Shown here: piece by piece, positions 1 through 64,000 of the stretch
How positions within the stretch are numbered: the first letter of the stretch is position 1
How the letters are laid out: each line of letters opens with the position of its first letter
NCBI GenBank assembly: GCA_016177405.1
Contig: JACOVG010000006.1
Location: forward strand, 10,064 to 74,063
DNA length: 64,000 bases
Reading direction: 5' to 3'
Source: Candidatus Omnitrophota bacterium
Lineage (GTDB): Bacteria; Omnitrophota; Gorgyraeia; 1-14-0-20-64-10
Notes under the pieces: generated by a model
The model's input: only the letters and a program-made list of their open reading frames with translations
Databases searched by the model: none
Told to the model about the DNA's origin: nothing
Program-made: the position numbers and the translations under genes

Positions 1-466
1 GGACGTCGACCGGATAGAGGTGTCCTTTCCACTCGACGAGGGCGAGCATCGTGGTCTCCCGCGTGCCCTTGGCGTTGAGCACCACGGTGCCTGCGGGTAG
101 ACCCGAATAGCTCGCCAGCAGGGTGAAGGCTTCCGTCCGCTGGTCCGAGGCCCCGTATCCCCGCAGGATGATGTGAAGCGGGTGGTCGTCCACAATTGGG
201 AACCCCTCGGGGACGGACCGTACGTTCTCGCTCACCCAGGCGAGAATCCGCTCGATCTTTTCTTCAAACCCCTGCCCCGGCGAGGTGACGGACTCCGCGA
301 CACGCTGCGTCTGCCAATGGCGGCTTACGAAGTGGACGGTCTTCTCGGCGAGCGTCAACCGGTGAGAGGTGACCACAAAATTCACCCCTACCCGAGTGGT
401 CACCGGCCACAGGGCAATCCCGGCGACCCCGCAGGCCAAGGCCAGCGTGATGAGGGCCTTCTTCAT
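1..466 (-). CDS. Partial CDS (3' end beyond window): signal/TM-anchored protein with transglutaminase-like core; paralog of 27846..29048
   Basis: Minus-strand ORF open to window edge; ATG at 466 forms ATGA overlap with stop of 463..2337; N-term MKKALITLALACGVAGIALW (signal/TM); segment ILRGYGASDQRTEAFTLLASYSGL parallels VRGIGWCDQKVWTVGTFLSLTGV of the downstream paralog (Cys replaced by Ser). Confidence 0.45.
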   Translation of the reverse strand, partial: MKKALITLALACGVAGIALWPVTTRVGVNFVVTSHRLTLAEKTVHFVSRHWQTQRVAESVTSPGQGFEEKIERILAWVSENVRSVPEGFPIVDDHPLHIILRGYGASDQRTEAFTLLASYSGLPAGTVVLNAKGTRETTMLALVEWKGHLYPVDV

Positions 467-2337
467 CCGGGACATGGGGCCAGCCGAATGGAATCGAGCG
501 TTTTGAGAATCGGACGATTCTCCACCGGAGGAAACGGCAGAGGCCGCGGCCGCGGTTGAGCGAGGAAGGAGCGGACCTGTTGGGCCGCCCCCTCGGGCGT
601 CTCAAAGCGGCTTAGGGCAGGCTGAAACACCGACAGGGCCGAGGGCCTAAGGTTTAACCCGCGGTAGAGCAGCAGATGGAAGGGGACCCCTGCCAGCGCC
701 GTTTCGTACAGCGGGGTCGATGGAAAATCAAGAATGACGCGGTTGGCCCAGGGAAGCCACAGCGGGAAGGGAGATCGGGAAACGATCAGATGTTTTTTTC
801 CCGACCGGGCCACCCATTGGGCCGCCGAGCTCTCCGCGGGATCCTGCGAAGGAAAAAGCTTGATGATAAAGAGATAATCCGGAATTCCCGCGAAGGTCTC
901 GAGGAGAGTTTTTTGGAGCCGGCCATACCAGGTGGGGCTGTAATCGGCCCGGTGCAGGCGGTAGAAGTCCGGCTCCGGCTTATGGAGCGGGTAAACCACC
1001 ACGGGCCGCTCGTCCGGGAGCCTTAGCCGATTTCCCCAGCGCTGAAGATGCCATCCCGGCTGCCGGGCTAAGCGGGCGTACCGTTTCCACCGGTCGGTTC
1101 CCACGTGGATTTTCGCGCAGGGCCGTTTGGCCGAAAGAGCGCGCTCCTTGAAGTAGCCGGCGAATTCTCCGTTCGGGACAAAGTAGTGCTGGCTCCGAAA
1201 GAGCTCGGTCAAGTCCCAGCTGGGCGCCTCCTCCGGGCCGTCCCCATCGGCGATGTGCACCGACTGGGTTTTTTCGGAAGATGCGCAGGCCGCCACGGCC
1301 GGAAATTGAAGGCCTTGAGCGATGGCTGGGGTGATGACAAAATCAATTTTCCATGCGTCGTAGAATTGTCGGAGGGAAGAGGTTTTCTGGGTCACCTTCG
1401 GCAGGAGGTCCCCCGCCCATCCGGCGAGGAGAGGAGACAGCCAAGGCCTCACGGATACGCCAAACCAGCTTTGGGGCCGATCCCAGACGGGGCTGTCGGC
1501 GGCCGAAAGCTCCTGCGCGGCGCGCAGCCAGCGAGAGGATGAATCGGACTTCCTCGGAAGGGCGTCGGACCAAAGGGTTCTCCCGCCCTCGGATAAATCC
1601 AAGATCCGATCCCCGCTGGCCAGGAAGCACCGGTGTCCGGCCTCGAGGGCCTCTTTGAGGAGGTCCTTGAGGTAATGGTCCGATTCCAGGAAAAGGAGCG
1701 TCAACCGCTCGCCTGACCTGGAAGGTGATAAGGCTCCCTGGATTTTCCAGAGTCCCCGCTTGAGGGCTCTCCGGAACGGCTGGCCGGCCGCGGCGCGGCC
1801 AACGGCAGGCCGTGACCCCGCCCCGTCTGCAGAGGAGATTAGCCTCTCCATGGGCAGGCCCTCTTTCTCGCAGAGGGTGCTTGCCCACCAGGCATAAAGA
1901 CCGGGGGCCGACGCGCAGAGGTTTTCGAACGGCTCATCCCAAGCGGCGGTTCGATCCGCCCGGGGGCAGAAGACAACGTCCTTGCGCTCCTCCTTCAGGA
2001 GTTGGTGGATCTCCAGACCGCGGGCATAGAGATTGTCGAGCAAGGTCTTCCAGCAGTAGCCAAAGAGCAAGGCCGGACGAAGGCGCAGCTCATCCAGCTC
2101 CGGAAGGCGCCGGATGAGCCCCTCGTCCAATTCGTCCAGCCATTCCAATTGCCTGCTCCAAAGGGAGGACTCTTCACGACGGAGCGCTTCTTCGACGCCG
2201 TAGTCCCAGGTAATCCGGTGGGGCACCCCCTGGGCCTCCAGGGCCCGCTGGGCGCTGGTGGAGAGAGCCACCGCGGTATCCCCCGAAGAGAGGTTCAGGT
2301 TTCCGGGTACTCCCTCCAGAAGGAAGAGCCGCTTCAT
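463..2337 (-). CDS. Hypothetical protein (624 aa), likely polysaccharide-biosynthesis associated; no motif recognised
   Basis: Long uninterrupted minus-strand ORF, co-directional and stop/start-coupled with neighbours (ATGA at 463-466); no recognisable catalytic motif by eye. Confidence 0.5.
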   Translation of the reverse strand: MKRLFLLEGVPGNLNLSSGDTAVALSTSAQRALEAQGVPHRITWDYGVEEALRREESSLWSRQLEWLDELDEGLIRRLPELDELRLRPALLFGYCWKTLLDNLYARGLEIHQLLKEERKDVVFCPRADRTAAWDEPFENLCASAPGLYAWWASTLCEKEGLPMERLISSADGAGSRPAVGRAAAGQPFRRALKRGLWKIQGALSPSRSGERLTLLFLESDHYLKDLLKEALEAGHRCFLASGDRILDLSEGGRTLWSDALPRKSDSSSRWLRAAQELSAADSPVWDRPQSWFGVSVRPWLSPLLAGWAGDLLPKVTQKTSSLRQFYDAWKIDFVITPAIAQGLQFPAVAACASSEKTQSVHIADGDGPEEAPSWDLTELFRSQHYFVPNGEFAGYFKERALSAKRPCAKIHVGTDRWKRYARLARQPGWHLQRWGNRLRLPDERPVVVYPLHKPEPDFYRLHRADYSPTWYGRLQKTLLETFAGIPDYLFIIKLFPSQDPAESSAAQWVARSGKKHLIVSRSPFPLWLPWANRVILDFPSTPLYETALAGVPFHLLLYRGLNLRPSALSVFQPALSRFETPEGAAQQVRSFLAQPRPRPLPFPPVENRPILKTLDSIRLAPCPG

Positions 2338-2900
2338 TCTGGACCCGGGGGGAAGCGCTTAAGGAATTCCTCCCGAAGCAGGCCGTACTCCAAGAGGTCA
2401 AGGTAGCTGTTCTGCTTGAAAAGGGCCTGCCGGCGCCGGCCCTCCTCCCGCATCCCGAGATGGGCCGCGAGCCCGCGCATGGGCATATTGCTCGCCGATG
2501 TCCCGCAATGGATCCGATGCAGGTTGAGCGATCTGAATCCGTGGTCCAGCAGGAGCCGGGCCGCTTCCTTGGAGTAGCCCTTGCCCCAGCAGTCCTTCTC
2601 ACCGATCAGAATGGCGAATTCCGCCAGGCGGTTCACCCAGTCGATGTTCTGCAGGGAGATGTTTCCGATGTGGCGCCCGCCGTCCGTCAGCGTGACCGCC
2701 AGCACCAGGTCGTTGGGCGAGGCCAGCATCTTTTTGACGTACCTGACCGCATCCTCCGGACGGTACGGAAAGAGGTGGTGGCCGTTGTGCCGGCAGACCT
2801 CCGGGTCGTTGAGCCAATTCAGATAGGCCCCGTCGCAGTCCGCCTCCGTCAAGGACCGCAGGAGAACCCGCTTAGTTTGCAGGAACGGCGGCGGCGTCAT
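2334..2900 (-). CDS. GNAT-family N-acetyltransferase (RimJ/RimL-like)
   Basis: ORF 2334..3041 trimmed to internal ATG at 2900 (MTPPPFLQTKRVLLRSLTEADCD...); GNAT-like core VLAVTLTDGGRHIGNISLQNIDWVNRLAEFAILIGEKDCWGKGYSKEAARLLLDHGF; upstream extension would overlap amidase gene. Confidence 0.7.
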   Translation of the reverse strand: MTPPPFLQTKRVLLRSLTEADCDGAYLNWLNDPEVCRHNGHHLFPYRPEDAVRYVKKMLASPNDLVLAVTLTDGGRHIGNISLQNIDWVNRLAEFAILIGEKDCWGKGYSKEAARLLLDHGFRSLNLHRIHCGTSASNMPMRGLAAHLGMREEGRRRQALFKQNSYLDLLEYGLLREEFLKRFPPGPE

Positions 2901-4302
2901 GGGGGACTCGTGCGGGGTTGGAGAGGATCCCTTTGGGAAACGGATTCGGGGCCGGCGGCAGGCAGCCCGCTTGAGCCAAGGCCCGGACAAACCGAAAAAG
3001 GTCCAGGTCGTTGTAGCGCCGGCAAACCACCTGGGCGCCAAAGGGAAGACCGTGGGGGCCCGTGAAAACCGGCAGGCTCATTGCCGGAACGCCTCCCAGC
3101 GTCCAGATCAAGCAACTGTCCGGGCGGTCAGGGGCGGCCAGTCCGGGAAGGGGCTCCCCGCCCGTGGAGAGGGTCAGCAGCATGTCCCACCCGGAAAGAA
3201 ACCATTGGTCCAGCGCCCCGGCCAGCTCCTCCTGCCGCTGGAGCGCGCCGAGATATTTCTCCAGGCCGATCCCTCGGCCCTCGGCAATCATGGCTTTCAG
3301 GATGGGGCTGACCAGGGCCTCCTGAAGGGCTTCTTCCTTAAAGTAGTAGGCGAGGGTTCTGCAGTAGATGATTTCATGAAGGGCGTGAGCCTCCTCAAGG
3401 CCGGGCGGCCAAGGGGCTTCGTGGAGCTCCACGCCCGGCAAGGTCGAAAGCCGCTCGCTGAAGCGGAGCAGGGCGTCCTGGGCGTAAGGCTCGGCATCAT
3501 TCCACTTGGGGCCCCGCACCCATCCCACCCGCCAGGGGCGATCGGCCCTCCGATGACGGGAGCGGTCGGTCATGAACCGATGCACCAAGGGGTGGTCCGG
3601 GCCCCTGACCCGCGTGGTTTCCAGAAGAAGCTCAAGATCCTCGACGGATCTGGCCATGAAGGCGATGGTGTCCAGCGAATCGGTGGTTTTGAGGGATCCG
3701 GTTCTTGGGATGAGTCCGAAAGAGGGTTTGTAGCCATAAATCCCGCAATAGCTGGCGGGCCGTATGGTTGAGCCGGCCGTTTGAGAAGCCAGGGCCAACG
3801 GGACCATGAAGGCGGCCACCGCCGCGGCGGAACCGCTGGAGGAGGTTCCTGGGCTGTAGTCCGGATGGTGGGGATTCACCGTTGGACCGGGAGCGTGCAC
3901 CGCGAACTCGGCGGTGACGGTCTTCCCCGGCAGGACAGCCCCTGCCTGGCGAAGGTTAAAAACCACCCGGGCATCGTTGCCAGGCGTGTAACCGGCGTAG
4001 ATGGGGCTGCCCATGGTGGTGGGCATGTCCTGCGTGTTGAAGATGTCCTTGATCCCCACCGGAATGCCGGCCAGGGGGCCAGGGTCCTTCCCCTGGCGCA
4101 GGGCTTCATCGACGGCTCTCGCTTGAGCCAGGGCCAGAGAGGGATCGAGGTAAGCCCAGGCCTTAAGGGAGGGTTCCAGGCGCTCTATCTGCGTCAGGCA
4201 AGCCCGGGTGAGGGCCTCCGAGGTCAAGGCCCCTTCTCGGATGCGCCGCAGCGCCTGGGTGGCGGTGAGCCGCTGGAGCGGGGTTTCTTCCGCGGGGCTC
4301 AT
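2872..4302 (-). CDS. Amidase-signature (AS) family enzyme, GatA-like amidase/glutaminase
   Basis: 476 aa; AS signature GGSSSGSAAAVAA (here GTSSSGSAAAVAAF) and Ser-cisSer-Lys context (GIKDIF...K); ATG at 4302 overlaps stop of upstream gene (ATGA). Confidence 0.8.
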   Translation of the reverse strand: MSPAEETPLQRLTATQALRRIREGALTSEALTRACLTQIERLEPSLKAWAYLDPSLALAQARAVDEALRQGKDPGPLAGIPVGIKDIFNTQDMPTTMGSPIYAGYTPGNDARVVFNLRQAGAVLPGKTVTAEFAVHAPGPTVNPHHPDYSPGTSSSGSAAAVAAFMVPLALASQTAGSTIRPASYCGIYGYKPSFGLIPRTGSLKTTDSLDTIAFMARSVEDLELLLETTRVRGPDHPLVHRFMTDRSRHRRADRPWRVGWVRGPKWNDAEPYAQDALLRFSERLSTLPGVELHEAPWPPGLEEAHALHEIIYCRTLAYYFKEEALQEALVSPILKAMIAEGRGIGLEKYLGALQRQEELAGALDQWFLSGWDMLLTLSTGGEPLPGLAAPDRPDSCLIWTLGGVPAMSLPVFTGPHGLPFGAQVVCRRYNDLDLFRFVRALAQAGCLPPAPNPFPKGILSNPARVPHDAAAVPAN

Positions 4303-5516
4303 GCCGAAGGTCTTCCTCCGGTTTCCTCTTTGGCCTTGCCCTCAAGAAACTTCACGATCGCCGGTTTTACCTCAAGTTCGGTCTGCGCAGGACGCGGCGC
4401 CTCCCGCGCGGGATAATCGCTTGGCAGATCGAGGGCCTTTCCCTCCCGCTTGGCCTTGAGGGTCTCAATGAATTCACGCTCGGTCATCCCGGTGATCTTC
4501 AGGTAATAATCCAGCGCGGCGGGCCGCTTGGAATCCTCCTCCCGGGCCAGCGCGAAGCCCTCTTCCCGGGTGAGCAGCCCAGCTCGGACGTCCGCGCTGG
4601 CGTGGTCGGTTCCCCGCCCGAAGCCGCGCTTGATGAATTTGGCGTAGTCGTGAACGCCGGCCATGACGCACTCGACGCTCTTGTAGCCCTTGTAGGTGCC
4701 TTCCACATGGTCCTCCCGCCAGCCGTAGGTCTTCTTCACGAACTCCATCTGGCGCTCCTCATCCCAGAAAATAAAATTGCTCAAGTGAATCCCCACGACA
4801 CCGGAACGCTCAATCTCCTCGCGCGAGGGGAGCTGGAAGAGGCTCATGTCCCGGAGAGAGATTTGGTCATCCGCCATCGCCGGCGGTTCGAACCGGGCCG
4901 AGTACTTCACAAAGTAATCGCGGTCGTATTGGGTGACTTGAGCGCGGTAGTCTCCCCTTCCGTCCCCTTCGGAGACGCTGTCGCCCCAGACCAGGAGCCG
5001 CACCCCGAACTTGACGGCCACCTGAAGGGGAAAGGCCCCCACCCCCATGTGGCAGTGCCAACAGGCGTCGCCGATCGCCCCCAGGGATTTCCGGGCCAGT
5101 TGATTGACAAGCCGGCGGTTGGGGGTGAACATGATGTGATCCACATCGAATTTCTCCAAGGCGTTGTAGAGGTTGTAAAGCCCGGTCTCCGTGTACCAGT
5201 TGTGATTGAAGGTGACCGCCAGGGGCTTGAGCCCATAAACGCGGGTCAGCACATGGAGCTGGAAGGTGCTGTCCTTCCCGCCGCTGATGGGCACCATGCA
5301 GTCGTAGTTTTGGCCGGTCTTATCCCGATACTTCTCAAAGAGCTGGCGCAGCGTCTTCTCCCGGCTGGCCCAGTCGATCCGCATCTTCTCCTCCTGGGCC
5401 CGGCAGGCGGTGCAGATGCCCATCTCATCGAAGGCGACCCCCTCGAGCGTTTCGGGCAAGCAGCAGCGCGTGCAGTATTTCAGAATGCCGGAGTAGGGTG
5501 GACCAGTTTCAGCCAA
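4299..5516 (-). CDS. N-acetyl sugar amidotransferase (PP-loop ATP pyrophosphatase; WbpG/WbuX/PseA family)
   Basis: PP-loop motif VPISGGKDST; N-terminal zinc-ribbon-like KYCTRCCLPETLEGVAFDEMGICTACR typical of this family; probable TTG start at 5516 with GGAGGG SD 8 nt upstream (ORF track start 5576 would overlap DegT by 68 nt). Confidence 0.8.
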   Translation of the reverse strand: MAETGPPYSGILKYCTRCCLPETLEGVAFDEMGICTACRAQEEKMRIDWASREKTLRQLFEKYRDKTGQNYDCMVPISGGKDSTFQLHVLTRVYGLKPLAVTFNHNWYTETGLYNLYNALEKFDVDHIMFTPNRRLVNQLARKSLGAIGDACWHCHMGVGAFPLQVAVKFGVRLLVWGDSVSEGDGRGDYRAQVTQYDRDYFVKYSARFEPPAMADDQISLRDMSLFQLPSREEIERSGVVGIHLSNFIFWDEERQMEFVKKTYGWREDHVEGTYKGYKSVECVMAGVHDYAKFIKRGFGRGTDHASADVRAGLLTREEGFALAREEDSKRPAALDYYLKITGMTEREFIETLKAKREGKALDLPSDYPAREAPRPAQTELEVKPAIVKFLEGKAKEETGGRPSA

Positions 5517-6843
5517 GGGGCGGCCCTCCGACGGTCTTTGCCACTTTTTCGATCGCCCGCGCGATGTCCAGAACATCCTCCAGGAGATGGGGAGGCCTGA
5601 CCCATTCGCTCACCAGCATCTGGTGCTCGTAAAGCTTCTCGGCGTTGGGACAGGTGCCGGGCGCGTAGGTGGCGCGGCTGCCCAGGTTCTCCGGGGCGCT
5701 GAAGGGGTAGCCGTGCTTGAAGAGCCGTTTGGTTTGGTAGATCGGCTGCAGGTAGAGAGGACGGGTGTACCCCTGCGTGAAGGGAACGCCCTCGGCCCGA
5801 AGGGCCTGGGCGAATTCTTCGCGGCTTATCCCGCACCGTTCCGGCAGGAACCGCAGGGGGTACAGGTAATAGGCGCTCTCGCAGTCCTCGCAGCCTGACT
5901 CACCGAACGCCCGGTGAGGACAGCAAGGCGGCGGCACCAGAAACGGTATCCGGGAAAGCCGCTGGCTTAGGGCCTTAACGTACCCCTGACGAACGGCATT
6001 GAATTTCTTGAGCTTCTTCAACTGCTCAAGGCCGATGGCCGCCGTCAGCTCCGTGGGCCGAAGATTGAAACCCAGCAGGTTGGTGCCGTCGGCGCAGCCC
6101 GCCTCTTCCATCACCGCCTCGGCGTGGTTTCGAATGAGCGCCAGGCGCTTCCTCAAGCCCTCATCGCCGGTGACGCACAGGCCCCCCTCCCCGGCTTGAA
6201 TGGTCTTGTTGACGTTGAGGCTGAAAACGCCAATGTCCCCGAAGGTCCCCACCGGCTTACCCCGGTATTTGGCTCCGTGGGCCTGGGCGCAGTCCTCGAT
6301 GATTTTCAGACCGCGGCCGCGGGCCAACTGGAGGATGGGATCCATGTCGGCCGGTATCCCGAATTGATGAACCACCACGATCGCGCGCGTCCGATCCGTC
6401 AGACGGGCCCGGATCGACCCGGGGTCGAGAGAGCCCGACTCAAGTTTGACGTCGGCGAAAACTGGAATGGCTCCGTACACCAGGGGGCAGGAAGCCGCCG
6501 CCGACATCGTGTAGGGGGAAACGATGACCTCGTCGCCGTATCCCAGCCCCAGGGCGCCGATCGCCGCGATGAGGCCTGAAGTGGCGCTGTTCATGCCGAC
6601 GGCGTACCGGATTCCATAAGCCTCGCACCAGGCGCGCTCCAGGGCCTGCACCCTGGGGCCGCCCCAGAAGCTGAAAGGCGGTTCCGGAGCATGGGAACCT
6701 TCGAAGAAGGAAAGGACTCCTCGCTCCATGGCCTCCCGCACGGCCCGCTTCTCCTCTTCCCCCAGGGTGAGGTTTTCCATCCAGGGCCGGGTTCGGACCG
6801 GCGGCCCGCCATGGATGGCCAAGGTGTCAGGATCGGGCCGCAT
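5509..6843 (-). CDS. DegT/DnrJ/EryC1/StrS-family PLP-dependent sugar aminotransferase
   Basis: 444 aa; family core AVGMNSATSGL...VIVSPYTMSAAAS...FSLNVNKTIQAGEGG (PLP-Lys); alternative ATG at 6780 (MENLTLGEEEKR) also possible. Confidence 0.8.
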   Translation of the reverse strand: MRPDPDTLAIHGGPPVRTRPWMENLTLGEEEKRAVREAMERGVLSFFEGSHAPEPPFSFWGGPRVQALERAWCEAYGIRYAVGMNSATSGLIAAIGALGLGYGDEVIVSPYTMSAAASCPLVYGAIPVFADVKLESGSLDPGSIRARLTDRTRAIVVVHQFGIPADMDPILQLARGRGLKIIEDCAQAHGAKYRGKPVGTFGDIGVFSLNVNKTIQAGEGGLCVTGDEGLRKRLALIRNHAEAVMEEAGCADGTNLLGFNLRPTELTAAIGLEQLKKLKKFNAVRQGYVKALSQRLSRIPFLVPPPCCPHRAFGESGCEDCESAYYLYPLRFLPERCGISREEFAQALRAEGVPFTQGYTRPLYLQPIYQTKRLFKHGYPFSAPENLGSRATYAPGTCPNAEKLYEHQMLVSEWVRPPHLLEDVLDIARAIEKVAKTVGGPPLG

Positions 6844-7840
6844 GGGACAATTCCTTTGCCGAAGCCAGCGCCCTGGCCCTCCACATCAGCCGCATGGTTT
6901 CCCGCACTGCGGTGAGGCCCACCCCCTCCGGGTCTCCCTGGGGCGTCTTTCCCGCGAGGCAGGCGTCGATCCGGTCGAGGGCATGCGCCAAAGGCCTCTG
7001 AAGCGCCTGAAAGGGAGAGCCCTCCGCGGGGACCAAGATCCGTTCTCCCCAATCGTTGACGGCCGTCTCCCAGACGGCGATGGCCTGGCCAAAGTTGAGA
7101 AGCTGGACCCGCCCCCTCTGGAAACGGAGATCGCACTCGAACATCTGGTAGAGCCGCTCATCGAACGTCCTGAAGCTCACCGGCGCGCCTTCCCACCGAA
7201 GCGTGAGGTGCAGGTTGTCATCCCCCGCGCGCCCGCCGGGGGCCGTGGAAACGTTCGCGATCTTGGGTTCTCCCGGAAGGAGCAGCCGGAGGGTGTGCAC
7301 CAGGTGGACACCGCTGTTCATCCATCCCCCGTAGGTGGTGGAGATCCCTTCCACCAAAGGGCCCAAAACACCGGATCGGATCCGGCGAGCCAGTTTCTGA
7401 TAGGCCGGATCAAAACGCCGGGGATGATGGACCAGGATACGGGTTCGGCCGGTCCGTTCCAGGTCCAAGAGCCGATCCAGATCCGCCTCGTCAAGACAAA
7501 CCGGCTTCTCCATAAAGAGAACCCGCGGAGGATTCTGGGCCAGGAGAATCTGCTTGGCCTGGTCGAAATGGAGCTCGCTGGGGCTGCACAGGCTGATGAC
7601 GTCCACCCGCTCCTTCTCTAGAAAGGCGTTCAGCGAAGCGAACCGGCCCGGGACACGCCATCGTTTGCCCAGGGCCTCCCGCCGGCTGGCCTTGGGATCC
7701 ACCACCGCCGTCAGCTTGAAGGCCGGGTGCTGGTGGTAAGCCTGGGCGTGTGTCTGGACCGGCCCGCGGCTGCGGGGCTCGTCCAGAAGGCCCGCAATTC
7801 TTCCGCAGCCCACCAGGGCTGCCGTCCAATCAGGCTTCAT
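6827..7840 (-). CDS. Gfo/Idh/MocA-family NAD(P)-dependent oxidoreductase (WbpB-like sugar dehydrogenase candidate)
   Basis: ORF 6827..8140 trimmed to ATG at 7840 (MKPDWTAALVGCGRIAGL Rossmann motif); the 100-aa N-terminal extension in the ORF track overlaps the upstream gene and is not credible. Confidence 0.75.
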   Translation of the reverse strand: MKPDWTAALVGCGRIAGLLDEPRSRGPVQTHAQAYHQHPAFKLTAVVDPKASRREALGKRWRVPGRFASLNAFLEKERVDVISLCSPSELHFDQAKQILLAQNPPRVLFMEKPVCLDEADLDRLLDLERTGRTRILVHHPRRFDPAYQKLARRIRSGVLGPLVEGISTTYGGWMNSGVHLVHTLRLLLPGEPKIANVSTAPGGRAGDDNLHLTLRWEGAPVSFRTFDERLYQMFECDLRFQRGRVQLLNFGQAIAVWETAVNDWGERILVPAEGSPFQALQRPLAHALDRIDACLAGKTPQGDPEGVGLTAVRETMRLMWRARALASAKELSHAARS

Positions 7841-8585
7841 TTCGCAGCGCTTTCCACCGCCTGGGAACGGTTTGGTTTCGACGGGCCAGCTCCGGGTGGT
7901 CGAGCAAGAAGTCGATGATTTCACCCAACCCGAATCCGGGCCGCCTCGGATAAAAATGCTCGTACACGGCGGAGACCACCTCAAAATCTTCCTCGGTGTC
8001 CACCTCCAGGTGAAACTTCGGCTGCCGGTGCCAGGGCGGAGCTTCCAGGTTGCACAGCCTGAACCGGTCCGGGTATTGTGTGATGTTCCAGCCGGCATGG
8101 GACCGGCGATCCGCGTCGGCCACAAGCCGTTCGGTCTCAAGCAAGACCCTGGCCGGATAAACGAAGACCTCCATCCCCGGCGGATAGGTGGTCGTCAGGC
8201 CATTGGTCACGTAGTCGTAGCGGTCCAGATTCTTCAGGGCGAATCCCGTCACCGCGTCCACCAAGAGAGGGTCGGGCATGGGGTTGTCCCCCATGAACTC
8301 GACATGGAGATCCACCGAGAAGGCCTTGAGCGCTCCGGCCACCCGGCCCAAAACATCCTCCTCGCTGCCCCGGAAACAGGGAATGCTCAAGCGCGAGGCA
8401 AGCTGCGCCAGGGGATCGTCCCCGGCCTCGGTGGAAGTGGCCAAGATCACCTCGTCAATCAGCCGGCTGCGCCGGATCCTCTCGATCTGGAGCTCCAGCA
8501 TCGGCATCCCAAGGATGGGGCGCAGGACCTTGCCCGGCAGCCTGGAAGATCCCATCCGGGCCTGGACGGTGGCCGAGATCCTCAC
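7830..8585 (-). CDS. Cytidylyltransferase, SpsF/acylneuraminate cytidylyltransferase-like (GT-A nucleotidyltransferase fold)
   Basis: N-term ISATVQARMGSSRLPGKVLRPILGMPML is the classic CMP-sugar synthetase (SpsF/NeuA/KdsB) phosphate-binding signature; 251 aa. Confidence 0.65.
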   Translation of the reverse strand: MRISATVQARMGSSRLPGKVLRPILGMPMLELQIERIRRSRLIDEVILATSTEAGDDPLAQLASRLSIPCFRGSEEDVLGRVAGALKAFSVDLHVEFMGDNPMPDPLLVDAVTGFALKNLDRYDYVTNGLTTTYPPGMEVFVYPARVLLETERLVADADRRSHAGWNITQYPDRFRLCNLEAPPWHRQPKFHLEVDTEEDFEVVSAVYEHFYPRRPGFGLGEIIDFLLDHPELARRNQTVPRRWKALRNEA

Positions 8586-9745
8586 CTGGGCGCTCCTTCA
8601 GGTGCCGGAAGAAGATTGAGCAGCTCCTGGACAATGCGCGAAGCGGCTCCCTGCGCCTGCCTGAAGAGCTTGCCAGCTTGAGCCGGCGCGGGCCCCGGCG
8701 GGCCCCACCAGGCGCCCAGATGCCGGACCAGCGCTTTCCGTTCCGTGACCGTCGGGACCAGCCCAAGATCCGTTCCAATGAAGGGACCCGCCTGGCATCC
8801 CCCGGGTTGAAAGCTGACCGACCGTTTGCCCGCCAGGGCTGCCTCCAGCAAAAGCAGAGAGGTCATCCCCAGGACGCCGTCGCTGGCAAGGATGGACGGC
8901 CACGGAGGCTGATTGGCCATGGGCCAGAGCCGCCCCTGCGACCTCCAGCGCCGGGCCAGCGGTCCGCACGGAAACTCCCCCTGCGCCTGGGGGTGCAGCT
9001 TCACGATCAGACGGGCCTTCAACCCTTGCGCGGATTCGACTTCGTCAAGAGCGGACAAGGTCTCCTCCAACACCTGGTCTTCGGTGTAACCCCTGAAATA
9101 AGGGGCTCCAGGCGCAAAATCGGAGTTGAACGATTCCGCCGCGAAGAGAAAGAAACGTTCGTTGGCGGATGCCCCGGCCCTTGAGAGCCACCCTTGCTTG
9201 AGAGAGCGCGCGTCAGCGAGGAGGGACGGCTCCGCCAGTCCTTGAACGAGCGTTTCCAGGTAGGGGTGCCCGGTAACGACCAAAATCTCCTCCGGCAGCC
9301 CTTCCCGAATGGCCTGGGCCTTGGCCGTCTCATCAGGGAGAGCGATCCGCGCGGGGTAAACTGGAACTCCCGAGGGCGCGGCGGCCCAACGCTCCTTGTA
9401 ATAGCACCAATGATCCACGACAGCCAAAGCGGGAAGGCGGGTATGCCGCAGCAGGATCTTGTCGATGCTCTGACCCCAGGCGGTTCCCAAAAGAAGGAGA
9501 TCCGGACGAATGTCCGCGACCTCTCTCATGATGGCCTCGGTCAAGCCGTTCGGCGGCTCCTGCGCCTGGGGGACCACCCTATGCGTGAGCGCGGCCCTTT
9601 CAAACAGGCCCACCGCCTGGGCGCAGGCCAAAGAATGAACCTGGGCGGACGCTTCTTCCTGAAGCGCCCGGATCACGGGGATGAGAACGTTCGCTCCGCC
9701 GGCGTCCTGGGCCGCCGCTAAAACCACCGGACGTCTGTCAGGCAT
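8582..9745 (-). CDS. Hypothetical protein, possibly GT-B-like (PseG/TagF-like) sugar-processing enzyme
   Basis: 387 aa; N-terminal Gly-rich VVLAAAQDAGGANVLIPV and C-terminal RLIVKLHPQAQGE (K-x-HP reminiscent of TagF-family); assignment tentative. Confidence 0.4.
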   Translation of the reverse strand: MPDRRPVVLAAAQDAGGANVLIPVIRALQEEASAQVHSLACAQAVGLFERAALTHRVVPQAQEPPNGLTEAIMREVADIRPDLLLLGTAWGQSIDKILLRHTRLPALAVVDHWCYYKERWAAAPSGVPVYPARIALPDETAKAQAIREGLPEEILVVTGHPYLETLVQGLAEPSLLADARSLKQGWLSRAGASANERFFLFAAESFNSDFAPGAPYFRGYTEDQVLEETLSALDEVESAQGLKARLIVKLHPQAQGEFPCGPLARRWRSQGRLWPMANQPPWPSILASDGVLGMTSLLLLEAALAGKRSVSFQPGGCQAGPFIGTDLGLVPTVTERKALVRHLGAWWGPPGPAPAQAGKLFRQAQGAASRIVQELLNLLPAPEGAPR

Positions 9746-10784
9746 CGAAGGGTTTGAGCAAGGTTCGCATCCGGTGGAGGTAGGTGTGCTCCTGAAGAAC
9801 CCTGCGGCGCCCTTCCTGGGCCATTCGCCGAGCCTCCTCTGGATGACGGAGATAATAGGACACCTTTTCCCTGGCCTCCCCCGGCGAGCGGTAGGTGGCC
9901 ACCTCCCGTTCCGGCGTCAACAGCTCTTCCATGCCGGGGACATGATCGGTCAGTTCGAAGGTGCCACAGCCAAGCAGCTCGAAGGCTCGCGCGTTCAACC
10001 CGGCTTGCCGGGCCTGCTCATCGTGAACGTTCAGGCCCATGGAGGCGGCGTTGTAAATCCGCGCCGTGGTCCGGTCCGGGACATAGCGCTCCGGCGAAAC
10101 CACTCGGCGCCAGGCGCCGTTTAAGGACGCCCGGACCTGGGGGCTTCCCCACCCTCGGCCCCACACCTTCAGATCAAATTCCGCCAGCGCCTGAACCATC
10201 CGGTCGCGGCCGGGCGCGTGCCAGGCAACAAAGGCAACCTCCGAGTGAAAGCGCCTCCTTTGAAGGGGGCTTAAGGCGAGGGGCCTATAGACCGTCTCAT
10301 CGCAGGCGCAGGGCAAAAACGAAACGGTCCGGGCGCCTGCCTTTTTAAGATCCGGCAGGTAGGAGCGGTCAAAAAGGTAGAAATGGTCAATGAGCGGCAG
10401 GCGGTCCTCAATGGGAAAGCGAAAGGGATTGTCCAGCCACCAGGTGATCAAGGGCGCTCGGGTGGAGGCCTTGAGTGCTCGAAGCAGCGAAGCGGAAAGG
10501 GTTTCTCCCCTTAAGATCAAGATCAGCTCCGGCTGGGCTTGACGGGCCAATGCCAGCAGGCGCTGATCCCGCTTCGCCAGCCAGCGTTCCCGGAAGATGT
10601 CGACCAGGGGGACGCCCCCGGGAAAACGAGAAAGAAGTTGCCTGCCCTGCCTTAAGGTGAGACGGTCCACCCAAGGGCTTGAGCTCAAGAAGGGAATGAC
10701 TTGATGGTTAAGCCGCTTAAGGGCGCAGGCGGTATACCACACCCAAGGGACCAGGAAAGTGGGAGAGATCAACAAGATCTTCAT
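9738..10784 (-). CDS. CgeB-family (DUF3880 + GT1-like) putative glycosyltransferase
   Basis: ATG at 10784 (MKILLISPTFLVPWVWY) forming ATGA overlap with upstream stop; C-terminal GT1-like EQARQAGLNARAFELLGCGTFELTDH...ATYRSPGEAREKVSYYLRHPEEARRMAQEGRRRVLQEHTY resembles CgeB spore-maturation/GT family. Confidence 0.55.
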   Translation of the reverse strand: MKILLISPTFLVPWVWYTACALKRLNHQVIPFLSSSPWVDRLTLRQGRQLLSRFPGGVPLVDIFRERWLAKRDQRLLALARQAQPELILILRGETLSASLLRALKASTRAPLITWWLDNPFRFPIEDRLPLIDHFYLFDRSYLPDLKKAGARTVSFLPCACDETVYRPLALSPLQRRRFHSEVAFVAWHAPGRDRMVQALAEFDLKVWGRGWGSPQVRASLNGAWRRVVSPERYVPDRTTARIYNAASMGLNVHDEQARQAGLNARAFELLGCGTFELTDHVPGMEELLTPEREVATYRSPGEAREKVSYYLRHPEEARRMAQEGRRRVLQEHTYLHRMRTLLKPFDA

Positions 10785-11689
10785 CGAGTCACGGAAGCGG
10801 AACAAGCCCTTCTCTCCCTCATGGAGGTCAAACCCTCCTCAACACCCATTGGTTTCACCTCCAGCTCTTCGGACATGCGGCGAGTCACAAAGGAGGTGTC
10901 CTTAGGACGCGGGGCAAGACCATGAAGGAGAGCGCCGGCGACCGGCTTGACAAGGTTCTCGGCAAACCCGAAGATCCGGCAAACGGCCAGCGCGAATTCC
11001 GTCAGTGGAAGCCTCTGCGGTCCCGCGACATGAAGGGCGCCGGTCATACCCCTTTCCAAGGCTGTCCAGATGGCCCGGGAGCAATCCTCCGCGCGAAGGG
11101 GCATGCTCATGACCTCTCGAGCGACGGGAATCTTCTTGCCCTCTTCCAGCCTCTCAAGCCACCGGGTGACGACGTTGCCGCGGCCCCCCGGCCAGGGCCA
11201 GCCGTACATGAGGATGGGACGAACGATAAGGTGCCGGCATCCGCTGGCGCGCACGGCATCCTCGGCCTTCACCTTGAGCTGGCCGTAGCGGTTGATTGGC
11301 CTCCTGGCCGACTCCTCGGAGTAAGGGGGGTTGTCCCCATCAAAAATCGCGTTGGAAGAAACCGCCGCGAGGAAGATCTTGAGCCGCTGGCACAGCTCCG
11401 CCAGAACTTGCGTCCCCCCGACGTTGATCCGTGAAACCGATTCCGGGTCGCGCTCCGCTTGGTCCACCGACCCCACGCCTGCGGTGTGGATGACGGCGTC
11501 CGGCCGGACTTGCGTCAGCAGCCTGAAGAGGTCCAATTCGTCGAGAAGATCCATCGCGAGGAAGCGGTCCTTCCACGCGGCCGGAGGCGGCAAGTGGTGA
11601 TGGGTGGCCAAAACCTCACACCCCTGGGGAGCAGTTTCCAGGAGGGTTTTTCCCAAGAGTCCCGTGCCGCCGGTGATAAGGACGCGCAT
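10781..11689 (-). CDS. dTDP-4-dehydrorhamnose reductase (RmlD)-like NAD(P)H-dependent sugar reductase
   Basis: [16 protein letters not shown] Rossmann; YGQLK active-site motif (Y-x3-K); ATG 11689 preceded by AGGAGG SD 6 nt upstream. Confidence 0.7.
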   Translation of the reverse strand: MRVLITGGTGLLGKTLLETAPQGCEVLATHHHLPPPAAWKDRFLAMDLLDELDLFRLLTQVRPDAVIHTAGVGSVDQAERDPESVSRINVGGTQVLAELCQRLKIFLAAVSSNAIFDGDNPPYSEESARRPINRYGQLKVKAEDAVRASGCRHLIVRPILMYGWPWPGGRGNVVTRWLERLEEGKKIPVAREVMSMPLRAEDCSRAIWTALERGMTGALHVAGPQRLPLTEFALAVCRIFGFAENLVKPVAGALLHGLAPRPKDTSFVTRRMSEELEVKPMGVEEGLTSMRERRACSASVTR

Positions 11690-11691
11690 CG

Positions 11692-12606
11692 TCAACCTCC
11701 TGAGGCGACCTCCGAGGGTTTCTTATCCGCCTGAATCTCCTGAAGACAATCCAGCAAGCCGGTGCCCAGATCCACGTAGTGATGGCTGATAAGCTTCCTG
11801 GCCATCTGGGGACGGAAGGCATACGGCGTGACGCGGTAGTGCGGTGTCCGTCCCGACTCCGACTGCAGGGGGTCCACCGGCTGGTACTCGATCTCGATGG
11901 GTAAGCCCAAGATCTCGCGGATCATCTCCATGAGGTCGCGCACCCGGGTCGGATGGTGGCCGGTCAGGATGACGCGCTCGTTCTTGAACCCCGGATCCAG
12001 GATCTGGACGCTGGAGCGGGCGACATCGGAAACGTGGATGTATTCCCTCAACTCGTCACCGCTTCCATGAACAACGATCCGGCGCTTTTCAAGCGCCTGG
12101 GTGAGGTAATGGCGCACGCCGTTGCCGCCGTCGGCCCCGCGGCCGTAGATGGAACCGTACCGGAGGATCGTGTAGTCCAATCCAAACCAGCGCTGGTACT
12201 CCTCAACGTACGACTCGCAGGCCTGTTTGCTGGCCCGGTAAAAACCGCCTGCTTGCCCGGAGACATAGATGCTGCTGGCGAAGACATACCGGTGGACCTT
12301 GGCGAGCCGCGCCTCCTCCAGGAGGATGGCGTTGCCAAGGACGTTGACGCGCGCGGTGTCCACCGGACGACTCTGCGCCTCCTCCAGGTTGGCCAGGCCG
12401 GCGAAATGATACACCACCTCTTGGCCGGTCATGGCGCGGCGCACGGCCTCCTCATCCAGGATGTCCCCCTGGACGAACCGCTGCCGGCCGTCCGTGTGGG
12501 CCAAGCGGCTGCGGTCGAAAACCGTCACCTCGTGACCCGCTTGCGCCAGCGCGTCCACGACATAGGAACCTACGAATCCCGAACCTCCAAAGACAATGGC
12601 CTTCAC
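11692..12606 (-). CDS. NAD-dependent epimerase/dehydratase (extended SDR, UDP-glucose 4-epimerase-like)
   Basis: Probable GTG start at 12606 (KAIVFGGSGFVGSYVV) with strong SD AAGGAGGAG 7 nt upstream; YRASK catalytic motif; ORF-track N-terminal extension is GC-rich read-through. Confidence 0.75.
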   Translation of the reverse strand: MKAIVFGGSGFVGSYVVDALAQAGHEVTVFDRSRLAHTDGRQRFVQGDILDEEAVRRAMTGQEVVYHFAGLANLEEAQSRPVDTARVNVLGNAILLEEARLAKVHRYVFASSIYVSGQAGGFYRASKQACESYVEEYQRWFGLDYTILRYGSIYGRGADGGNGVRHYLTQALEKRRIVVHGSGDELREYIHVSDVARSSVQILDPGFKNERVILTGHHPTRVRDLMEMIREILGLPIEIEYQPVDPLQSESGRTPHYRVTPYAFRPQMARKLISHHYVDLGTGLLDCLQEIQADKKPSEVASGG

Positions 12607-12625
12607 CTCAAGACTCCTCCTTTTT

Positions 12626-13384
12626 CTAATCGCCGCCGGCAACCGTGATGGTTTCGCCGGTGATAAAATCGCCGGCCTCCGAGGCCAGATACAGCGCCAT
12701 CCGGGCCATGTCCAGGGGTTGTCCCGCCCGTTGGAGGGGGATCTTCCGAATCCTCTCCCGGCGGTCCCTCCGGCCCATCTTCTGATGAAAGGGGGTCTCG
12801 ATGAATCCTCCACGGATGGCGTTGACCCGGATGCCGTGCGGGGCGCCCCACCGGGCCAGCCCCCGGGTGGCCGCCTCCAGGGCCGCCTTGGCCGCCCCGT
12901 AATGAAGGCTGACGGGAGACCCCCCGTATTTGGCGGAGATCGAACTGACGTTGATGATCCGCCCGGAACGCTGCCTCCGCATGCGCCAAAGGGCCTCCTG
13001 GGCCAGGAAGAAGGGGCCCTTGGCGTTGAGGGCGAAGGTCCGGTCCCATCCCTTTTCGCTCAAGCGTTCGATCGGTTTCGGCTCCAGGACGCCCCCCGCG
13101 TTGTTGATGAGGACATCGATCCGGCCAAAGGCGCGCACAAAGGCCTTCACCAGACGACGGATTTGGGACACCTGGCTTAAGTCCGCCTTGAAGCAAGCGG
13201 CCGTTTTGCCCTTCGCGAGGAGCGCTCTCCGGAGCGCCTGGGCCTTCGCGGCATTCCGGTGGTAGTGAATGCCGACCTGGGCGCCGCAGTCGGCGAAAAG
13301 GCAGACCATGGCGCTGCCGATTCCCCCGGTGGCCCCCGTGATCAAAACCCGTTTGCCGCGAAGGGATTCAAACATCGGCGCCAT
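12626..13384 (-). CDS. SDR-family oxidoreductase (FabG-like)
   Basis: KRVLITGATGGIGSAM (TGxxxGxG), NNAG, S...YGAAK (Y-x3-K) motifs; 252 aa. Confidence 0.8.
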   Translation of the reverse strand: MAPMFESLRGKRVLITGATGGIGSAMVCLFADCGAQVGIHYHRNAAKAQALRRALLAKGKTAACFKADLSQVSQIRRLVKAFVRAFGRIDVLINNAGGVLEPKPIERLSEKGWDRTFALNAKGPFFLAQEALWRMRRQRSGRIINVSSISAKYGGSPVSLHYGAAKAALEAATRGLARWGAPHGIRVNAIRGGFIETPFHQKMGRRDRRERIRKIPLQRAGQPLDMARMALYLASEAGDFITGETITVAGGD

Positions 13385-14108
13385 GGGCCTTCAGCCAGAA
13401 TTCCACTTGCGGGATCTGCCACTGGTAATCCACGTCAAGCCCTCCCCACTGCTTGAGGGGGTGAATCTTCCTGCCCATCCACCTTTGAGGCAGCAAGCCG
13501 TCCTCGAGGTTGTCCAGACACCTGGGACGGACCACCGAAACCCCCATGTCGGCGAAGTAGACCTCCCCTTGCGAGTCCCGGTCGCAGTTAAGGCTTTGTG
13601 GGTTGCCTATCGCTTCAAAAGGGACAAAGGGTTGAAGGAACCCTTCGGGCCCCAGCCGCCGCGCCCGCAGGGGACTCCACATGTTGTAGGCCGAAACGGA
13701 GACGGCCGAATCGATTGAGGGGTCCTCCCTCAAGACTCGGATTCCCTCTTCGATCAGGCGGCTGGTGACCGTGGGGGCGTTGCAAAAAAGAAGCACCAGA
13801 AGCTCGGGCTTGTCCCCGCGGGAGGCGAGCCGGCCGCAAATCTCCCGGTAACCGTGGCGGAAGACCTCCTCTCCGAGCGCGGAATCGGCCGCCAGTTCCG
13901 GGGGCCGGACGATCGGCTCCGCCCCGCGGCCGGCGGCGATCTTCAGGATCTTCTCCGAGTCGCTCGATACGAAAAGCCGGTCCACCCCCTTGGCGTTGGA
14001 AGCGGCCTCCAGCGGGTACGCCATCAGCGGCTTTCCCAGAACCGGATACCAGTTCTTGCCCGGAAAACCCTTGCTCCCCTCCCGCCCGATCAAGAGCGCG
14101 GCGATCAT
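13368..14108 (-). CDS. Acylneuraminate (nonulosonic acid) cytidylyltransferase, NeuA family
   Basis: ATG at 14108 (MIAALLIGREGSKGFPGKNWYPVLGKPLMAYPLE) = CMP-NeuAc synthetase N-terminal signature; ATGA overlap with upstream stop. Confidence 0.75.
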   Translation of the reverse strand: MIAALLIGREGSKGFPGKNWYPVLGKPLMAYPLEAASNAKGVDRLFVSSDSEKILKIAAGRGAEPIVRPPELAADSALGEEVFRHGYREICGRLASRGDKPELLVLLFCNAPTVTSRLIEEGIRVLREDPSIDSAVSVSAYNMWSPLRARRLGPEGFLQPFVPFEAIGNPQSLNCDRDSQGEVYFADMGVSVVRPRCLDNLEDGLLPQRWMGRKIHPLKQWGGLDVDYQWQIPQVEFWLKAHGADV

Positions 14109-14953
14109 CCCGCCGCCTCCACGGGCTTCACCCCCGCAAGCATCCATCCCCGGTCGTAGGCCACGCGGATCTGCCCCAGACCGGCCTGCCCCATCAGCCG
14201 GATGGCGCCCTCGCGGCTGAAGCGATGCTCCAGCGGGGCCGAAAAACGGTCGTAAAGATCACCCACCAAGCTTAAGGGTCCTTGGCCGTGCCGGTAAGGC
14301 AGCCGCTTGACCCAGGAAGAGAGGACCCGAACGTCTTTGGCGAGGCGGTACGGCAAGGTGAAGGTAAGCCACGCCAGGGGAGAGCCCAGGACGCAAAGCC
14401 CGTAGAGCAGGCCCGGCGGGAGCCTGCGCGTGATCCCTCTGGTGAGCCGGGTCAGCTTCAATCCCAGACGCCAGCTTACGCTCCGGTCGCTCATGTCCTC
14501 GTAAAGATAAATGGCGAGGGCGGCACCCGGCTTGGCCAGGTGAACCAGCTCCTGAAGCCCCCCCAAGGGAGAAGCCATGTGGTGGAGCACCCCATAGGAG
14601 TAGATGAAATCAAAACAACCCGGCCCGAAGGGAAGCCGCTGGATGTCGGCTTGAAGGATCCGGGCATTGGAAAGGGATCGCGTCCTGGCGAAGCTGGCCT
14701 GGGACCCGCCCGGGCTTAGCTCCACTCCCACCAGTTGAGCCTGGGGGTGGCGCACGGCCTGGAGATAAAGGTCGATTCCGTTTCCGCAGCCGGCGTCCAG
14801 AACCAAACCCTTCAAAGGGGCGAGGTGAAGGCCTTCCCGCATCCGGTCAAAGTGGTAAGCCGGGGGGAGAGTTCCCTGACGCCTTTGGGAAGCCGACCAG
14901 AGATACCCGTAGCGGCTGGAGGTCTCCGATTCCACGCTCGCAAGACTAGGCAT
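14105..14953 (-). CDS. Class I SAM-dependent methyltransferase
   Basis: ATG at 14953; motif I LVLDAGCGNGIDL, acidic motif II, VLHHMASP (methyltransf_11/12-like). Confidence 0.7.
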   Translation of the reverse strand: MPSLASVESETSSRYGYLWSASQRRQGTLPPAYHFDRMREGLHLAPLKGLVLDAGCGNGIDLYLQAVRHPQAQLVGVELSPGGSQASFARTRSLSNARILQADIQRLPFGPGCFDFIYSYGVLHHMASPLGGLQELVHLAKPGAALAIYLYEDMSDRSVSWRLGLKLTRLTRGITRRLPPGLLYGLCVLGSPLAWLTFTLPYRLAKDVRVLSSWVKRLPYRHGQGPLSLVGDLYDRFSAPLEHRFSREGAIRLMGQAGLGQIRVAYDRGWMLAGVKPVEAAG

Positions 14954-15959
14954 GAACCTTCCCAGCCCCCAGCTTTTCCAGCTCCATGGCCCGGTAGGAG
15001 CAGCGGTCGCAGGCCTGAAGCTTGTGGGCCTGCCCCTCGGCATGAAGCCGCCGGTACCGAGAGGCCTCTTCCGAAAGCCACATCGACCGTATCGATTGGG
15101 CCCCGGCCCTTCCGAGGGCCAAGAGAGAGAAGTCTGAAACGCCGTGCATCAGGCACGGCAGGGCGGTGCCGTCCCACAGGATGGTCATCCTCTGCCACAG
15201 GAAGGGACAGGCCCAGTCCGCGACGAGCCCCCGGTGATCGTCCTCCGGCCCCTCCCGGCGGTGGTCGAGATAGGCGATTTCATCGGCCGTGGCTTCCCAA
15301 AAATTCACGTACTCGGAAAACCGCTCCCGGAGCTCTGCGAGCATCACGGACTGCACCCTGATCTGCGGGATTCCCAGGCCCCGCTCATCCCGGAGGCGCC
15401 GCAGGGTCTGGACATTCGCCACCACCCGCTCAAATTGGGCCCCCACCCGATAAGCCTCGTAGGATTCCTTGGAGGTCCCCTCGAAAGAGATGGAAATCCG
15501 ATCCAGTCCGGCATCGATCAGCCGGTGGATCAGGGCCCCCGTCAAGAGGGTCGCGTTGGTGTTGAAATAAACGTCCAGAATCCCCTTCTGCTTGGCGTAC
15601 GCCACCATCTCCGGAAGTTTCGGGTGCAGGGTGGGCTCCCCCCGGAAGCTAAGCTTGATGGAAAAAAGCCCTTCCGCCGCACCTTCATCGATGATCCGGG
15701 TAAAGAGCTCCCACTTCAGATATCCCGGAACCTCCGGGCCCCAATTCTTCATGGTGGTGGCGCAGAAGGGGCAGCGCAGGTTGCACACGCCGGTTGATTC
15801 GATGTCCAGGTGAATCGGGAACTCCCCCACGGTGAAGCGCTCCGGAAACTGGGCCCAGCGCCTGCGGTACTCCTGAAAGCGCGGATCTTTCAGCCGCGCG
15901 TCAAAAACGCTGGATTTCCCCACCGTGTGGAAATTGGGGTTGGCTCGGGCTCCGCTCAT
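14946..15959 (-). CDS. Radical SAM enzyme with C-terminal SPASM domain
   Basis: CNLRCPFC (CxxxCxxC) radical SAM cluster; C-terminal Cys-rich CPFLWQRMTILWDGTALPC...CDRCSY consistent with SPASM auxiliary cluster domain. Confidence 0.8.
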   Translation of the reverse strand: MSGARANPNFHTVGKSSVFDARLKDPRFQEYRRRWAQFPERFTVGEFPIHLDIESTGVCNLRCPFCATTMKNWGPEVPGYLKWELFTRIIDEGAAEGLFSIKLSFRGEPTLHPKLPEMVAYAKQKGILDVYFNTNATLLTGALIHRLIDAGLDRISISFEGTSKESYEAYRVGAQFERVVANVQTLRRLRDERGLGIPQIRVQSVMLAELRERFSEYVNFWEATADEIAYLDHRREGPEDDHRGLVADWACPFLWQRMTILWDGTALPCLMHGVSDFSLLALGRAGAQSIRSMWLSEEASRYRRLHAEGQAHKLQACDRCSYRAMELEKLGAGKVHA

Positions 15960-16540
15960 CTCTTTTTGATCACCCGCGCCTGAAACTCGATCTCGTCAAA
16001 CCCGCCCACCCAGTAGCACCAGATCCGCTGGGTCCACCGAACGTTGAGGTTCGCCAGGCCGTCGATCGCGCGCGAGATCGCTTTGCGCAGCCAGGTGGTT
16101 TGCGCCCTCGGGCGCATCCAGTGCAGCCGCACCCTCTCCACCTGGAAATGGCAGCGGCCATAGCGCTCCGAATGGCCGGGGTCGAAATGGTCGAAAAGAC
16201 CCACCCCCACGGCCCGCTTGTGACCCGGGTGGGTCCAGTTGCAGGAGTAGTGGGGCACGCGTATCTCCAACCGGGCCCCGTGCGCGCAAATCCGGTACAG
16301 CTCTTGGATCACCCCGATCGTGTCTTCCAAGTGTTCCAGGCAATGATCCATCACCACCTCCCGGACCGATCCCTCCTCGAAAGGCCACGGAAAAAGATCC
16401 AGGTCGTGGACGACGTCCGGCGTGGGACCATTTCCGTTGTTGTCCACGTTGAGGAAACCGGCGATCCGGCGGCCGCCTGAACCGATGTTCAGCCTCAAGA
16501 GAACCCTTTCAGGGGTTTGGACGAAACCCGCGTCAGACAT
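15956..16540 (-). CDS. Class I SAM-dependent methyltransferase (Methyltransf_11-like)
   Basis: RVLLRLNIGSGG motif I; ATG at 16540 lies 5 nt after upstream stop (ORF-track GTG 16564 would overlap upstream gene). Confidence 0.65.
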   Translation of the reverse strand: MSDAGFVQTPERVLLRLNIGSGGRRIAGFLNVDNNGNGPTPDVVHDLDLFPWPFEEGSVREVVMDHCLEHLEDTIGVIQELYRICAHGARLEIRVPHYSCNWTHPGHKRAVGVGLFDHFDPGHSERYGRCHFQVERVRLHWMRPRAQTTWLRKAISRAIDGLANLNVRWTQRIWCYWVGGFDEIEFQARVIKKR

Positions 16541-18092
16541 CGATTGGGTCGAGGACTCCAACACCCAAGTACTCCTCTCTGAATTTCACCTGCAGATTCT
16601 TGTACTGCGCGTCTCCGGCCTCACTCATCTGTTCCGCGAGGCGGATCTGCGGATGGACGGGTTCTGGCATCGTGACGTAAAAGCTGAAGGTGCGCTCCAA
16701 GCCCAGGATCTCCTCCCGGGAGAGCTGGGGCATGTTCAGCGTGCTTGCGTCAGGGTTATCCAATGAGCAGATGGTGCCGGGGTCGAGGTACCCTTCCCGG
16801 ATGGCCAGCTCTCTTAACGGCGTTCCGTGGAAGGGGGCGAAGATGAAGGCGCCGGAGCATTCCACCCCCTTGGGCAGCTGGCGGTTGAATTCGATCGTGT
16901 CGAAGATCAGATCCCGCGTCTCCAGGGGCATCCCGATGATGCTGTTTCCGTTGGCGGCGTATTTCCGGCCGGCCACCGCCCGGAAGGCCTCCAGCATTCG
17001 CTCGTTGGAGAGTTTCCTTTTCAGAACCTTCTCCCGGTACTCGGGGTTCCCATGCTCGATGCCCATGCTCATCCTAAGGCAATTCATCCGTTCGAGCCAC
17101 CCGGCTCTTTCTTCGGTGATGGTCTCGCAGCGGGTGTTCATCCAGAAGGGGATCTTAAAATCCAGGTACATGTTGGCCAGCTCCAGAAACTCCCCGTCCC
17201 CCATGGCGAGAAAGGTGTCCACCACGAAGTAGATGAGCTCCGGCTGATACTTTTCCTTGAGGAACTTAAGCTCCGCGTGCACGCGGTCCATCCGCTTCTT
17301 CCGGTAGAACCGCCCGCCCTTGTCGTTGGCGTAGGCCAAGTTGTTGGAGGGGGAGTTGCAATAGGCGCAGGTGTAGGGGCAGCCCCTCTGGGTTTCCATG
17401 CCGACCGTGCGCCAGATCTTGCCCATCATGGGCCGGTAAATGCTCTGGGGATCGAACAGATCGAAATCCGGGTAGGGAAGGCTGTTCAGATCCAGCGTCT
17501 GGCGCATCGGATTCTGGTAAATCTGGCCATCCTGTTTCACCCAGAGGTTAGGGGTGTCCTTGACCGGCAGCCCGCGGCAGAGTCTAAGGCACAAGTCCAG
17601 CAGGGCCTCCTCCCCTTCCCCGCGGCAGACGTAGTCGACCGCCTCTTCCCGGACGATCTTGTCCGGCGCGTAGGTGGCGAAGACCCCGCCGAAGAGAACG
17701 GGCGGACGCCCCTTCAGCGACTGGACCAGCCGGAGGCCGACGGTGTAGGTGTTCTCCACCACCGAGACCGCGATGAGATTCGGCTGGAATTCATCCACCT
17801 TTTTCTGAAAGTCCAAGAACATATCGGTCTCCACGGGGCGGATGCCCCTCTCCTCCCAGCGGAAGGGGCGCAGGGCCGAGTGGAAGTACGGGTAGTTGGC
17901 GCCGAAGGGATTCTTGTAAAAGGTGCAGTCAAAGAGGTCCACGGTGAACCCTTCCTGCTTGAGGACCGCGGACAACAGTCCCAGACCGGTGGGCATTAGG
18001 GCGCGCATCTCGATGTTCGGGTAAAGGAACAAAACCCGGAAATCCTTGGGGTTTCTTCCGTTGCCCATCGGTGTGGTGTTGAGTGAAATCAT
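16533..18092 (-). CDS. Cobalamin (B12)-binding domain radical SAM enzyme (class B), probable C-/unactivated-position methyltransferase
   Basis: N-terminal B12-binding-like VLFLYPNIEMRALMPTGLGLLSAVLKQEGFTVDLFD...; radical SAM CPYTCAYC; ATG 18092 with GGGAGAAGG SD. Confidence 0.8.
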   Translation of the reverse strand: MISLNTTPMGNGRNPKDFRVLFLYPNIEMRALMPTGLGLLSAVLKQEGFTVDLFDCTFYKNPFGANYPYFHSALRPFRWEERGIRPVETDMFLDFQKKVDEFQPNLIAVSVVENTYTVGLRLVQSLKGRPPVLFGGVFATYAPDKIVREEAVDYVCRGEGEEALLDLCLRLCRGLPVKDTPNLWVKQDGQIYQNPMRQTLDLNSLPYPDFDLFDPQSIYRPMMGKIWRTVGMETQRGCPYTCAYCNSPSNNLAYANDKGGRFYRKKRMDRVHAELKFLKEKYQPELIYFVVDTFLAMGDGEFLELANMYLDFKIPFWMNTRCETITEERAGWLERMNCLRMSMGIEHGNPEYREKVLKRKLSNERMLEAFRAVAGRKYAANGNSIIGMPLETRDLIFDTIEFNRQLPKGVECSGAFIFAPFHGTPLRELAIREGYLDPGTICSLDNPDASTLNMPQLSREEILGLERTFSFYVTMPEPVHPQIRLAEQMSEAGDAQYKNLQVKFREEYLGVGVLDPIDV

Positions 18093-18101
18093 CCTTCTCC
18101 C

Positions 18102-19934
18102 TTAGACGTGAACGACCTCTTGCGCCGCGGCCGCGGTTCTGGGGGAGCCTAAAACCGACTGAACCCTCTGTGGGTCATAAGGCGAAAAAACTTGGGTCAC
18201 CCAGGGCCGGCTTGAATCGCTCTTAGGACTCGAAAGGTTTCCGACCTCCTCCAGCACCACTTGACGCAGATTCGTGTCGGTCGCCATCGGAACCGAGTGG
18301 GGATAGACCCCGCCGACATCCAAGAGCTGCCCCGAGCGGTAATTCACAACCCGCTTTCCCATGGCGAGCGCTTGAAACCCAACGGAGCTCGCGGTAAAGA
18401 GGACGAGATCCGCCTCTTTCAGATCTCTCTTCAGGTCGGTGAAATCGGCCGGCAGAAGCCTCGCCGGAAAACGGATCTCGCTGGCCCGGATGGGGTGCAG
18501 CGGATGGTGGCGAATCCAAAATCGAAGGCCTTCTTCTTGCCCTCCCCCCGGAAAGTTCAGGCGCAGCGCTTCCAGCAGATGCGCCGCCATCGGTGGATCG
18601 ATGGGAAGAGCCACCAAAATGTTACCTCCTCTGGGCTGGCGGCCGTTCCCCTGGCAGGCGCCAAGGGCTTCATCCGAAGAAAGCTCCCGATACCGGATCG
18701 ACCCGGTCAACCGCAATTTCCCCGGCGGAATCCCTCCGGCCTGAAGGAGCCGGTGGCCGTAGGGGCCGGAGGTGAAGATGATGTCCGGCAGGGGCATGCG
18801 TTGGGCTTCCCCCTTTCCGAGAAAGTAGGGCAGGTAAAATTCCGAAAGGATGATCGCCTGATAGGCGGCCGTGCGGACCCCATGCGCCTGGGCCGCCAGA
18901 ACCAGCAGCTTCTCCCAAGGTTGATTCTCATACGAGTAGACGACCCACCGCCAGTTTCCCTTCTCCAACAGGCGGCTGGCCGTCTCATAAAAGAGCCGAA
19001 AGGCGCACAACGAAGCCCGCCCAACCTCCAGCCATTGCTCCCTGTGAATGAGCCAGGTGACCGGTCTGCCGCCAAGGGTCAAGGGCAGCGGGTCCCCAGG
19101 CCAGGTCATCGCCTTAAAGGAGCGCCAAATCGCTTGCCGGGTCGCCCAGAGGATGAGGGGTTGAAAATAATCCGAGCGCATGGCCAAGGGCCGTTCGTAC
19201 CCGCCGCAATCCGGCGACGAAAACCGAACCACGTCCCAGCCGGATTCCGCGAGCAGTTCCTCCATTCCGGGGAGGTGGTGGTCCTCCCATTGGCGGGGCC
19301 CCTTGAAGCTGCTGGGCTGCGGATAAGAGAAGAGGGCGATGGCCGGATCTCGTGGAACGAACCTCTCCCGGCTGGGCCACACCCGCCGTTGCCGGCGCCG
19401 ATCCGAGAGTGTTTTGATCAACCACCGAACCCGCTTGAGCAGGCCCGCCGCGACGACCCTCCCCTTGGCCGCCAACAGCGAGGATTCGCCCACGACCCGG
19501 ATCCGCGAATCGGCACCCCCCAGGTTCTCTTGAAGCTGTCGAAGCAGCCACGGATCCTCGACCACGATGAGGAGCGCTTCATGGCGCTTGATGGCTTGGG
19601 TCACCTCATCGTGCGCCAGATGGAGATAGCAGGCCAGCAGAAAAAGATCCGAGGCGATCCACATCTTCCAGGAGAGCCGGGTGGACCACCAGGTAATGGG
19701 ATCCTCCTGGCCCGCGCCCACCTGGGCGACCAGATCCAGAAAGGGCTGGCGCAGCGCCCGGGCTGTTTCGTGGAGCTTCTGGGCGCTGTCCCAGGGCGCC
19801 AATCCCAAAGCGGCTTGCGCCTGGGCCCTGAACCGGACGTTCTTGCCCAGGTAAAGCCATTGTTTAAAATCCGTTCGACCTCGAAGTGCCCGCCGAAGAT
19901 GGGCCGGAGAGGTTACGACGATGGGTTCAGACAC
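18102..19934 (-). CDS. Hypothetical protein (610 aa) conserved in glycan cluster context
   Basis: Long ORF, GTG start at 19934, co-directional and overlapping upstream stop; no catalytic motif recognised. Confidence 0.5.
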   Translation of the reverse strand: MSEPIVVTSPAHLRRALRGRTDFKQWLYLGKNVRFRAQAQAALGLAPWDSAQKLHETARALRQPFLDLVAQVGAGQEDPITWWSTRLSWKMWIASDLFLLACYLHLAHDEVTQAIKRHEALLIVVEDPWLLRQLQENLGGADSRIRVVGESSLLAAKGRVVAAGLLKRVRWLIKTLSDRRRQRRVWPSRERFVPRDPAIALFSYPQPSSFKGPRQWEDHHLPGMEELLAESGWDVVRFSSPDCGGYERPLAMRSDYFQPLILWATRQAIWRSFKAMTWPGDPLPLTLGGRPVTWLIHREQWLEVGRASLCAFRLFYETASRLLEKGNWRWVVYSYENQPWEKLLVLAAQAHGVRTAAYQAIILSEFYLPYFLGKGEAQRMPLPDIIFTSGPYGHRLLQAGGIPPGKLRLTGSIRYRELSSDEALGACQGNGRQPRGGNILVALPIDPPMAAHLLEALRLNFPGGGQEEGLRFWIRHHPLHPIRASEIRFPARLLPADFTDLKRDLKEADLVLFTASSVGFQALAMGKRVVNYRSGQLLDVGGVYPHSVPMATDTNLRQVVLEEVGNLSSPKSDSSRPWVTQVFSPYDPQRVQSVLGSPRTAAAAQEVVHV

Positions 19935-21313
19935 AAGGTCTTCTCTGCGGCAAGCTGCGGGGCTTTGGCTCCGGCAGGAAACCCCTGGGCCGCCAGCAGG
20001 TAACGTTGGATCTCCCGCTCAAACCGGCCCGCCAGCCGGCGGGCCTGAAGCGGAAACCAGCAGTTTCCGATGGGATCCCGTCGGATTTTGAACGTGTACG
20101 CCTCAAGGGCCTTGGCTTGGGCTAAGACCCAAGGCTCCCGCCACCTGGAGTCCTCCTCCGCGCTCGGCGGCTGTCCCAGATCCGCCAGGACCGTGTGGAC
20201 CAGTTGAGAAAGAGCAGAAACAGGCCTTGGGAAATGGCAGACGTCTCGGAGAATCGCTTGAGCCTCGGCAGAGTGCTCAAAAGGCTCTCCGGGCCCTTTG
20301 GGCTGAATCTGGTTTACAAAAGCGAACACCTCATCCCAAGTTTCAGGAACCTTCAGGTGATCGATGATGGGGTAATGGTTTTGCTGGAAGTGGTCTGTGT
20401 GCTCGGCCAGCCGAGGCCCCACCAACCCCGTGAGGTTCAAGGCCGGCTTGCCCGCAGCAACGGCCTCAAAGAAGGTGGTGGAGTTAAAGCCGGCCATCAG
20501 CTGAATTTGGTCCAACCACGACTCAAACGGGAGCTCTTCTCCGCCGGTATGCAGCGTGGGGCTGTATCGGTCCTCAAAATAACGCCAGCTGCGGCGGTCC
20601 TCCTGTTGGTGGGGGCGAAGCCAAACCCTCTGCCCGCGACGCCGACATTCGTCGAAGAAGGTCAGCAGAACGCGCAGGTAGGACGCCTCAATCCACAAGC
20701 GGTCTTCAAAGTATCTCGCTTTGGATTGAAAGCCCCAGTGGGTTCCCCGATGCAGGTCAATCTTCTTCAGCATGGACTCGGGGACGATGGAGTTGAACAG
20801 GGGGAAACTGCTGACCACCCCGATGGGAACCCGCTGCGCCCCCAGGGGTTTTCTGGCTTGAGCCGCCGCCAGAAAGAAATCCATGCGGGGGGCACCGGTC
20901 ACCGGAAGCTGTTCTTCGCGGAAGCGGCCGGTGGCCAGAAGCACCCGGCGGCTGTAGTCCCCCCACAGAAAAAAACGATGGATGCTCTGGATGTGCCTCT
21001 GCCAACAATCTGGATCCGAGCCCCCGCCATACTTCACCAGGAGAGGCCCCTCTTCAAAGACCGCTCCCTCGGTGGCCAGCATGTAGATCTTTGTTCTTCG
21101 CGTGATCTTGGGGTAGGTATCGTAGATGATGTTCATCGGAGTGGCGATCACGGCGGCCTCGCACGGCAGCGCGTTGAGGATGGGGTTCGTCGTCCGGCGC
21201 GTGGACAGCAGGGCGCGGGCCCCCGCTTTTTCAAAGAGCCTCGCCAGCGCGATGAGAACCGGACCGTCCCGGCGGGGGTCTTCCATGTGGATGAGAATCC
21301 GCGGGCGCCTCAT
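19913..21313 (-). CDS. Hypothetical protein (466 aa), possible surface-carbohydrate biosynthesis protein
   Basis: Long co-directional ORF; no motif recognised by eye. Confidence 0.5.
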   Translation of the reverse strand: MRRPRILIHMEDPRRDGPVLIALARLFEKAGARALLSTRRTTNPILNALPCEAAVIATPMNIIYDTYPKITRRTKIYMLATEGAVFEEGPLLVKYGGGSDPDCWQRHIQSIHRFFLWGDYSRRVLLATGRFREEQLPVTGAPRMDFFLAAAQARKPLGAQRVPIGVVSSFPLFNSIVPESMLKKIDLHRGTHWGFQSKARYFEDRLWIEASYLRVLLTFFDECRRRGQRVWLRPHQQEDRRSWRYFEDRYSPTLHTGGEELPFESWLDQIQLMAGFNSTTFFEAVAAGKPALNLTGLVGPRLAEHTDHFQQNHYPIIDHLKVPETWDEVFAFVNQIQPKGPGEPFEHSAEAQAILRDVCHFPRPVSALSQLVHTVLADLGQPPSAEEDSRWREPWVLAQAKALEAYTFKIRRDPIGNCWFPLQARRLAGRFEREIQRYLLAAQGFPAGAKAPQLAAEKTLCLNPSS

Positions 21314-21319
21314 GGAACC

Positions 21320-22321
21320 TTAGAGCCCCTTTCTTGCGTACAAACGGAGGTTGTCACCCTTGTCCGCGCGGTTGATGAACTCCTGGAACGGTTCCTCGGC
21401 GTCTGCCGGGATGGGCAGATTCCAGCCGGCGAAAACCTCCGGATAGGTCCCAAAGGTTTTCCGAATGTGAGCCAGATCCAGCCCCCGGGTGTGGACGGAC
21501 TGAATGGCGAAGCCCGCCTTTTCAAACTCCCGGGTGAAGGTGGCCGGGCTGTAGTGCCTGATGTGGACGTCCGGAGCGACGATCTCGGAGTAGAGTCCCG
21601 TCACAAAAACATTGAAGCTGTCGAAGTTCTCCGTGTACGCGAAGACCCACCCGCCGGGCTTCAGGACGCGGCGGATCTCGCCCAGCAGATGACCGGGATC
21701 CTCCACGTGCTCCAGCACGTCCCACGCCGTGACCACATCAAAGAACTCCTTTGGAAAGGAGGCCTCTTGCAGGGTGCCGGATCGAATCCTGGAAAGCCCA
21801 AGCTCCTCGTTGGCAAAACGGACCATCGCGGGATTGGGCTCGACGCCATAGACCTCGTACCCATGGGAGTCCGCCACCTTGAGAAAGTGGCCGGAACCGC
21901 AGCCCACATCAAGAAGTCTCCCCGCGGGAACGCGCGGGCGGATGAGGTCGCAGACCCTTTCCCGGAAGATGGTGCTCATCCGGTATTCCGCGGAAGGCAG
22001 GTACATTTGGCTGAAGACCGAGGTGAAGCGGCCCGTGCGATACTGCCGCTCAAGCTGCTCCCGGTTCGGTCTGGGCGAGGGATAGACCAACCCGCAGTCC
22101 CGGCAGCGGCGGTACGGAAAGCGCTCCCTCTCAAAAAGAATCTCTTCCGGAGCAGGCGCTCCGCACAGCGAGCAGTCCACCCGCGTCACCTTGGCGGGAT
22201 CCAATCCCCCGCCGGGGTCCCAGTAACCCCTCAAGTCCGTCACCATCTGCCGCGTGATCCGCTCGGTAACACCGGAAGGCTGGAGCTTGGAAAGATCGAG
22301 GGTGGCGGTTGGCGCGTTCAT
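21320..22321 (-). CDS. SAM-dependent methyltransferase with N-terminal zinc-ribbon
   Basis: CSLCGAP...CRDCG zinc ribbon followed by LLDVGCGSGHFL motif I and VLEHVEDP; 333 aa. Confidence 0.75.
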   Translation of the reverse strand: MNAPTATLDLSKLQPSGVTERITRQMVTDLRGYWDPGGGLDPAKVTRVDCSLCGAPAPEEILFERERFPYRRCRDCGLVYPSPRPNREQLERQYRTGRFTSVFSQMYLPSAEYRMSTIFRERVCDLIRPRVPAGRLLDVGCGSGHFLKVADSHGYEVYGVEPNPAMVRFANEELGLSRIRSGTLQEASFPKEFFDVVTAWDVLEHVEDPGHLLGEIRRVLKPGGWVFAYTENFDSFNVFVTGLYSEIVAPDVHIRHYSPATFTREFEKAGFAIQSVHTRGLDLAHIRKTFGTYPEVFAGWNLPIPADAEEPFQEFINRADKGDNLRLYARKGL

Positions 22322-22920
22322 CGCTTAAGCAGAAGCACCAGTTTGTGGTTGACCGCCGGGTCCATCTCCAGGTGGTGAACCACGGAAAATGGGAGGAGGT
22401 TAAGAAGGTCTTCCGGCGTCTGAAGGACCTCCCGGCCATACCGCTGCTCATCGGGACGGTAGAAATGCTGCAGGATCAGATAATGCCCGCCGGGCTTGAG
22501 CACCCTCCGGATCTCCACGAAGAGCTCTTTGAGCTTCGGCAGAACGTACCAAAGGAGCTCGGCCGTGACCACCAGATCAAAGCCCTCATTGGGAAATGGC
22601 AGCGGCGGCACCGAGGCCGCCTGGAAGTCGATCTGAGGGAAACGGGAGCGCGCGGCGGAAATGGCCGTGGGCGAGAGATCAACCGCTGTGACGGAGCTAC
22701 CCGTTTCACGGCACAGGCGACCGGTGAACCGGCCCTTCCCGCAGCCCAAGTCCAGGATATTGGAATAAGAACCGCGCTTGACCAAAAGCAGCGCCGCGTC
22801 CTCGGAGAGGGGCTGAATCGCGTCCTGATGCCAGGGGTCGGGGCAATCGCGGTACATCTCCTCGAAGGCGCCGATGAACCGGCCCTCCTTGATGACGTAG
22901 TCCTGGTAGTGGGCGCTCAC
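22318..22920 (-). CDS. Class I SAM-dependent methyltransferase
   Basis: Probable GTG start at 22920 (1 nt after upstream stop); ILDLGCGKGRFT motif I, VLKPGGHYLI motif. Confidence 0.7.
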   Translation of the reverse strand: MSAHYQDYVIKEGRFIGAFEEMYRDCPDPWHQDAIQPLSEDAALLLVKRGSYSNILDLGCGKGRFTGRLCRETGSSVTAVDLSPTAISAARSRFPQIDFQAASVPPLPFPNEGFDLVVTAELLWYVLPKLKELFVEIRRVLKPGGHYLILQHFYRPDEQRYGREVLQTPEDLLNLLPFSVVHHLEMDPAVNHKLVLLLKR

Positions 22921-22921
22921 G

Positions 22922-23749
22922 TCAGCCAAGGACCGATTCCGTTTTTGGGAATCTGGAGCGGACAAAGTCCCGTATCTTGAGCTCGCCGGCCGTGGGAAGC
23001 TTCCTGGTTTCACCCAAAAGCTCCTCCACGCGGCGGATCTGTTCCACCATGGTCCGGAACTCCTCAGGGGTGGCGGAAAGAACGTGATCGGTCCCGGGAA
23101 GGGATTTGTCCAGGGTGAAGTGTTTTTCAATCACCCGCGCCCCCAGGGCGGCCGCCGCCACGGGAGCCACCACGCCCACCGTATGGTCCGAGTAGCCGAT
23201 CACCCGGTCCGGGAAGGCTTCCTGCAGCGCCGTGATGGAGCGCAGGTTGGCTTCGGAGTCGCCAAGAGGATACTGGGTGACACAGTGCAAAATGACGACC
23301 TCATCCACCTCGTCCAGCCACCCCAAGGCCTGGCCAATCTCCTCGAGGGTGGCCATCCCGGTTGAAAGATAGACGGTGTCGGCGTGCCGATTCACGTACG
23401 CGAGGAGTGGGCGGTTGAGCATCTCGCTGGAGGCGATCTTGATGGCGCGCAAACCCAGTTTCTCGCAAAGGAACCGGGCTCTCTCGACGGTGAAGGGGGA
23501 GCTCAAGAAGCCAACGCCCTGCTGGACGGCAAGACCCTTAAGCTCCCGATGGAGATCGTCGGAAAGCTCCACCCGGGTGAACCACTCCCGCTCCGGATCC
23601 TTCTCGGAGACGTCCCTTCCCCGATAAGACTGGAATTTCACCACATCGGCCCCTGCCTGGGCCGCCAAGACCACCATCCGGCGGGCCAGATCCCAGTCGC
23701 CGCCATGGTTCTCCCCGATCTCCGCGATGATGAGAGCCGGCTTAGACAT
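22922..23749 (-). CDS. NeuB-family nonulosonic acid (sialic/legionaminic/pseudaminic) synthase, short form without C-terminal SAF domain
   Basis: MSKPALIIAEIGENHGGDWDLARRMVVLAAQAGADVVKFQSY is the canonical NeuB/PseI/LegI N-terminus; only 275 aa, TIM-barrel domain only. Confidence 0.8.
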   Translation of the reverse strand: MSKPALIIAEIGENHGGDWDLARRMVVLAAQAGADVVKFQSYRGRDVSEKDPEREWFTRVELSDDLHRELKGLAVQQGVGFLSSPFTVERARFLCEKLGLRAIKIASSEMLNRPLLAYVNRHADTVYLSTGMATLEEIGQALGWLDEVDEVVILHCVTQYPLGDSEANLRSITALQEAFPDRVIGYSDHTVGVVAPVAAAALGARVIEKHFTLDKSLPGTDHVLSATPEEFRTMVEQIRRVEELLGETRKLPTAGELKIRDFVRSRFPKTESVLG

Positions 23750-24458
23750 GGAGCTGCCCTGCTCGGACCGGAAGGCGGCCGAAACGTTCCAGGATTTCTT
23801 GAGGCCAGAGCCGTCTTAGCTCTTCCCACCCGTCGCTCACCCGCTGGGGGTCTTGGGACATGCTTCCCTCGCGGATGGAATAGGTGAAGAGGGGCCTGGC
23901 GATGTGGCGAGGGGGCTTGGAGCTCCTCAAGAGGTACCGAAGGTACAGATCGTATTCTTCCCAGAAGAGCTCCCGGTACCCCCCGATCTCAAGGAGGAGC
24001 GAGCGGCGCATCATCGAACCAATGGCGATCAGCCGGTAGAGGTCGAATTCACGCAGGCGCACCGTCTCGACCTTTGAGGTGCTCCCCGCACGCTCAAACC
24101 GGTCACAGGTCACCAGGTCGGCCGCGCCCTGGTCCAGGAAGGGACACATGGCTTCCAGGATGATCGGTTCGAAGGTGTCGTCGGCATCCAGCCGGATCAC
24201 GTAGGCCCCCCGCGCCAGGGCTAACCCGCGGTTGCAGGTTTTAGGCAGGCCCAGGTTGGCTTCACTTCTCACGTATCGGAAATTGGGATAGCGGGTGAAT
24301 TCCTTCGCCGCCTGCTCCGTACCATCGGTGGAACCGTCATCGAGAAAGAGCACCTCGTATTGGTCCAGGGGCAGGGTCTGCCGGTAGAGGCTTCCGCAGG
24401 CGGATTCGAGGGTGGCCGCGCCGTTGTAACAGCTTAGGATCACGCTGACGCGCTTCAT
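23742..24458 (-). CDS. Glycosyltransferase family 2
   Basis: MKRVSVILSCYNGAATL...LFLDDGSTDGT...LDADD motifs. Confidence 0.8.
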   Translation of the reverse strand: MKRVSVILSCYNGAATLESACGSLYRQTLPLDQYEVLFLDDGSTDGTEQAAKEFTRYPNFRYVRSEANLGLPKTCNRGLALARGAYVIRLDADDTFEPIILEAMCPFLDQGAADLVTCDRFERAGSTSKVETVRLREFDLYRLIAIGSMMRRSLLLEIGGYRELFWEEYDLYLRYLLRSSKPPRHIARPLFTYSIREGSMSQDPQRVSDGWEELRRLWPQEILERFGRLPVRAGQLHV

Positions 24459-25123
24459 GCCCAGAGATCCCGGACGATCCAGAAGGCCTCTGCCGCCTCA
24501 CAGTTCACCTCGGTTCCTCGCATCCGGGCGTAAGCCAGAATCCCTTCGGGCGAGCGAGGATGGGGAAACGTTTTGGATTCCCGTCCATAGCACCGCAAGG
24601 CCTCCACCTTCCGTTTGATGAGGTTCTCCGGCAGCTCCACGTAATGATTCGGGGCAAACTGCAGATCCGGAAAGGGGGCGGACTGCCCGGTCGAGGAGGG
24701 AACCTCGTAGCACAGGAGCCTTCGGGCGCGGTGGTGATTCAGGGGCCGGCAGGCCACCAGCGTGGCCCGAAAAACCGCCTGGTGATCCTGATTGACGTCC
24801 CCGCGATGGCAGGTGTAGACGATGTCCGGCTTGACCTCGGCCACCACCTTCTCCAGCGGGACGATCAGGTCGATGAGGGCGCGGTCCAGCTGCTCATCCG
24901 GCAAGCGCAGAAACTTCAGCTCCTGGTAGCCGAGGATGCCCTGCGCCTGCCGGGCCGACCTTTCCTCCCCCTCGATGTCGGAGGAGAGGTACTGGTGGCC
25001 GTAGGCCCGATTCGCCGCGATGCACACGGCAACAGAGTCCCCCGCCGAAACGTGCTTGGCAATGGTCCCTCCGGCCCCCAAGACCTCGTCGTCCATGTGG
25101 GGGGCGATCACCAGGACCTTCAT
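24455..25123 (-). CDS. PIG-L/LmbE-family N-acetyl-sugar deacetylase
   Basis: MKVLVIAPHMDDEVLGAGGTIAKH... HxDD zinc-binding signature; NQDHQAV. Confidence 0.8.
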   Translation of the reverse strand: MKVLVIAPHMDDEVLGAGGTIAKHVSAGDSVAVCIAANRAYGHQYLSSDIEGEERSARQAQGILGYQELKFLRLPDEQLDRALIDLIVPLEKVVAEVKPDIVYTCHRGDVNQDHQAVFRATLVACRPLNHHRARRLLCYEVPSSTGQSAPFPDLQFAPNHYVELPENLIKRKVEALRCYGRESKTFPHPRSPEGILAYARMRGTEVNCEAAEAFWIVRDLWA

Positions 25124-25914
25124 TCCAGATACCCCTCAATCCAAAGCCGCTTGCCCTCGAATCGGGCCGAAGGCATCACCAGCTTATGACCCCCCACCAA
25201 GGCATAGGCACTGGGGTACGGAGGGGCCAAGGCCCGGATGAAGTTGTAGATTTCCTCCAACGACAGTCCTTCCGGAAGAAGGCTCTCCTCCGGGCCGCGC
25301 TTCGGGGTCACGGAAGCCAGACGCTCGTCCTGCGGGGTTCGTGGGGCAGTGCCGTTCTCGATGCTGGAAAGCACCGCGGCCATCAGGACCGGCGCCTGAA
25401 GGACGATCTTGTCCAGAAGGGTTTTACAGGTGTCTTGGCGCGAGATCTCGAATCTCTGCCGGGCAATGATGTCCCCCGCGTCAATCCTCTCATCCAGATG
25501 GAAGAAGGTGATGCCGCTTTCTCTCAACCCGTCGCGCAGCGCCCAGAAAAGCGGTGCCCCGCCCCGACGCGACGGCAGTAAAGAATAGTGCAGCCCAACA
25601 CAGCCCAGCCGGGGAAATGAAATCACCTCCTTGGGGATCCTCTGGGACCAGCTGATGACCAGCACCAGGTCCGGCCGAAGGGCCTGAACCTGCCGAACAA
25701 ATTCCGGATCATCGGAACTCCTGATCCTAAAGTAAGGGACGCCCAGCGGCTCGACCAAAGAATCGAAAGAGGTATAATCGGCAATCTGCGGGCGCAGGTC
25801 CGGATGAGCGGTGAAAACACCGACCACCTCCCTTTGAAGCTCAACCAGCTTCTCCAAACAAGCCAAGCCGACCCGTTCCGCTCCCACGTACACCACGCGC
25901 ACGGCAGGCTTCAT
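25120..25914 (-). CDS. Formyltransferase (Fmt/PurN N-terminal domain family), putative sugar N-formyltransferase
   Basis: HYSLLPSRRGGAPLFWALRDG (HxSLLPxxRG) and N-terminal Rossmann-like VVYVGAERVG. Confidence 0.75.
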   Translation of the reverse strand: MKPAVRVVYVGAERVGLACLEKLVELQREVVGVFTAHPDLRPQIADYTSFDSLVEPLGVPYFRIRSSDDPEFVRQVQALRPDLVLVISWSQRIPKEVISFPRLGCVGLHYSLLPSRRGGAPLFWALRDGLRESGITFFHLDERIDAGDIIARQRFEISRQDTCKTLLDKIVLQAPVLMAAVLSSIENGTAPRTPQDERLASVTPKRGPEESLLPEGLSLEEIYNFIRALAPPYPSAYALVGGHKLVMPSARFEGKRLWIEGYLE

Positions 25915-26924
25915 GCGGCCGGATGGTCCTTGCCGTAATAGATCGGGACGCAGCTGTGGTTGGCGGTCACCCAGTCGGTGTTCGGTAAATCCGCCGCCTG
26001 GCCCATGATCCTATGGCAGGGTTTATCGTAAACCCTGCCGGTGGAGGGCTCCACCTTGCCGAAGACGATGTATTTGTAGTAACCCGAGATCATTCCTTCC
26101 GGAAAGAGCACCCGGTTCGGATGCTGGGGATCCAGCACCTCCTCGGCGTAGGCGCGCTTGCCGGCGGCGATCTCGTCAAGCCGCTGGGTCTGAACGACTC
26201 CCAAGGCCGCGGTGAATTCGCTCATCCTGAAATTGAGCCCCGGGGCCGCGTGAGCGGGCTTGCCGTAATTGCGAAAACCCTTGGCGGACTCGGCCATGGC
26301 TCCGTGCCGGGTAACCAGCATCCCCCCTTCCCCCGTCGAAATCGTCTTGGTGGCGTAGAAGGAATAGATCCCTGCGTCGCCCCAGGCGCCCGGCCTCTTG
26401 CCGCGCCACTGGGCCCCGTGCGCGTGGGCGCAATCTTCCAGGAGCCAGATCCGGCGCTCCCGGCAATAGTCGGCGATCTTTTCGATCTCAAAGGCGATGT
26501 GCCCTCCTATGTGCACCACCCAGGCCGCCTTGGGGCGCGAGGCCTCGGCCTTCCGGACGAAGTCCTCGTAAGAGAGGCACAGGTCGTTCCGGTTGCAGTC
26601 CACCCACTCCACCTTGCCTCCGGCGTAAGCGACCGACAGCGGGGTTGCCATGAAGGTGTTGGAAGGGCACAGGACGGTCTCCCCCCTGACATCAATATAA
26701 TTCAGGGCCGCGAGCGCGGCCCCTGCCCAGCTCGCGGTGGCCACGGAGCGCAGGCCGTGCAGCGCTTGCCAGGCCGACTCGAACTGCTCGGTGAAGGGCC
26801 CCTCGGTCCAGCGCTCGGAGGCAAGGATCTTCTCCCAGAAGGCGAGCAGGCGCTGGGTGTCCCGCCGGTCAAAGCCAACGCGGAAGGCGCTGGAGAGCTT
26901 CTCCTCAAGGCCGGAGGGCCGCAT
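25911..26924 (-). CDS. DegT/DnrJ/EryC1-family PLP-dependent sugar aminotransferase
   Basis: IWLLEDCAHAHGA...GDAGIYSFYATKTISTGEGGMLVT (PLP-Lys). Confidence 0.8.
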   Translation of the reverse strand: MRPSGLEEKLSSAFRVGFDRRDTQRLLAFWEKILASERWTEGPFTEQFESAWQALHGLRSVATASWAGAALAALNYIDVRGETVLCPSNTFMATPLSVAYAGGKVEWVDCNRNDLCLSYEDFVRKAEASRPKAAWVVHIGGHIAFEIEKIADYCRERRIWLLEDCAHAHGAQWRGKRPGAWGDAGIYSFYATKTISTGEGGMLVTRHGAMAESAKGFRNYGKPAHAAPGLNFRMSEFTAALGVVQTQRLDEIAAGKRAYAEEVLDPQHPNRVLFPEGMISGYYKYIVFGKVEPSTGRVYDKPCHRIMGQAADLPNTDWVTANHSCVPIYYGKDHPAA

Positions 26925-27849
26925 CCACCTTGCTCCAGTTCAGCTTCTTTTCTTCCTCCTGGCCGCGATACCAATCCACATAGCGCCTCAATCCCTCCTG
27001 AAAGGGGGTTGTCGCTTTCCAGCCCAGGTCGTCCAGAGCCTGCCGGCTGCTCACCTTTTTTCCGGAGAAATCTCCGGGGCGCGCCGGCGTCGTCACGATC
27101 TGAACGTTGCCGATCAGATCGCTAACCGCCTGCGCGATTTCGCGGATGGAGATGCTGATCTCGCCGTCCAGGTTGTAGATTCGGTTGGCGGCAATGGTCT
27201 TGAGCGCCAGCACGACCCCCTCCGCCAGATCCTCCACGTAGACAAACTGCCGAAACTGCATCCCGTCCCCGGAAAGGGTTAGAGGCTCGCCCCGCAGCGC
27301 CTTGCCCACGAACAGGGGAATCACCGCCCCGCTGCGCGCCCGGGGACCGTAGGGGATTCCGAAGCGGAGAATCGTGTGCGCCAGACCGTAAAGGGCCGAA
27401 TAAGAGCGGCAGTAATATTCCGAGGCGAGCTTCGTGGCCGTGTAGAGATGGCGCGGAGGCGGGATGGGCGTGGCCTCGTTCACCTCGGCCTCGGAGCAGT
27501 CGCTGTAGACCCAGGTGGTGCTTCCGTAGATCACCCGGGGAATGCGGCCGCGCCGGGCCGCCTCCAGAACGCAGAGGGTCCCGCGGGTGTTGACCGTCTC
27601 CGCGTAGGAGGGGTCCTCAAAAACCTCCTTGACGTCCGCCACGGCGGCCAGGTGGACGACCGCGTGAACTCCGGTCAGGGCCAGGCGAAGGGCCTCCATG
27701 TCCAGGACGCTTCCGATGAAGTGCTCCACCTCCCGGTGGTAGGAGGAGCGCTGTTGGTCAAAGATCACCGCCTCCACGCCATGGGCCATCAGGCGGTCCA
27801 CCACATGGGAACCGATGAACCCCGCGCCGCCGGTCACCAGGACCCTCAT
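26905..27849 (-). CDS. NAD-dependent sugar epimerase/dehydratase (extended SDR)
   Basis: ATG at 27849 (MRVLVTGGAGFIGSHVV) with ATGA overlap; YTATK catalytic motif. Confidence 0.8.
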   Translation of the reverse strand: MRVLVTGGAGFIGSHVVDRLMAHGVEAVIFDQQRSSYHREVEHFIGSVLDMEALRLALTGVHAVVHLAAVADVKEVFEDPSYAETVNTRGTLCVLEAARRGRIPRVIYGSTTWVYSDCSEAEVNEATPIPPPRHLYTATKLASEYYCRSYSALYGLAHTILRFGIPYGPRARSGAVIPLFVGKALRGEPLTLSGDGMQFRQFVYVEDLAEGVVLALKTIAANRIYNLDGEISISIREIAQAVSDLIGNVQIVTTPARPGDFSGKKVSSRQALDDLGWKATTPFQEGLRRYVDWYRGQEEEKKLNWSKVDAALRP

Positions 27850-29048
27850 GGGCTCTTCCCCCGGGCGAAGGGCCATCGTTTTTCCATAACGAGCCGCATG
27901 GCGGTGGTGGCGTTCGGATCCTGCAGGCTCAATTGGCGAAAGTATCGGGCGGCCTCCCATCCCTGCCCCCGTTCAACCACCAACTCGAGCTGGTTGTAGA
28001 CGCGCCACCGCAGATCGATCTCCCCGTCTGGAAGCCTCTCGAGGAGCTCCACGAGAATTTGGGCGGCTTCCTGCGGGCGGCCCGCCTGAAGCTCGGCGTT
28101 CCCCGCCCACAACCGGCACCACTTGGCGAGGTACGAAGCCGGGCAACGCTGGATGACCCTGCGGTATTCCGCCAAGGCCTTCTCCCATCGCCCGTACAGG
28201 TGGTAGTTGCGAGCCGCGTAGTAAGTGCGCAAAGCCCAATGGAATTCCTTGAGGCTCATGACGTGAGGATCCTGCTGCTCCAAGTGAGCGTTCTCCGGCA
28301 CCTTGGGAAGCAGCGCGAGGTGAAGATCCTGGAAAGCGTTGGCCCACGTAGGACCCAGAAGCCGCCAAAGCCGGTGAATGGGATTGGCCAAAAAGGCCTT
28401 GGGGGCGCGCGACTTCACCATCGACAGGAAGAGACTGGGGGGCCTATGAGAATTAAAGATCTTATTGTAGGTCAGCAAGACGTGCTCCTGGGCTTCGGGA
28501 GCCAGGCTGGCAAAAACCGGCTGGGCCTGAAGGAGCTCGGGAGATCCAGAGACGTCTTCCCAGGTGGCCGGGGTTCCGTCCGGCAGCTTGAAGGTGATCC
28601 CAAAAAGAGGGTCGTAGTAAACCCATTTCCCACCGACGCGAACCACCAGGGCGGCGTGTATCGAGGGCCCATCCAAACCGGTGTAGAACTGGATGATCCG
28701 GCTTCGAACTCCCGTCAAGCTTAAGAAGGTCCCTACCGTCCAAACCTTCTGATCGCACCAGCCGATGCCTCGGACCAGACTGCTCCAGGGATCGGTGTCG
28801 ATGGTGTATCCCGGGCCCGGATACATCTGCTCCTGCACGAAAAAGAGAACACGATCCGTCAGAATGAGGGGATCGGATTCTCCGTGAGCCACCTGTTCCA
28901 AGACCACCGAGTAGCTTGCCTCGCGGTAGACGTACTCTCTTAAGCCCGGCAGCGCCAAGAAGGCCGCCAGAGCGAGAAGACCCGCCCCCGCCCCAACGGT
29001 GACCAGGCCTTTCCAACGAAAGCGCCTCAAGCCTGGGTTAAAGGCCAC
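27846..29048 (-). CDS. Membrane-anchored transglutaminase-like (Cys-protease fold) protein with C-terminal TPR-like repeats
   Basis: Probable GTG start 29048 (GGAGG SD 9 nt upstream) giving N-terminal TM VAFNPGLRRFRWKGLVTVGAGAGLLALAAFLAL; transglutaminase-like core GWCDQKVWTVGTFLSLTGV...HAALVV...YYDP; C-terminal helical repeats (YYAARNYHLYGRWEKALAEYRRVIQ...). Confidence 0.55.
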   Translation of the reverse strand: MAFNPGLRRFRWKGLVTVGAGAGLLALAAFLALPGLREYVYREASYSVVLEQVAHGESDPLILTDRVLFFVQEQMYPGPGYTIDTDPWSSLVRGIGWCDQKVWTVGTFLSLTGVRSRIIQFYTGLDGPSIHAALVVRVGGKWVYYDPLFGITFKLPDGTPATWEDVSGSPELLQAQPVFASLAPEAQEHVLLTYNKIFNSHRPPSLFLSMVKSRAPKAFLANPIHRLWRLLGPTWANAFQDLHLALLPKVPENAHLEQQDPHVMSLKEFHWALRTYYAARNYHLYGRWEKALAEYRRVIQRCPASYLAKWCRLWAGNAELQAGRPQEAAQILVELLERLPDGEIDLRWRVYNQLELVVERGQGWEAARYFRQLSLQDPNATTAMRLVMEKRWPFARGKSP

Positions 29049-30882
29049 GAGAGACAACCTCCGGGGCGTGATATTCCGACTGCAGCTTCCAGAGGCGGGC
29101 GTAGATCCCTCCGCGGGCAAGGAGCTCCGCGTGCGTCCCTCTTTCCACCAACCGGCCTTCGGCCAGAACCAGAATCTGATCCGCGTGGGCGATCGTGGAA
29201 AGGCGATGGGCAATGGCCAGAAGGGTTCTCCTTCCTCTCTGCTCCTCCAAGACCTGCTGGATCTGCCGTTCGGAATCAGAGTCCAGCGCCGAGGTGGCCT
29301 CATCCAGAATCAGGAAGTCAGGCTGCCGGATCAGGGCCCTGGCCAGCGCCACCCGCTGGGCCTCCCCCCCGGAGAGACGCTGCCCTCGCTCCCCCACCAC
29401 GGTCTCATAGCCCTGGGACAGCTTCCGTATGAAGCCATCGGCGTGGGCGTCCCGGGCGGCCGAGGCGATCTCTTCCCCTGTAGCATCCGGTTTTCCAAAA
29501 GCGATGTTGTCGCGGAGGCTGGTGTGAAAAAGGAACGGATCCTGGGGCACCGATCCCACCCGCCCAAGCCAATCGTTGAGGTCTAAGGCAGCCAGAGGCA
29601 CCCCGTCGATCAGGATCGCCCCGCCGGTGGGTTCGTAAAGCCGAAGTAAAAGATCCGCCACTGTGGATTTTCCTGTCCCCGATAAACCCACCAGAGCCGT
29701 GAAACTGCCTCGCGGCAAAGAGAAGGCCAGTTCCGAAACGGCCGGCGACTCGTCCGGGCCATACTGGAGGCTGACCTCTCTAAACTCCACCGAATGGCGA
29801 AACCCTCCAAAGCGCTGACGGATTTTGGGCTCAAGGCGCTCAACGGAGAGGATCTCATTCATCCGGACGATGCTGGGCGCGAGGGAAGTCAACCCGGCCA
29901 GGTGGGCAAAGAGGGCGCGCAGTCGCGGGGCCACCCGGTGAACCGCCACCAGGAACGCCAGGAGCGAAGGCAGGGTGCTCGTTTGGCCTGGACCCATCAT
30001 CCACGTGCCGGCCGCCAGGAAGAAGCCCACCCCGACAACCGTCAACAGGTCGGTGAGCGGCTCGGGCACGTTGACCCAAAGCAACGCTCTCTGCTGGCCC
30101 TTGCGCTGACGTTCAAGGAGATTCTCCATCTCGCGAATGCCCTCCTCCTGACGGCCGAACGAATGCAGCAGACGAAGGGCCTGAAACGATTCTGCCGCCG
30201 TCCGGGAGAGGGCGAGCATCGCCTGGCGCACCTTCATGGAGTGGTGCGCGACCTGCCGCATGACAATCTGCATCAGGCGGGAAATGACCCCATAAGCCAC
30301 CAGCGCCACCAACGTCAGCGGCCAAGAAAGCCAAAAGAGAATCCCGGCGTAGGCCGCCAAAAAGAGGAGGGTCCGGGCCAGATCGTTCACCCGGCCAAAG
30401 GCCTCACCCAAAGAAGCCGGCTGGTTGAGATAATCGGTCAAATCGCCCAGACGATAGGCGCTCACCCGGGGAAAAGAAAGCCGCAGGATGCGCGCGTAGA
30501 TTTCATTCGTGGCCTGGGCCTGGACCCGTGGCCTGACCCACGCGGTCAGCGCCACAGAAAGAAATTGAAAACCGGACCGCAAGACCTGTGAGAGGACCGC
30601 CAGGAGGATGAGCCACAGGAAAAGCTGCTCCCGGCCGAGGCCGGCCCGAAGCCCTTGGAGCCTTTCCCCCCACGGTCCCAGGAAAGCGTTTGAGCTCAAA
30701 TTCTCGGGGTTGCCCAAGACCTGAAGAGCGACGGTGATAAAACCCAGGGAACCGGCCTCGAAGAAAGCGCACAGGGTATTGGCGGCAAACGCCAGGAAGG
30801 CCCATTTCCACCATGGCCTCGAAAATTTCCAGGTGGCCTCAACGCTAACGAGCCAACCTAACGTGTTATGTCTATTCCACAT
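29038..30882 (-). CDS. ABC transporter, fused permease/ATP-binding (MsbA/PglK-type exporter)
   Basis: 614 aa; six-TM N-terminal half then Walker A GLSGTGKST, signature LSGGEAQRVALARAL, Walker B ILDEATSALD. Confidence 0.85.
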   Translation of the reverse strand: MWNRHNTLGWLVSVEATWKFSRPWWKWAFLAFAANTLCAFFEAGSLGFITVALQVLGNPENLSSNAFLGPWGERLQGLRAGLGREQLFLWLILLAVLSQVLRSGFQFLSVALTAWVRPRVQAQATNEIYARILRLSFPRVSAYRLGDLTDYLNQPASLGEAFGRVNDLARTLLFLAAYAGILFWLSWPLTLVALVAYGVISRLMQIVMRQVAHHSMKVRQAMLALSRTAAESFQALRLLHSFGRQEEGIREMENLLERQRKGQQRALLWVNVPEPLTDLLTVVGVGFFLAAGTWMMGPGQTSTLPSLLAFLVAVHRVAPRLRALFAHLAGLTSLAPSIVRMNEILSVERLEPKIRQRFGGFRHSVEFREVSLQYGPDESPAVSELAFSLPRGSFTALVGLSGTGKSTVADLLLRLYEPTGGAILIDGVPLAALDLNDWLGRVGSVPQDPFLFHTSLRDNIAFGKPDATGEEIASAARDAHADGFIRKLSQGYETVVGERGQRLSGGEAQRVALARALIRQPDFLILDEATSALDSDSERQIQQVLEEQRGRRTLLAIAHRLSTIAHADQILVLAEGRLVERGTHAELLARGGIYARLWKLQSEYHAPEVVSRGL

Positions 30883-30974
30883 AGGGAGAGGGAGAAGCCG
30901 GCATGTTCATCAAACGAACATGCCATAACTCCATAGGGTTGTCAAGAAGCATTCCGACTCCTTAGAGAACTCCT
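30883..30974 (-). promoter_or_regulatory. Sole sizeable intergenic region: candidate promoter/operator upstream of the ABC-exporter-led gene block
   Basis: Lower-GC 92-bp gap between asnB-like stop and ABC start; minus-strand TTGACA (plus 30940-30945); perfect 8-bp inverted repeat GCATGTTC-N7-GAACATGC at 30901-30923, 18 nt upstream of ATG; flanking direct CCATAGGG repeats. Confidence 0.35.
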
Positions 30975-32840
30975 CTAAAGCTCAAAGAGTGTCAGCCACA
31001 CCTCGAAGGTGAGCAGAAGCCACAGGGGGTTGGAGAAGTCCTGGCGGCCCGACCAATGGTCTTCCACCATCCGCCGAATCGGCCCAGGATCCAGATAGCG
31101 CCTCATGCGGGCGTTGGCGGCGCACAGGTGATCCGCGAGGGGCTGCCTTAAGCTCTTTCTGAACCAGGCACCCAGGGGAACCCCAAAACCCATCTTGCTC
31201 CTGCGGCGGATCAAGGGCGGCAGTAAATCGTCGAAGGTCTCCTTTAAAATCCACTTGGAGGTGAAGCCCCTCCACTTGAAACAACCCGGAAGCCGGAAGG
31301 CCCACTCGACGAGGGCGGTGTCCAGAAAAGGGGATCGGGTTTCCAAACCATGGGCCATGCTGCAGCGGTCCATCTTCACGTGAAGATCACAAGGCAGGTA
31401 CCGGCTAAAATTCAACCGCAGAACCCTGTCCAAAAGAGATCCCCCCCAAGGGTCTTCAAGGAAATTCCGATAATCCAAAAGGAGGTCGCTCCCCGGTAAA
31501 TCCTTCAGCAAAAACCGGTCTGGTTGAGGGAGATAGGTCGTCCAGGCGTAGTACCTTTGCGCCCTGGATCCACCGGCCGTCTCCAGAAAACGTTTGGCTC
31601 GAGAAAGGGGATTCCGCGAACGGCTCGGCACCGGCAGCAACCGGCTCAACCCGCCGGCCGCCCGGCGCGCCATCGGGGGCAGTCGGTCCGAGGCCAGCAA
31701 GGCCCCGAACCTCTGGTAGCCGGCGAAGAGCTCATCCCCGCCATCCCCGTTTAAGGCAACGGTCACGTGCGAACGGGTCAGCTTGGACAGGAGAAAGGTC
31801 GGAATGGCCGAGGAATCCCCGAAGGGCTGGTCGTGGTGCCGAACCAGATCGGTCAAAAGATCAAAGGAGTCGGGTTTCACCGTAAAGACGGTGTGGTCGG
31901 TCCTGAAGCGCTCCGCGGCGCAGGCGGCATAGGCCGTCTCGTTGAAAGAGGGGTCCCCCTCGAATCCGATCGAAAAGGTCTTGGGCTTGGAAGCCCCCAG
32001 CCTCGCCATCAGACCCACCACAATCGTGGAATCAATGCCTCCGCTTAGGAAAGCCCCCAGGGGGACATCCGCCACCAGCCGCTTGCGGACCGCTTCGGTT
32101 AAAAGATCCCGCAGCTGCTGCTTGGCTTCAGGCAAAGGAAGGGCCGATTCCCTCTCGGGAGGAAGCGCCCAATACCGTTCTTCGCGAATCACGCCGCCGC
32201 CAAGCCGAAAGACCAGGAGGTTACCCGGTTCCAACTGCCGGATCTCTTTAAAGCAGGTTTGTCCAGGCGGGGGATAGCCGAAGGCCAGCAGGTACGGGAG
32301 ATTCTGTTCCTCCAGCTGTTTGGGAACATGCGGGTGAGCGAAAAGGGCTTTGATCTCGGAGGCGAAGGCGAAGCAGTCGCCGTTGGTCCAATAGAAGAGG
32401 GGCTTTTTTCCGGTTCGGTCGCGCGCGAGGAGCAGCTCTTGCCTTAAACCGTCCCAGAGGGCCAGCGCGAACATCCCATCCAACCGGCGGATGGCCGATA
32501 CCCCCCAGGCCTGATAGGCCCGTAGGATGACCTCGGTGTCACAGCGGCTTCGAAAAGTGAAGCCCTGGGTCTCCAGCTCGGCCCGCAGTTCCTTAAAGTT
32601 GTAAACCTCGCCGTTGTAGCACAGCCACACCGGAGAATCTTCGCTGGCCATTGGCTGCCCCGCTTCGGGCGTTAAGTCGATCACCTTCAAACGACAGTGG
32701 CCCAATCCAACGAAGGGCTGCGCCAGGAGGGTTTTAGATTCGTCCGGCCCCCGGTGGCCCAGGAGCTTGATCATTCGCTGAAGCTCCTCTCTCCTGACCC
32801 CTTCTCCATTGGCGTGGACGACGCCAGCGAAACCGCACAC
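30975..32840 (-). CDS. Asparagine synthetase B-family glutamine-hydrolysing amidotransferase
   Basis: N-terminal MCGFAGV (Ntn Cys2 glutaminase) and PP-loop SGGIDS; 621 aa. Confidence 0.85.
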   Translation of the reverse strand: MCGFAGVVHANGEGVRREELQRMIKLLGHRGPDESKTLLAQPFVGLGHCRLKVIDLTPEAGQPMASEDSPVWLCYNGEVYNFKELRAELETQGFTFRSRCDTEVILRAYQAWGVSAIRRLDGMFALALWDGLRQELLLARDRTGKKPLFYWTNGDCFAFASEIKALFAHPHVPKQLEEQNLPYLLAFGYPPPGQTCFKEIRQLEPGNLLVFRLGGGVIREERYWALPPERESALPLPEAKQQLRDLLTEAVRKRLVADVPLGAFLSGGIDSTIVVGLMARLGASKPKTFSIGFEGDPSFNETAYAACAAERFRTDHTVFTVKPDSFDLLTDLVRHHDQPFGDSSAIPTFLLSKLTRSHVTVALNGDGGDELFAGYQRFGALLASDRLPPMARRAAGGLSRLLPVPSRSRNPLSRAKRFLETAGGSRAQRYYAWTTYLPQPDRFLLKDLPGSDLLLDYRNFLEDPWGGSLLDRVLRLNFSRYLPCDLHVKMDRCSMAHGLETRSPFLDTALVEWAFRLPGCFKWRGFTSKWILKETFDDLLPPLIRRRSKMGFGVPLGAWFRKSLRQPLADHLCAANARMRRYLDPGPIRRMVEDHWSGRQDFSNPLWLLLTFEVWLTLFEL

Positions 32841-32841
32841 T

Positions 32842-34677
32842 CTAGATCCAACCCTTCATGCGGTAAGCCAGCAGGGCCAGGAATTCGTGCACGATCCCCC
32901 TGATCTGGCGAGGCGTGACGCTGCCATCCCGATGGTAGAAGCGGCCGCGAAGGACCGGTTGATGCACCACCTTAAGTTCCGGGGCATTCTTCCTGAAGAC
33001 CAAGTCTGCTCTTTTGGCGTGGTAAGGGGAGGTGACGAGGAGAATGGAACGCCACCCCGAGGTTTGGGCAACGGCCCGGACCCGGAGAACATATTCATAG
33101 GTGCTGCTGACGCGGGTTTCGATCAAGATCGCGCCCCTGGGAACCCCCAGGGAGGTCAAGAGCGCGCGCATGAGATCCGCCTCATGAAAAGTCCAGGTGA
33201 AGCCTGAAACCAAGAAAATACGGGGGGCGAACCCCTGCTGATAAAGCTCCAGGGCCTGTTTCGCCCGTTCCTGATAGCCTTCCTCCGGTTGACCCAGCTC
33301 CCCCACCCCGCCGCCAAAAATCACGATGGCATCCGCCGGCTGGGGGCTCTGCGCCAACCTAAGCGGGGAAGCGACAAACCAAACCAGGGGGGTCCTGAAA
33401 ACAAAGAGCGCCAGGAGAACCAGAGCGGCAGACCAGCGCAAGAGCCGCCGGGAACGCAGGAGTGAAGCGCGAAGCTTATGCATGCCGTCTTCCAGAGGGC
33501 TTGTCGTTTTCCGGGTGATCACCTCATCGATCAAGCCCTGCATCTGAACAATCCGGCTGGCCCAGCTGTTGGCCTTGGCAGCGGCAAGACGCTGTTTCAT
33601 GTCCGCTCCGCCGCCGTCTTTAAGCAGCCCATCGATGGCCCTGGAGAAATCTTCCGCGCTGTCTCCAATGGTGACCAGCTCCCCATGGCGCCGGTTGTAT
33701 TCCAAAACCTCCGGCAGGGGGGTCGAAACCACCGGCTTGCCCAGGGCATGGTACTCGTTGAGCTTCGTGGGATAAACGTTTCGCGTGTACCCCGTCAGGC
33801 GGTACGGGATGAGTCCCACATCAAACTGCTTGACGTAATGAGGCAGCTCCTGGTGAGACTTTTTCCCAAGGAAGAAAACGTTGGGGGAGCGCGCGAGCCG
33901 CTTGCAGTCCGTCTGCAGGGGGCCCACCAGGACAAAGGAGCAGTCGGGGCGCTTTTGGGCGAGCGAGGCAAAGAGCTCCTGGTCCACCCACTGATGAATC
34001 CCTCCAACGTAACCCACCACCGGATGAGGGATTCCGGACAGGTCGCCGGGCACGTGGGCCGGACCGTCCAGCGCCTGGGTGAAGGTGGGCAGATCCACTC
34101 CGAAAGGAAACAGATGCGTTTGCTTGGCCCAAGGGCTGGCGCTCCGGTGAAGAGCCCGAGAGGTGACAAAAACCAGGTCCGCCCGCCGGAACAGCTCCTG
34201 CTCGCTGGCCACAATCCGCTGCGCCGCCGGTGTCGAATCGCTGAAGCTGTCGATGCAGTAATAAATGAGCGCCTGATGGGGAACCGACCGGATGATCTCC
34301 AGGGTAAGCGGCGTGGGCAGGAAGGTCCAGAGGACCGGATGATGGAAGTCCATCGCCTCCATCCAGCGCCTTAAGGCCGTCAGAACCAGCCACCGGTTGA
34401 TCCCTTGGGCCCACCGAGAATAGGGAAAGGGCAGGACGAGGGGTGAAAAGACGTAGAGATCCCGCGCCTCTTGTCTGAACCCCTGGAGGGATTTCAGCCA
34501 GCGGAGAAGCCGGTGGCTGATCCTGGAGAGGTCCCGGAGTTGCGGGTTTCGAACACCGGTGTTCTCGACAAAAAGGACCCGGTGGCCTTTTTGAGCCAGC
34601 GTGGACATGATCTCCTGGTGCCCCTGCCAGATGAAGTCCCAGTCGATCGAGGAGATGCAAAGGATCGGCGCGGGCAT
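32842..34677 (-). CDS. Glycosyltransferase family 4 (GT-B, group 1) fused to C-terminal DUF218/YdcF(ElyC/SanA)-like domain
   Basis: N-terminal half: VGYVGGIHQWVDQELF...GKKSHQELPHYVKQFDVGLIPY...NEYHALGKPVVST (GT4 E-x7-E region); residues ~400-611: TM then DAIVIFGGGV...RIFLVSG...LLVTSPYHAKRA (DUF218). Confidence 0.7.
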   Translation of the reverse strand: MPAPILCISSIDWDFIWQGHQEIMSTLAQKGHRVLFVENTGVRNPQLRDLSRISHRLLRWLKSLQGFRQEARDLYVFSPLVLPFPYSRWAQGINRWLVLTALRRWMEAMDFHHPVLWTFLPTPLTLEIIRSVPHQALIYYCIDSFSDSTPAAQRIVASEQELFRRADLVFVTSRALHRSASPWAKQTHLFPFGVDLPTFTQALDGPAHVPGDLSGIPHPVVGYVGGIHQWVDQELFASLAQKRPDCSFVLVGPLQTDCKRLARSPNVFFLGKKSHQELPHYVKQFDVGLIPYRLTGYTRNVYPTKLNEYHALGKPVVSTPLPEVLEYNRRHGELVTIGDSAEDFSRAIDGLLKDGGGADMKQRLAAAKANSWASRIVQMQGLIDEVITRKTTSPLEDGMHKLRASLLRSRRLLRWSAALVLLALFVFRTPLVWFVASPLRLAQSPQPADAIVIFGGGVGELGQPEEGYQERAKQALELYQQGFAPRIFLVSGFTWTFHEADLMRALLTSLGVPRGAILIETRVSSTYEYVLRVRAVAQTSGWRSILLVTSPYHAKRADLVFRKNAPELKVVHQPVLRGRFYHRDGSVTPRQIRGIVHEFLALLAYRMKGWI

Positions 34678-34679
34678 CG

Positions 34680-35744
34680 TTATTCCCTAAGCTTGAGCAA
34701 GCTTCTGAACAGACCCGGCCGGCTGGTCGCCCAAACAAGCGGCCGGGTGGCCTTCGACCGGATGAGGAGCTTCATCACCCAGCAAACGGCGTATTGCGCT
34801 AAGCCGGTCCGATAAAGGCGCATCCGATGAAGGGCCTGTTCAAAGTCGGCCGGCGAGAGCCGGTAGTTGAAGATCTCAAAAAGCGTCCGGGCCGCGCGGC
34901 CCGGGGGGCTTGCGTTTTCCCTGAAATGAAGCCCCACCTCAAAGGCCAGCGCCCAAAAGAGGTATCGGCGGATGTATCTTCGCCACCGGCCGACCATGGC
35001 CCGGCGCTCCGGGAATCGCGCCAGATGCTCATCGCAGTAACGGTTCATGTTGATGTCGTAGTCTTGCGACATGGAGACAATCGTCCGAGTGCTCTGCGCC
35101 CTGCGCTCCTGCCGGCTTTTCCAAAGAATTTCAGGAATGTGGCCGATGGCACCGCGCTCGGCCAGCCGGAACCAGACCACAAAATCGCCGAACCCAATGG
35201 GTCGATCCTCGTCGAATCGGATCCCTTCCAGACGCGCCCGCCGGATCATCGCCCCGGGGGCCGCGATGGAGGAACGGCCGGAACGCAGCGTCTGTTCGAT
35301 GTAGACAAGCCCGGGTGTCACTTCCGCCACCGCGTACCGGCGCAGCCCCAAGGGCTCCCCGGCCTCACCCGAAAGCTCCCAGTCGGAGCAAACCACCTCC
35401 GCCTCGGGATGCCTCTTGAGGAACTCCACGTACCGGGAGACGATCCGGGGGTCGCGATCGTCGTGATCGTGAAAGAAGCAAAGGAACTCCCCACGGGAAG
35501 CCTCCAGGCAAAAGTTGTGATTCCCGTAAAGGCCGATGTTCTTGGACTGCCGGAAATAGCGGATCCGAGGGTCGCTGCGCGCCGCCTCCTCGCACAGGAA
35601 CTGGGTCTCATCCTCCGAGGCGTTGTCGCTGATCACGATTTCAAGCGAAGGGTAATCCTGCCCTTGAATGCTCTTTAAGCTCTCCCGGAGGAAGGCCGCC
35701 CGGTTGCAGGTGGGGACGCAGATGGAAACCAGCGGCTGGGGCAC
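34680..35744 (-). CDS. Glycosyltransferase family 2
   Basis: VSICVPTCNRAAFL...IVISDNASEDET...HDHDD. Confidence 0.75.
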   Translation of the reverse strand: MPQPLVSICVPTCNRAAFLRESLKSIQGQDYPSLEIVISDNASEDETQFLCEEAARSDPRIRYFRQSKNIGLYGNHNFCLEASRGEFLCFFHDHDDRDPRIVSRYVEFLKRHPEAEVVCSDWELSGEAGEPLGLRRYAVAEVTPGLVYIEQTLRSGRSSIAAPGAMIRRARLEGIRFDEDRPIGFGDFVVWFRLAERGAIGHIPEILWKSRQERRAQSTRTIVSMSQDYDINMNRYCDEHLARFPERRAMVGRWRRYIRRYLFWALAFEVGLHFRENASPPGRAARTLFEIFNYRLSPADFEQALHRMRLYRTGLAQYAVCWVMKLLIRSKATRPLVWATSRPGLFRSLLKLRE

Positions 35745-35745
35745 G

Positions 35746-36618
35746 CTAGGGCCTTCCCTTCAGGGCCGCCAATCCCAGCTCCACGTTGGAAAAGGGCTCC
35801 GCCCCGGCCGCGGACAATTTTCGTGTGCCCAAGCGGACGCGGAGAGGCCTGCGCGCCGGCTGGTGGAGCTCTTCGGTGGGGACGGCAATGACCCGGCGCG
35901 CGTCCAGGCCAAAGGAGGCGCAGATCCGATGGGCAAAATCAATCCGCGAGAGGAAGTCGGGGCCGACGGCGTGGAAGGTTCCGGTACGGTCTTTCTCCAG
36001 AAGGAATCGGGTTGCGCCCGCTACGTCCGACGTGGCGGTCGGAGACCCCCACTGGTCTGACGCCACCCGGACGGTCCCGCCGGCCACGAGCCGGTCGGCG
36101 AGCCGGAGAACGAAGTTTTTTCGGGCCTGATCAGGCCCGTAGAGGCTGGAGGTCCGCAGGATCAGGTGACTTTCCGGGAGCTCTTCGCGGACGGCCTGCT
36201 CTCCCTCCACCTTGCTTTGGGCATACCGGTTCAAGGGATGAACCGGGGACTCTTCCGAGGCGCTGGCCAAGCTCCCGTCAAAGACATGGTCCGTGGAGTA
36301 AAAAACGACGATGGCCCCCCGCCCCCGGGCCCACCGCGCCACGCTTCGCGGACCTTCCACGTTGACCCGGCGGCAGAGCTCGGCCTCACTTTCGCACCCA
36401 TCCACGTTGCAGTAGGCCCCCGCGATCAGAATCCAGTCGGGCGCGAGCCGATCGAGCAGCCTCAGGGTGCCTGCGGCATCGGCCAAATCCACCAGGGGCC
36501 TTCCGGGTTTCGGACCTCGGTGGACGGCCTCCATCACCTCGTAAGCCCCTTGAAACTTCTGGACCAAGGCCATTCCCAACTGACCCCCCGCCCCCAAAAC
36601 CAAAACCCTTCGTCCCAT
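35746..36618 (-). CDS. RmlD-like (dTDP-4-dehydrorhamnose reductase family) NAD(P)H-dependent sugar 4-ketoreductase
   Basis: MGRRVLVLGAGGQLG; YAQSK (Y-x3-K). Confidence 0.7.
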   Translation of the reverse strand: MGRRVLVLGAGGQLGMALVQKFQGAYEVMEAVHRGPKPGRPLVDLADAAGTLRLLDRLAPDWILIAGAYCNVDGCESEAELCRRVNVEGPRSVARWARGRGAIVVFYSTDHVFDGSLASASEESPVHPLNRYAQSKVEGEQAVREELPESHLILRTSSLYGPDQARKNFVLRLADRLVAGGTVRVASDQWGSPTATSDVAGATRFLLEKDRTGTFHAVGPDFLSRIDFAHRICASFGLDARRVIAVPTEELHQPARRPLRVRLGTRKLSAAGAEPFSNVELGLAALKGRP

Positions 36619-36629
36619 TCCCGAATCCT

Positions 36630-37859
36630 CTAAATCAGTTCCGGCCGGGGGATGGGAACCAGGAAGCGGCCGCCCCTTTCAGCGAACGGCCGCATCTGGG
36701 CCAGGATCTCTTCCTTGAAGTTCCACGCAAGAATCAGCATGTGCGTGGCCCCGTCCTTCCGCCAGGCCTCCGCGGAAACCACCGGCACGTGCGTGCCGGG
36801 CGTGTAGCTTCCCTGCTTTAAAGGGTTCCGGTCCAGGATCGCGGTAAGCTGTTGAGCCACGGAAGGGCAGAAGTTGAGCAGGGTGTTCGCCTTCGCCGCG
36901 GCCCCGTAACCGACGAAGCGGGCTCCGGCGGAACCCAGTGAAGCGATGAGCCCTTCGAAGGCTTCCTTCCACCGGGCCACCCGTTGGGCGAAGCCGGCGA
37001 AGGTTTCCATTCGGTGAAGGCCGTTTTCCGCCTCCGCCTTCCACATTCGATTAAGCCGCTCGGTCGTTTTCGCCGTCCCGGTCCGGTGAATGGAAAAGAG
37101 CAGCGATCCCCCGTGAAGCGGGACTGGCGAGGTGTCGGTCAGCTCGAACCCGTGGCGAGCGCACAGCTCCATCACGGGACGCAGCGAGAGATAGGAAAGA
37201 TGCTCATGGTAGATCGTGTCGAATTCCAACTGGGCCAGCAGGTTCCCCAGGTAAGGCACCTCGATCAGCAGCGTCCCCTCGGGCGCCAACCAGTGAGCCA
37301 CCGCGCGGAAGAAATCGTGCAGATTGTCGATGTGCGCGAAGACGTGGCGGCCCAGGATCACCGAGGCCTTGCCCTCCTCCGCCGCCAGGCGGCGGGCCGC
37401 GGCTTCGGTGAAGAACTCCTCCGCGGTGGGGATACCCCTTTCCCGCGCCACGGCGGCGATGTTCCGGGCAGGCTCGACCCCCAGGACGCGTGCCCCCTGA
37501 CGCTGAAAGGCCTGCAGGACCAGGCCGTCGTTGCTGCCCAGCTCCACCACCAGATCCTTTTTCCCCAGCCTCCGCCGGGCGCCCACCTCCGACGCGAGCG
37601 TGGCGGCGTACCGGCCAACCGCTTCAGAGGTTGAAGAGACGTAGAGATAATGGCGGTAGAGGATTTCCGGCGGGACCACGAAATTCAACTGGACCAGAGA
37701 GCATTGGGGGCAGGCCGAAACCGCGAGCGGGTAGGATTTTTCCAGCGGGAACTCCTCCGCGGAAGAGAGAAAGGCGTTGGCCAGCGGCATCTCCCCCAAG
37801 TCCAGGAACGGCTCGGGCAGCGGTGTCGCGCAGATTCTGCAGCGGCTATGGGCAGGCAC
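36630..37859 (-). CDS. SAM-dependent sugar C-methyltransferase (TylC3/NovU-like; Zn-ribbon + MTase + C-methyltransferase C-terminal domain)
   Basis: CRICATP...CPQCSLVQL zinc ribbon; VVELGSNDG motif I; ~409 aa three-domain architecture typical of NDP-hexose C-methyltransferases. Confidence 0.7.
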   Translation of the reverse strand: MPAHSRCRICATPLPEPFLDLGEMPLANAFLSSAEEFPLEKSYPLAVSACPQCSLVQLNFVVPPEILYRHYLYVSSTSEAVGRYAATLASEVGARRRLGKKDLVVELGSNDGLVLQAFQRQGARVLGVEPARNIAAVARERGIPTAEEFFTEAAARRLAAEEGKASVILGRHVFAHIDNLHDFFRAVAHWLAPEGTLLIEVPYLGNLLAQLEFDTIYHEHLSYLSLRPVMELCARHGFELTDTSPVPLHGGSLLFSIHRTGTAKTTERLNRMWKAEAENGLHRMETFAGFAQRVARWKEAFEGLIASLGSAGARFVGYGAAAKANTLLNFCPSVAQQLTAILDRNPLKQGSYTPGTHVPVVSAEAWRKDGATHMLILAWNFKEEILAQMRPFAERGGRFLVPIPRPELI

Positions 37860-39081
37860 TCGGCCTCCCCCTAAAGAACCCGGTCAAACCAAAGGAGGCC
37901 ACCACCACCAGAAGAGACTCCACCTCCCACCGGTGCCTCCCCTCGACAAAAACCAAGCTTTGAACCACGCTGATCGCCAGCGTAAACAGCACGATCAACC
38001 AGAGCCCGGATTTCTGCCCACGCTTTATGAGGGAGACCGCCCCGGCGGCCGCGAAGGCCAGCAGCAGGAGGTAGTAGATCCTGTACCACCGGGTCCACCG
38101 GCCCGGATACCAGGCCCCGGTCCGGGGGCTTCCTCCCCAGAACTGGAGCCATTTAGAGAGATTGTTGCGCAGGGCAAGTCCCGGGTTCAACCGCACGAAC
38201 GAAAGGGCCTCCCGGAGAAAGAAGTCCATCTGCCCCTTTTCATCCAGGGCGGCGGCCGTTCGAACAAATTCCGGAGGCATCCTCTCCAGCATTGCGCGCC
38301 CCTCATGGTCCAAGGCGCTCCCCGTGGCCCCGGCATGATTTCCAACCCAGAAGCTGTAGGCCGAAGAGCTCAACATCCCGACCGGACGCCCCACCACGAT
38401 TTGATTCCGAAGCACCCAAGGCAGGGCCAAGGCGGCCGCCAACGAGAGGATCACCGCCACTCTCTGAAGCCGCCTGGCCTGTCCCTTCCACCTTACCCAG
38501 AGCCACACCACCACGAGCGGAACGGCCGCCAGGACCGTGGATCTGGACAGGAGGCCCCACCCCAAGGCAATTCCTAAAGCGATCACCCTTGGCCAGGAGC
38601 TTGCCGCCCCAGAGCTCCTTCCCGCCGCCAGGGTCAGCCACACGATCGTCAGGAAACAGAGGCTGTCCAACCACAGGGCATGGGGCCGGAGGCTGTAGAT
38701 AACCAGCCCCGGGTGAAGCACCACCCCGGCCGCCGCCAAAACCCCGGTCCATTCGCTCCCCAGATTCTTGCCGATTTGAAAGACGATCCATGCCGCGAGC
38801 GCCGCGAGCGAAGCCTGCGCCCACTGCACAGCCAGGATGGAGGGATGCCCCACGAGTTGATAGACCCCGGCGCAAAACCACGGATAGAAGGGGTGCACAA
38901 AGGCATGGTACGTGGTGCCCAGAAAGGTCGCTTCAAAACCCCGGCCCGCCAGCAGGTTCTGGGCAATCTCCTCGTATTCCCAGGGTTTCGCCAGCCATTC
39001 CCGCGGGCCCCACAGGAGAATGGCGGCCCTCACCAGAATTCCGGCTGCCATCACCACCAGCAAGGCATGGCGCTTCTTCAT
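37846..39081 (-). CDS. GT-C fold membrane glycosyltransferase, PMT/ArnT (GT39/GT83)-like
   Basis: 411 aa polytopic membrane protein; N-terminal MKKRHALLVVMAAGILVRAAILLWGPREWL...EYEEIAQNLLAGRGF, pattern typical of ArnT/PMT-family. Confidence 0.65.
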   Translation of the reverse strand: MKKRHALLVVMAAGILVRAAILLWGPREWLAKPWEYEEIAQNLLAGRGFEATFLGTTYHAFVHPFYPWFCAGVYQLVGHPSILAVQWAQASLAALAAWIVFQIGKNLGSEWTGVLAAAGVVLHPGLVIYSLRPHALWLDSLCFLTIVWLTLAAGRSSGAASSWPRVIALGIALGWGLLSRSTVLAAVPLVVVWLWVRWKGQARRLQRVAVILSLAAALALPWVLRNQIVVGRPVGMLSSSAYSFWVGNHAGATGSALDHEGRAMLERMPPEFVRTAAALDEKGQMDFFLREALSFVRLNPGLALRNNLSKWLQFWGGSPRTGAWYPGRWTRWYRIYYLLLLAFAAAGAVSLIKRGQKSGLWLIVLFTLAISVVQSLVFVEGRHRWEVESLLVVVASFGLTGFFRGRPSACP

Positions 39082-39084
39082 GGA

Positions 39085-40041
39085 TCAGGCCTTTCGCGCG
39101 CGAACCAGAACCACTTGTCCGTTTCCCAAAAGACCCTCCATCAACGAAACGAGACACGCCGGAAGCCCCAGCCCGGCCAGAAACAAAAGGTGCAGCCCTG
39201 TCATGAAGCGCTCTTTCCAAGTGCCGGTCCAGCCGTTTCGCACGAATCCAAAGAGCCGATCCCTGGGGCCGGGCAGGCCATTGAGCCAGGACTGAACGCA
39301 CCCGAAGGGGCCGTGCTCCCAGCTCACGTGGAACGCCTCCTCGACGACGAACCCGCAGCGCCTTAAGAAACGATAAAGGTTATCCCTTCCGAACGTCCAA
39401 AGGTGGTGCTCCGGGTCGTGGTGGAGCCAGCGCTTGCCGGTCCATCGCGCGGTCCAGGAATCCCCATTGGGCACCTCGCACCAGAAGCTGCCCCCAGGGC
39501 GCAGGATCCGGTGAACCTGGCGGAGGTAACGCTCCGGCTCCGGCAGGTGCTCCAGGACGTTGATCATGAGCGCCGCGTCGAAGCCGCCTTGGGCGAAAGG
39601 GGCCGCGGTCAGCTCACCCACAAAAACCTCTATCCCGTAGCGCTCCCGCGCGAAGCGGGCGGCCGTCCGCGAGAGCTGGGTTCCGTAAACCCGGCAGCCG
39701 TTTTCCTTGAGAAGGTGGAGGAGCTCCCCGCGCTCACAGCCAATGTCGCAGATCCGGGCGCCCGCGGGCGAGCGCTTGAGGATCCTCCTGGCCTTCTGAC
39801 GCCGGAAACCACGCCACAGGAGGTCAAATAATCCTGACACCCTTTGGGCTGATCCGTCGGCGTAATAGCGCTGGTAGCGGTCCCCCTCCGCGATCATCTC
39901 CTGCCCCACGCGGAAGCAGCCGCAGGCAAGGCACCGGAAAAGGCTGAAGCTCTCCTCGCCCGGCGACACCTCCTCCCAGGCCTCCGCCAGGCACACCGGG
40001 CATGTCAAAGACGGCCCGAACCGAACCGTTTTTTCTTCCAC
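39085..40041 (-). CDS. SAM-dependent methyltransferase with N-terminal zinc ribbon
   Basis: CPVCLAEAWEE...CLACGC ribbon; ICDIGCERGELL motif I; INVLEHLPEPE; start uncertain (GTG 40041; ORF track 40278 would overlap upstream gene by 270 nt). Confidence 0.6.
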   Translation of the reverse strand: MEEKTVRFGPSLTCPVCLAEAWEEVSPGEESFSLFRCLACGCFRVGQEMIAEGDRYQRYYADGSAQRVSGLFDLLWRGFRRQKARRILKRSPAGARICDIGCERGELLHLLKENGCRVYGTQLSRTAARFARERYGIEVFVGELTAAPFAQGGFDAALMINVLEHLPEPERYLRQVHRILRPGGSFWCEVPNGDSWTARWTGKRWLHHDPEHHLWTFGRDNLYRFLRRCGFVVEEAFHVSWEHGPFGCVQSWLNGLPGPRDRLFGFVRNGWTGTWKERFMTGLHLLFLAGLGLPACLVSLMEGLLGNGQVVLVRARKA

Positions 40042-40751
40042 GGCGGTCTTTTCAGAGCGGAAAGAAAGGTGCTCCAACTGTACCGGAAGAGCCCTCCCAC
40101 GTCCAGGGAGGAGCTCTCCGAATCGTACCGCACCGGCACCGGGATCTCTCCCACCCGCCAGCCCATCATCACGCAATCCATCAGGATGTCGCTGGCGAAG
40201 GCGTGGCTGTCCGGGTAGCTCTCCAGCGGAAGCTGCTCCAGCACTTGAGCCCTGAAGGCCTTCATTCCGGAGTGCCATTCCCCAAGGCTTAAACCGAACC
40301 AGACGTTCTCAAAGAAGGTGAGAATCCTGTTTCCGAAATAGCGATACCACGGCATTCCGCCGGCGAGGGCCTCGTCCCGGCTTCGGATCCTACTGCCCTG
40401 CATGACATCAAAATACCCTCGGCGCAGGTACTCCACCAGGATCCCCACCAACCGAGGGTCGTACTGACCGTCCGGATGCAGCTCCACCACGATCTGGGCG
40501 CCTCCTCGGAGGGCCTCACGGAAGAGGCGCTTAAGGTTACCGCCGTAGCCGTGGTTTGCCTCGTGGCGCAGGACCCGGATGCCCAGCCCTTGGGCGATTC
40601 TGTCCGTCCCATCGGTGCTCCGATTGTCCCCCAGCAGGACGGTTTCCCGGAATTCTTCCGGAAGGGCCCGGTAGGTCTTCTCCAGCGTGCGAGCCGCGTT
40701 GAAGGCCGGCATCACCACGGCCACCCGGAGAGAACGTGCCGCTTGAACCAC
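40005..40751 (-). CDS. GT2 polyprenyl-phosphate sugar synthase (DPM1/ArnC-like)
   Basis: VAVVMPAFNAARTL...LLGDNRSTDGT... short (248 aa) DPM1-like GT2; directly upstream of a GT-C membrane transferase (ArnC/ArnT-like pairing). Confidence 0.75.
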   Translation of the reverse strand: MVQAARSLRVAVVMPAFNAARTLEKTYRALPEEFRETVLLGDNRSTDGTDRIAQGLGIRVLRHEANHGYGGNLKRLFREALRGGAQIVVELHPDGQYDPRLVGILVEYLRRGYFDVMQGSRIRSRDEALAGGMPWYRYFGNRILTFFENVWFGLSLGEWHSGMKAFRAQVLEQLPLESYPDSHAFASDILMDCVMMGWRVGEIPVPVRYDSESSSLDVGGLFRYSWSTFLSALKRPPWKKKRFGSGRL

Positions 40752-40760
40752 GTAAGTCTG

Positions 40761-41210
40761 TCAGCGGTCCTTCAAGCGCCAATCGTACGGGATCCGGCTC
40801 GACTGGGGATCGAGCCGTTCGATTTCAGCGGGATCATGCGGGATGTCCGCGCAGTTGGCGACGATCGCCGTCTTCGTTCCCATCCCCTTGAAGCCGTTCC
40901 AAATGAGGGGGGGCACCTTGACCAAGCAGTAGTTGGACTCTCCGAGGAAGAGCTCCTCAATCTTCCCGCGGGTGGGCGACTGGGGGCGGTCGTCAAAGAG
41001 AACCAGCTTGATCACCCCCACCACCACCGCGTAGTGAATCGTCATGCGGGAATGAAGGTGCCAACCCTTCACCACCCCAGGATAAACGCAGGAGAAATAG
41101 ATCTCCCCGAAGCGCTCAAAATGAGGGTCGGTGGCCTTCATCATGTGCATGACCTTGCCCCGCTCATCCGGGATCTGCGTGAGCGGATGGATCAGGACCC
41201 CTTCAATCAT
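40761..41210 (-). CDS. Cupin-fold sugar-nucleotide isomerase (RmlC 3,5-epimerase / FdtA 3,4-ketoisomerase family)
   Basis: 149 aa; [18 protein letters not shown] with paired His typical of FdtA/WxcM-C/RmlC cupins. Confidence 0.65.
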
Positions 41211-42252
41211 TGAATAGTCTCACTCCCTCCGGCGTCACCCGCGGCCGATCGGCGCCTTCAAGGAACTTTCGATACCAAGAGATGGTTTTTTTGAGGCCCT
41301 CCTCCAAGCCATAGAGGGATTTCCAGCTCAACTGGCGCTTGGCTTTGCCGGCATCCAGATACTGGTGGAGAATCTCGCCGGAGGATTCGTTCAGGATCTT
41401 GGGCGCGAGATCGGCACGTCCCATCAAACGCAGAATTTGCCGCGCGACCTCCAGAACGGAAAGGGGCTGTTCGTTGCTGAAGTTAAACGCCTCGCCGGCC
41501 AGGGAGGGATCGGACGCCAGCGCCTCGGCCAGCGCAAGGTACGCCGCCGCGCCGTCTTCAACATAAAAATAGTCACGGGTGGGCGAACCATCGCTTCGGA
41601 TAAGCGGCGGTTCGCCCCGGATCGCCGAGCGGATGGTGCCTGGAACAATCCGATTCCAATTCAAGTCTCCCCCGCCGTAGAGATTCCCACAGCGGGCAAT
41701 CGTCACCGGCAAACGGTAGGTCGCGGCGTACGACTGGGCCAGCAAATCCGCGCAGGACTTGCTCACATCGTACGGATGCCGGCCCCGCAGAGGGGTCTCC
41801 TCCCGGTAGGGAAGCTTGTCATGCTCACCGTAGGCCTTGTCCGAGGAGGCCACCACCGCCTGCCCCACGGTGGGCGAACGCCGGCAAGCCTCCAGGAGGC
41901 ACCACGTCCCCCGGATGTTGCTCTCAAAGGTAGAGACCGGGTTGCGGTTGGCGATGGGCACAATCGCCTGGGCTGCCAGATGAAAGAGGGTCTGGACCTC
42001 GTACTCTCCCAGGACACGCTCCAAAAGAGCCTGATCCTGCAGCTCGCCCCGGACCACCTTGATCCTCTCCAAAAGCCCTGATTGGCACAGCTCCGACTGC
42101 GGCACCCAGTCCCGAAGCAGGGTCACGCAGTCCGCGCCCAAGTCATAGAGCGCCCGGATAAGCCAGCCCCCCAGAAGGCCGGTTCCCCCGGTGACCAAAA
42201 CCCTCCGGTCGCGCCAGAAGGTCTTCACAGCGGCGATCAAGTTCACGGCCAT
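41203..42252 (-). CDS. rfbG: CDP-glucose 4,6-dehydratase
   Basis: ATG 42252; [20 protein letters not shown] matches RfbG N-terminus (FW-x-GK-V-VTGHTGFKGSWL); YDVSK catalytic motif. Confidence 0.8.
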
Positions 42253-43067
42253 ATCTTCCAAGGGGCCTTCCCCTTCTCCCACAAATCGTTGATCAACCGG
42301 TATTCCCGAAGGGTATCCATGGCCTGCCAGAAACCGTCATGCCGAAAAACCATGAACTCTCCATCCTGGGACAAACGCTGGAGAGGCTCCCGTTCCAAGA
42401 TGAGATCCTCCCGGGGCGTCAGATACCGGTCCAGGAAGGAGCGTTTAAAAACAAAGAATCCCCCGTTGATCATCCCCTCCGTTGTTTGGGGCTTCTCGTT
42501 AAACTGCTCGGCCTGGCCGGATGCCGTCACCTTCAGCTCGCCGAACCGGCCCGGCGGACGCACGCCGGTGACCGTCCCTATCCGGCCGTGGGCCTGGTGG
42601 AACCGCAACAGGGCCGTCAGGTCAATGTCCCCAAGCCCGTCCCCGTACGTCAGGCAGAAGACCGGCTCGGTGACGTACCGGCCGGCCCGAGCCACGCGGG
42701 CGCCGGTCTGGGCGTTCAACCCGGTTTCCACGAGGGTGACCTCCCAGTCCTCCTGCTCGTTTTTGCTGTGGTATTGGATCCGGTCGGAATCTCCCAGACG
42801 GAGGGTCAGATCGCTCTGGTAGGCCCGGTAGTTCAGGAAATAGTCCTTGATCATGGCGCCCTTGTAACCCAAACAAAGAATAAATCTCCTGAAACCGTAC
42901 GCGGCGTACACCTTCATGATGTGCCAGAGGACGGGCCGCCCCCCGATTTCTAAAAGCGGCTTGGGCCTGAATTCCGTCTCCTCATGAAGACGGCTCCCTT
43001 GGCCTCCGCAGAGGATTATGACCGGCGGCTTATCCAATTTAAGAACCCTTTCCGATTTTTCCACCAT
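42243..43067 (-). CDS. rfbF: Glucose-1-phosphate cytidylyltransferase
   Basis: ATG 43067; [43 protein letters not shown] = RfbF signature; 60-aa ORF-track N-terminal extension is GC-rich, not credible. Confidence 0.8.
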
Positions 43068-43260
43068 TGGTTCAGCACGCTCCCTCGCCAAAGCCGATCC
43101 CAGCCCTCCTCTTCCCGAATGGCAGCCACCCCCCACGCCAGCCACGCGAGGCGCAGACCCCATCCTAGCACAGTGAGGCTCTTGCCCAGGAGATAAAGCG
43201 CCGCCAGCTCGCTCACGCCAGAGGCCACCACAAAGGTCCCTGCCCACTTCACCGAAAAGG

Positions 43261-45513
43261 TCATCCGGTCCTCCAGCGCCCCCTGGGGGACATGAGGAAC
43301 CAGGCCCCCGCGCAGGCGAACATCAGGTAAAGGGGCGCCACCATGTCCCGGATTCTGAAGACGGTTCCCACGTTACCGCTGCCGATGGCGCTGACAAAGG
43401 ACCACAGCGCAAGCGGTATGAAAAGGAAGAGGGTCTGCCGATACCGATGCCGAAACGACCAGAGGATTCCCACCCCCGAGAGCCCCAGGGCCGCGTACCA
43501 GAGAAACATCTGCGGCCACGTCACCCAAGGAAAGGCAGGCTGCCGGATGCCTGGGATCGGTTCCAACAGGTAATGCGCCAGGGCCTTCAGGATTCCGGTG
43601 ATCTCAATCCAGCCAATCCTGCCGGTTTTGCTCCACTGTGAAACGTATCCCTGAACGTAATAGGAATCCGGAAGAAACCGATAGGACATGCCCGGCGTCA
43701 TCGCGAATCCGGCGTGCCACTCGAAGGCCAGGCTCAAGAAACGGTTCACGAGAAGCCCCACAGGCTTGAGGAACAGGCACCCCAGCGCCCCGGCCGCGGC
43801 GAGAGCCCCCTGCCAGGGTTTTATCCTCAAGCGGGTGAGACCATAGGCCAGGCCCAATCCCGCCACCAGGATCCAGGTGAACTCGGCGGAGCGGATCGTG
43901 GCGTGAAGGACGATCGTCCCCGCCAGCGCAAGACCATACCTAAGCAGCCGCGCGCGCCCCCCTCCCCAGGGGAGCCGCTGGAATAAAAAGAGCACCACGA
44001 GGGTCGTGAAAATGAGGGGAATGTCCTTCAAGTTGGAAACGGACCACAGCAGCATGGACGGGAAGAAGGCCACGGCCAAGGCCGACCACCGGGCGACCGT
44101 AAGGTTGAAAGCGATTCGGGCGATGAGAAAAACCAGGGGCCCCAGCAGAGCTCCCAGAAAGCAGTTGATGAGCTTGACGGCATAGGGGCTGTAGCCGAAC
44201 AGGGTATAGAACCACCCCATCGCGTAGACGTAGCCGTTCCATCCATACTGGTTGATCCGGAAGATAACGACCGGTTCCCGCACCCCCTTCGCGTACTGGG
44301 AGAGGGCGTACCCCCGCTGCGAGTAATAGTCGCTGTCTCCGATTTTAAGATACATCCGGGTCTTGTCAACCACCCCCAAACTCCAATCGTTGGCCGGACC
44401 GGTCCAGCGGGGCTTCTCTCCCTCCACCCGCCAGGAGCCCGCATCGAGCCCCAAGGAAAGAGCTGCCCGAAGACAAAATCCGACTAAGAATAGCGTGGAC
44501 ACGAAGCGGCGGCCTTCCCCGCCGACCAGGCGGCGGAGAAAGAAGAAAAGCCCCCCCGCCAAGGCAAAGACAAAAACGCCTCCAGGCGTCCAGGCGGTCA
44601 AGATCCCGGCGGCGATCCCCGCGGCAACCCCGTTCTTTATTCGCCGCAGACGGCGAAGAGGCATCCCGGCGACGTAAGGAATCACCCGAGGAGAGGTTCG
44701 AACGGCCTTGAGCCCCCACGCGAGCCCACGGGCCCACTGCTTGTTTCTGACGTAACCGCCGGAGAGCATCGCATAAAATCTGGCCCACACGAGCGGCTTA
44801 AGCCGGAGAAGTTCTCCGTTGAGCCCCGGCGAGCGGAAGAAGCGCCTTAAAAGGCGCACCCCCGACCAAAGGTGGATCTTCACATCCCGGCTTTGGTTGT
44901 TGGGGTACTGGCGGTACAGCACCAGCGCTTTGGGAACGGAGCGGAGCGTCCCGGAGCGGCTCAACCGGCAGACCATATCCCAATCGGAAAGGATCACCAG
45001 ATCCGTCCCGAACCCCCCCAGCTTCAGGAGCGCTTCTTTCCGGATCACCACAGCGGAGGCGAAGGCAGGCAGATTCCTAAAAAGGAGAAAATCGGACAGG
45101 GTATCCCGCCGGGGATGGCAAAGCTTGGTCTCCAGGATTCGCAGTTTATCGTCCACGTAGTGGGCCCCGCACTGGACCGCCAGGAGGGCCGGTTCCTCCT
45201 GAAACGCCCGCATCTGAATCTCCAGCTTGTCCGGCAGCCACAGGTCATCCCCGTCCAGGAAGGCCACAAATCGGCCGCTGGCGTGCTGGACACCCAGATT
45301 GCGGGCGGAGCCGGTGCCTCCGTTGGGCTTTTGAAGATAACGAACGCGCGGGAGGAAGGGCTTGACCCGGTCGGCCGTGTGGTCGGTCGAGCCATCGTCC
45401 ACCACCAGGATCTCCGTGTGGGGATAGGTTTGAGCCAAGACACTGCGGATGGCCGCCTCCACCGTGCTCTCCTTGTTGTAGGCCACAATGACGACCGAGA
45501 CAAGTTCCGACAT
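43261..45513 (-). CDS. GT2 domain fused to large polytopic membrane domain (750 aa)
   Basis: N-term VSVVIVAYNKESTV...ILVVDDGSTDHT...FLDGDD (GT2); residues ~280-750 contain >=10 hydrophobic segments. Confidence 0.7.
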   Translation of the reverse strand: MSELVSVVIVAYNKESTVEAAIRSVLAQTYPHTEILVVDDGSTDHTADRVKPFLPRVRYLQKPNGGTGSARNLGVQHASGRFVAFLDGDDLWLPDKLEIQMRAFQEEPALLAVQCGAHYVDDKLRILETKLCHPRRDTLSDFLLFRNLPAFASAVVIRKEALLKLGGFGTDLVILSDWDMVCRLSRSGTLRSVPKALVLYRQYPNNQSRDVKIHLWSGVRLLRRFFRSPGLNGELLRLKPLVWARFYAMLSGGYVRNKQWARGLAWGLKAVRTSPRVIPYVAGMPLRRLRRIKNGVAAGIAAGILTAWTPGGVFVFALAGGLFFFLRRLVGGEGRRFVSTLFLVGFCLRAALSLGLDAGSWRVEGEKPRWTGPANDWSLGVVDKTRMYLKIGDSDYYSQRGYALSQYAKGVREPVVIFRINQYGWNGYVYAMGWFYTLFGYSPYAVKLINCFLGALLGPLVFLIARIAFNLTVARWSALAVAFFPSMLLWSVSNLKDIPLIFTTLVVLFLFQRLPWGGGRARLLRYGLALAGTIVLHATIRSAEFTWILVAGLGLAYGLTRLRIKPWQGALAAAGALGCLFLKPVGLLVNRFLSLAFEWHAGFAMTPGMSYRFLPDSYYVQGYVSQWSKTGRIGWIEITGILKALAHYLLEPIPGIRQPAFPWVTWPQMFLWYAALGLSGVGILWSFRHRYRQTLFLFIPLALWSFVSAIGSGNVGTVFRIRDMVAPLYLMFACAGAWFLMSPRGRWRTG

Positions 45514-45525
45514 GGGCTTAGCGTC

Positions 45526-46866
45526 TCACCATGGGTCAGGCACCTCGCCCAACAGAGAAAGCACCAGCGCGCCGGCCTCCGGCTCGGGTTCCCCTCTCCG
45601 GCCTGTCGGGAAAAACAGCTGGATCCGTTCCCCGAAGCGGATGGGCTGCTCTCGATAGAAATATCGGATTCCCTCCGATGAGGAGAGCGCTTCGCCGTTT
45701 AAGATAAGCGTCAACAGGGAGAGGTCCTGCCGAATGACGGAAACCCCCTCCACCTGCCCTTCGTACCATCTCCAGGGGCGCCCGAAGGACCGTTTCCCAG
45801 CCAGTTTCTCCAGGGCCCTGGGTGTCAGGCCATCGGCCGCAACCAGCACTTTCAAAAAGGCGGTTCTCCGGGTTCCGGTCTCCTCCGGCGGATGAGGCCA
45901 GGAGATCACCGTGGCGGTGATCGGAATAAGGGGCCAGCCCCATGAGGTACTGGGAATGCCGATGGAAATCACCGCGCCCGGCTGGATCAGCTGACCCCTG
46001 TAGCGGTAGCCTCGAATCCCCGCCCCGTTGGACTCCTCCTCCCCCGTCAGTTGAACTCGCAAAAGAGCCGTGTTTTCCCCCAGGGAAACGTCCGCCTCCA
46101 GGATCCTCCCCGAGTCCAGGGACGCCCTGGAAGGCAGGAACCTTCCGCACCGGAGCGCTCGAACCGCCTCGGGTGAAAGGCCGGTAGCCGCGCAGGTCAC
46201 CCACCGGCGCGCGGGGGTAAGTTTTGAGATCTCGAAGGCCTCTTTCAGGGTCGCCTCCCGGCCGTTGGTATTGGTCACCCTCACATCGTATTTCCCCGGC
46301 GGCAGATCCAGGGAGATGTGGTTCAGCACAATCTGCTCGGGCTGGAACCGCAGCGAAGACGACGGATCCAGCGCGAGGAGACGGTCCACCGCGACCGGCC
46401 CCAAGCGGATGGCCCCCAGGGAGTCGAAGCGGTTTCCTTCAATACTGAAGGTGATCACCTCTCCGGAGAGGAACTCGGTCGGATGGACCCTTTTAATCGT
46501 GGGCTGCCAGACGATTTCCAGGGAATCGTTCATCCAGGCCCTCTCCCCTTTCCCATTCTCCACAAAAACGCTGTAGCGGCCTTCGGGCCAGTCCTTAGGC
46601 AGTTCATAGTCCGCGCGGATGGGGTTCACGGAAGAGAGTCTCTTCAACGGATAGGGAACCAGGTAGCCGTGGGGTTCGAGGGCGAGCCCCGTCCCAAATA
46701 TATTGATCCTCTGGGCGGGCCCTTCCTTTGTCGCCAGCAGGCCGGGCTCCAAGCGGTAGAGCTTGAGGCGGTCATGGCCGGCCAGATTCAGCCCGTAGGA
46801 GCCCGTCGTCCAGAGGAAAGGCAGGAGGAAGAGACCGATGGCCCCATCGAGAAGATTCGGCCTCAT
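45526..46866 (-). CDS. Predicted exported protein (signal peptide), unknown function
   Basis: MRPNLLDGAIGLFLLPFLWTTGSYG signal-like N-terminus; 446 aa, no motif recognised. Confidence 0.5.
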   Translation of the reverse strand: MRPNLLDGAIGLFLLPFLWTTGSYGLNLAGHDRLKLYRLEPGLLATKEGPAQRINIFGTGLALEPHGYLVPYPLKRLSSVNPIRADYELPKDWPEGRYSVFVENGKGERAWMNDSLEIVWQPTIKRVHPTEFLSGEVITFSIEGNRFDSLGAIRLGPVAVDRLLALDPSSSLRFQPEQIVLNHISLDLPPGKYDVRVTNTNGREATLKEAFEISKLTPARRWVTCAATGLSPEAVRALRCGRFLPSRASLDSGRILEADVSLGENTALLRVQLTGEEESNGAGIRGYRYRGQLIQPGAVISIGIPSTSWGWPLIPITATVISWPHPPEETGTRRTAFLKVLVAADGLTPRALEKLAGKRSFGRPWRWYEGQVEGVSVIRQDLSLLTLILNGEALSSSEGIRYFYREQPIRFGERIQLFFPTGRRGEPEPEAGALVLSLLGEVPDPW

Positions 46867-47813
46867 GGGGCCGCCTGGAGGGCGGGCGCCCCCCGGAAGA
46901 ATGGAATCAGATTCTGGACCGCCCGCAGCTCCATCCGCGTCCTGGAGGCCCGGGTAAGCGAGGCGATGTGCGGGGTCAGCAGAACCTGCGGCATATGAGA
47001 CAGCGGGCCCACGTAAGGTTCGGTCTCAAAAACGTCCAGCGCCGCGGAGGAAAGACGGCCCGATTGGAGGGCCCCCACCAAGGCCGCCTCATCCACCAGA
47101 TGGCCCCGGGCCGTGTTGACCAGCCGGGCGCCCGGTTTCATCTGGGCAAACTCCCTGGAGCCCAAGACCGGCCCCTGTCTCGGGTCCCTTGCCGCGTGCA
47201 GGGAAACCAAATCGGACTGCGCCAGAAGGTCAGCCAGCGGCAGATTCGAGACCCCTTCCGGGCGCTGTCCTGCCGGGAGGACCGGGTCGCAGACCAGGAT
47301 CCTGGGCCCAAAGGGGCGCAGGAGTTTTTCCACCGCCTGGCCGACCCGGCCAAACCCGATCAAACCGATGCTCCACTCCGAGAGAAGATGCCCCACCTGT
47401 TTTTTCCAAAGACCCTGATCGAGATTCCTCAAGTGAAGGGGAAAATCCCGCGCCAGGGCCAGGATCATGCCGACCGTGATCTCCGCCACCGGGGCAGTCA
47501 CTTCCTCGGGCGTGGTGAGAACCGCGATCGCAAGTTCGGAAGCCGACGCCAGATCGATGGAATCGGTCCCTGTGCCGCATCGGCTGATCACCTTGAGATT
47601 CTTCAGGGACTGAAGAAGCCTTCTGTCGTAGGGCTCCACACCGGCCACGACCGCATCCGCCCGCGCGAGCAGGGAGGCCATCTCCTCTCCCTTCAAGCGC
47701 CTGCCCAGAGGGTTACGATGAATCTCAAAGCCGGCCTCCCGGAGAAGCTGAAGCGGCCGGTCGTCCGACTCGCCAAATTGCGCGAGCGCCACAAAAACCA
47801 CCGGCTGTTTCAC
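46863..47813 (-). CDS. D-isomer-specific 2-hydroxyacid dehydrogenase (PGDH-like)
   Basis: IGLIGFGRVGQAV NAD-binding motif; catalytic-domain/NAD-domain architecture, 316 aa. Confidence 0.8.
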   Translation of the reverse strand: MKQPVVFVALAQFGESDDRPLQLLREAGFEIHRNPLGRRLKGEEMASLLARADAVVAGVEPYDRRLLQSLKNLKVISRCGTGTDSIDLASASELAIAVLTTPEEVTAPVAEITVGMILALARDFPLHLRNLDQGLWKKQVGHLLSEWSIGLIGFGRVGQAVEKLLRPFGPRILVCDPVLPAGQRPEGVSNLPLADLLAQSDLVSLHAARDPRQGPVLGSREFAQMKPGARLVNTARGHLVDEAALVGALQSGRLSSAALDVFETEPYVGPLSHMPQVLLTPHIASLTRASRTRMELRAVQNLIPFFRGAPALQAAP

Positions 47814-48583
47814 CCCTTCAGCACCTGATGAAGAACCGCCCTCTGAAGGGGATCCTGGTCCAGGAGGTGTTCCACGGCTTTCACCTCGCCTGGGAGGTTG
47901 ATCCCCGCATACCCTCGAGGGAAGGCAATCCCCTGCAGGAGGACGTCGTGCTCCAGGATTCTGGATTGGTCCACCGACTCCAGGGTCTCAAGCGGCGTGC
48001 GGGCAAGTCCAGGATAGCGTTGAAGAAAATCCTGCCGGTAGCCCAAGATCCCCAGGATCTTACGCACCGGCTGCGCCCCGTTGCCGGCCGCCTTCAGGTG
48101 GGAGAAATTCCGGCCGCAAAAGAGTATCCTCCCGGAAACCGAAACGACGCACTTGACAACCGAGGGATCACCAAGCTCGCCAGGGGTTTCCAGAGAGGCC
48201 ACGGCGTTCCAAGCGGCCAGCTCGGGCCGCTGCCCGATGGCCTGAACCAGGCTCTCTAAATCACGAGGCAAAACCAGGATCTCATCCCCTTGAACATTCA
48301 CCACATGGGTGCAGTCCAGCTTCCCCGCCGCCTCCGCCACCCGGTCCGTTGCCGCCGGATGCCTGGAGGAAGTCATCAGCACCCGGCCGCCGGAACGCTC
48401 AACCACTTGGGCGATCTGGCGATCGCAGGTCGCCACCACCACTTCCTCGAAGCCCTTGCACAGCGCTGCCCTGCGGCGGACGTGCTCGATCATGGGGAGG
48501 CCCCGGATCTCCACCAGGGGCTTGCCCGGGAATCGACTGGAGGCCATCCGGGCCGGTATGATGCAGGCCACCCGCGTGCCCAT
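47810..48583 (-). CDS. KdsB-like cytidylyltransferase (CMP-3-deoxy-ulosonic acid synthetase family)
   Basis: ATG 48583 (TAATG overlap with upstream stop): MGTRVACIIPARMASSRFPGKPLVEIRGLPMIEHV matches KdsB IIPARYASTRLPGKPL; ORF-track 139-aa extension is read-through across upstream gene. Confidence 0.75.
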   Translation of the reverse strand: MGTRVACIIPARMASSRFPGKPLVEIRGLPMIEHVRRRAALCKGFEEVVVATCDRQIAQVVERSGGRVLMTSSRHPAATDRVAEAAGKLDCTHVVNVQGDEILVLPRDLESLVQAIGQRPELAAWNAVASLETPGELGDPSVVKCVVSVSGRILFCGRNFSHLKAAGNGAQPVRKILGILGYRQDFLQRYPGLARTPLETLESVDQSRILEHDVLLQGIAFPRGYAGINLPGEVKAVEHLLDQDPLQRAVLHQVLKG

Positions 48584-49344
48584 TACTGGGGCAGGGTCCC
48601 GCAATCCACGTTGAGGCACTGACCGGTGATCGCCGAAGCCTCCGGCGAGGCCAAGAAGTAGACCACCTGCGCCACTTCGTGAACCGTCGGCAGCCGGCCC
48701 AGGGCCGTTTGGGTGGCGGCGAAGGAGGCGAGATACCCGCTCACATCCTCGCCATGGGCGGGCGAAGCGGGCTCGGAAAGAGAGCTCAAGATCTGTTCCG
48801 TCTCCACATAGACCGGGCAGACCGCGTTGACGCGGATCCCTTGGGGCCCAAGCTCCTTGGCCAGGGCCTGGGTGATGCCGTTGACCGCGAACTTCGCGGC
48901 GCAATAAACGCTGTTGTTGGCCGAGCCGCGCTTGCCTGCCAGAGAGGAGACATTGATCAGGGCCCCTCCTTCCTTCAGGGCGGGAGCCGCCGCCGCGCAC
49001 CCCCAGAGGGTCCCCAAGATGCTGGTCTCCAGGATCTCCAAGGCAAACGGCTCGTCAATCTCCGTCAGGCCGCGCCACCTGGAAATCCCCGCGCAGTTGA
49101 CGAATACCTCCAGAGACCCGAATTGCTTAACAACCTTCCCAACAAAATCACGGGCTTGCTCCCGCTGTCGAACCTCCAGGGTAAAGTGAGCGATCGAAGA
49201 TTCCAAGCCGGGGTCCCGGGGCGACCGGGAACCCACGGCCACCCGGTAGCCTCGAGAGGCAAAAAGCTCGGCCACGGCCCGGCCGATCCCCCGGTTGCCG
49301 CCGGTGACCGCCACCACCGGCCGCGATTCTCCCGAAGGAGTCAT
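48583..49344 (-). CDS. SDR-family oxidoreductase
   Basis: VVAVTGGNRGIGRAV; NCAG; YCAAK. Confidence 0.8.
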   Translation of the reverse strand: MTPSGESRPVVAVTGGNRGIGRAVAELFASRGYRVAVGSRSPRDPGLESSIAHFTLEVRQREQARDFVGKVVKQFGSLEVFVNCAGISRWRGLTEIDEPFALEILETSILGTLWGCAAAAPALKEGGALINVSSLAGKRGSANNSVYCAAKFAVNGITQALAKELGPQGIRVNAVCPVYVETEQILSSLSEPASPAHGEDVSGYLASFAATQTALGRLPTVHEVAQVVYFLASPEASAITGQCLNVDCGTLPQ

Positions 49345-50093
49345 AGGGTCATGGCGGTGAACCCGCCGTCCACGGTCACCACGGAACCGGTCACGAAACT
49401 CGAGGCGTCAGAGGCCAGCCACAGGACCGCCCCCACCAATTCCTCCGGCTTGCCGAACCGCCCCGCGGGGGTGTGATTCAGAATCTTGGCCTTCCGGTCG
49501 TCGTCGATGAAGTTTTTCATGCTCCAGGCGGTCGGGAAAAAACCTGGTTTGAGGGCGTTCACCCGGACGTTGCGAGGGGCCCATTCCCGGGCCAGGTTTT
49601 GGGTTAGGTTCAGGACTCCCGACTTGGCGGCCGAGTAGACAAACGCCTTGGAAAGGGGCGGCCCGGCGGAAACCGAGGTGAAATTGATGATAGAACCTCT
49701 GCGCTGGCGGACCATCGTCTCCCCGAAGACCTGGCACCCCAACAGGGTGCCCAGGAAGTTCACCCCCATCACCCGGTCAACTTCCTGGCGCGAAATCTTC
49801 AAAAAGGGGGTGGGGGCGTTGGCCCCGGCGCCGTTGATCAGCAGGTCAATCCGCCCATGCGCCTTAAGGATCTTCTGCCTGCAGCGAATCCAGTCCTCTT
49901 TTCGGGTCACATCGCAGCGGAGATACCCCACCGAGCCCGGCAGCCCCGCTTGACGCGCCTTCTTCTCACCGGCTAAATCCAGCACGGTCACGCGAACACC
50001 CGCCTCATCCAACGCTTGGGAGATGACAGCGCACAGATGTCCCGCGCCGCCCGACACGGCGGCCACCCTGCCGGAGAGATCAGCGTTGTTCAA
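49341..50093 (-). CDS. SDR-family oxidoreductase
   Basis: RVAAVSGGAGHLCAV; INGAG; YSAAK; start ambiguous (TTG 50093 or TTG 50159). Confidence 0.75.
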   Translation of the reverse strand: MNNADLSGRVAAVSGGAGHLCAVISQALDEAGVRVTVLDLAGEKKARQAGLPGSVGYLRCDVTRKEDWIRCRQKILKAHGRIDLLINGAGANAPTPFLKISRQEVDRVMGVNFLGTLLGCQVFGETMVRQRRGSIINFTSVSAGPPLSKAFVYSAAKSGVLNLTQNLAREWAPRNVRVNALKPGFFPTAWSMKNFIDDDRKAKILNHTPAGRFGKPEELVGAVLWLASDASSFVTGSVVTVDGGFTAMTL

Positions 50094-51192
50094 GGGGCGC
50101 GGCCTCCAACGGACCCGCGGCAGGGATCGGCTGCGGGAGCCGTTCGCCGATGTATTCAAAATAAGGGTTGTTGGCCACCTTCTCGTTGAAGAAGAAGGCC
50201 CGCCGGGGATAGAGGTAAGGGGCCGAGAAGATGGGGCACACGGCGAAATGGAGCCGGCGGCGGGTGGGAATCCAGAGGGGATAGTCCGCCACGGTCAGGT
50301 CGGTGTCGTACGTGGGCCGCGATTGAATCCTGTTCACCAGAAAGAGGAAACGGGCATTCTGGACAGGGGCCGAGTCGGTGTAGAAGCTGAACCATTCCGG
50401 GGACATCTCCCCGAAGGAAGCGCAGTTGAAGACCAGGTCCACCGCCTCTGGCGCCAACCCGGCGAATCGCGGACAGGGCAACAGAACAAAGTCATACTGC
50501 CGGATCCAGCTGCGGGTCAGCACAGGCTGCCGGAGGACCTCGCGGATCCCGGCCACGCGGGCCTTTGGCAGCCACCTCTTCAGGAAGTAGTGGGCCAGGA
50601 GCAGCTGCTCGGAGAAATCGGCCAGGACCTGGTGGGTTCCCCTATACTCCTGGCTCACCAGACCGGAAAAGATACCGTAGCTTGAGCCGATGTCCAGAAC
50701 CACGTCGCCGGCCGCCAGGCGCTGCCCGAGCTTCTCCTTAAGGACCGCCTGGCACCAGATGTGCTTGAGCCACCGGTAGGTCACCACGAAGCCCTTGCGC
50801 CGGTAAACGAAGGGCTCCCCCACCGGCGTGCAGGGATACTTTCGAAGCAGGTCCTCCGCGGCGGCGCTGCCTTGGATCACCTGAAGACACTCCTCCAGCG
50901 TCTGGCGGACCCCGCGGCGGCCTCCCCCCAGGAAATTCCTCGGGTCGGGACGGTTGATGTGAAAGGTGGGGTCATCCGGAATGAAGATCCGAAGGCGGCG
51001 AAATCGCCGGAAGGTCTCGGGTTCGATGGAACCGTCTGGCCGCAGGAGCCGTTTGGGCTCCTCCGTGATCAGCGACCGCCATTTTGGGATCAGCGCCTGG
51101 GCAGGCAATCCCAGTAGTCCGGCTCCGCGGGCCGCCTGGGCATCGGCCTGCACCTGGGCCAGCACCTCCTCCTCCCGAAGGCGATCAGGCAT
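50080..51192 (-). CDS. Non-canonical methyltransferase-like protein (putative sugar O-methyltransferase family; degenerate Rossmann motif)
   Basis: ATG 51192 (MPDRLREEEV); VVLDIGSSYGIFSG degenerate motif I; architecture paralogous to 52579..53568. Confidence 0.5.
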   Translation of the reverse strand: MPDRLREEEVLAQVQADAQAARGAGLLGLPAQALIPKWRSLITEEPKRLLRPDGSIEPETFRRFRRLRIFIPDDPTFHINRPDPRNFLGGGRRGVRQTLEECLQVIQGSAAAEDLLRKYPCTPVGEPFVYRRKGFVVTYRWLKHIWCQAVLKEKLGQRLAAGDVVLDIGSSYGIFSGLVSQEYRGTHQVLADFSEQLLLAHYFLKRWLPKARVAGIREVLRQPVLTRSWIRQYDFVLLPCPRFAGLAPEAVDLVFNCASFGEMSPEWFSFYTDSAPVQNARFLFLVNRIQSRPTYDTDLTVADYPLWIPTRRRLHFAVCPIFSAPYLYPRRAFFFNEKVANNPYFEYIGERLPQPIPAAGPLEAAPLEQR

Positions 51193-51928
51193 TCTTAACG
51201 CAGAGAAACCCGCAGAAGTTGTACCACTGGAAGAAGGTCTCGGCGATTTGAAAGCCGCATTTCCGGAAAAGCTCCAGGTTCTCGTCCAACTTGAAGGGAA
51301 CAAGAACGTTCTCCAAGGCCTCCCGCTTGCGTGCGATCTCCTCGTGGGTGTAGCCATTCCTCTTCTTGAAGGCGTAGTAGCGTTCGATGAAGAACTGGTT
51401 CATCTCGCCCTGGCGCGTGAGGATCTTCTCGGTCACGATGAAGGCGCCGCCGTTGACCAGCGACTCATAAATGTGCCTCACGAGGCGATCCCGATGCAGG
51501 GGGCGCACAAACTGCAGCGTCCAGCACAGCGTCACAACGCTCGCCTTGTCCAGACACAGCTCCGGATCGCTCACGTCCCGGCAGTGGATCTCCACCGTCT
51601 CCTGAAGCTTGCTTTCCGCCACGCGGGCCTTCGCCCGCTGGACCATGGGCTCCGAGGAATCGTAGCCCACCAGCCGGGCGCTCTGACCCTGCAGGGCGCT
51701 GGCAACGTTGACGAGGGTGGTCCCGGTCGAGCAGCCCAGGTCGTAAACGCGCGTGTTGGGGACCCAGAAATGCCTGGCCAGCTCCTGGATCAGGTGCTGC
51801 TGTTCCCGGTAGAAGGGAACGCTGCGCTCGAGCATATCGTCGAATACGGCGGCCACCTCGCTGTTGAACTCAAAGTCGGTCGCCCGAGAGGCGGTGCCTT
51901 GAAAGATCTGGTCCCTGCTGTCAGCCAT
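51185..51928 (-). CDS. CmoA-family protein (carboxy-S-adenosyl-L-methionine synthase homolog)
   Basis: ATG 51928 with AGGAGGA SD; full-length collinear similarity to E. coli CmoA: ...AAVFDDMLERSVPFYREQQHLIQELARHFWVPNTRVYDLGCSTG... / ...KKRNGYTHEEIARKREALENVLVPF...FQWYNFCGFLCVKNA vs CmoA ...[21 protein letters not shown]...FQCFNFGSLVALKA. Confidence 0.75.
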   Translation of the reverse strand: MADSRDQIFQGTASRATDFEFNSEVAAVFDDMLERSVPFYREQQHLIQELARHFWVPNTRVYDLGCSTGTTLVNVASALQGQSARLVGYDSSEPMVQRAKARVAESKLQETVEIHCRDVSDPELCLDKASVVTLCWTLQFVRPLHRDRLVRHIYESLVNGGAFIVTEKILTRQGEMNQFFIERYYAFKKRNGYTHEEIARKREALENVLVPFKLDENLELFRKCGFQIAETFFQWYNFCGFLCVKNA

Positions 51929-52577
51929 GGGGGTCCTCCTGCTTGCTAAGCAAAAACATCGCGTCCACGTTGTCACCCTCTTTGTACGGGTACCGTTCCT
52001 CCTTCAGGAGTTTGAGATCCGGAAAGGATTCCCGGTAAAGACGGGCAAAATCGCCTTTCCAAAGGAGATCCTTGCGCCCCTGGTACAAAACCGTTTCGTA
52101 CCGGTCCGAGAAGTACTCATAGCCCCAGATCCACCCGCGGCTGCAGCGCCGGATCTCCAAGAGCGCGCGCCGCAGGTCCGAGGGAGACACGTGGATCAGG
52201 ACACCGGAGGTAAAAACCAGATCAAAGGAGCCTGCCTGGAAGGGGATCTCCAGGGCCGAACCCTGAACGATCCGAAGGCCCCGGGATCTGGTCTTGGCCT
52301 TTCGCGCGGCATCCCCCTGCAGCTCAATACCGCAGAGGTTCGTAAAGCCCATCCTCTGAAGGCACAAGAGCTGAATTCCAATGTTGCAGCCGACCTCCAG
52401 GATCCGCGCCGCCCGGTCCAGGCCTCCGATGAACCGCTCGTTGAGTTCGGTCCTGGTCCATCCCAGACGGCTCCGGAAACGCTCCTCTAACTCTTCTACC
52501 GAGATCTCGTTGCGGTCGGTATAGTCCCTCCCGAACTCCCCCGCCCACTGGGCCATTTGAGCGGTCTGGGAAGCCAT
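51921..52577 (-). CDS. Class I SAM-dependent methyltransferase (pseudaminic-acid-cluster-associated methylase-like)
   Basis: ATG 52577 (MASQTAQMAQWAGEFGRDYTDRN); ILEVGCNIGIQL motif I; VLIHVSPSD. Confidence 0.65.
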   Translation of the reverse strand: MASQTAQMAQWAGEFGRDYTDRNEISVEELEERFRSRLGWTRTELNERFIGGLDRAARILEVGCNIGIQLLCLQRMGFTNLCGIELQGDAARKAKTRSRGLRIVQGSALEIPFQAGSFDLVFTSGVLIHVSPSDLRRALLEIRRCSRGWIWGYEYFSDRYETVLYQGRKDLLWKGDFARLYRESFPDLKLLKEERYPYKEGDNVDAMFLLSKQEDPHG

Positions 52578-52578
52578 C

Positions 52579-53568
52579 TTAGGCCTCACCGGCCAGGTGA
52601 ACCAGCCGGTGCCAGGTGGGACCGTCAAAATGGTTCACCCACGGGATCCTCATTCCCAGCCACCGGGGGCCTGGGGCAAGGGTTTGGGCCTCGAGGTAGT
52701 GGACAAAATAGGGGCAGGGACCCTCTAAGAAGATCTGGTCCCTGGTCGACCAGGGGTAATCGTGAAAGCTGGCCACCTCGCCGCCCGGCAGCTTCTTGTA
52801 GAGACGGTTAGAGCAGTAAAAACGGGAACTGGGGCCGCTTCGTTTTCTTAAGAATGAGAAATAGGCCTGGATGTTGGCCGGGGTCATCTCCTGCATGCTG
52901 ACCAGGTTGATGGCGCAGTCGATCTTCTCTTCGATCCGCTCGATCTCCCGGCCAAGGACAAAGGTGACAGCCGCCGGAGACCCGGTCGCGCCTTCGGAGG
53001 GCAGCACCCGCATGGAAATCGGCTCGCGGGAAAAAGCCTTTTGATAAGTGCACAGCTGGAACATCAGCGTCTTGGGCAAGTCAATGGCGAAGATACGGGT
53101 CGATTCCAAACCGAACCGCCGAAGGATGAGCGTCCCCAGGAATCCATCACCGTCTCCGATCATGGCGAAGGTCTTGGGTGCAAGCCCCTGCGCGCGGAAA
53201 TGCTCTTCCAGAATGGCCACGACCACGGCAGACGACCACTCATGGCGGGTCAGGGAAAGCCCCAGGTCGCGAGCGAGGGCCTTCGCATGCGCCCAGGCCG
53301 AAGGGAAGGCTCGAAGGGTGCGGGTGTACGGCAGGTACGAGAGCCGCTCCAAGCCGTAGAGCCCCCGGCCCAGCCAACCCGTCTTACTGTGGGAGGTGAA
53401 CCCTGCCCCGTGCAGAAACAGGCGATCGCCCCGGCGCTCGACCGTCATCTGCCTGGCATACCGCTTCCAGAGGGAGCTGGCCTCCTCCGGAACAGAGTCC
53501 TGCTCAATCACCGTAAGCAGGGACTCGGCAGCGGGACTTAGGGGATGCTCTCCAACCATGCTGTTCAT
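52579..53568 (-). CDS. Non-canonical methyltransferase-like protein (putative sugar O-methyltransferase family), paralog of 50080..51192
   Basis: FAMIGDGDGFLGTL degenerate motif I; similar length/architecture to 50080..51192; ATG 53568 or 53559. Confidence 0.5.
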   Translation of the reverse strand: MNSMVGEHPLSPAAESLLTVIEQDSVPEEASSLWKRYARQMTVERRGDRLFLHGAGFTSHSKTGWLGRGLYGLERLSYLPYTRTLRAFPSAWAHAKALARDLGLSLTRHEWSSAVVVAILEEHFRAQGLAPKTFAMIGDGDGFLGTLILRRFGLESTRIFAIDLPKTLMFQLCTYQKAFSREPISMRVLPSEGATGSPAAVTFVLGREIERIEEKIDCAINLVSMQEMTPANIQAYFSFLRKRSGPSSRFYCSNRLYKKLPGGEVASFHDYPWSTRDQIFLEGPCPYFVHYLEAQTLAPGPRWLGMRIPWVNHFDGPTWHRLVHLAGEA

Positions 53569-53610
53569 TCTATGAACACCATTGCATCCAACCACAGCTT
53601 TTAGCCCTTG

Positions 53611-55263
53611 TCAAGACTGCCCTCCGCCCATTGGCACCCGATACCGGATCTTCCTCTGGGCCCCGGGTAGGAGCTCCCAGTCGGCCTCAAGATCAGCTTG
53701 GGCATTCAGTTCGGACAGGTCGAAGTAACGGGCGCTCCCCATGAAATGGAGATACCCTTGCCGGCAGTGCCTCACGAGAGCAGGCTCCCGGGAGAGATTC
53801 TCCAGGTGGTCATCGATCACAAGCTCCGAGGCGGTCCAGTGAATGGTCCGTTCCATTCGAAAGGGAAGTTTTGAGCTCCTGAAGATGAGGCGCTTGGCCA
53901 TCAGCCGCTTCAAGGCGAGGTTGGCCGGCATGAACCAGCCGAAGGCAAGCTGGTAAACCCTAAGCAGCAGGAAGAAAAGGGGCCTCTGGCGCAGGCGGGT
54001 GGGTCGCTGGGCGCAGGCACGGAAGGTCATACGGTCGCCCTGCCGTTGGGTCCGGCCATCCATGACGCCGGTAAAACCCGCGCTGCGGCCCAGCCGGATA
54101 AAATAGCCAGCACTGGAAAAGAGGACCCTGTTCGCCTCCTCGTCCTCCACTTGCACCATCCCTCCGTTCAGGCGCCCCCGAGCTGTTCCCCTCCCCCTCT
54201 GAAGGCAGAAGAGAGTGGAGGCGGGGCAGAAGAAATCGGAAGCATGGGCGTGCCGCGCCGGCCCCGGCGATTCTTGGGTTTGCCCCCCCGCCGCAAGAAA
54301 TGCCCGGACATAGTCCGAAAGAAGAGGAACGAGGTTCTGGAGATCTGTCGTCCGGTTGGTGATGCCCAGATCCCTCTGGATGACGGCGCGAACCGCCGCG
54401 CGCAGATCCGGCCCCGCTTCAAACCTCGCGGCCAGCTCGAAACCGGACGGAAACAGCAGCTTGGTCCCCCGGCAGCCGTAGCAACCGCCGTTGCCGCTGA
54501 CCGGGCTTAGGAAATGGCTTGAAAACTCCAAGGCCCTCGCGAGAGCCTTCCGCAGCCGCGGGTCCTCCAAGCGCGCCGAGCACGCCGCCAGATGCGCCAC
54601 ACCTAGGGTTTGATAACCAGGATCCGCGCCCAGGTACTCAAAGAAAGCGCCGGAGGCGAGCTGCCGTTGGAGAACCTTCTCGATCAGGAACAGCGCCCTC
54701 TGCCGGTAGCCGGACTCCCCCGTCAGGGCGTTCAGATCCAGAAGCCCCGCCGCCATCCCCAGTTGATGGTTTGAATTGAACCCGTGCCGCTCCTCGTGGC
54801 GCAGCAGGAATCGCCCTGCCCTGCCGCACATCTTTCGAAATTGCTCTTGGGTTTTGGCGCCAAGATTCCCCTTCAGCAGTTCGGCGGCCAGATGCGCGTC
54901 GTGCACCAGCAGGCCCGCCGTCACCACAGAGTTGTCGTTGGGGTAGCACTGGGTGAAGGCGCCGTTGGTGTACTGTTCTAAGAGACAAAACGAAAACGCC
55001 TGCTCGATCCATCGCAGGAGGCTTCCGTTGTGGAAATAAGGGTTGCGGGGCGCCTGGTATTGGTAAAGAAAGCTTAGCGGCAGGATCAGCCTCTGAAGAT
55101 CCATGTTGGAGAAATCGCTGGCGCCCCAGGCCCAATGCAGGCGGTCAAAACTCCCGAAGGCGCTGGAAAACGGCTCCCGGTCCAGGTGGGAAAGCACCTG
55201 GGGCGCCGCCTCCAGCAGGCGGTCGGCGTAAAGATTCGAGGGAGAGCTGTCCGTGGGCGGCAT
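53611..55263 (-). CDS. Hypothetical protein (550 aa), possibly alpha/alpha-toroid (heparinase II/III-like) polysaccharide-modifying enzyme
   Basis: Long ORF without signal peptide; helical-repeat character; assignment speculative. Confidence 0.45.
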   Translation of the reverse strand: MPPTDSSPSNLYADRLLEAAPQVLSHLDREPFSSAFGSFDRLHWAWGASDFSNMDLQRLILPLSFLYQYQAPRNPYFHNGSLLRWIEQAFSFCLLEQYTNGAFTQCYPNDNSVVTAGLLVHDAHLAAELLKGNLGAKTQEQFRKMCGRAGRFLLRHEERHGFNSNHQLGMAAGLLDLNALTGESGYRQRALFLIEKVLQRQLASGAFFEYLGADPGYQTLGVAHLAACSARLEDPRLRKALARALEFSSHFLSPVSGNGGCYGCRGTKLLFPSGFELAARFEAGPDLRAAVRAVIQRDLGITNRTTDLQNLVPLLSDYVRAFLAAGGQTQESPGPARHAHASDFFCPASTLFCLQRGRGTARGRLNGGMVQVEDEEANRVLFSSAGYFIRLGRSAGFTGVMDGRTQRQGDRMTFRACAQRPTRLRQRPLFFLLLRVYQLAFGWFMPANLALKRLMAKRLIFRSSKLPFRMERTIHWTASELVIDDHLENLSREPALVRHCRQGYLHFMGSARYFDLSELNAQADLEADWELLPGAQRKIRYRVPMGGGQS

Positions 55264-55270
55264 GCTCTCG

Positions 55271-57595
55271 CTAACGCCTCACCGCAAACAGCAGGAGGAA
55301 AAAGCAGGCTCCCGCTCCGATGGCAAGGAGCGTGAGCCAAGCCGACTCCTTCGCTAAGAAGAGGACCCGGGAGCTTCCCTCCGGAACCTGGAGGACCCAT
55401 CGCAAGCCGGAGGGTTCCAAGGCAAGCGAGGTCTCCTTGCCGCTTACGTCCACCGCGCGAGCCTCCATGTTCCTTAAGTCCAGATGAACCGAGAGCTTCC
55501 CGCCCTTGGAGGCCGGGAGCGTTACCGCCGCGCCGTACGGCGTCTCCCCCAAAGCCAGCGGAGTCGCCAAATCATCCAGAAGATAGGCGACCGGCTTGGC
55601 GGCGGCGTTCTCATACACCGCCGCGTAGGGTCCCTCAAAGACCCGCGTGAACTTTTGAGGATGAAGGCGCTGAAGGTCAAAGCGGCTTATCCAATATCGA
55701 ACGCCGTACTCCTCAAAAATTTCCTCCTCCGGACGGACAATCACACTGCGGTAGTTCAGAATCTGGGCTTCCGGGGTCCCCGGACGCCGCCAAAAGGGGT
55801 TGCCCTGTCTTCTTAATTCGGCATGAACCGGACCGTAAAAGTGAAGAGGCGGCAAGACCCACGCCAGCCCCTGACGCAGGCACGGTTCATTCTTTCGGAG
55901 GTGATAGACCACCCCCTCTTCCCTTTGGGAGGCCAGCGCCCAGAACCCCTGCCAGTTTCCACGCGCCAGCTCCATCTCCCCTGACACCACCACCCCTACC
56001 CGGTACCGATAACCCGGGATTTTCTCCTGGAGGAACCGGAGTTCCGGCGGGGGGGACAGCATCGCCGTGAGCTCCGGCGGCCTCCGGTACCAGCCTGCCC
56101 CATATCCGTAACCAAAGGCCGGGGCGGCGATGGACAGGCTCAAAGCGGCCAGCAGCGCCGCGCGACCCATCGTCCGCGGCGTTCCTGATCTTCTTAAAGC
56201 CAGAAAAGAGAAATAACCCCCCAAGCCAAGAACAATCCCCGCGGCCAAAACCCATGTCCCGTTAAACAAGCTGTGGAAAGCCGTGCCGGATCCGAGCAAT
56301 CCTCGTTGAGAAGCCACGCCGAAGAGCCGATCCTCTCCCAGGAACCACAGCGCGCCTCCCGCGGTCACCGCGAGAACCAGGATCACCCGGTAGAGTCTGT
56401 GCAAAAAACGAATCGTCCTCGTCCGCGTGTCGGCAAACCATGCCAGGTTCACCCCTGCCGCCACCACCCCGCCGCTTAAAAGCGGGAAGACGAAGAGACG
56501 GGAAAATCCCGCGTCCCGAATGAGCACCGAGGGAATCTCGAGGGAACTGACCGCCATCATCAAAAGGCAGTAGCCCGCGGCCCCCGCGGCCAAGATGCGG
56601 CCGGATCCGGCTTGGGACTGCCAAAGCGCCAAGAGGCTGGGCACAAGCAGAAAGGATCCGAAAAGCCAGCTGTTGGGCGGCTGGAAATGATCCATCCAAC
56701 CCAATTTTTCAAAGAGGACCGGAACCGATTCCGGGACCGGAAACCCAAGCCCCAGGAATTGCGGGAGGGAAGACGGGGCAAACCCCCACCCCAGGGGCGT
56801 GAGCGCCTCCCGGGTGGAGAATCCCCAACCCACCGTAAAGAGCATGGGTGCCGCGATCGGCAGCCAGCCTAAGGCGGTCAGGGGCCCCACACGCGTCAGG
56901 AACGGTCGAACGGTTGACGCCCAACGCTCTCTTTGAAGAAAGGCCATCCCAAGGATGCCTCCCAGCAGGTAAGCCTGCGTGGGAATCAGGGCCTGGGACT
57001 GGGTCACGTACGGCTGAAGGGCATTGGCAAGAATGCACCCAACGAGGTGCCGGCGCTTCGCGGTTCTGACCCAAAGCCCGTATTCTCCAAGAGAAACCCC
57101 CAGGAGAACGGACCCCGCTGTCCAGTAGACCTTGGCGGTCCACTCGAGCCAGGAGGTCGCGAAGAAGGCGGTCATCGCCCCCGCGAGCGCGGCGGTCCTC
57201 GAGACCCTCCCCAGTCTGCGGCTGTAGAAGTAGACGACCCCGAAAAGGGCGGCGTGCACCCCAGCGATCAGGATCCCCCAGCCGGTCGGGCTGGCTCCCA
57301 GAGCGATGGAGATGAGCCGGATGAGGTGGAGGGGGTGGTATTTGATGTCGTTACCCCACAGCCTGGTGTCGGTCGCCAAATCAAAGTAATGAAAGAATCG
57401 TCCGCCGGGCCTGGCGTCCCCCATCGAAAAGAGCATGTGGGTTACGGGGTCGCCCTCCGTGCTGGTGACGAAACTTCGGGCCGACAGGAGGATGGGGCCA
57501 TAGAAGACCAGCAGGCACAACGCCAGCACCGCAAGAGGGAGAATGGCCACCGAGGCGCCCTGAGACGCTTGAGGCGAATGGGACGGCTTTGCCAT
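55271..57595 (-). CDS. Large polytopic membrane protein (774 aa), YfhO/GT-C-like putative lipid-carrier-dependent glycosyltransferase
   Basis: ~12+ hydrophobic segments in first ~450 aa followed by ~300-aa soluble C-terminal domain; architecture and genomic pairing with a DPM1-like GT2 (59847..60539) resemble YfhO/CsbB systems. Confidence 0.5.
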   Translation of the reverse strand: MAKPSHSPQASQGASVAILPLAVLALCLLVFYGPILLSARSFVTSTEGDPVTHMLFSMGDARPGGRFFHYFDLATDTRLWGNDIKYHPLHLIRLISIALGASPTGWGILIAGVHAALFGVVYFYSRRLGRVSRTAALAGAMTAFFATSWLEWTAKVYWTAGSVLLGVSLGEYGLWVRTAKRRHLVGCILANALQPYVTQSQALIPTQAYLLGGILGMAFLQRERWASTVRPFLTRVGPLTALGWLPIAAPMLFTVGWGFSTREALTPLGWGFAPSSLPQFLGLGFPVPESVPVLFEKLGWMDHFQPPNSWLFGSFLLVPSLLALWQSQAGSGRILAAGAAGYCLLMMAVSSLEIPSVLIRDAGFSRLFVFPLLSGGVVAAGVNLAWFADTRTRTIRFLHRLYRVILVLAVTAGGALWFLGEDRLFGVASQRGLLGSGTAFHSLFNGTWVLAAGIVLGLGGYFSFLALRRSGTPRTMGRAALLAALSLSIAAPAFGYGYGAGWYRRPPELTAMLSPPPELRFLQEKIPGYRYRVGVVVSGEMELARGNWQGFWALASQREEGVVYHLRKNEPCLRQGLAWVLPPLHFYGPVHAELRRQGNPFWRRPGTPEAQILNYRSVIVRPEEEIFEEYGVRYWISRFDLQRLHPQKFTRVFEGPYAAVYENAAAKPVAYLLDDLATPLALGETPYGAAVTLPASKGGKLSVHLDLRNMEARAVDVSGKETSLALEPSGLRWVLQVPEGSSRVLFLAKESAWLTLLAIGAGACFFLLLFAVRR

Positions 57596-57609
57596 GGAGA
57601 AACCTGCCG

Positions 57610-58440
57610 CTACGGCCGGGAAGCGGCAGGCGGACCCGGAACGGGAATGACCCTAGAGAGAACGAGATCGACCAGCCTTGGAAAAACCCCATGAATCCGA
57701 ACGAGCACCTCGGAGGGGGTCCATTGGATCACCGTGCGGGATCTGCGCTCGATTCCCCGAATGATCTTCTTGGCGATCCTGGCAGGGTCTTGCCTTTTCA
57801 CGGTTTGATCAAAACCGACCTTGAGGTTCCCGTGCCGGGTGGTGGTTTGGTACAGATTGGACTCCGTGGGGCCCGGTGATACCATCATCACGTTGATGCC
57901 GAAGGGGGCCAGCTCCAGCCGGAGGCCCTCGGTGAGGGCGTTCAAGGCGAACTTCGTGACGCAGTAGCTGACCTTCCCCGGGAAGGCCCTTCGGCCCATC
58001 GTGGTGGAGAGGTTCACGATCTGGCCGTCCCCGGCGCGCTTCATCCCGGGGATGAGCGTCTGGATCAGAGCCAGCGGCCCATAAAAGTTCACGTCGTGGC
58101 AGGCCTTGAAGTCCTCCAGGGGAACGTCCTCCACCAGACCCTCGACCCCCCGGGCGGCCGAATTGATCAGCACATCGACCGCTGCCAGCTCCTGCTGGAT
58201 GCGTTGGGCCGTCTGGCGCGTTTGGCCGGCATCGGCCAAATCGCAGACGTAGGTCCTGGCGCTGCCTCCCATCCCTTGAATCTCCTGGCCTATTCGCGAC
58301 AGGCCCTGGGCATCCTTATCCAGCAGGGCCAGCCTCGCTCCTTCCCGCGCGGCCTCGTGGCTTAGGGCCCTGCCGATCCCGGAGGCCGCGCCGGTGATCA
58401 GAACCACCCTGCCCTTAAGCGGGTACAGAGGTTTTCTCAT
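57610..58440 (-). CDS. SDR-family oxidoreductase
   Basis: GRVVLITGAASGIGRAL; NSAA; YCVTK. Confidence 0.8.
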   Translation of the reverse strand: MRKPLYPLKGRVVLITGAASGIGRALSHEAAREGARLALLDKDAQGLSRIGQEIQGMGGSARTYVCDLADAGQTRQTAQRIQQELAAVDVLINSAARGVEGLVEDVPLEDFKACHDVNFYGPLALIQTLIPGMKRAGDGQIVNLSTTMGRRAFPGKVSYCVTKFALNALTEGLRLELAPFGINVMMVSPGPTESNLYQTTTRHGNLKVGFDQTVKRQDPARIAKKIIRGIERRSRTVIQWTPSEVLVRIHGVFPRLVDLVLSRVIPVPGPPAASRP

Positions 58441-59797
58441 GGCGCGAGTCCACGGGGTGAGCCCCGGGTGCCGGCGAAGGGTGAAGCTCGAAGTAGCGGT
58501 TGACCACCTCCGCGATGTATTCCATTTGCCTCAACGAAAAAGAGTTGTGGATGGGCAGGAAAACCGTGTTTTGCTTGATCCGCCGGGCGCCCGGAGTGGA
58601 GGCGGCATAGGCGGCAAAGGCCGGTTCCTCGGAGCAGAGGGCCAAGGCATAGCCCCCGTTGTCAATGCCGGCCAGCAAGAGGAACATCTGGAATTGTCCG
58701 GGCTCCTCCGGAACGACCAGCGGGTAATGCCAATAGACGTTTCGATTCGCTCCCTCATCGACGGAGGAGGGGACCCACCGGCGCGCCTGGCGGCTCAACC
58801 GCGCCGTGAGATGGTGCGCCAACCTTCGGCGCTCGTCGGTCAGCGCCCTGCTTCTCTTCAGTACCCGAAGAAGGAGATCGCTTTGCAGATCGCACAGGTA
58901 CGTGAAGGCCGCCGGCGGCATTTCGCTTCGGAGGATACGGGGGTTGGCCTCAAACGGGAGAATTTCGGCGGCTCCCTTGCGGGGATCGCGCTTGGCCTCC
59001 TGAAGCGCGTTGATCATCGCGGGCTTGCCCCGGCAGACCGCCAAGACCGCGTGGTACGTCAACAGCGAGAAGACGGTTCGATGGGTCGCCAGATTGAACT
59101 TCAGGTTGGCCAAGATCTGACCCAGGAGAAAGCCCTTATCGGGCCGGGTGAGAAGCCCCTGGGCCAGGGAGCGGATCTCCGCGGCCATCCGGTCATCGTT
59201 GGTCAGCACGACCCCTCCCGCCAGCGACGCGAGGGTTTTTCCGATGGAAAAGCTTCCCACCGCGGCCGCCCCAAGCGTTCCGAGAAGCTGGCCCCCGGCG
59301 CGCGCGTCCCAGTTCTGCGAGATGTCCTCCACAAGAGCCAGACCTGCCCGGCGAGCCTCTTCGGCGATTGCCTTAAGATCCTGCGGGACCAATCCCGCCA
59401 GATGGGTGACCAGGAGGACGCGGCTTCTGGGGGTGATCTTCCGCTTAAGGTCCTCCAGATCGATGTTTTGGGCCTCTGGGGAGAGATCGACAAAGACCGG
59501 CTTAAGCCCGAGGGTGTGGATGGCGTTGACCATGTCCGGAATGGTGAGAGGGGTCATGAGGACCTCGTCCCCCTCCCGAAGCTTCAGGACCTTTAAGACC
59601 AGATGGAAGGCGAGGCGGCAGCTCGAAACCGTCTGCGCGTGCCTAAACCCGCAATGCGCGGCCAGTTCCGCTTCGGCCCGCCCTGTTTTCTCCCCGCGCC
59701 CAAGGCGGCTGAAGGGCAGCAACGCCAGGGCCCTCAACAATCCGAAGGTCGGCAGATACAGCCTGGCGCGCGGGATCTTGACGAATGGAACGCTCAT
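58415..59797 (-). CDS. DegT/DnrJ/EryC1/StrS-family aminotransferase (long form)
   Basis: ALVEDISQNWDA...GAAAVGSFSIGKTLASLAGGVVLT (PLP-Lys). Confidence 0.75.
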   Translation of the reverse strand: MSVPFVKIPRARLYLPTFGLLRALALLPFSRLGRGEKTGRAEAELAAHCGFRHAQTVSSCRLAFHLVLKVLKLREGDEVLMTPLTIPDMVNAIHTLGLKPVFVDLSPEAQNIDLEDLKRKITPRSRVLLVTHLAGLVPQDLKAIAEEARRAGLALVEDISQNWDARAGGQLLGTLGAAAVGSFSIGKTLASLAGGVVLTNDDRMAAEIRSLAQGLLTRPDKGFLLGQILANLKFNLATHRTVFSLLTYHAVLAVCRGKPAMINALQEAKRDPRKGAAEILPFEANPRILRSEMPPAAFTYLCDLQSDLLLRVLKRSRALTDERRRLAHHLTARLSRQARRWVPSSVDEGANRNVYWHYPLVVPEEPGQFQMFLLLAGIDNGGYALALCSEEPAFAAYAASTPGARRIKQNTVFLPIHNSFSLRQMEYIAEVVNRYFELHPSPAPGAHPVDSRHEKTSVPA

Positions 59798-59846
59798 CGT
59801 AAACCTTTATTGTACCACCAGCGCTTGCCGGCGCAGATCCCAAATG

Positions 59847-60539
59847 TTACCTTTCAAGGACCAACACCCTAAGGTGAGTGAAGGCGTACTTGAGAAGCTT
59901 CCACCCCGAAAGCTTCCGGGCGTTGCGTTCTGGGGGCCACCGAAGAATGGCGGGCAGATCCAAGGAACGGAAACCGCGCGCGTAGGCCTTCACCAGGATC
60001 TCCAAATGAATCTCCTTGTCGTCGGATCTCAAGTTCAGGGTTTCCAGAACCTCTCGCCGGTACGCTCGGGTCATCCCTGAAACCGCCGTGGTCTTACGAC
60101 CCACGGCCGCGCTCAAGGAGCGGTTGGCCAAACGGCTCAACAGCCTCCGGCCCCAAGGAACCCCCTCCATCCGGCCGCCGGCCATATGAACCGAGGCGAT
60201 GGCGATGCCGGTCTCACCCGTGCGGACCGACTGGAAGAGTGACCTCAAGATATCGGTCCCCCAGGTCAGATCCGCTTCGGTCGAGACGATGGTTTGGCCC
60301 CTGGCGGCGGAAAACCCCTGACGCAGGGCGTACCCCCTGCCCCGATTGGGGTGATGGCTCAACAGCCGGACCTCCGGGTAATCCTTTGAGACGGCAGAAA
60401 CCAGAGCGGCCGTGCCATCGCTGCTCCCATCATCAATGGCGATCAGCTCCCAGGCGCAGCCCCAAGCCTTCAGCGACTGGATCAGCCGGCGGAGGTTCTC
60501 CCGAATGGCCGGTGCCTCGTTGTACATCGGCACCACCAC
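59847..60539 (-). CDS. GT2 polyprenyl-phosphate sugar synthase (DPM1/CsbB-like)
   Basis: GTG cluster at 60533-60539 (VVVPMYNEAPAIRENL) 8 nt after upstream stop; IAIDDGSSDGT; short DPM1-like GT2. Confidence 0.7.
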   Translation of the reverse strand: MVVPMYNEAPAIRENLRRLIQSLKAWGCAWELIAIDDGSSDGTAALVSAVSKDYPEVRLLSHHPNRGRGYALRQGFSAARGQTIVSTEADLTWGTDILRSLFQSVRTGETGIAIASVHMAGGRMEGVPWGRRLLSRLANRSLSAAVGRKTTAVSGMTRAYRREVLETLNLRSDDKEIHLEILVKAYARGFRSLDLPAILRWPPERNARKLSGWKLLKYAFTHLRVLVLER

Positions 60540-60546
60540 GGACAGT

Positions 60547-61671
60547 TCAGGCGGGAAGGGAGGGCTGGACGTGGCAGGATTCCTGCAGGAGGTGCTGGAC
60601 AATCCGGGAAGCGGCTTGGCCGTCCCAAAGGGGCGGCGGGCTTCCCCGGAAAGAGGAGCCCCCAAGCTCCAAGGCCTCCCGGCAGGCGAGCCGGATGGCC
60701 TCTGGGGAAGTTCCGGCCAGGCGGTTGGTTCCCAGGCGGAGGGTCACCGGCCGCTCGGTGGTTTCCCGAACCGTCACGCAGGGGATCCCCAAATAGGTGG
60801 TTTCCTCTTGGACCCCTCCGGAATCGGTGACCACGAGAGCCGCCTCCCGCATCGCCTTCAAGAAATCGAGGTAGCCCAACGGTTCGGTTCGAAGAATCCC
60901 GGACAAAGGGCCGGCCTGGAGCGCCGTTGCCAGCAGCGCCAAGGATCGATCCGTCCTGGGGTGAACCGGAAAGAGGACCGGCATCCGGGTCCGGAGCCCA
61001 TCCAGGGCTCCCAAGATCCTGGAGAGGGTCCCGGGGTCGTCGACGTTCTCGGGCCGATGCAGGGTCAGCAGGGCGTAGGACTTGGGCCGAAGGTTCAGCC
61101 CGCACGGTCCCTGGGCGCGGTCCAGCCGGTCAAGTCCCCAAATCAGAGAGTCGATCATCACATTGCCCACCTGGCGGATCCGTTCCTCCGGGACCCCTTC
61201 CCGGCGGAGATTCTCGTCCGCTTCGTCCGAGTGGGTGAACAGCAGCCTCGAGAGACGGTCGGTCTCGATTCGATTGATCTCCTCCGGCATCCGCCGGTCA
61301 AAGGAGCGCAGGCCCGCTTCCACGTGAGCCACGGGTATCCCACGCTTGCTGCAAGCCAAGGCGCAGGCCAAGGTGGAATTGACATCCCCCACCACAATCA
61401 CCCAGGCCGGCTCTTCCTGCTCGAGAACTCGCCCAAACCCCTCGAGGATTCCGGCCATCTGCCGGTCGCGCGGCCCGGAACCGACCCCCAGGTTGATCAC
61501 AGCCGGCGGCACCTCCAAGTCCTTGAAAAGGCGCTCCGACATCTGGAGGTCGTAGTGCTGGCCCGTGTGGACCAGCCGGTGAGAAACGCCGGGGGCGTCC
61601 TTCAGCACCCTCGCAAGCGGCGCCACCTTCATCACGTTGGGCCGCGCCCCGACCACCGAGATGATTTTCAT
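60547..61671 (-). CDS. UDP-N-acetylglucosamine 2-epimerase family (WecB non-hydrolysing / NeuC hydrolysing)
   Basis: ATG 61671 (MKIISVVGARPNVMKVAPL); HTGQHYD and HVEAGLRS signature motifs. Confidence 0.85.
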   Translation of the reverse strand: MKIISVVGARPNVMKVAPLARVLKDAPGVSHRLVHTGQHYDLQMSERLFKDLEVPPAVINLGVGSGPRDRQMAGILEGFGRVLEQEEPAWVIVVGDVNSTLACALACSKRGIPVAHVEAGLRSFDRRMPEEINRIETDRLSRLLFTHSDEADENLRREGVPEERIRQVGNVMIDSLIWGLDRLDRAQGPCGLNLRPKSYALLTLHRPENVDDPGTLSRILGALDGLRTRMPVLFPVHPRTDRSLALLATALQAGPLSGILRTEPLGYLDFLKAMREAALVVTDSGGVQEETTYLGIPCVTVRETTERPVTLRLGTNRLAGTSPEAIRLACREALELGGSSFRGSPPPLWDGQAASRIVQHLLQESCHVQPSLPA

Positions 61672-61690
61672 AGGGACGGGCACCTTGGCA

Positions 61691-63211
61691 TCAATGAAAA
61701 ACGGGCTCGGCAAGGTTTTGGCGGACTTCGAACGTCAGGCGGGGTTTTTCGGGCAAAGGGATCTTGGGGTTCAGGACGGTGGACAGGTCGAATTGAAGCC
61801 ACTTCTCCCATTCGGCGCTGTGGCCGCTCCGGCGCAGCCGCTCAAAAAAGAAAAAGGCAAATGCGGCCGCCAGATCCCGCAGCATGGCGAGGTTGCGCAA
61901 TCTCTTGAGCTGTTTCACAATCGCGCGCGGCCTGGAGTAGAACTTCCAGAAGGCGAACCTCTCGAAGCGGTTGACCTCTTCGGCGCTTAAGTGGTTGAGC
62001 CGGAAAACCACTTCGTTTTGTCCGTAGCGGCTGTACTCCTCGTGCAGCAGCCGCCCCTCCGACTTGAACTGCTCGAAGATCACCGTGCCCGGGTAAGGGG
62101 TCATGACCGACAATTGGAAGAAATCCAGATCCAGATCTATGGCAAATTGCAGGGACTCCCGCAGGGTGTCTTTCGTCTCATTGACATGTCCGATGATGAA
62201 GGAGCCCCGCACCTCCAGGCGGTTCCGGTGGGCCACCTCCACCACGCGCTGGTAGACCTCGTGCTTGATCGGTTTTCCGATGGCCGCCATCAGGGTCTTG
62301 CTGCCCGATTCGATGCCGATCATCACCTGGTGGCAGCCGGCCGCGGCCAACGCCTTCGCCATCTCCTCATTGAACATGTCGCCCCGCACGCAGCAGATCC
62401 AGCTTAGGTCGATCTTTTCCTCCGCCATGCGGCGGCACAGATCCAGAACCGCGCGCCGGTTGACCGTGAAGGTGTCGTCGTAGAAATAGATCTGCCGGAT
62501 GCCGTATTCGGCGCGCAGGCACTTTAAAAGCTCGATCATCTTCTCGACGCTCCGTGAGCGCAGGGTGGTGTTGGCGGAGTTGCAGAAGGTGCATTTGCCC
62601 GGGCAGCCCCGCGTCATGAGGACATTCATCGCCGGCAGGTCCCGGTAGCTGGAGACCGGCGGAAAGTAATCGTCGAAATCCACCAGATGATAGGCGGGCA
62701 GAGGGTAGCGGTCCAGATCCATCTCTATCTTGCGCGGTGGATTGTGGACCACTTGGTCTCCCACGCGGTAGCTCAAGCCTTCGATCTTCTCCCGGGCGGT
62801 CCCCCGCGCGAGCTCGGTCATCAGCATCTCCCCGTCGCCCCGGCCCACCGCGTCGATGGAGGGGTTGCGAAGCATCTCTTCGGGATGGGCCTCGGCGTGA
62901 ACCCCTCCTGTCACAACGGTCACGTCGGGAACCTCTTCCTTACAGATGGCGGCGATGTAGTTGGCCGGCACGTAATGGGGGCTTAGGACCGTGATCCCGA
63001 CCAAGCGTGGGCGCAGCCGCCGGACAATGGCGCGGAAACCACCGGGGCCCATCTCGCGGGCGTGGCAATCCACCACGTGCACCTCGAAGCCCTGCGCCTC
63101 CAGGCAGGAGGCCATCGACAATATCCCCAACGGGGGGAGCATCTTCTTGAGCTTCGAGCGGAAGCTGTAGGTGACCCACGGCGGATAGACGAGCAAGACG
63201 TCCGCCCTCAC
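61691..63211 (-). CDS. Cobalamin (B12)-binding domain radical SAM enzyme (class B)
   Basis: CPGKCTFC radical SAM motif; B12-binding N-terminal domain (VLLVYPPWV...LGILSMASCLEAQGFEVHVVD); probable GTG start 63211 with GGGAG SD 9 nt upstream (ATG 63334 alternative would overlap HAD gene by 85 nt). Confidence 0.8.
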   Translation of the reverse strand: MRADVLLVYPPWVTYSFRSKLKKMLPPLGILSMASCLEAQGFEVHVVDCHAREMGPGGFRAIVRRLRPRLVGITVLSPHYVPANYIAAICKEEVPDVTVVTGGVHAEAHPEEMLRNPSIDAVGRGDGEMLMTELARGTAREKIEGLSYRVGDQVVHNPPRKIEMDLDRYPLPAYHLVDFDDYFPPVSSYRDLPAMNVLMTRGCPGKCTFCNSANTTLRSRSVEKMIELLKCLRAEYGIRQIYFYDDTFTVNRRAVLDLCRRMAEEKIDLSWICCVRGDMFNEEMAKALAAAGCHQVMIGIESGSKTLMAAIGKPIKHEVYQRVVEVAHRNRLEVRGSFIIGHVNETKDTLRESLQFAIDLDLDFFQLSVMTPYPGTVIFEQFKSEGRLLHEEYSRYGQNEVVFRLNHLSAEEVNRFERFAFWKFYSRPRAIVKQLKRLRNLAMLRDLAAAFAFFFFERLRRSGHSAEWEKWLQFDLSTVLNPKIPLPEKPRLTFEVRQNLAEPVFH

Positions 63212-63249
63212 TTTTTTCGGCTCCCAGGTGATAACGTTCTTCCGGAAAC

Positions 63250-63891
63250 TTATCGGGATGCCCCCCTGAAATCCCGGATGACCGGAAAGGAACCGTTCCT
63301 TAAGCCGCGGCAATGAACCCCAATGAAGCGGCATCCGGCCTTGTGGGCGGCCCGGGCGTCCTCCGGAGTGTCACCAAAAAAAAGGATTTGGGATGGTTTG
63401 AGATTCTTCTTCATACATAACTTGTTTATCCACAATGATTTATCAACAGGCGCGCCGCGTACCATCTGGAAGAATGGCCGCCAGCCGCGCGCAGACAGAA
63501 TCTTAAGCAGGATGGGGTGGGGGGTCGCCGAAAGCAGGGCGGTCAGATGCGTCGGGTAAACGGCGGCCAAGAAGGCTGAAGCCCCGGGAATCTCCGGAGC
63601 CTGAATGATGGGCTGGGTCGTTGCCTCCTCAAAACGCTTCAAGAGGTCTTTCCTTACGCCCGCGGTGTACGGCCGCTTAAGAATAGAGCGATACACATGG
63701 CGGAATTTCTCCCACCGGGGCGTGTGCGGATAACCGTTGCAGTAGTTGAGAATCTCCTTCAAGTGCTTGGCCTCATCCAAAAAGCAGGTCTTAAACGCCC
63801 GCCTCTTGATCGGATTGGAATCCACCAGCGTCCCGTCAAAGTCGAAGACCAAAGCCTTGGCTTTTTTAAGCCAGGCCCGCAAGTCAAGCAC
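63250..63891 (-). CDS. HAD-superfamily hydrolase (phosphatase)
   Basis: ALVFDFDGTLVDS (DxDGT motif I), LFFGDTPEDARAA (motif IV GDxxxD); GTG start 63891. Confidence 0.7.
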   Translation of the reverse strand: MLDLRAWLKKAKALVFDFDGTLVDSNPIKRRAFKTCFLDEAKHLKEILNYCNGYPHTPRWEKFRHVYRSILKRPYTAGVRKDLLKRFEEATTQPIIQAPEIPGASAFLAAVYPTHLTALLSATPHPILLKILSARGWRPFFQMVRGAPVDKSLWINKLCMKKNLKPSQILFFGDTPEDARAAHKAGCRFIGVHCRGLRNGSFPVIRDFRGASR

Positions 63892-64000
63892 CTCTTCTGG
63901 CGGCAGGCAGAGGCGCTTGGGGCGCGAACAGCCGGATCAGGGCACGCATCCTTTCGCCCCATTTCCAAAGCAGGAAAACGTCGGAAGCCAGCACCAAGAA
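63884..64000 (-). CDS. 3' fragment of an upstream CDS extending beyond window (unknown product)
   Basis: Minus-strand open frame ...FLVLASDVFLLWKWGERMRALIRLFAPQAPLPAARRGA* ending with TGA at 63884-63886, overlapping HAD start; no identification possible. Confidence 0.25.
   Translation of the reverse strand, partial: FLVLASDVFLLWKWGERMRALIRLFAPQAPLPAARRGA

Follow-up and report, generated by a model that had tools for sequence, protein, structure and literature searches.

Several described systems bear on the genes reported here. In butirosin biosynthesis, the step of BtrN, a 2-deoxy-scyllo-inosamine dehydrogenase, leads to an aminotransferase step. DesII acts on a TDP-sugar and BlsE on cytosylglucuronate, both of which are nucleotide-linked sugars. 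Not every class B radical SAM enzyme is a methylase, as AprD4, OxsB, BchE and HpnJ illustrate. We know of no Neu, Leg or Pse pathway that uses a radical SAM enzyme, and in a full-text literature search no paper combined the terms 'radical SAM' and 'nonulosonic acid'. Fom3 is a class B enzyme that methylates a cytidylylated substrate, CMP-2-hydroxyethylphosphonate (PMC8158854), and hence there is a precedent for such an enzyme acting on a CMP-activated substrate.

Organization of the locus

The window (the whole stretch of DNA analyzed, 64 kb) is spanned in its entirety by a surface-glycan gene island. A sequence-only reading had proposed that a tandem radical SAM triad lies within it at 14946-18092, and three overlapping open reading frames are present on the minus strand at exactly these coordinates (Table 1). 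Their products are a class B radical SAM enzyme that carries a B12-binding domain, a short and divergent methyltransferase of class I, and a radical SAM enzyme whose C-terminus belongs to the SPASM family; both radical SAM domain calls hold (PF02310, PF04055 and PF13186). The first two genes overlap by 32 nt and the second and third by 4 nt. The third is followed by a class I methyltransferase gene, which, from the ATG taken as its start, shares 8 nt with the end of the preceding gene (its longest open reading frame extends to 15043), and then by a NeuA-like cytidylyltransferase gene. These five translationally coupled genes are surrounded by reductases and epimerases, glycosyltransferases and putative transferases. 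Identical contigs carry the same gene calls, and open reading frames on the plus strand across the region have no Pfam match. Judged by their conservation, with homologues of 60-78% identity in many metagenomes and MAGs, the triad frames are genuine genes and not chance open reading frames.

Table 1. Coordinates of the triad and of neighboring genes in the window
Feature	Position	Strand	Evidence
CgeB-like glycosyltransferase (Glyco_trans_1_2)	9738..10805	minus	Pfam, E 4.9e-37
RmlD-like reductase	10781..11695	minus	Pfam RmlD_sub_bind, E 2e-49
GalE-like extended SDR (NAD-dependent epimerase/dehydratase)	11692..12813	minus	Pfam Epimerase, E 4e-42; frequent in cassette
FabG-like classical SDR oxidoreductase	12626..13384	minus	Pfam adh_short_C2, E 5e-56; frequent in cassette
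NeuA-like (CTP_transf_3) cytidylyltransferase	13368..14147	minus	PF02348; probable start 14108 (246 aa)
Class I SAM methyltransferase (Methyltransf_11), 282 aa	14105..14953	minus	Pfam, gene call in identical contigs, junction sequence
Twitch-type (half-SPASM, one auxiliary 4Fe-4S) radical SAM enzyme, 337 aa	14946..15959	minus	PF04055 + PF13186
Small divergent class I SAM-dependent methyltransferase, 202 aa	15956..16564	minus	Sub-threshold methyltransferase matches; homologues with PF08241
Class B radical SAM enzyme, 519 aa	16533..18092	minus	PF02310 + PF04055
610-aa protein, putative glycan (ulosonic acid?) transferase	18102..19934	minus	No Pfam match; weak TIGR04326
466-aa protein, putative surface-carbohydrate or sialyltransferase-like	19913..21313	minus	Weak TIGR04396 and BFO_1060_trans matches
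NeuB-family nonulosonic acid synthase, 275 aa	22922..23749	minus	Pfam NeuB, E 1.2e-72

The two SAM methyltransferases of the earlier reading are the 202-aa and 282-aa proteins. Pfam matches of the former (Methyltransf_23, Methyltransf_11) are sub-threshold, with 22.7 bits against a cut-off of 27 for Methyltransf_23; its homologues (35-47% identity) carry PF08241 and are annotated as class I SAM methyltransferases. A GxG motif (G28, G30), an acidic residue (D41) and H74-x-L-E-H78 are invariant. This protein was found in only two of the 80 genome loci, L008 and L040, the two closest Planctomycetia MAG loci.

The two radical SAM enzymes

The 337-aa enzyme matches PF04055 (E 1.4e-20) and the SPASM family PF13186 (E 2.3e-9, 37.8 bits against a cut-off of 21.5). 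It had been read as a SPASM enzyme; the family assignment stands, but the protein lacks a full SPASM domain. Only seven cysteines are invariant: C59/C63/C66 of the CX3CX2C motif and, in the auxiliary domain, C251/C269/C317/C320. As just four C-terminal cysteines are conserved and the closest likeness is to BtrN, this protein is a one-cluster Twitch enzyme. Among solved proteins, BtrN alone shows sequence similarity to the C-terminal domain, and it was the first Foldseek match (E 1.9e-12, TMt 0.69), ahead of SuiB, DesII and BlsE. The cut-off of no named NCBIfam family is reached. The highest-scoring NCBIfam models are those for maturases (tungsten-cofactor maturase, MoaA, PqqE), and SkfB as well as SuiB is among the structural neighbors, as might be expected if the radical SAM enzymes were peptide (RiPP) or cofactor maturases lying in a glycan island by chance. 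We regard this as most improbable. These maturase matches are far below cut-off and confined to the radical SAM core, peptide maturases typically have a two-cluster SPASM motif, which is incomplete here, no gene for a precursor peptide was seen between the overlapping frames, and the enzyme is translationally coupled to methyltransferases and a cytidylyltransferase. This coupling, together with synteny with glycan genes across phyla, bears out the carbohydrate setting that had been proposed in preference to peptide or cofactor maturation.

The 519-aa enzyme consists of an N-terminal B12-binding Rossmann domain (PF02310, E 1.3e-13, 51.3 bits against a cut-off of 32.1) followed by a radical SAM core (PF04055, E 1.8e-16). 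Its CX3CX2C motif (C238/C242/C245) is invariant, and S110-x-V and G135-G136, which correspond to the SxL-like and GG motifs known from cobalamin-binding domains, are conserved. An AlphaFold model (pLDDT 87.6) has TsrM, MgmA, OxsB, AprD4, CysS and TokK as best Foldseek matches, with solved class B structures sharing only 14-19% identity. No NCBIfam equivalog is reached, the top score being for HpnJ (84 bits against a cut-off of 578), and we found no specific kinship to any named class B enzyme among NCBIfam models and solved structures, a comparison outside which GenK and Fom3 lie. This protein is a putative C-methylase. It is also conceivable that it is an AprD4-like radical dehydratase, which would deoxygenate a sugar together with an adjacent SDR, or a rearrangement catalyst: the family profile finds AprD4 as its best sequence match in the PDB (E 7e-13), the AprD4 structure also matches well (TMt 0.70), and the adjacent SDR genes mirror the AprD4/AprD3 logic. 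However, the NCBIfam AprD4 model, whose cut-off is 500 bits, gives only 54 and is outscored by HpnJ and the P-methylases, the top structural matches TsrM and MgmA are methylases, and the cobalamin-binding motifs are conserved. We consider this reading very unlikely.

Conservation of the cassette

We compared about 160 related loci, including 80 genome loci centered on the B12 enzyme; adjacency of NeuA was counted in 21 loci with adequate flanks. In 18 of these 21, a NeuA-like cytidylyltransferase lies within 2.5 kb of the Twitch enzyme, mostly with a gap of less than 120 nt, and this protein shows 48-71% identity across phyla. The Twitch enzyme is the core of a conserved cassette, whose common partners are a FabG-like SDR and a GalE-like enzyme (the latter in 24 of the 80 loci, median identity 46%). 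Related loci preserve the synteny of GalE-like and RmlD-like genes with the triad, and L008, L042 and L088 also that of the CgeB-like glycosyltransferase. A 2-hydroxyacid dehydrogenase, a HAD phosphatase, a PLP aminotransferase (class I/II, HisC-like) and a putative transferase of about 600 aa often lie farther off; in the nearest relatives, a PLP aminotransferase gene is directly upstream of the Twitch gene. The methyltransferases and the putative class B methylase are frequent but optional. The cassette occurs in dozens of loci in at least six phyla, with carriers in Planctomycetota, Omnitrophota, Nitrospirota, Elusimicrobiota, Alphaproteobacteria and Methanoregula. Three or four class B enzymes are encoded in each of the related islands. 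Hence, it is not a local oddity, and the suggestion that such genes are atypical for LPS or capsule loci applies to textbook organisms only.

The B12 enzyme orthogroup is not tied to the cassette: in SAR11 it stands alone beside purine genes, in Streptomyces (about 50% identity) it lies inside PepM/Ppd phosphonate clusters with a Fom1-like PepM-nucleotidyltransferase fusion and a TagD-like cytidylyltransferase, and a Twitch partner is present in only 1 of 28 loci of the 48-59% identity band. These phosphonate clusters, the Fom3 precedent and the recurrent 2-hydroxyacid dehydrogenase, HAD phosphatase and HisC-like aminotransferase would all fit enzymes that assemble or alter a small group other than a carbohydrate for later attachment to the glycan, such as an N-acyl chain, a unit resembling glycerate or serinol, or some other small molecule activated by a cytidylyl group. 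This is possible but on balance unlikely, as no PepM or Ppd was found in the window, the cytidylyltransferase has a NeuA/KdsB fold, and the sugar enzymes BtrN, DesII and BlsE are among the nearest folds of the Twitch enzyme.

Sugar genes of the island

The flanking gene predicted to be NeuA-like proved to be so: the best solved relatives of its PF02348 product are the CMP-NeuAc synthetases 9ftb and 6ifd, and the nucleotide-binding motif R-x-G-S-K-G-x-P-x-K-N is intact. The only NeuB found in the window is about 5 kb from the triad. It is short, scores 276 bits with NeuB_NnaB (cut-off 399.65) and has no detectable SAF domain. The island also encodes PseC/LegC-like aminotransferases, a formyltransferase, a PIG-L deacetylase, WbuX, AsnB and a NeuC-like epimerase. 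The two upstream genes, previously described as hypothetical sugar genes, do have matches to surface-carbohydrate families, albeit weak ones. The 610-aa protein matches TIGR04326 below cut-off (E 1.2e-12) and has distant homologues of about 600 aa (L168, L169, L087); it is present in 10 of the 80 loci, recurrently beside the B12 enzyme. A polysialyltransferase match of the 466-aa protein is sub-threshold (E 0.016).

Enzymes of NDP-sugars are abundant in the island (RmlD-like, GalE-like, nucleotidyltransferases, DegT aminotransferases). The RmlD-like reductase is under its equivalog cut-off (165 versus 224 bits), and the best PDB relatives of the GalE-like enzyme are UDP-glucose 4-epimerases. 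This abundance, the synteny of GalE-like and RmlD-like genes with the triad and the TDP-hexose and aminocyclitol substrates of DesII and BtrN could indicate that a GenK/GenD1-like class B enzyme and its SPASM-family partner act on an NDP-hexose or glycan-bound sugar, yielding a C-methyl-branched or epimerized hexose. We consider this clearly unlikely. The conserved neighbor is a CMP-transferase, with no NDP-hexose nucleotidyltransferase in that place; a canonical TylC3-type C-methyltransferase for branched hexoses is already encoded elsewhere in the island (36630-37859); and no specific similarity to a characterized sugar-acting class B enzyme was found in the comparison, outside which GenK lies. 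The earlier proposal of a C-methylated or radically tailored sugar remains a reasonable reading, but given a conserved neighbor that resembles the CMP-sugar synthetase NeuA, an ulosonic or nonulosonic acid is a likelier substrate than its C-methyl-branched hexose.

Proposed role

We tentatively suggest, at somewhat less than an even chance, that the conserved module serves to modify an ulosonic (sialic-acid-like, probably nonulosonic) sugar and to activate it with CMP, and that the triad forms its variable end, where tailoring takes place. The most likely target is a CMP-activated ulosonic sugar rather than an NDP-hexose. Beyond the observed domains, operon structure, neighborhood and folds, we infer the substrate, step order and reaction types as follows. 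The NeuA-like enzyme would make the CMP-sugar. The BtrN-like Twitch enzyme would remove a carbinol hydrogen by means of a 5'-deoxyadenosyl radical, giving a keto intermediate or an epimer; the keto intermediate may then be reduced by an SDR or, in relatives, aminated by an aminotransferase instead. The class B enzyme would move the methyl group of methylcobalamin onto an unactivated carbon, either in the sugar itself or in its N-acyl group, and the two class I methyltransferases would add O- or N-methyl groups.

An ulosonic acid is supported by the NeuB and accompanying genes of the island and by the relatives and intact motif of the cytidylyltransferase. The module is supported by the structural proximity of the Twitch enzyme to the carbohydrate enzymes BtrN and DesII, along with the peptide-modifying SuiB and then BlsE, and the aminotransferase directly upstream in relatives suggests a BtrN-plus-aminotransferase logic. 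In Magnetovibrionaceae, the B12 and SPASM enzymes adjoin an HpcH/HpaI aldolase and a CTP_transf_3 gene, which represents a second route to a 2-keto-3-deoxy acid. Other observations count against the module: neither radical SAM family has a characterized member or reaches an equivalog, the B12 orthogroup also occurs outside glycan contexts, NeuB is distant here and absent within 10 kb in many related loci, the aminotransferase of relatives is missing from the window, and the recurrent 2-hydroxyacid dehydrogenase, HAD phosphatase and class I/II aminotransferase could equally make a small non-sugar substituent. The methylation step is further weakened by the class B enzymes that are not methylases, AprD4 among them. 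If the proposed module is correct, a cassette with a sialic-acid-type activator, recurring in many uncultured phyla, points to an undescribed decoration of sialic-acid-like sugars.

Comparison with known systems

The Twitch enzyme shares with BtrN a radical SAM core and a C-terminal domain whose single auxiliary cluster is ligated entirely by cysteines (spacing CX17C...CX2C in the window protein), and its close relatives have an adjacent aminotransferase, as in the butirosin pathway. It differs in its identity of only 17%, in a conserved N-terminal extension of 45 residues and in its setting, BtrN belonging to an aminoglycoside cluster and the window protein to a surface-glycan island that includes a CMP-transferase; the function of the latter protein is predicted. 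DesII and BlsE, which are among the next-best structural and sequence neighbors, show 16-19% identity and have other accessory domains, and the rSAM_desII model gives 36 bits against a cut-off of 450. The B12 enzyme shares the Rossmann domain and radical SAM core of class B methylases, with a fold TM of about 0.6-0.7 to TsrM, MgmA, CysS and TokK, and, as with Fom3, its genomic setting links it to a cytidylyltransferase. It differs in its low identity to every solved member and in reaching no named NCBIfam family (Fom3 and GenK lying outside this comparison), and methylation is putative. The Neu, Leg and Pse pathways (NeuB/LegI/PseI with NeuA/LegF/PseF) have counterparts in the island in the NeuB synthase, the PseC/LegC-like aminotransferases and the NeuA-like cytidylyltransferase. 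The latter falls below the PseF equivalog cut-off (85 versus 205.7 bits), and the module of the window departs from these pathways in including radical SAM enzymes.

Results

Open reading frames were found exactly at 14946-18092 for the three genes that a sequence-only reading had placed there, namely a SPASM-domain radical SAM enzyme (rSAM), a SAM methyltransferase and a class B (B12) rSAM. The whole 64-kb window is a single minus-strand glycan-biosynthesis array with a GC content of ~0.62; plus-strand ORFs over the triad region matched no Pfam family and were therefore treated as shadow ORFs. The class B rSAM gene overlaps the 202-aa methyltransferase gene by 32 nt, and the latter overlaps the next rSAM gene, termed here the Twitch rSAM, by 4 nt. 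A 282-aa class I methyltransferase begins 8 nt ahead of the Twitch rSAM stop codon and is itself overlapped by 4 nt by the NeuA-like cytidylyltransferase gene. Because of these consecutive overlaps, the five genes from the class B rSAM to the cytidylyltransferase are translationally coupled. Identical copies of the triad proteins are present in Logan assemblies and in an NCBI MAG labelled Candidatus Omnitrophica bacterium.

Genes of the triad and of the surrounding island, in order of position
Gene	Position	Strand	Properties
GNAT	2334-3041		neighbour of the WbuX-family gene
Amidase	2872-4302		neighbour of the WbuX-family gene
WbuX-family N-acetyl sugar amidotransferase	4299-5576	-	340 bits vs cut-off 203
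CTP_transf_3, KdsB-like	7830-8585	-
CTP_transf_3, NeuA-like	13368-14147	-	PF02348 51.3 bits vs cut-off 22.6
Twitch rSAM	14946-15959	-	337 aa; PF04055 E 1.4e-20, PF13186 (SPASM) E 2.3e-9
Small class I SAM methyltransferase	15956-16564	-	202 aa; own Pfam matches sub-threshold, 22.7 bits vs 27
Class B rSAM	16533-18092	-	519 aa; PF02310 E 1.3e-13, then PF04055 E 1.8e-16
Distant homologue of the ~600-aa protein of related contexts	18102-19934
ABC exporter	29038-30882
TylC3-type NDP-sugar C-methyltransferase	36630-37859	-	Methyltransf_13 + Methyltransf_14
PMT_2 (ArnT/PMT-like) membrane glycosyltransferase domains	37846-39081, 43261-45513	-	one fused to a GT2 domain (750 aa)
2-hydroxyacid dehydrogenase	46863-47813		adjoins the 396-aa CTP_transf_3
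CTP_transf_3, 396-aa form	47810-49000	-
NeuC-like UDP-GlcNAc 2-epimerase	60547-61713		adjoins the second class B rSAM
Second class B rSAM	61691-63334	-	547 aa; 25% identical to the first
HAD hydrolase	63250-63891		adjoins the second class B rSAM

Pfam searches of the triad found both a B12-binding and a SPASM domain. The class B call held, with PF02310 and PF04055 above their cut-offs: the N-terminal B12-binding Rossmann domain scored 51.3 bits (cut-off, 32.1), the CX3CX2C motif is intact, and S110 (SxL-like), G135-G136 (GG) and the motif cysteines C238, C242 and C245 are invariant among 28 homologues. The AlphaFold model (pLDDT 87.6) matched class B folds in Foldseek, namely TsrM (E 2.9e-22), MgmA, OxsB, AprD4, CysS and TokK, at TM 0.57-0.71 and 14-19% identity. 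No curated NCBIfam equivalog or subfamily model was reached among those scored (HpnJ, the PhpK/Sden_1168 P-methylases, HpnR, BchE, BzaD, TsrM, AprD4, KedN5, MgmA and RiPP C-methylases); the best was HpnJ, at 84.1 bits against 577.6, and the remaining named class B models gave at most 82 bits against cut-offs of 251-750. Sequence and model place the protein in class B at large and in none of the subfamilies scored; with GenK, GenD1 and Fom3 it shares the general class B relationship. The family has 2148 database matches at E <=1e-10 among the candidates scored and a mean column identity of 59% over 28 diverse members. It is also possible that the enzyme is not a methylase, as not all class B enzymes are; its top PDB sequence match is AprD4, a member of the class B family that works without cobalamin.

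The SPASM call stood only as a domain match (PF13186, 37.8 bits; cut-off, 21.5). The core CX3CX2C motif is intact, and only seven cysteines are invariant among 24 homologues of 58-76% identity: the three of the rSAM motif and C251, C269, C317 and C320, spaced C251-X17-C269 and C317-X2-C320. A true SPASM seven-cysteine motif (CX9-15GX4C ... CX2CX5CX3C ... C) ligates two 4Fe-4S clusters; this pattern is unmatched in the Twitch rSAM, where CX5CX3C was not found. Because only four non-core cysteines are conserved, the protein is predicted to hold one auxiliary cluster, not two, and is a Twitch enzyme like BtrN of the butirosin pathway. The C-terminal domain aligns with the Twitch domain of BtrN, the sole solved structure matched there by sequence, and BtrN (4m7t; E 1.9e-12, TMt 0.69) was the top Foldseek match of the AlphaFold model (pLDDT 84.6), followed by SuiB, DesII and BlsE. 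The substrates of BtrN, DesII and BlsE are carbohydrates or nucleotide-linked sugars. The best NCBIfam equivalog score of the Twitch rSAM was 94 bits (cut-off, 380). Assignment to a named family was dropped for both rSAMs, as NCBIfam and PDB sequence searches returned far sub-threshold matches only.

The protein between the two rSAMs is, as had been proposed, a SAM methyltransferase, of class I: PF08241 or PF13489 is present in its homologues at 35-47% identity, which bear that name, and G28 and G30 of the SAM-binding GxG, together with D41, the ribose-binding acidic residue after strand 2, are invariant. A 202-aa protein of locus L169, an island related to the window's, occupies a similar position and is non-homologous; it was rejected as a counterpart.

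The window proteins were searched against two sets of 80 loci each, one from genomes and centred on B12-rSAM homologues, the other from metagenomes and centred on Twitch homologues. The nearest genome loci were from Planctomycetia MAGs, at ~73% identity. In 18 of the 21 loci with adequate flanks, a homologue of the NeuA-like cytidylyltransferase lay within 2.5 kb of the Twitch rSAM (>=37% identity), in most of them with a gap of <120 nt, and these cytidylyltransferases retain 48-71% identity across phyla. Frequent partners were a FabG-like SDR and a GalE-like enzyme; in Pfam-annotated contexts of Omnitrophota and two further lineages, they are joined by a 2-hydroxyacid dehydrogenase, a HAD phosphatase and a ~600-aa protein. 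Of 11 Twitch-ascertained loci, only 5 have the B12-rSAM, which is missing from L088, the locus of the closest Twitch relative (75% identity); in the loci searched, only two close relatives carry a homologue of the 202-aa methyltransferase. From this pattern of co-occurrence, therefore, the Twitch rSAM and the CMP-transferase are the stable core, and the class B rSAM and methyltransferases are interchangeable decorations. The sequence-only reading had called the arrangement atypical; the cassette instead recurs among related loci across phyla. A candidate for a carrier in culture is Pararhodospirillum oryzae NBRC 107573 (locus L011, contig NZ_BJZO01000064.1).

A class I/II (PF00155) aminotransferase occurs in ~30 related loci, and no homologue was found in the window. 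L088 has it immediately upstream of the Twitch rSAM (8940-10004). In L006 (11826-12788) and the Planctomycetia locus L040 (~11607-12632) it sits between the two rSAM genes, with a methyltransferase gene separating it from the Twitch rSAM, and in a second Planctomycetia locus, L008 (~5492-6505), it is upstream of the B12-rSAM. Its absence from the window looks like a lineage-specific loss, which may change the product from an amino to a hydroxy or epimeric form.

Other loci showed the class B rSAM in varied company. Each of two related islands (L168 and L169) has three or four class B rSAMs, and L087 has a B12-rSAM with a fused GT2 domain. The SAR11 orthologue is well conserved (~52% identity) and often stands alone (L086 and many of L014-L038); in L086, a Pelagibacteraceae SAG, its neighbours are a DUF6580 gene and genes of purine biosynthesis, and no glycan genes were detected in the vicinity. 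A paper on the SAR11 O-chain makes no mention of rSAM or B12. In Streptomyces (L004/L024, L028, L029 and L033) and Aestuariivirgaceae (L015), homologues of ~50% identity lie in phosphonate clusters, with a PepM-nucleotidyltransferase fusion (Fom1-like), Ppd and an aminotransferase, and in CDP-alcohol phosphatidyltransferase clusters; a TagD-like cytidylyltransferase is also present in Streptomyces. These are possibly an uncharacterised pathway to a methylated phosphonate or phosphonolipid.

Discussion

Our results suggest that the substrate of the cassette is an ulosonic acid rather than a hexose. The interpretation made from the sequence alone, C-methylated or otherwise radically tailored sugars, is partly supported, with a Twitch in place of a SPASM enzyme and a setting that is recurrent, not atypical. 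The nearest PDB relatives of the NeuA-like cytidylyltransferase are CMP-NeuAc synthetases (NeuA structures 9ftb and 6ifd) and its N-terminal nucleotide-binding motif, R-x-x-S-K-G-x-P-x-K-N, is intact (LIGREGSKGFPGKN), both of which argue for an ulosonic acid; the PseF equivalog was not reached (TIGR03584, 85.2 bits against 205.7). The island points the same way, as it contains a NeuB synthase, PseC/LegC-like aminotransferases, a formyltransferase, a PIG-L deacetylase, WbuX (above cut-off), AsnB and a NeuC-like 2-epimerase, and two unannotated neighbours show weak similarity to families of surface-carbohydrate and sialyltransferase-like proteins. A further argument comes from a Magnetovibrionaceae MAG locus (L170), where a B12-rSAM and a SPASM rSAM adjoin an HpcH/HpaI pyruvate aldolase and a CTP_transf_3 gene. 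There, at 13479-15019, the aldolase is directly upstream of CTP_transf_3, a possible NeuB-independent route for making and activating a 2-keto-3-deoxy (ulosonic) acid.

Three different CTP_transf_3 genes with only one NeuB gene in the island suggest several CMP-activated acids, the WbuX-family gene implies acetimidoyl (acetamidino) substituents, and the PMT_2 genes suggest periplasmic transfer from lipid-linked sugars; a TPR protein is also encoded. Through the TylC3-type gene, the island also has the canonical SAM-dependent way of making C-methyl-branched sugars, independent of the rSAMs.

We tentatively propose, with belief falling slightly short of doubt, a radical-SAM tailoring of a CMP-activated ulosonic acid. 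The NeuA-like enzyme would activate the acid with CMP, and the Twitch rSAM would abstract a carbinol hydrogen in the manner of BtrN to give a keto intermediate, whose reduction by the adjacent SDRs would amount to a net epimerisation; in relatives the intermediate may be transaminated instead. The class B rSAM would C-methylate an unactivated carbon, and the class I methyltransferases would add O- or N-methyl groups.

A strictly phosphonate, Fom3-like reading of the window was rejected, as tblastn detected no PepM or Ppd in the 64 kb, despite the Streptomyces homologue in a PepM/Ppd cluster. In a more general form, the substrate could be some other cytidylylated compound or a small group. The window's lack of PepM and Ppd weighs against a phosphonate here, while the Streptomyces clusters, with their Fom1-like and TagD-like cytidylyltransferases, favour the general form, and the trio of 2-hydroxyacid dehydrogenase, phosphatase and aminotransferase could build a small side group. 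A caution is that the class B orthogroup is not confined to this setting, as its lone SAR11 genes and Streptomyces phosphonate clusters show. The link of the class B rSAM recurs with cytidylyltransferases of three different folds, which suggests that its substrate may be cytidylylated, as for Fom3, which acts on CMP-2-hydroxyethylphosphonate (PMC8158854). If the target of the rSAMs is instead a side group or a hexose, this would be an ordinary, if elaborate, glycan-diversification locus.

The broader form of the ulosonic acid reading is that the Twitch rSAM and NeuA-like pair, with an optional class B rSAM, represents an undescribed and widespread rSAM branch of ulosonic/nonulosonic acid biosynthesis making backbone-modified sialic-acid-like sugars. 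We regard this as rather unlikely. Its carriers would be uncultured Planctomycetota, Omnitrophota, Nitrospirota and Elusimicrobiota, some Alphaproteobacteria and methanogens, and an example product would be a C-methylated, and so effectively ten-carbon, sialic-acid-like sugar. Nonulosonic (sialic-acid-like) sugars shape the recognition of microbial surfaces by phages, predators and hosts, and to our knowledge their biosynthesis uses polar chemistry only. If true, a conserved, cross-phylum cassette in which rSAMs are coupled to the CMP activation of sugars would extend this repertoire to C-H functionalisation, as C-methylation or as anaerobic oxidation and epimerisation. It would also assign a role to two unannotated rSAM families that are large (hundreds to thousands of database members apiece), and give a genetic handle to environmental mass-spectrometric surveys of ulosonic acids.

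A full-text literature search found no paper tying radical SAM enzymes to nonulosonic acids: nothing was found for radical SAM with legionaminic acid and cytidylyltransferase, there were incidental mentions only for radical SAM with pseudaminic acid and flagellin, and a Burkholderia match concerned HpnH and was irrelevant. In Campylobacter fetus, phase-variable rSAMs of the MoaA/NifB/PqqE type are listed among SDR, methyltransferase and formyltransferase genes (PMC6321876). In Magnetospirillum and Methanococcus, a mass-spectrometric survey observed rare ulosonic acids described as 'higher-carbon', possibly with ten carbons (PMC8157484). Nonulosonic acids that had been C-methylated would resemble these compounds, a candidate link, and could be their source.

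Follow-up and report, generated by a model that had tools for sequence, protein, structure and literature searches.

The window, by which we mean the whole 64-kb stretch of DNA analysed here, comes from a Candidatus Omnitrophica MAG and holds about 58 genes, every one of them on the minus strand. The five ORFs named in the original prediction were confirmed at their coordinates on this strand, and together with their neighbours they fall into three modules (Table 1). As predicted, all three GT2s match Pfam GT2, with E values of 4e-18 and 2e-28 for the two small proteins and 3.5e-35 for the N-terminus of the 750-aa protein.

Table 1. Features of the window discussed in the text, in order of position.
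Feature	Position	Strand	Length (aa)	Assignment and scores
HepA/MsbA-like ABC exporter, fused TMD-NBD	29038..30882	-		ABC_membrane + ABC_tran; HepA_fam 393.8 bits, MsbA 365 bits, both below cutoffs
RmlD-like NDP-4-ketohexose reductase	35746..36618	-		RmlD_sub_bind 2.4e-64; TIGR01214 223.9 bits vs cutoff 224.05
NDP-hexose C-methyltransferase	36630..37859	-		Methyltransf_13 5.7e-21; Methyltransf_14 3e-46
Module 1 GT-C, PMT_2-type, compact	37846..39081	-	411	Pfam PMT_2 E 4.9e-8, 33.8 bits vs gathering score 26.1; GtlB/ArnT-like size
Module 1 SAM-dependent methyltransferase, C-terminal hydrophobic tail anchor	39085..40041	-	318	Pfam Methyltransf_23/11/25 at E 8e-25
Module 1 GT2, TM-less	40005..40751	-	248	Pfam GT2 E 3.8e-18; closest to PpgS/AglJ/Dol-P-hexose transferase/DPMS
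Cupin, RmlC-like NDP-4-keto-6-deoxyhexose epimerase/isomerase	40761..41210	-		Pfam dTDP_sugar_isom E 4.9e-10
RfbG-like SDR, CDP-glucose 4,6-dehydratase-like	41203..42282	-		TIGR02622 E 2.6e-61, 207.7 bits < cutoff 278
RfbF, glucose-1-phosphate cytidylyltransferase	42243..43067	-	274	TIGR02623 331.6 bits > cutoff 300.25
Two-TM hairpin protein (tentative)	43016..43264	-	82	Called in Logan contigs
Module 3 GT2-GT-C fusion	43261..45513	-	750	Residues 1-~294 GT2 (Pfam GT2 E 3.5e-35); ~295-750 PMT_2-like GT-C (PMT_2 2.2e-4, below GA)
IPT/TIG-like protein, N-terminal hydrophobic segment	45526..46866	-	446	Conserved neighbour of module 3 GT-C
Sugar-acid branch upstream of module 3 (four genes)	46863..50159	-
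PGDH-like 2-hydroxyacid dehydrogenase	46863-47813	-		Sugar-acid branch
KdsB-like cytidylyltransferase	47810-48583	-		Sugar-acid branch; KdsB subfamily model 203.3 bits > cutoff 193
SDR	48583-49344	-		Sugar-acid branch
SDR	49341-50159	-		Sugar-acid branch
Module 2 GT-C, rare unannotated family	55271..57595	-	774	Fold predicted
Module 2 SDR	57610-58440	-		Sugar tailoring
Module 2 DegT/ArnB/PseC-like aminotransferase	58415-59797	-		Sugar tailoring
Module 2 GT2, TM-less	59847..60665	-	272	DPMS/ArnC/GtrB class
WecB, non-hydrolysing UDP-GlcNAc 2-epimerase	60547..61713	-		TIGR00236 303 bits > cutoff 210

The GT2 and GT-C of module 1 had been placed directly downstream of a CDP-hexose/C-methyl sugar branch, but they are actually embedded within it, the order of transcription being RfbF, RfbG, cupin, GT2, methyltransferase, GT-C, C-methyltransferase and reductase. 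The branch genes themselves (RfbF, RfbG, cupin, C-methyltransferase and reductase) are borne out by Pfam and NCBIfam profiles; the length given for RfbF is that called in Logan contigs, and the C-methyltransferase gene overlaps the stop of the GT-C gene by 14 nt. Sequence comparison supports assignment of the GT2 to the polyprenyl-P-sugar synthase class: its top three NCBIfam matches are PpgS (6.5e-21), AglJ and Dol-P-hexose transferase, with scores that fall far short of the equivalog cutoffs, and its sole PDB sequence match, a weak link, is DPMS (5mlz, E 2.7e-4). The GT-C has about 8–10 hydrophobic helices and carries a conserved WEYE motif in a short first periplasmic loop, where E35 is nearly invariant (alignment A8), and most of its homologues carry PF13231. 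With PMT_2 above threshold and a GT2 nearest to polyprenyl-P-sugar synthases, the predicted pairing of a GT2 with a PMT/ArnT-like GT-C holds here.

A SAM-dependent methyltransferase that the original prediction did not include sits between these two genes. Its 318-aa start is the one called in Logan contigs, its hydrophobic segment corresponds to residues 362–392 of the long ORF, and a spacer of 3 nt separates it from the start of the GT-C. In one relative the GT-C (P0119) carries a fused methyltransferase domain, and at locus L011 a methyltransferase-GT2 (DAD motif) adjoins a GT-C-methyltransferase fusion. Locus L015 repeats the order from RfbF to the C-methyltransferase, with a GT-C 71% identical to the 411-aa protein; one relative (L012) has a GT-C of this family whose surroundings are unrelated and hold no GT2.

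The second predicted pair, a DPM1-like GT2 with a YfhO-like membrane protein, stands in part: both genes are present and encode a DPM1-class GT2 and a predicted GT-C, but the DegT aminotransferase and an SDR separate them, and the likeness to YfhO is one of architecture, not of Pfam or NCBIfam family. By sequence, the GT2 clearly belongs to the DPMS/ArnC/GtrB class. Its best NCBIfam match is ArnC (PRK10714, 1.3e-20, far below the equivalog cutoff), and its PDB sequence matches comprise DPMS (5mlz, 9e-19), three ArnC structures (about 1e-18), PcManGT and GtrB (5ekp, 7e-11); like the GT2 of module 1, it has no counterpart of the TM helices found at the C-termini of ArnC and GtrB. The sugar branch of module 2 likely begins with WecB. 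The 774-aa protein consists of a TM core, an extracytoplasmic domain of about 250 aa and a final C-terminal TM helix, its YfhO-like feature being a large domain placed between the penultimate and the last TM helix. Neither this protein nor any of 15 relatives (16 members in all) matches any Pfam or NCBIfam model, YfhO included, even at E<=10. Its AF2 model (pLDDT 78.7, pTM 0.81), for which 19 sequences were used and in which the first loop is of low confidence, returned ArnT (5f15, E 4.2e-7) as the top Foldseek match in the PDB, followed by EmbC, AftD, STT3 and PglB; all top 15 structural matches are GT-C enzymes, and transporters reach a probability of at most 0.15. A GT-C fold is therefore predicted for this protein. 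The family is rare, its profile finding only 14 cluster representatives among 1.84 billion and its members occurring in 2 of 185,579 species genomes. In the relatives of this gene a small GT2 lies immediately downstream, and one locus (L016) has the order GT2, DegT, acyltransferase, ArnD-like deacetylase and GT-C.

These likenesses recall the Arn pathway (ArnB, ArnC, ArnA, ArnD, ArnT, ArnE/F), which adds L-Ara4N to lipid A. If module 2 were a true Arn-type system transferring an amino sugar onto lipid A phosphates, it would account for the ArnC matches of the GT2, the ArnB-like aminotransferase (102 bits), the top rank of ArnT among the structural matches and an ArnA-like formyltransferase elsewhere in the window (25120-25914); the ArnD-like deacetylase between GT2 and GT-C at L016 is a further resemblance. 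We consider this quite improbable, since no score comes close to its equivalog cutoff, the module lacks both an ArnD-like deformylase and ArnE/F, and the 774-aa protein, which shows no detectable sequence similarity to the PMT_2/ArnT families, carries the extra periplasmic domain of about 250 aa and the terminal TM helix that ArnT lacks. Moreover, the branch starts from WecB, which points to a ManNAc-derived sugar and not to L-Ara4N.

Module 3 is a genuine GT2-polytopic fusion, as predicted, and its membrane half is a PMT_2-like GT-C, but the DPM1-like character that holds for the GT2s of modules 1 and 2 (polyprenyl-phosphate glycosyltransferase class) does not extend to its GT2. Beyond the GT2 domain the protein has some 10 more hydrophobic helices. 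The first periplasmic loop, which contains an invariant GDSDYY motif, comes after three TM helices whose cytoplasmic loops are rich in Arg. Stand-alone homologues of the C-terminal half (43–47% identical) carry PF13231 and PF02366 (PMT_2/PMT), and hhalign relates its family to that of the 411-aa protein (86.6% probability, E 4.4e-6). In relatives the two parts of the fusion, GT2 and GT-C, are encoded by separate genes side by side: in the split orthologues at L007 and L008, a 313-aa GT2 (66% identical) overlaps a 476-aa PMT_2 gene by 7 nt, and the pair is flanked by the same SDR, SDR, KdsB-like, 2-hydroxyacid dehydrogenase and TIG-like genes. The sugar-acid branch genes are 59–69% identical and syntenic at L007, L008, L013 and L014. 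The cytoplasmic GT2 domain falls into the SpsA/K4CP/WcaA class by its PDB and NCBIfam neighbours, which are K4CP (4e-23), a Leptospira GT, GalT1, heparosan synthase, WrtF, SpsA, a PglI-like protein, TarP and RmlT, with TuaG, WcaA and PglI also among the glycan-elongating Leloir enzymes; no DPMS, ArnC or GtrB match was found at <=1e-3. Because its GT2 is of this class and not DPM1-class, module 3 probably does not combine a lipid-P-sugar synthase with its transferase in one chain.

The contrary reading, in which module 3 is self-contained, its GT2 charging polyprenyl phosphate with the product of the KdsB-like and 2-hydroxyacid dehydrogenase branch and its own GT-C using the lipid-linked sugar in the periplasm, has several points in its favour. 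It would parallel modules 1 and 2, where every GT-C is accompanied by a single sugar branch and a single GT2; the conserved module (SDR, SDR, KdsB-like, 2-hydroxyacid dehydrogenase, GT2, GT-C, TIG-like) holds no other GT and no DPM1-class GT2; all four loci examined have GT2 and GT-C either side by side or fused; and a donor activated by cytidine monophosphate might need a different GT2 subclass. Nevertheless, the GT2 groups with glycan-acceptor Leloir enzymes (K4CP, SpsA, WrtF, TuaG, WcaA, PglI) by both sequence and predicted structure, it has no significant match to lipid-P-sugar synthases, and we know of no GT2 that uses a CMP-sugar or makes a polyprenyl-P-ulosonic acid. We thus regard a self-contained module 3 as rather unlikely.

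Two further neighbours accompany the fusion. The 82-aa ORF lies in the region's only large gap and overlaps the stop of the fusion gene by 4 nt; its product shows weak gapless similarity to ORFs beside the same modules and to the C-terminal extension of the P0029 and L014 genes, and in some relatives GT-Cs of the module 3 family carry the hairpin as a C-terminal fusion. The 446-aa protein has no Pfam or NCBIfam match and shares 26% identity (E 1e-22) with the gene after the GT-C at L007, which has a faint TIG match; a similar gene follows the fusion at L013. This conserved, membrane-anchored neighbour is one candidate target if the GT-Cs are PMT-like protein O-glycosyltransferases decorating secreted or membrane-anchored proteins, an idea also in keeping with the PMT_2 similarity of two of the three GT-Cs and with a window devoid of O-antigen ligase, polymerase and initiating phosphoglycosyltransferase. 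However, PMT_2 also takes in ArnT-like transferases for lipids and glycans, no MIR domains, a typical feature of PMTs, were detected, the many Leloir GTs and the MsbA/HepA-like exporter fit a lipid-linked polymer, and the TIG-like protein might just as well be an accessory that binds the acceptor. Protein O-glycosylation therefore appears unlikely to us.

For all three polytopic proteins, sequence and model evidence supports a GT-C-type assignment over transporters, polymerases or ligases, although the evidence differs in kind: PMT_2 for the 411-aa protein, homologue hits and hhalign for the fusion, and predicted fold for the 774-aa protein. Each has conserved loop acids (E35, D49 in the 774-aa protein, and the D-S-D of GDSDYY at about residues 393–395 of the fusion). 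That they might instead be Wzy/WaaL-type polymerases or ligases or transporters is highly improbable. The 774-aa protein has no sequence-family assignment, and no recognisable Wzy, WaaL or Wzx in the window would otherwise account for these functions; yet the Pfam and NCBIfam scans assigned none of the three to such families, two have PMT_2 evidence and the structural matches of the third are as described above. The ABC exporter is the window's only transporter and only other polytopic protein, so there is no further Wzx/Wzy/WaaL/PGT or MATE candidate in the 64 kb. The GtrA-like flippase suggested in the original prediction is likewise absent, no GtrA/SMR-like small multi-TM ORF being found in the whole window. 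We therefore consider the ABC exporter, which has a homologue at the related loci L009 and L016, the only candidate flippase in the window for lipid-linked sugars or the glycan.

Gene content, family and fold assignments, topology logic, fusion and split relationships and synteny are direct results of the analysis. Based on these, we propose that the window is part of a single-strand surface-glycan cluster of more than 64 kb in an uncultured Omnitrophota bacterium, where rare sugars are added on the periplasmic face by at least three membrane glycosyltransferases with a GT-C fold; taken as a whole, we consider this explanation probable. From here on we infer donors, reaction order, acceptors and flippase. 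In module 1, (i) RfbF would make CDP-glucose; (ii) the dehydratase, cupin, C-methyltransferase and reductase would turn it into a CDP-6-deoxy-C-methyl-hexose; (iii) the TM-less DPM1-class GT2 would load the sugar onto polyprenyl phosphate; (iv) the tail-anchored methyltransferase would probably O-methylate the sugar at the membrane; and (v) after flipping, the compact PMT_2 GT-C would pass the sugar to a pre-formed acceptor. Module 2 would follow the same logic, with WecB, the SDR and the ArnB-like aminotransferase making an amino sugar, the ArnC-class GT2 loading it, and the new GT-C family, laid out like YfhO and structurally most similar to ArnT, transferring it. Both modules fit Arn/Gtr-like logic because the polyprenyl-phosphate-class GT2 of each sits in its own nucleotide-sugar branch. 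Module 3 would combine cytoplasmic and periplasmic active sites in one protein by fusion, both domains most likely working one after the other on a single lipid-linked glycan, first before and then after it is flipped. A point against this reading is that module 3 has no DPM1-class GT2 of its own to supply the donor for its GT-C. The predicted periplasmic transfer of unusual monosaccharides onto a pre-formed acceptor is thus partly supported, its logic applying to modules 1 and 2, with module 3 reinterpreted.

Among known systems, the mycobacterial PpgS (Rv3631)/Rv3779 polyprenyl-P-GalNAc system couples a TM-less synthase to a GT-C for the decoration of a pre-formed cell-wall glycan. PpgS, whose family name is taken from NCBIfam NF058614, is the best NCBIfam match of the likewise TM-less module 1 GT2; however, the score (74.8 bits) is well below the cutoff of 370, and the donor branch here is CDP-based with C-methylation and from a different phylum. 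LTA glycosylation relies on CsbB/YfhO (with GtcA) in Bacillus subtilis and GtlA/GtlB in Listeria, GtlB being a compact 8-TM PMT_2 protein with acidic residues in a short first loop (PMC5836110). YfhO shares its layout with the 774-aa protein, the compactness and acidic loop of GtlB resemble those of the 411-aa protein, and both have a GT-A GT2 as their operon partner. In contrast, PF09586 is matched by neither the 774-aa protein nor its relatives, and there is no GtcA here. The Omnitrophota lineage is also expected to be diderm, unlike the hosts of these systems. In the pentofuranose system of Citrobacter youngae (ORF12-15), which founded GT136, a sequence-orphan GT-C recognised by its predicted fold works with a lipid-P-sugar synthase from the glycan locus (PMC11127046), analogous to the 774-aa family. 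Its donor synthase is PRPP-dependent and its flippase a MATE protein (PMC11127046), in contrast to the GT2-type synthase and no evident flippase here. Three-component O-antigen glucosylation in Shigella and Salmonella employs the GtrA flippase, the Und-P-Glc synthase GtrB and a Gtr* GT-C (PMC11127046). The present cluster shares with it a DPM1-class GT2 and a GT-C in one operon and a predicted logic in which polyprenyl phosphate is loaded in the cytoplasm and the sugar is then transferred to a pre-formed glycan in the periplasm. It differs in having no GtrA-like gene, in GT2s without the two C-terminal TM helices of GtrB, in donors predicted to be rare sugars from dedicated branches in the same operon, and in a methyltransferase that is an integral, sometimes fused, member of the module. 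Three-component periplasmic glycosylation is a known type of system, and the cluster is a variant of it rather than a new one, since two of its GT-Cs have the expected lipid-sugar-making partner, one comes from a rare unnamed family and one forms part of an unusual fusion.

The window has a G+C content of 60–64% and carries about 58 tightly packed minus-strand genes, which form one unbroken run over 64 kb with only two gaps of more than 60 nt. Nearly all of these genes encode glycosyltransferases or enzymes of sugar-nucleotide synthesis and modification, and the methyltransferase and radical-SAM load suggests heavily C- and O-methylated sugars. Three stretches hold nonulosonic/ulosonic-acid-type gene sets with amidino or acyl modifications, including NeuB, several CTP_transf_3 cytidylyltransferases, DegT aminotransferases, an ArnA-like formyltransferase, a PIG-L deacetylase, a WbuX N-acetyl sugar amidotransferase (340 bits, above the cutoff), an amidase and GNAT. 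A fusion of a GT1/GT4 glycosyltransferase with a DUF218 domain, the two being linked by a single TM helix, recurs in longer forms of ~1000 aa beside AsnB-like amidotransferases in related Omnitrophota loci (L007, from 20460 onwards; L009, 2425–5412).

Features of the window discussed in the text (window coordinates; sets without a defined interval are marked "window")
Feature	Position	Strand	Remarks
CDP/reductase set	window		RfbF, RfbG, C-methyltransferase, RmlD-like reductases
Ulosonic-type set	window		WecB, NeuB; four cytidylyltransferases (KdsB-type and other CTP_transf_3)
N-modification set	window		DegT aminotransferases, formyltransferase, WbuX, AsnB, amidase, GNAT
Methylation/radical set	window		at least ten SAM methyltransferases; three radical-SAM enzymes
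Glycosyltransferases	window		GT1, GT2 and GT4 enzymes
Nonulosonic/ulosonic-acid-type gene sets	2334–8585, 13368–14147, 22922–27960
SPASM radical-SAM enzyme	14946–15959	minus
B12-radical-SAM enzymes	16533–18092, 61691–63334	minus
Small GT2	23742–24458	minus
HepA/MsbA-like ABC exporter	29038–30882	minus
GT1/GT4–DUF218 fusion	32842–34677	minus
Module 1	35746–43067	minus
411-aa GT-C	37846–39081	minus	module 1
SAM methyltransferase	39085–40041	minus	module 1; 318 aa
248-aa GT2	40005–40751	minus	module 1
82-aa ORF	43016–43264	minus	module 3; two hydrophobic segments (two-TM hairpin); overlaps the stop codon of the fusion gene
750-aa GT2/GT-C fusion	43261–45513	minus	module 3
446-aa IPT/TIG-like protein	45526–46866	minus	module 3
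Sugar-acid branch	46863–50159	minus	module 3
550-aa soluble protein	53611–55263	minus
774-aa GT-C	55271–57595	minus	module 2
272-aa GT2	59847–60665	minus	module 2
WecB	60547–61713	minus	module 2

A six-frame hydropathy scan identified four genuine polytopic membrane proteins in the 64 kb, namely the HepA/MsbA-like ABC exporter and three GT-C proteins. The original prediction had proposed three lipid-carrier/GT-C modules, and all five ORFs on which it was built are present. Transporter or polymerase/ligase identities were rejected on the PMT_2 match of the 411-aa protein and the ArnT-type Foldseek matches of the 774-aa protein, and the assignment of the membrane proteins to GT-C stands. A GtrA-like small flippase, for which the prediction had suggested looking nearby, was not detected: two hydropathy scans revealed no small multi-TM ORF of the GtrA, SMR or ArnEF type within the 64-kb window, and no further polytopic MATE, Wzx, Wzy, WaaL or initiating-transferase candidate. 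The ABC exporter is the sole candidate translocase in the window, and ABC genes resembling it are found again in related loci.

In module 2 (55271–61713), the 774-aa protein is 100% identical to the NCBI entry 'hypothetical protein HYS41_01545' (Candidatus Omnitrophica bacterium) and has no Pfam or NCBIfam match up to E ≤ 10. In its AlphaFold2 model (pLDDT 78.7, pTM 0.81), a helical TM core reaches as far as residue ~500 and is followed by a ~250-residue domain of mixed alpha/beta structure (500–750) and a terminal helix (751–773), a layout with which the hydropathy of the protein is consistent. When the model was compared with the PDB by Foldseek, ArnT (5f15) was the best match (E 4.2e-7, TM-score 0.56 on the target), followed by EmbC, AftD, STT3 and PglB, whereas non-GT-C matches reached probabilities of at most 0.15. 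By its likeness to these solved enzymes, the modelled TM core is of the GT-C fold. YfhO has ~13 TM helices and a large extracytoplasmic loop between the last two (PMC5836110), and the model of the 774-aa protein likewise places a large domain between the TM core and the final TM helix. The description of this protein as YfhO-like therefore applies to its architecture and fold class, though not to membership of the family, since none of the 16 family members matched YfhO (PF09586) or any other GT-C family in the Pfam and NCBIfam scans.

The 774-aa proteins would thus constitute a sequence-orphan GT-C family, whose profile recovers only 14 cluster representatives among 1.84 billion. A pattern-based scan of 185,579 species genomes detected relatives in only 2, which are labelled Omnitrophota and Planctomycetia, respectively. 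The profile of the family alignment (A1) gave no meaningful match among PDB sequences, and hhalign detected no relationship to the two PMT_2-like families of the window (probability ≤0.2%). D49, located right after TM1, is invariant even among family members of 25% identity. In relatives, a small GT2 is encoded immediately downstream of the GT-C gene, with only ~30% identity to the GT2s of the window. One MAG labelled Planctomycetia carries two tandem paralogues of the family (777 and 737 aa), after which come a 233-aa GT2 and NeuB (L010, 7593–12214). In the window, a 550-aa soluble protein without a family match is encoded directly downstream of the 774-aa GT-C.

The 272-aa GT2 of module 2 clearly groups by sequence with the DPMS/ArnC/GtrB class. 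Its PDB matches are dolichol-phosphate mannose synthase (DPMS, 9.3e-19), three ArnC entries (~1e-18), PcManGT (2e-13) and GtrB (7e-11), compared with 8e-7 or weaker for glycan-acting GT2s; the best NCBIfam match is ArnC, at 73.6 bits against an equivalog cutoff of 529. No hydrophobic segment was detected, and the protein lacks the TM helices that ArnC and GtrB carry at their C-termini. The gene is accompanied by WecB (303 bits, above the cutoff), an ArnB/PseC-like aminotransferase and an SDR. Both members of the predicted second pair exist, but they are not adjacent, as the aminotransferase and SDR genes lie between the 272-aa GT2 and the 774-aa gene. The small GT2 at 23742–24458 was ruled out as a fourth lipid-phosphate sugar synthase, being EpsD/EpsE-like rather than DPM1-like.

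In module 1, the 411-aa protein exceeds the gathering score of Pfam PMT_2 (PF13231; 33.8 vs 26.1 bits, E 4.9e-8, profile positions 4–152 of 160), and most of its homologues carry the same domain. Hydropathy indicates ~8–10 hydrophobic segments, with a short first loop in which a WEYE motif directly follows TM1; E35 of this motif is nearly invariant among the 14 sequences of the family alignment (A8), and the loop is predicted to be extracytoplasmic. The protein resembles in size and layout Listeria GtlB, an example of a compact PMT_2 enzyme (PMC5836110), and was seen on 13 Logan metagenome contigs. The 248-aa GT2, which has no TM segment, probably belongs to the polyprenyl-phosphate sugar synthases: its top three NCBIfam matches, PpgS, AglJ and Dol-P-hexose transferase (6.5e-21 to 2.4e-13), are all of this class, and its single PDB sequence match is a weak one to DPMS (E 2.7e-4). 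The assignment is not secure, because all scores lie far under the equivalog cutoffs (best 74.8 bits vs 370).

The pair of module 1 had been placed directly downstream of a CDP-hexose branch, whereas it forms part of a GT2–methyltransferase–GT-C trio embedded inside this branch, in the order RfbF, RfbG-like, cupin, GT2, methyltransferase, GT-C, C-methyltransferase and RmlD-like reductase. The middle gene, which the prediction had not mentioned, encodes a SAM methyltransferase whose C-terminus carries a hydrophobic anchor. Locus L015 exactly repeats the order from RfbF to the C-methyltransferase, with a 71%-identical GT-C. In L011, the GT-C (53% identical) has a C-terminal methyltransferase domain and is preceded by a methyltransferase–GT2 fusion, whose GT2 contains a DPM1-type DAD motif. 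A 41%-identical GT-C is the last gene of an operon with GT2, DegT, acyltransferase and ArnD-like deacetylase genes (L016); L012 is an exception, in which a GT-C of this family occurs without glycan context. The three genes recur in association, and two fusions have arisen among them independently, which points to the methyltransferase as a member of the module. Its tail anchor suggests a location at the membrane, and its substrate is plausibly a lipid-linked sugar. Vinelose, a CDP-6-deoxy-3-C-methyl-2-O-methyl-hexose, is known from Azotobacter, and by analogy the gene set of module 1 would suit a vinelose-like sugar.

In module 3 (43016–50159), the 750-aa protein combines an N-terminal GT2 (E 3.5e-35) with a polytopic C-terminal half. 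Although this half remains below the PMT_2 gathering score (21.9–22.3 vs 26.1 bits), it was identified by sequence as a GT-C from three lines of evidence, the first two of which give strong indirect support: (i) stand-alone homologues of 467–481 aa (43–47% identical) carry PF13231, and one of them also PF02366; (ii) hhalign links it to the 411-aa family (86.6% probability, E 4.4e-6, 180 columns); and (iii) the loop that follows helix 3 contains a GDSDYY motif that is invariant across the family. A profile search of PDB sequences with the membrane half (alignment A6) gave no meaningful match. The fold assignment rests on sequence evidence, as the best 50 Foldseek matches of the full model were all to GT-A and none to the membrane half. 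Arg-rich segments before the first helix and between the second and third helices would, by the positive-inside rule, put the GT2 on the cytoplasmic side of the membrane and the DSD loop on the periplasmic side.

Only one other full-length homologue of the fusion was found (P0021, 50% identical). In L007 and L008, the fusion has a split counterpart: the gene of the orthologous GT2 (313 aa, 66% identical) overlaps a distinct GT-C gene (476 aa) by 7 nt, and the two are preceded as in the window by two SDRs, a KdsB-like cytidylyltransferase and a 2-hydroxyacid dehydrogenase and followed by a TIG-like gene. The fusion is therefore a Rosetta-stone event uniting two functionally coupled genes. In L014, a fusion-type GT2 is joined to a methyltransferase and adjoins GT-C genes. 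Besides PMT_2-type genes, related Omnitrophota loci contain several GT-C genes of the GT87 family (PF09594; L007, 12859–18485; L009, 1–753; L014, 2779–4092 and 9775–10713). Heavy use of periplasmic GT-C enzymes therefore seems to be characteristic of the lineage and not special to the window.

The GT2 domain of the fusion is not of the DPM1 class according to PDB sequence, Foldseek and NCBIfam comparisons. Its PDB sequence matches are led by K4CP (3.9e-23), followed by a Leptospira GT, GalT1, heparosan synthase, WrtF, SpsA, a PglI-like enzyme, TarP and RmlT; Foldseek gave the same ranking, and the NCBIfam matches are TuaG, EpsD and WcaA. No match to the lipid-phosphate sugar synthases DPMS, ArnC or GtrB was obtained among PDB sequences at E ≤ 1e-3. 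Since the domain lies outside the DPM1 class, we favour a reading in which a cytoplasmic glycan-elongating GT-A and then a periplasmic GT-C would act successively on one and the same lipid-linked glycan. The earlier view that donor synthase and transferase are united in one chain stays live as a minority view, because the conserved module 3 has neither another GT nor an enzyme of the DPM1 class. A literature search yielded nothing specific on GT2–GT-C fusions or on glycosylation in Omnitrophota. A more far-reaching proposal, which we regard as improbable when taken as a whole, is that the fusion and its split orthologues represent a so far undescribed kind of two-faced glycosyltransferase: the non-DPM1 GT2 would attach an ulosonic or sugar acid, activated with CMP and supplied by the conserved KdsB-like/2-hydroxyacid dehydrogenase branch, to polyprenyl phosphate, the covalently linked GT-C, perhaps assisted by the conserved two-TM hairpin, would both move it across the membrane and transfer it with no flippase besides, and the 774-aa family would be a new CAZy GT-C family.

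The hairpin encoded by the 82-aa ORF shows a similarity, weak but free of gaps, to small ORFs adjacent to module 3 in L007 (~12630–12859) and L013 (18533–18898), and to C-terminal extensions of the stand-alone GT-C P0029 and of a GT-C gene in L014 (ending at 8004). These sequences have the pattern PLRxxG-TM-LG(K/Q)T-W-TM-DWxxVRxGSVL in common. The hairpin probably represents a detachable appendage of two helices in the fusion's GT-C family. The 446-aa IPT/TIG-like protein, which has an N-terminal hydrophobic segment and no family match, is homologous to the product of the TIG-like gene of L007 and L008 (E 1e-22) and accompanies the GT-C of module 3. Its possible roles are those of an acceptor, a partner that binds the acceptor, or a factor for chain length.

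In a few model systems, namely Gtr, Arn, CsbB/YfhO and mycobacterial arabinan, it is well established that GT-C enzymes draw on lipid-phosphate sugars for glycosylation in the periplasm. The window shows this GT-C logic several times over, with predicted rare sugars, in an uncultured phylum of the PVC group, whose members are often very small cells and possibly host-dependent. The natural fusions, in which a GT-C is physically linked to a cytoplasmic GT-A in one case and to a methyltransferase in another, argue for membrane complexes that span both faces, and modules without a recognisable flippase bear on the question of how polyprenyl-phosphate sugars cross the membrane. Current models are not overturned by this cluster. 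We infer the donors, acceptors and reaction order of the system, which by analogy would work like Gtr, Arn, CsbB/YfhO and PpgS/Rv3779 (PMC11127046, PMC5836110). In contrast to these systems, it lacks a small flippase and its synthases are TM-less, while it includes an integral methyltransferase, a sequence-orphan GT-C family and a fusion of GT-A with GT-C in which the GT-A domain does not have the class expected of a donor synthase.

Follow-up and report, generated by a model that had tools for sequence, protein, structure and literature searches.

A Canonical Carboxy-SAM Synthase Paired with a Methyltransferase-Like Protein in a Glycan Operon: Possible Carboxymethylation of Ulosonic Acid Sugars

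Introduction

Carboxy-S-adenosyl-L-methionine (carboxy-SAM, or Cx-SAM) is made natively by E. coli and was long considered a cofactor for one tRNA modification alone. The users reported since, in the pathways to a RiPP-derived amino acid, a microcin and modified phage DNA, were each notable discoveries. What, then, is a gene for the carboxy-SAM synthase CmoA doing in a glycan operon of more than 60 kb in the window (the whole 64-kb stretch of DNA analysed here)? We ask whether the gene is what it appears to be, which of its neighbours accompany it in other genomes, and what chemistry such a partnership might perform.

Results

By its sequence, the gene is a canonical cmoA. Its product, which begins MADSRDQ, can be aligned over its full length with that of E. 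coli cmoA (33% identity across 241 aa, E = 7e-46 by tblastn), as the first-pass annotation had claimed, and the profile search proposed there as a check, against the curated NCBIfam CmoA equivalog TIGR00740, was passed with 230.8 bits against a cut-off of 193.3, residues 5–245 covering profile positions 1–239. With the stricter enterobacterial model NF011995 the protein falls below the cut-off (160 vs 285). Matches in the PDB include 4GEK (E = 9.4e-44) and 1IM8 (E = 8e-43), and an identical NCBI protein from a Candidatus Omnitrophica MAG is already named CmoA.

The E. coli residues that contact the SAM moiety (Y39, D62, G64, S66, D89, D117 and F137), the acidic E164 and R199 all have identical equivalents in the window CmoA. 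Two other positions differ (E. coli numbering), N90 being replaced by Ser and N132 by Cys, the latter the majority state in the protein's environmental clade (64 of 78). Arg199, which forms a salt bridge with the carboxymethyl carboxylate, is a conserved residue of CmoA proteins but not of ordinary methyltransferases (Byrne 2013); its equivalent lies within the stretch ...IARKREALENV... and is kept in 77 of 78 canonical relatives. The first-pass annotation had named Tyr200 alongside Arg199 as a residue to look for. The arginine was found as predicted, but the tyrosine belongs to a different protein: it is CmoB that binds carboxy-SAM through a Tyr200, and residue 200 of E. coli CmoA is Ser.

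The surroundings of cmoA are those of a glycan operon, as had been claimed, with Rml, NeuB, GT2/GT1, DegT, formyltransferase, UDP-GlcNAc 2-epimerase and KdsB-like cytidylyltransferase genes, and they are rich in methyltransferases. Immediately upstream lies the gene of a Pse_Me-ase-type methylase (TIGR03587, 162.6 bits against a cut-off of 112.05), whose stop is overlapped by the cmoA ATG by 8 nt (ATGGCTGA), which bears out the coupling described from the first reading; the ATG of the downstream gene, that of NanM1, overlaps the cmoA stop by 8 nt in turn (ATGCCTGA). The absence of an adjacent cmoB, also remarked on at the outset, extends to the whole 64-kb window, where the sole match is a generic methyltransferase at 37.7 bits, and no E. 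coli-type CmoB was found in 118 related loci searched. Next to NanM1 is an ulosonic-acid cassette (Table 1). Orthologues of its first SDR oxidoreductase occur at 45–73% identity in loci L007, L011, L017, L042 and L044 (L numbers are our handles for loci), and those of the second at 45–69% in L007, L008, L017, L042 and L044; the KdsB-like cytidylyltransferase family is represented in 13 of 39 NanM1 loci and the D-2-hydroxyacid dehydrogenase in 10 of 39.

Table 1. Features around cmoA in the window, in order of coordinate
Feature	Position	Strand	Evidence or remark
D-2-hydroxyacid dehydrogenase of ulosonic-acid cassette	46863..47813	(-)	2-Hacid_dh, 2-Hacid_dh_C
KdsB-like CMP-ulosonate cytidylyltransferase (CTP_transf_3)	47810..48583	(-)	NF003952, 201.8 bits vs 193; PF02348, 123.5 bits
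SDR oxidoreductase (second)	48583..49344	(-)	adh_short_C2, 172 bits
SDR oxidoreductase (first of two, conserved ulosonic-acid cassette)	49341..50093	(-)	adh_short, adh_short_C2
NanM1, 370 aa; class I methyltransferase fold, TIGR04371 family "putative sugar O-methyltransferase"	50080..51192	(-)	Proposed Cx-SAM-dependent sugar carboxymethyltransferase
cmoA, Cx-SAM synthase, 247 aa	51185..51928	(-)	TIGR00740, PDB 4GEK match, cofactor residues
Pse_Me-ase-type SAM methyltransferase, 218 aa	51921..52577	(-)	TIGR03587, Methyltransf_11/25; translationally coupled to cmoA
NanM2, 326 aa; distant NanM1 relative	52579..53559	(-)	TIGR04371 below cut-off; profile-profile match to NanM1 family

NanM1 passes the TIGR04371 (NanM) cut-off (79.5 bits vs 44), the match being confined to residues 170–342 (profile 104–273, the C-terminal two thirds of the profile). 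It has the seven-stranded Rossmann-like core, motif I and acidic residue ending strand 2 of a class I methyltransferase, preceded by a conserved N-terminal domain of some 90 residues that is particular to its family (W38, F64-R65, D73, R93). Sequence searches for solved relatives returned marginal motif I matches only, and fold comparison generic methyltransferases only. It lacks the homology to CmoB that marks CmoB-type carboxymethyltransferases, in which K91, Y200 and R315 bind the carboxylate of carboxy-SAM. The core family comprises about 100 clusters at 50% identity. The NanM1 residues R140, Y172, E262, N287 and D303 are near-invariant whatever type of CmoA is the partner. NanM2 falls short of the TIGR04371 cut-off (33.2 bits vs 44). 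The first-pass annotation had described cmoA as flanked by two methyltransferase-like paralogs with degenerate motif I. The motifs are as described (DIGSSYG in NanM1, IGDGDG in NanM2) and the homology is evident between family profiles (hhalign probability 97.9%, E = 5.5e-13, 246 columns), but the two proteins are barely similar in pairwise comparison (BLASTP E = 0.019); on these comparisons NanM1 and NanM2 are distant paralogous families, not close paralogs.

Nor are the two equivalent partners of CmoA, contrary to what the early reading implied. We surveyed 38 GTDB species-representative genomes, from at least 12 phyla, that contain a NanM1 homologue. In 29 of them a CmoA-family gene adjoins NanM1 or lies no more than 3.5 kb away on the same strand, in both gene orders; six have no nearby CmoA despite adequate flanks, and in three the contigs are too short to tell. 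Two further linked cases come from metagenomes (L046, L128), and the pair is present in the cultured strains Sediminibacterium roseum SYL130, Polynucleobacter bastaniensis, Hoeflea sp. CAU 1731 and Flavimaribacter sediminis WL0058. The NanM1 loci are glycan loci, mostly of the ulosonic-acid type, and most of those with enough flank carry a KdsB-like gene or NeuB with CTP_transf_3; in L007 the CmoA–NanM1 pair separates the cytidylyltransferase gene of the cassette from that of the 2-hydroxyacid dehydrogenase. NanM1 has an AsnB-like amidotransferase as its immediate neighbour in L014 and L032, and such enzymes also occur elsewhere in the window's operon. One orphan NanM1 homologue (L129) has a non-glycan context.

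Pse_Me-ase and NanM2 were considered as parts of a conserved unit and rejected, the 38 loci containing no Pse_Me-ase match and a single NanM2 match (L011). Since neither is conserved beside CmoA, we abandoned the view that carboxy-SAM is used by the flanking proteins on both sides. Members of the NanM2 family lie in HpcH-HAD-SDR-SDR-KdsB-like cassettes without CmoA (L125, L127), and NanM2 is therefore probably an ordinary SAM-dependent sugar methyltransferase.

The CmoA partners are themselves of two kinds. The window CmoA and 11 others retain both Arg199 and Glu164 and score above the equivalog cut-off; in a neighbor-joining tree the window protein falls in a small subclade with those of L007, L046, L009, L011 and L014, all of them NanM1-linked. 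About half of the partners belong to a divergent CmoA-like subfamily, group 2, which scores 139–169 bits, below the CmoA cut-off, and in alignment has Q, A, S or T in place of Arg199, K at position 203 and, in most members, R or K at 200. Among 80 close relatives of the window CmoA (45–64% identity), one is NanM1-linked. Many of these relatives pair with an unrelated 258-aa methyltransferase-like protein, "X" (34 of 80 loci), a pairing that would imply further undiscovered users of carboxy-SAM.

Discussion

The linkage in 29 of 38 genomes and the subclade of window CmoA that is NanM1-linked throughout indicate that the placement of cmoA in this glycan operon is not an accident. We regard them as strong genomic evidence that CmoA and NanM1 form a functional pair, and hence that carboxy-SAM would be used in glycan modification. 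One could argue instead that a housekeeping cmoA for tRNA cmo5U34 lies in the operon by chance, with cmoB at another site in the genome and NanM1 acting as a plain sugar O-methyltransferase that uses SAM: the window CmoA is fully canonical, its relatives at 45–64% identity are widespread and almost never NanM1-linked, and outside Proteobacteria cmoA and cmoB need not adjoin. A single-copy gene, however, would be expected to land by chance within a few kilobases in well under 1% of genomes, whereas this pair recurs in both orders and in at least 12 phyla, the nearest relatives of the window CmoA are all NanM1-linked, and cmoA overlaps its neighbours by 8 nt at both junctions. We consider the housekeeping explanation very unlikely, although a cmoB may lie outside the window and the window CmoA may serve tRNA as well as glycan.

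It is also conceivable that the CmoA-family protein lost, or never had, carboxylase activity, and that it and NanM1 methylate the same sugar with SAM, so that their pairing reflects two methylations rather than cofactor supply. The group 2 partners, the annotation of NanM as an O-methyltransferase and the many methyltransferases of the operon would fit such an arrangement. We think it unlikely, given the 12 partners, window CmoA included, that keep Arg199 and Glu164. In the CmoA structure the cofactor is buried under a lid, which also closes off the usual substrate site (Byrne 2013). Methyl transfer is known for no member of the CmoA family, and two plain methylations would leave unexplained why one narrow subfamily among dozens always accompanies NanM1. 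A different acceptor is a further alternative: NanM1 could carboxymethylate a lipid, a carrier-protein-bound intermediate or a protein of an envelope pathway. In alphaproteobacterial loci (L034) four PP-binding/thioesterase proteins and a GT25 surround the pair, with no ulosonic-acid genes seen, and the orphan L129 is likewise suggestive. Against this, most loci with enough flank carry the KdsB-like or NeuB and CTP_transf_3 genes, the NanM1/NanM2 superfamily is embedded in sugar-nucleotide cassettes, and the pair in L007 sits inside one; a non-sugar acceptor therefore seems to us a poor prospect.

The reading that we judge probable, from gene content and conservation, is that CmoA and NanM1 constitute a two-enzyme cascade that carboxymethylates an ulosonic acid sugar of a surface glycan. 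The translationally coupled Pse_Me-ase, cmoA and NanM1 genes lie within what would be the cassette of a 2-keto-3-deoxy (ulosonic) acid sugar activated with CMP. CmoA would convert SAM and prephenate to carboxy-SAM; NanM1, a divergent Rossmann methyltransferase, would use this cofactor in place of SAM, as its genomic linkage suggests, and would move the carboxymethyl group to the sugar, presumably to a hydroxyl. The predicted product, an O-carboxymethyl (glycolate-ether) ulosonic acid, would then be built into the surface glycan, with NanM2 and the Pse-type methylase perhaps acting as ordinary SAM methyltransferases on the same sugar or glycan.

In favor of this cascade are the canonical CmoA, the overlaps on both of its sides, the linkage, the subclade linked throughout, the glycan genes of the loci, and the loci free of CmoB. 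The NanM2 family, which occupies the same cassette without CmoA, provides a natural control, and the near-invariant NanM1 residues are retained regardless of the type of CmoA; the exception, L021, is the only full-flank CmoA-less locus to depart from the set (R140M and Y172C). Several observations count against it. The group 2 partners fall below the cut-off without Arg199, so that carboxy-SAM may not be what the partnership depends on; there are six CmoA-less NanM1 homologues with adequate flanks as well as the orphan, and only one close CmoA relative in 80 is linked. We also count against the cascade that O-carboxymethyl sugars did not appear in the literature searched, which was mainly open-access. 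That literature yielded no published use of carboxy-SAM or CmoA on glycans, polysaccharide or nonulosonic acids, and a report in a subscription journal is possible. We know of no sequence signature that separates users of carboxy-SAM from users of SAM.

Analogy also favors the cascade: every known carboxy-SAM system consists of CmoA and an adjacent dedicated transferase, and these transferases (CmoB, TglF, MccB-CTD, CmoX) vary in fold. CmoA/CmoB of E. coli has a synthase of the same family as the window's, with the same cofactor-contact residues and Arg199; here as there, the next gene overlaps that of the synthase and encodes a transferase of Rossmann fold with an extra N-terminal domain. In TglE/TglF (3-thiaglutamate) and MccS/MccB-CTD (microcin C-like peptidyl-cytidylate), as here, a CmoA homologue has been recruited to supply a cluster-specific transferase, and MccB-CTD demonstrates that such a transferase need not resemble CmoB. 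Their acceptors are a peptide thiol and a cytidylate, whereas the cluster in the window is one for surface glycans and its candidate transferase is of the NanM/TIGR04371 superfamily. A further parallel is the phage CmoA/CmoX/CmoY system for 5-carboxymethylcytosine DNA, in which CmoA, without CmoB, is paired with a member of a normally SAM-using methyltransferase family and amidation then builds on the carboxymethyl group (Nat Commun 2025, PMC12783734); the AsnB-like amidotransferases near NanM1 extend the likeness. CmoX, however, is a C5-MTase homologue unrelated to NanM1, and its acceptor is C5 of DNA cytosine. With TIGR04371 "NanM" the NanM1 subfamily shares the class I fold and a sialic-acid-like or ulosonic-acid neighbourhood, but differs in its near-obligate CmoA neighbour, GSSYG motif I, conserved N-terminal domain and partial profile match.

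In a larger context, the NanM1 subfamily could represent a new class of carboxy-SAM-dependent sugar carboxymethyltransferases, placing O-carboxymethyl groups on the CMP-activated Kdo-like or nonulosonic acids that go into the surface glycans of at least 12 phyla, the carboxylate possibly being a handle for AsnB-like amidation or for methyl esterification by the Pse-type methylase; on present genomic grounds we hold this broader proposal to be evenly balanced. If true, it would establish a fourth class of carboxy-SAM substrate, after tRNA, peptides/peptidyl-nucleotides and phage DNA. It would also supply a natural carboxy-SAM-selective O-alkyltransferase, of a kind so far engineered by mutagenesis (PMC7496830). 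The glycan branch would add an ether-linked acetate, and with it extra negative charge, to bacterial surface sugars, and would assign a function to NanM1, a conserved but unstudied methyltransferase-like family.

Results

The gene that the first-pass annotation had matched by eye to E. coli cmoA encodes, judged by its sequence, a true CmoA, the enzyme that forms carboxy-SAM from SAM and prephenate. Its match to TIGR00740 spans the entire protein and reaches 230.8 bits, against a curated equivalog cut-off of 193.3 and only 50 bits for the next unrelated family, and the protein also matches the CmoA structures of E. coli and H. influenzae (E=1e-43). The cofactor contacts of CmoA are Y39, D62, G64, S66, D89, N90, D117, N132 and F137 (PMC3663124, Byrne et al.); Arg199, specific to the CmoA family, forms a salt bridge to the carboxymethyl carboxylate, and residue 164 is conserved as acidic (PMC3663124). 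All are kept in the window protein, including Arg199 and acidic 164, save that N90 is Ser and N132 is Cys, the latter being the majority state (64 of 78) among its canonical relatives. Arg199 and Tyr200 had been proposed together as diagnostic residues; the first is present, but the second belongs to CmoB (PMC10491745), and CmoA has Ser200. An identical NCBI entry comes from a Candidatus Omnitrophica MAG, and the NCBI pipeline labels this gene and its downstream neighbor separately, as 'CmoA' and 'putative sugar O-methyltransferase', leaving their relationship unnamed.

Public gene calls on near-identical contigs, together with direct reading of the junctions, place cmoA in one very long minus-strand operon that takes in the methyltransferase block (see table). 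Its start overlaps the stop of the Pse_Me-ase gene by 8 nt, which bears out the coupling noted at first pass; its stop overlaps the NanM1 start by another 8 nt, and 1 nt separates the end of NanM2 from the Pse_Me-ase ATG. The remainder of the window is unmistakably concerned with glycan biosynthesis. It holds Rml-type dTDP-sugar genes, a sugar C-methyltransferase, several GT2/GT1 glycosyltransferases, a PMT_2-type membrane transferase, NeuB, a formyltransferase, a PIG-L deacetylase, two DegT aminotransferases, a UDP-GlcNAc 2-epimerase, B12-radical-SAM enzymes, an ABC exporter and an AsnB-like amidotransferase, and the earlier placement of cmoA inside a glycan operon is confirmed by the Rml, glycosyltransferase, NeuB, DegT and epimerase genes around it. 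A second acid-sugar module in the same operon suggests an additional N-formylated nonulosonic or amino sugar. Immediately upstream of the methyltransferase block lie genes for two proteins with no match in Pfam or NCBIfam; the smaller has a weak relative (29% identity) in the comparison locus L009, and the larger has many hydrophobic stretches.

Features of the window and of comparison loci from other genomes or metagenome contigs (L handles)
Feature	Location	Strand	Remarks
Second acid-sugar module	window 22922-27960	-	NeuB-family synthase, GT2, PIG-L deacetylase, formyltransferase, DegT aminotransferase, 4,6-dehydratase-like epimerase
AsnB-like amidotransferase	window 30975-32840		
D-2-hydroxyacid dehydrogenase	window 46863-47813	-	
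KdsB-like cytidylyltransferase	window 47810-48583	-	
SDR, second of two	window 48583-49344	-	
SDR, first of two	window 49341-50093	-	
NanM1	window 50080-51192	-	370 aa
CmoA	window 51185-51928	-	247 aa
Pse_Me-ase-type methyltransferase	window 51921-52577	-	218 aa
NanM2	window 52579-53559	-	326 aa
Upstream protein	window 53611-55263	-	550 aa
Upstream protein	window 55271-57595	-	774 aa
HpcH/HpaI aldolase	window 63932-64000		C-terminal end only, at window edge
~635-aa protein	L010 7316-9223; L011 7501-9234; L012 6521-8422; L013 8104-9987; L016 625-2580; L024 4677-6635		
CmoA gene, split	L016 2612-3335		Peribacteria MAG
NanM1	L021 9995-11056		R140M, Y172C
NanM1/CmoA-like pair and surroundings	L034 3209-9750		Flavimaribacter sediminis
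Gene pair with X	L118 6741-7514	+	example; 33 others among L045-L124

A profile of NanM1 homologues, run against one genome per GTDB species, returned 38 loci from Omnitrophota, Planctomycetota, Dehalococcoidia, Nitrospirota, Myxococcota, Peribacteria, delta-type proteobacteria, Bdellovibrionota, Alpha-, Beta- and Gammaproteobacteria, Campylobacterota, Actinomycetota and Bacteroidota. By tblastn and ORF clustering, a CmoA-family gene adjoins NanM1 or lies no more than 3.5 kb away on the same strand in 29 of them, in either order; no such gene occurs in six loci with adequate flanks, and the remaining three contigs end too soon for a judgment. Metagenome contigs added two linked pairs (L046, L128) and one NanM1 orphan (L129). 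The CmoA gene beside NanM1 in L016 falls into two tblastn segments, the result of a frameshift, a pseudogene or an assembly error. The absence of an adjoining cmoB, noted for the window, extends to all 38 loci, none of which carries an E. coli-type cmoB.

These counts bear on the possibility that the window gene is simply a housekeeping tRNA-modification gene that drifted into a glycan operon. Chance alone would put a single-copy gene within a few kb of a given gene in far fewer than 1% of genomes, as against the 29 of 38 found. In a neighbor-joining tree the window CmoA sits in a small subclade with those of L007, L046, L009, L011 and L014, every member of which is NanM1-linked. On the other hand, only one of its 80 close relatives from metagenomes (45-64% identity) is linked to NanM1, which speaks for a housekeeping gene; none of the 80 has a cmoB beside it. 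We regard drift as refuted as the sole explanation. In 34 of these relatives CmoA is adjoined, mostly directly downstream, by a gene, here called X, for a methyltransferase-like protein of ~258 aa that reaches no NCBIfam cut-off and resembles neither CmoB nor NanM1; X may be a further user of carboxy-SAM, or a CmoB analogue outside Proteobacteria.

Two other sets of NanM1-linked CmoA-family proteins lie elsewhere in the tree. One is canonical (L012, L013, L015, L017, L024). The other, group 2, is a deep clade, all of it NanM1-linked (L010, L020, L026-L028, L030-L035, L039, L040, L044), that falls short of the 193.3-bit cut-off of TIGR00740 (139-169 bits), with CmoA still by far the best family. 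In the HMM alignment its members have Q, A, S or T in place of Arg199, Lys in place of Glu203, one helical turn beyond 199, and in most cases Arg or Lys at 200. These changes may mean that the charge that binds the carboxylate has moved, or that the chemistry differs, and they are the main caveat when the carboxy-SAM reading is extended to all pairs.

In NanM1 itself motif I is unusual, reading D-I-G-S-S-Y-G; strand 2 is followed by an acidic residue, D192, and strand 4 by N256-x-x-S-x-G-E-M. The family-specific N-terminal region of NanM1 contains invariant W38, F64-R65, D73 and R93, plus R140, W141 and H144, and the invariant residues do not change with the type of CmoA partner. Of the six loci that lack CmoA despite adequate flanks, L021 alone departs at these positions. 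Its NanM1 has lost both R140 and Y172, which are otherwise invariant, and this single case hints that the two could be ligands of the cofactor carboxylate.

The proteins flanking CmoA had been described as paralogs with degenerate motifs. They are indeed related at the profile level (97.9%, E=5.5e-13), but only distantly (pairwise E=0.019), and motif I of NanM2 is conventional (G-D-G-x-G). Homologues of NanM2 occur in aldolase-HAD-SDR-SDR-cytidylyltransferase cassettes that have no CmoA gene (L125, L127), and elsewhere the CmoA-NanM1 pair is accompanied by neither NanM2 nor the Pse-type methylase; the CmoA link is therefore specific to the NanM1 subfamily. Of the proposed carboxy-SAM transfer system, then, CmoA and the downstream NanM1 recur as a pair, but the upstream genes are not conserved with them.

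The pair occurs in two recurring types of neighborhood, both of which appear to make CMP-activated 2-keto-3-deoxy acid sugars. The first, to which the window belongs, encodes an HpcH/HpaI aldolase, HAD phosphatase, SIS isomerase, TAL/FSA aldolase, GFO oxidoreductase, two SDRs, a KdsB-like cytidylyltransferase and a 2-hydroxyacid dehydrogenase; in L007, whose CmoA is 78% identical, the pair is inserted precisely at the junction of the cytidylyltransferase and dehydrogenase genes. The second contains a nonulosonic-acid module of NeuB and a CTP_transf_3-aminotransferase. The aldolase cassette, whose isomerase is of the SIS_2 type and which also includes Methyltransf_23, is conserved: it was found in the window (46863-50093 and the edge fragment) and in L007, L017, L020, L021, L023, L037, L042, L044, L125 and L127. 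It looks like a route to a CMP-activated ulosonic acid by way of a class II pyruvate aldolase, not a KdsA/NeuB synthase. The ~635-aa protein, without a Pfam match in the scan made here, is a direct neighbor of CmoA in five of the six NeuB-type loci tabulated for it, L024 being the one where the two are kept apart, by a gap and an ABC-transporter gene; it may be a third component in such loci; the genes at its corresponding position in L128 are listed as PF27878 PFTS_polysacc in precomputed Pfam annotation. Unlike the ulosonic-acid cassettes, L034 has its pair after three PP-binding+thioesterase proteins, a fourth thioesterase-only protein and a GT25 LPS glycosyltransferase; L026, L027 and L031 are similar, and the hosts are marine and rhizobial alphaproteobacteria.

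Discussion

We propose that CmoA supplies carboxy-SAM and that NanM1 would transfer its carboxymethyl group to an ulosonic-acid sugar, whether free, CMP-activated or already transferred as a residue, with NanM2 and the Pse-type methylase presumably adding ordinary methyl groups. Alternatively, and here we speculate, the Pse-type enzyme could act as CmoM does and esterify the carboxylate that NanM1 would introduce. In L014 and L032 the immediate neighbors of NanM1 include AsnB-like amidotransferases, the window also encodes one, and it is conceivable that such enzymes amidate that carboxylate, much as CmoY amidates a carboxylate in phage DNA (PMC12783734).

The known users of carboxy-SAM are CmoB, acting on tRNA, TglF, on a peptide thiol, MccB-CTD, on a peptidyl-cytidylate, and CmoX, on DNA cytosine; each is encoded beside a CmoA homologue, and they span more than one fold (PMC10491745, PMC12783734). 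Full-text literature searches, mainly of open-access papers, returned nothing tying CmoA or carboxy-SAM to glycans. NanM1 resembles these systems in that a transferase gene lies beside a CmoA homologue, and differs in that both the transferase family and the class of substrate would be new. The comparative-genomic evidence behind the CmoA-NanM1 pair is strong, and it supports the view that together the two proteins carry out a carboxy-SAM-based carboxymethylation of sugars.
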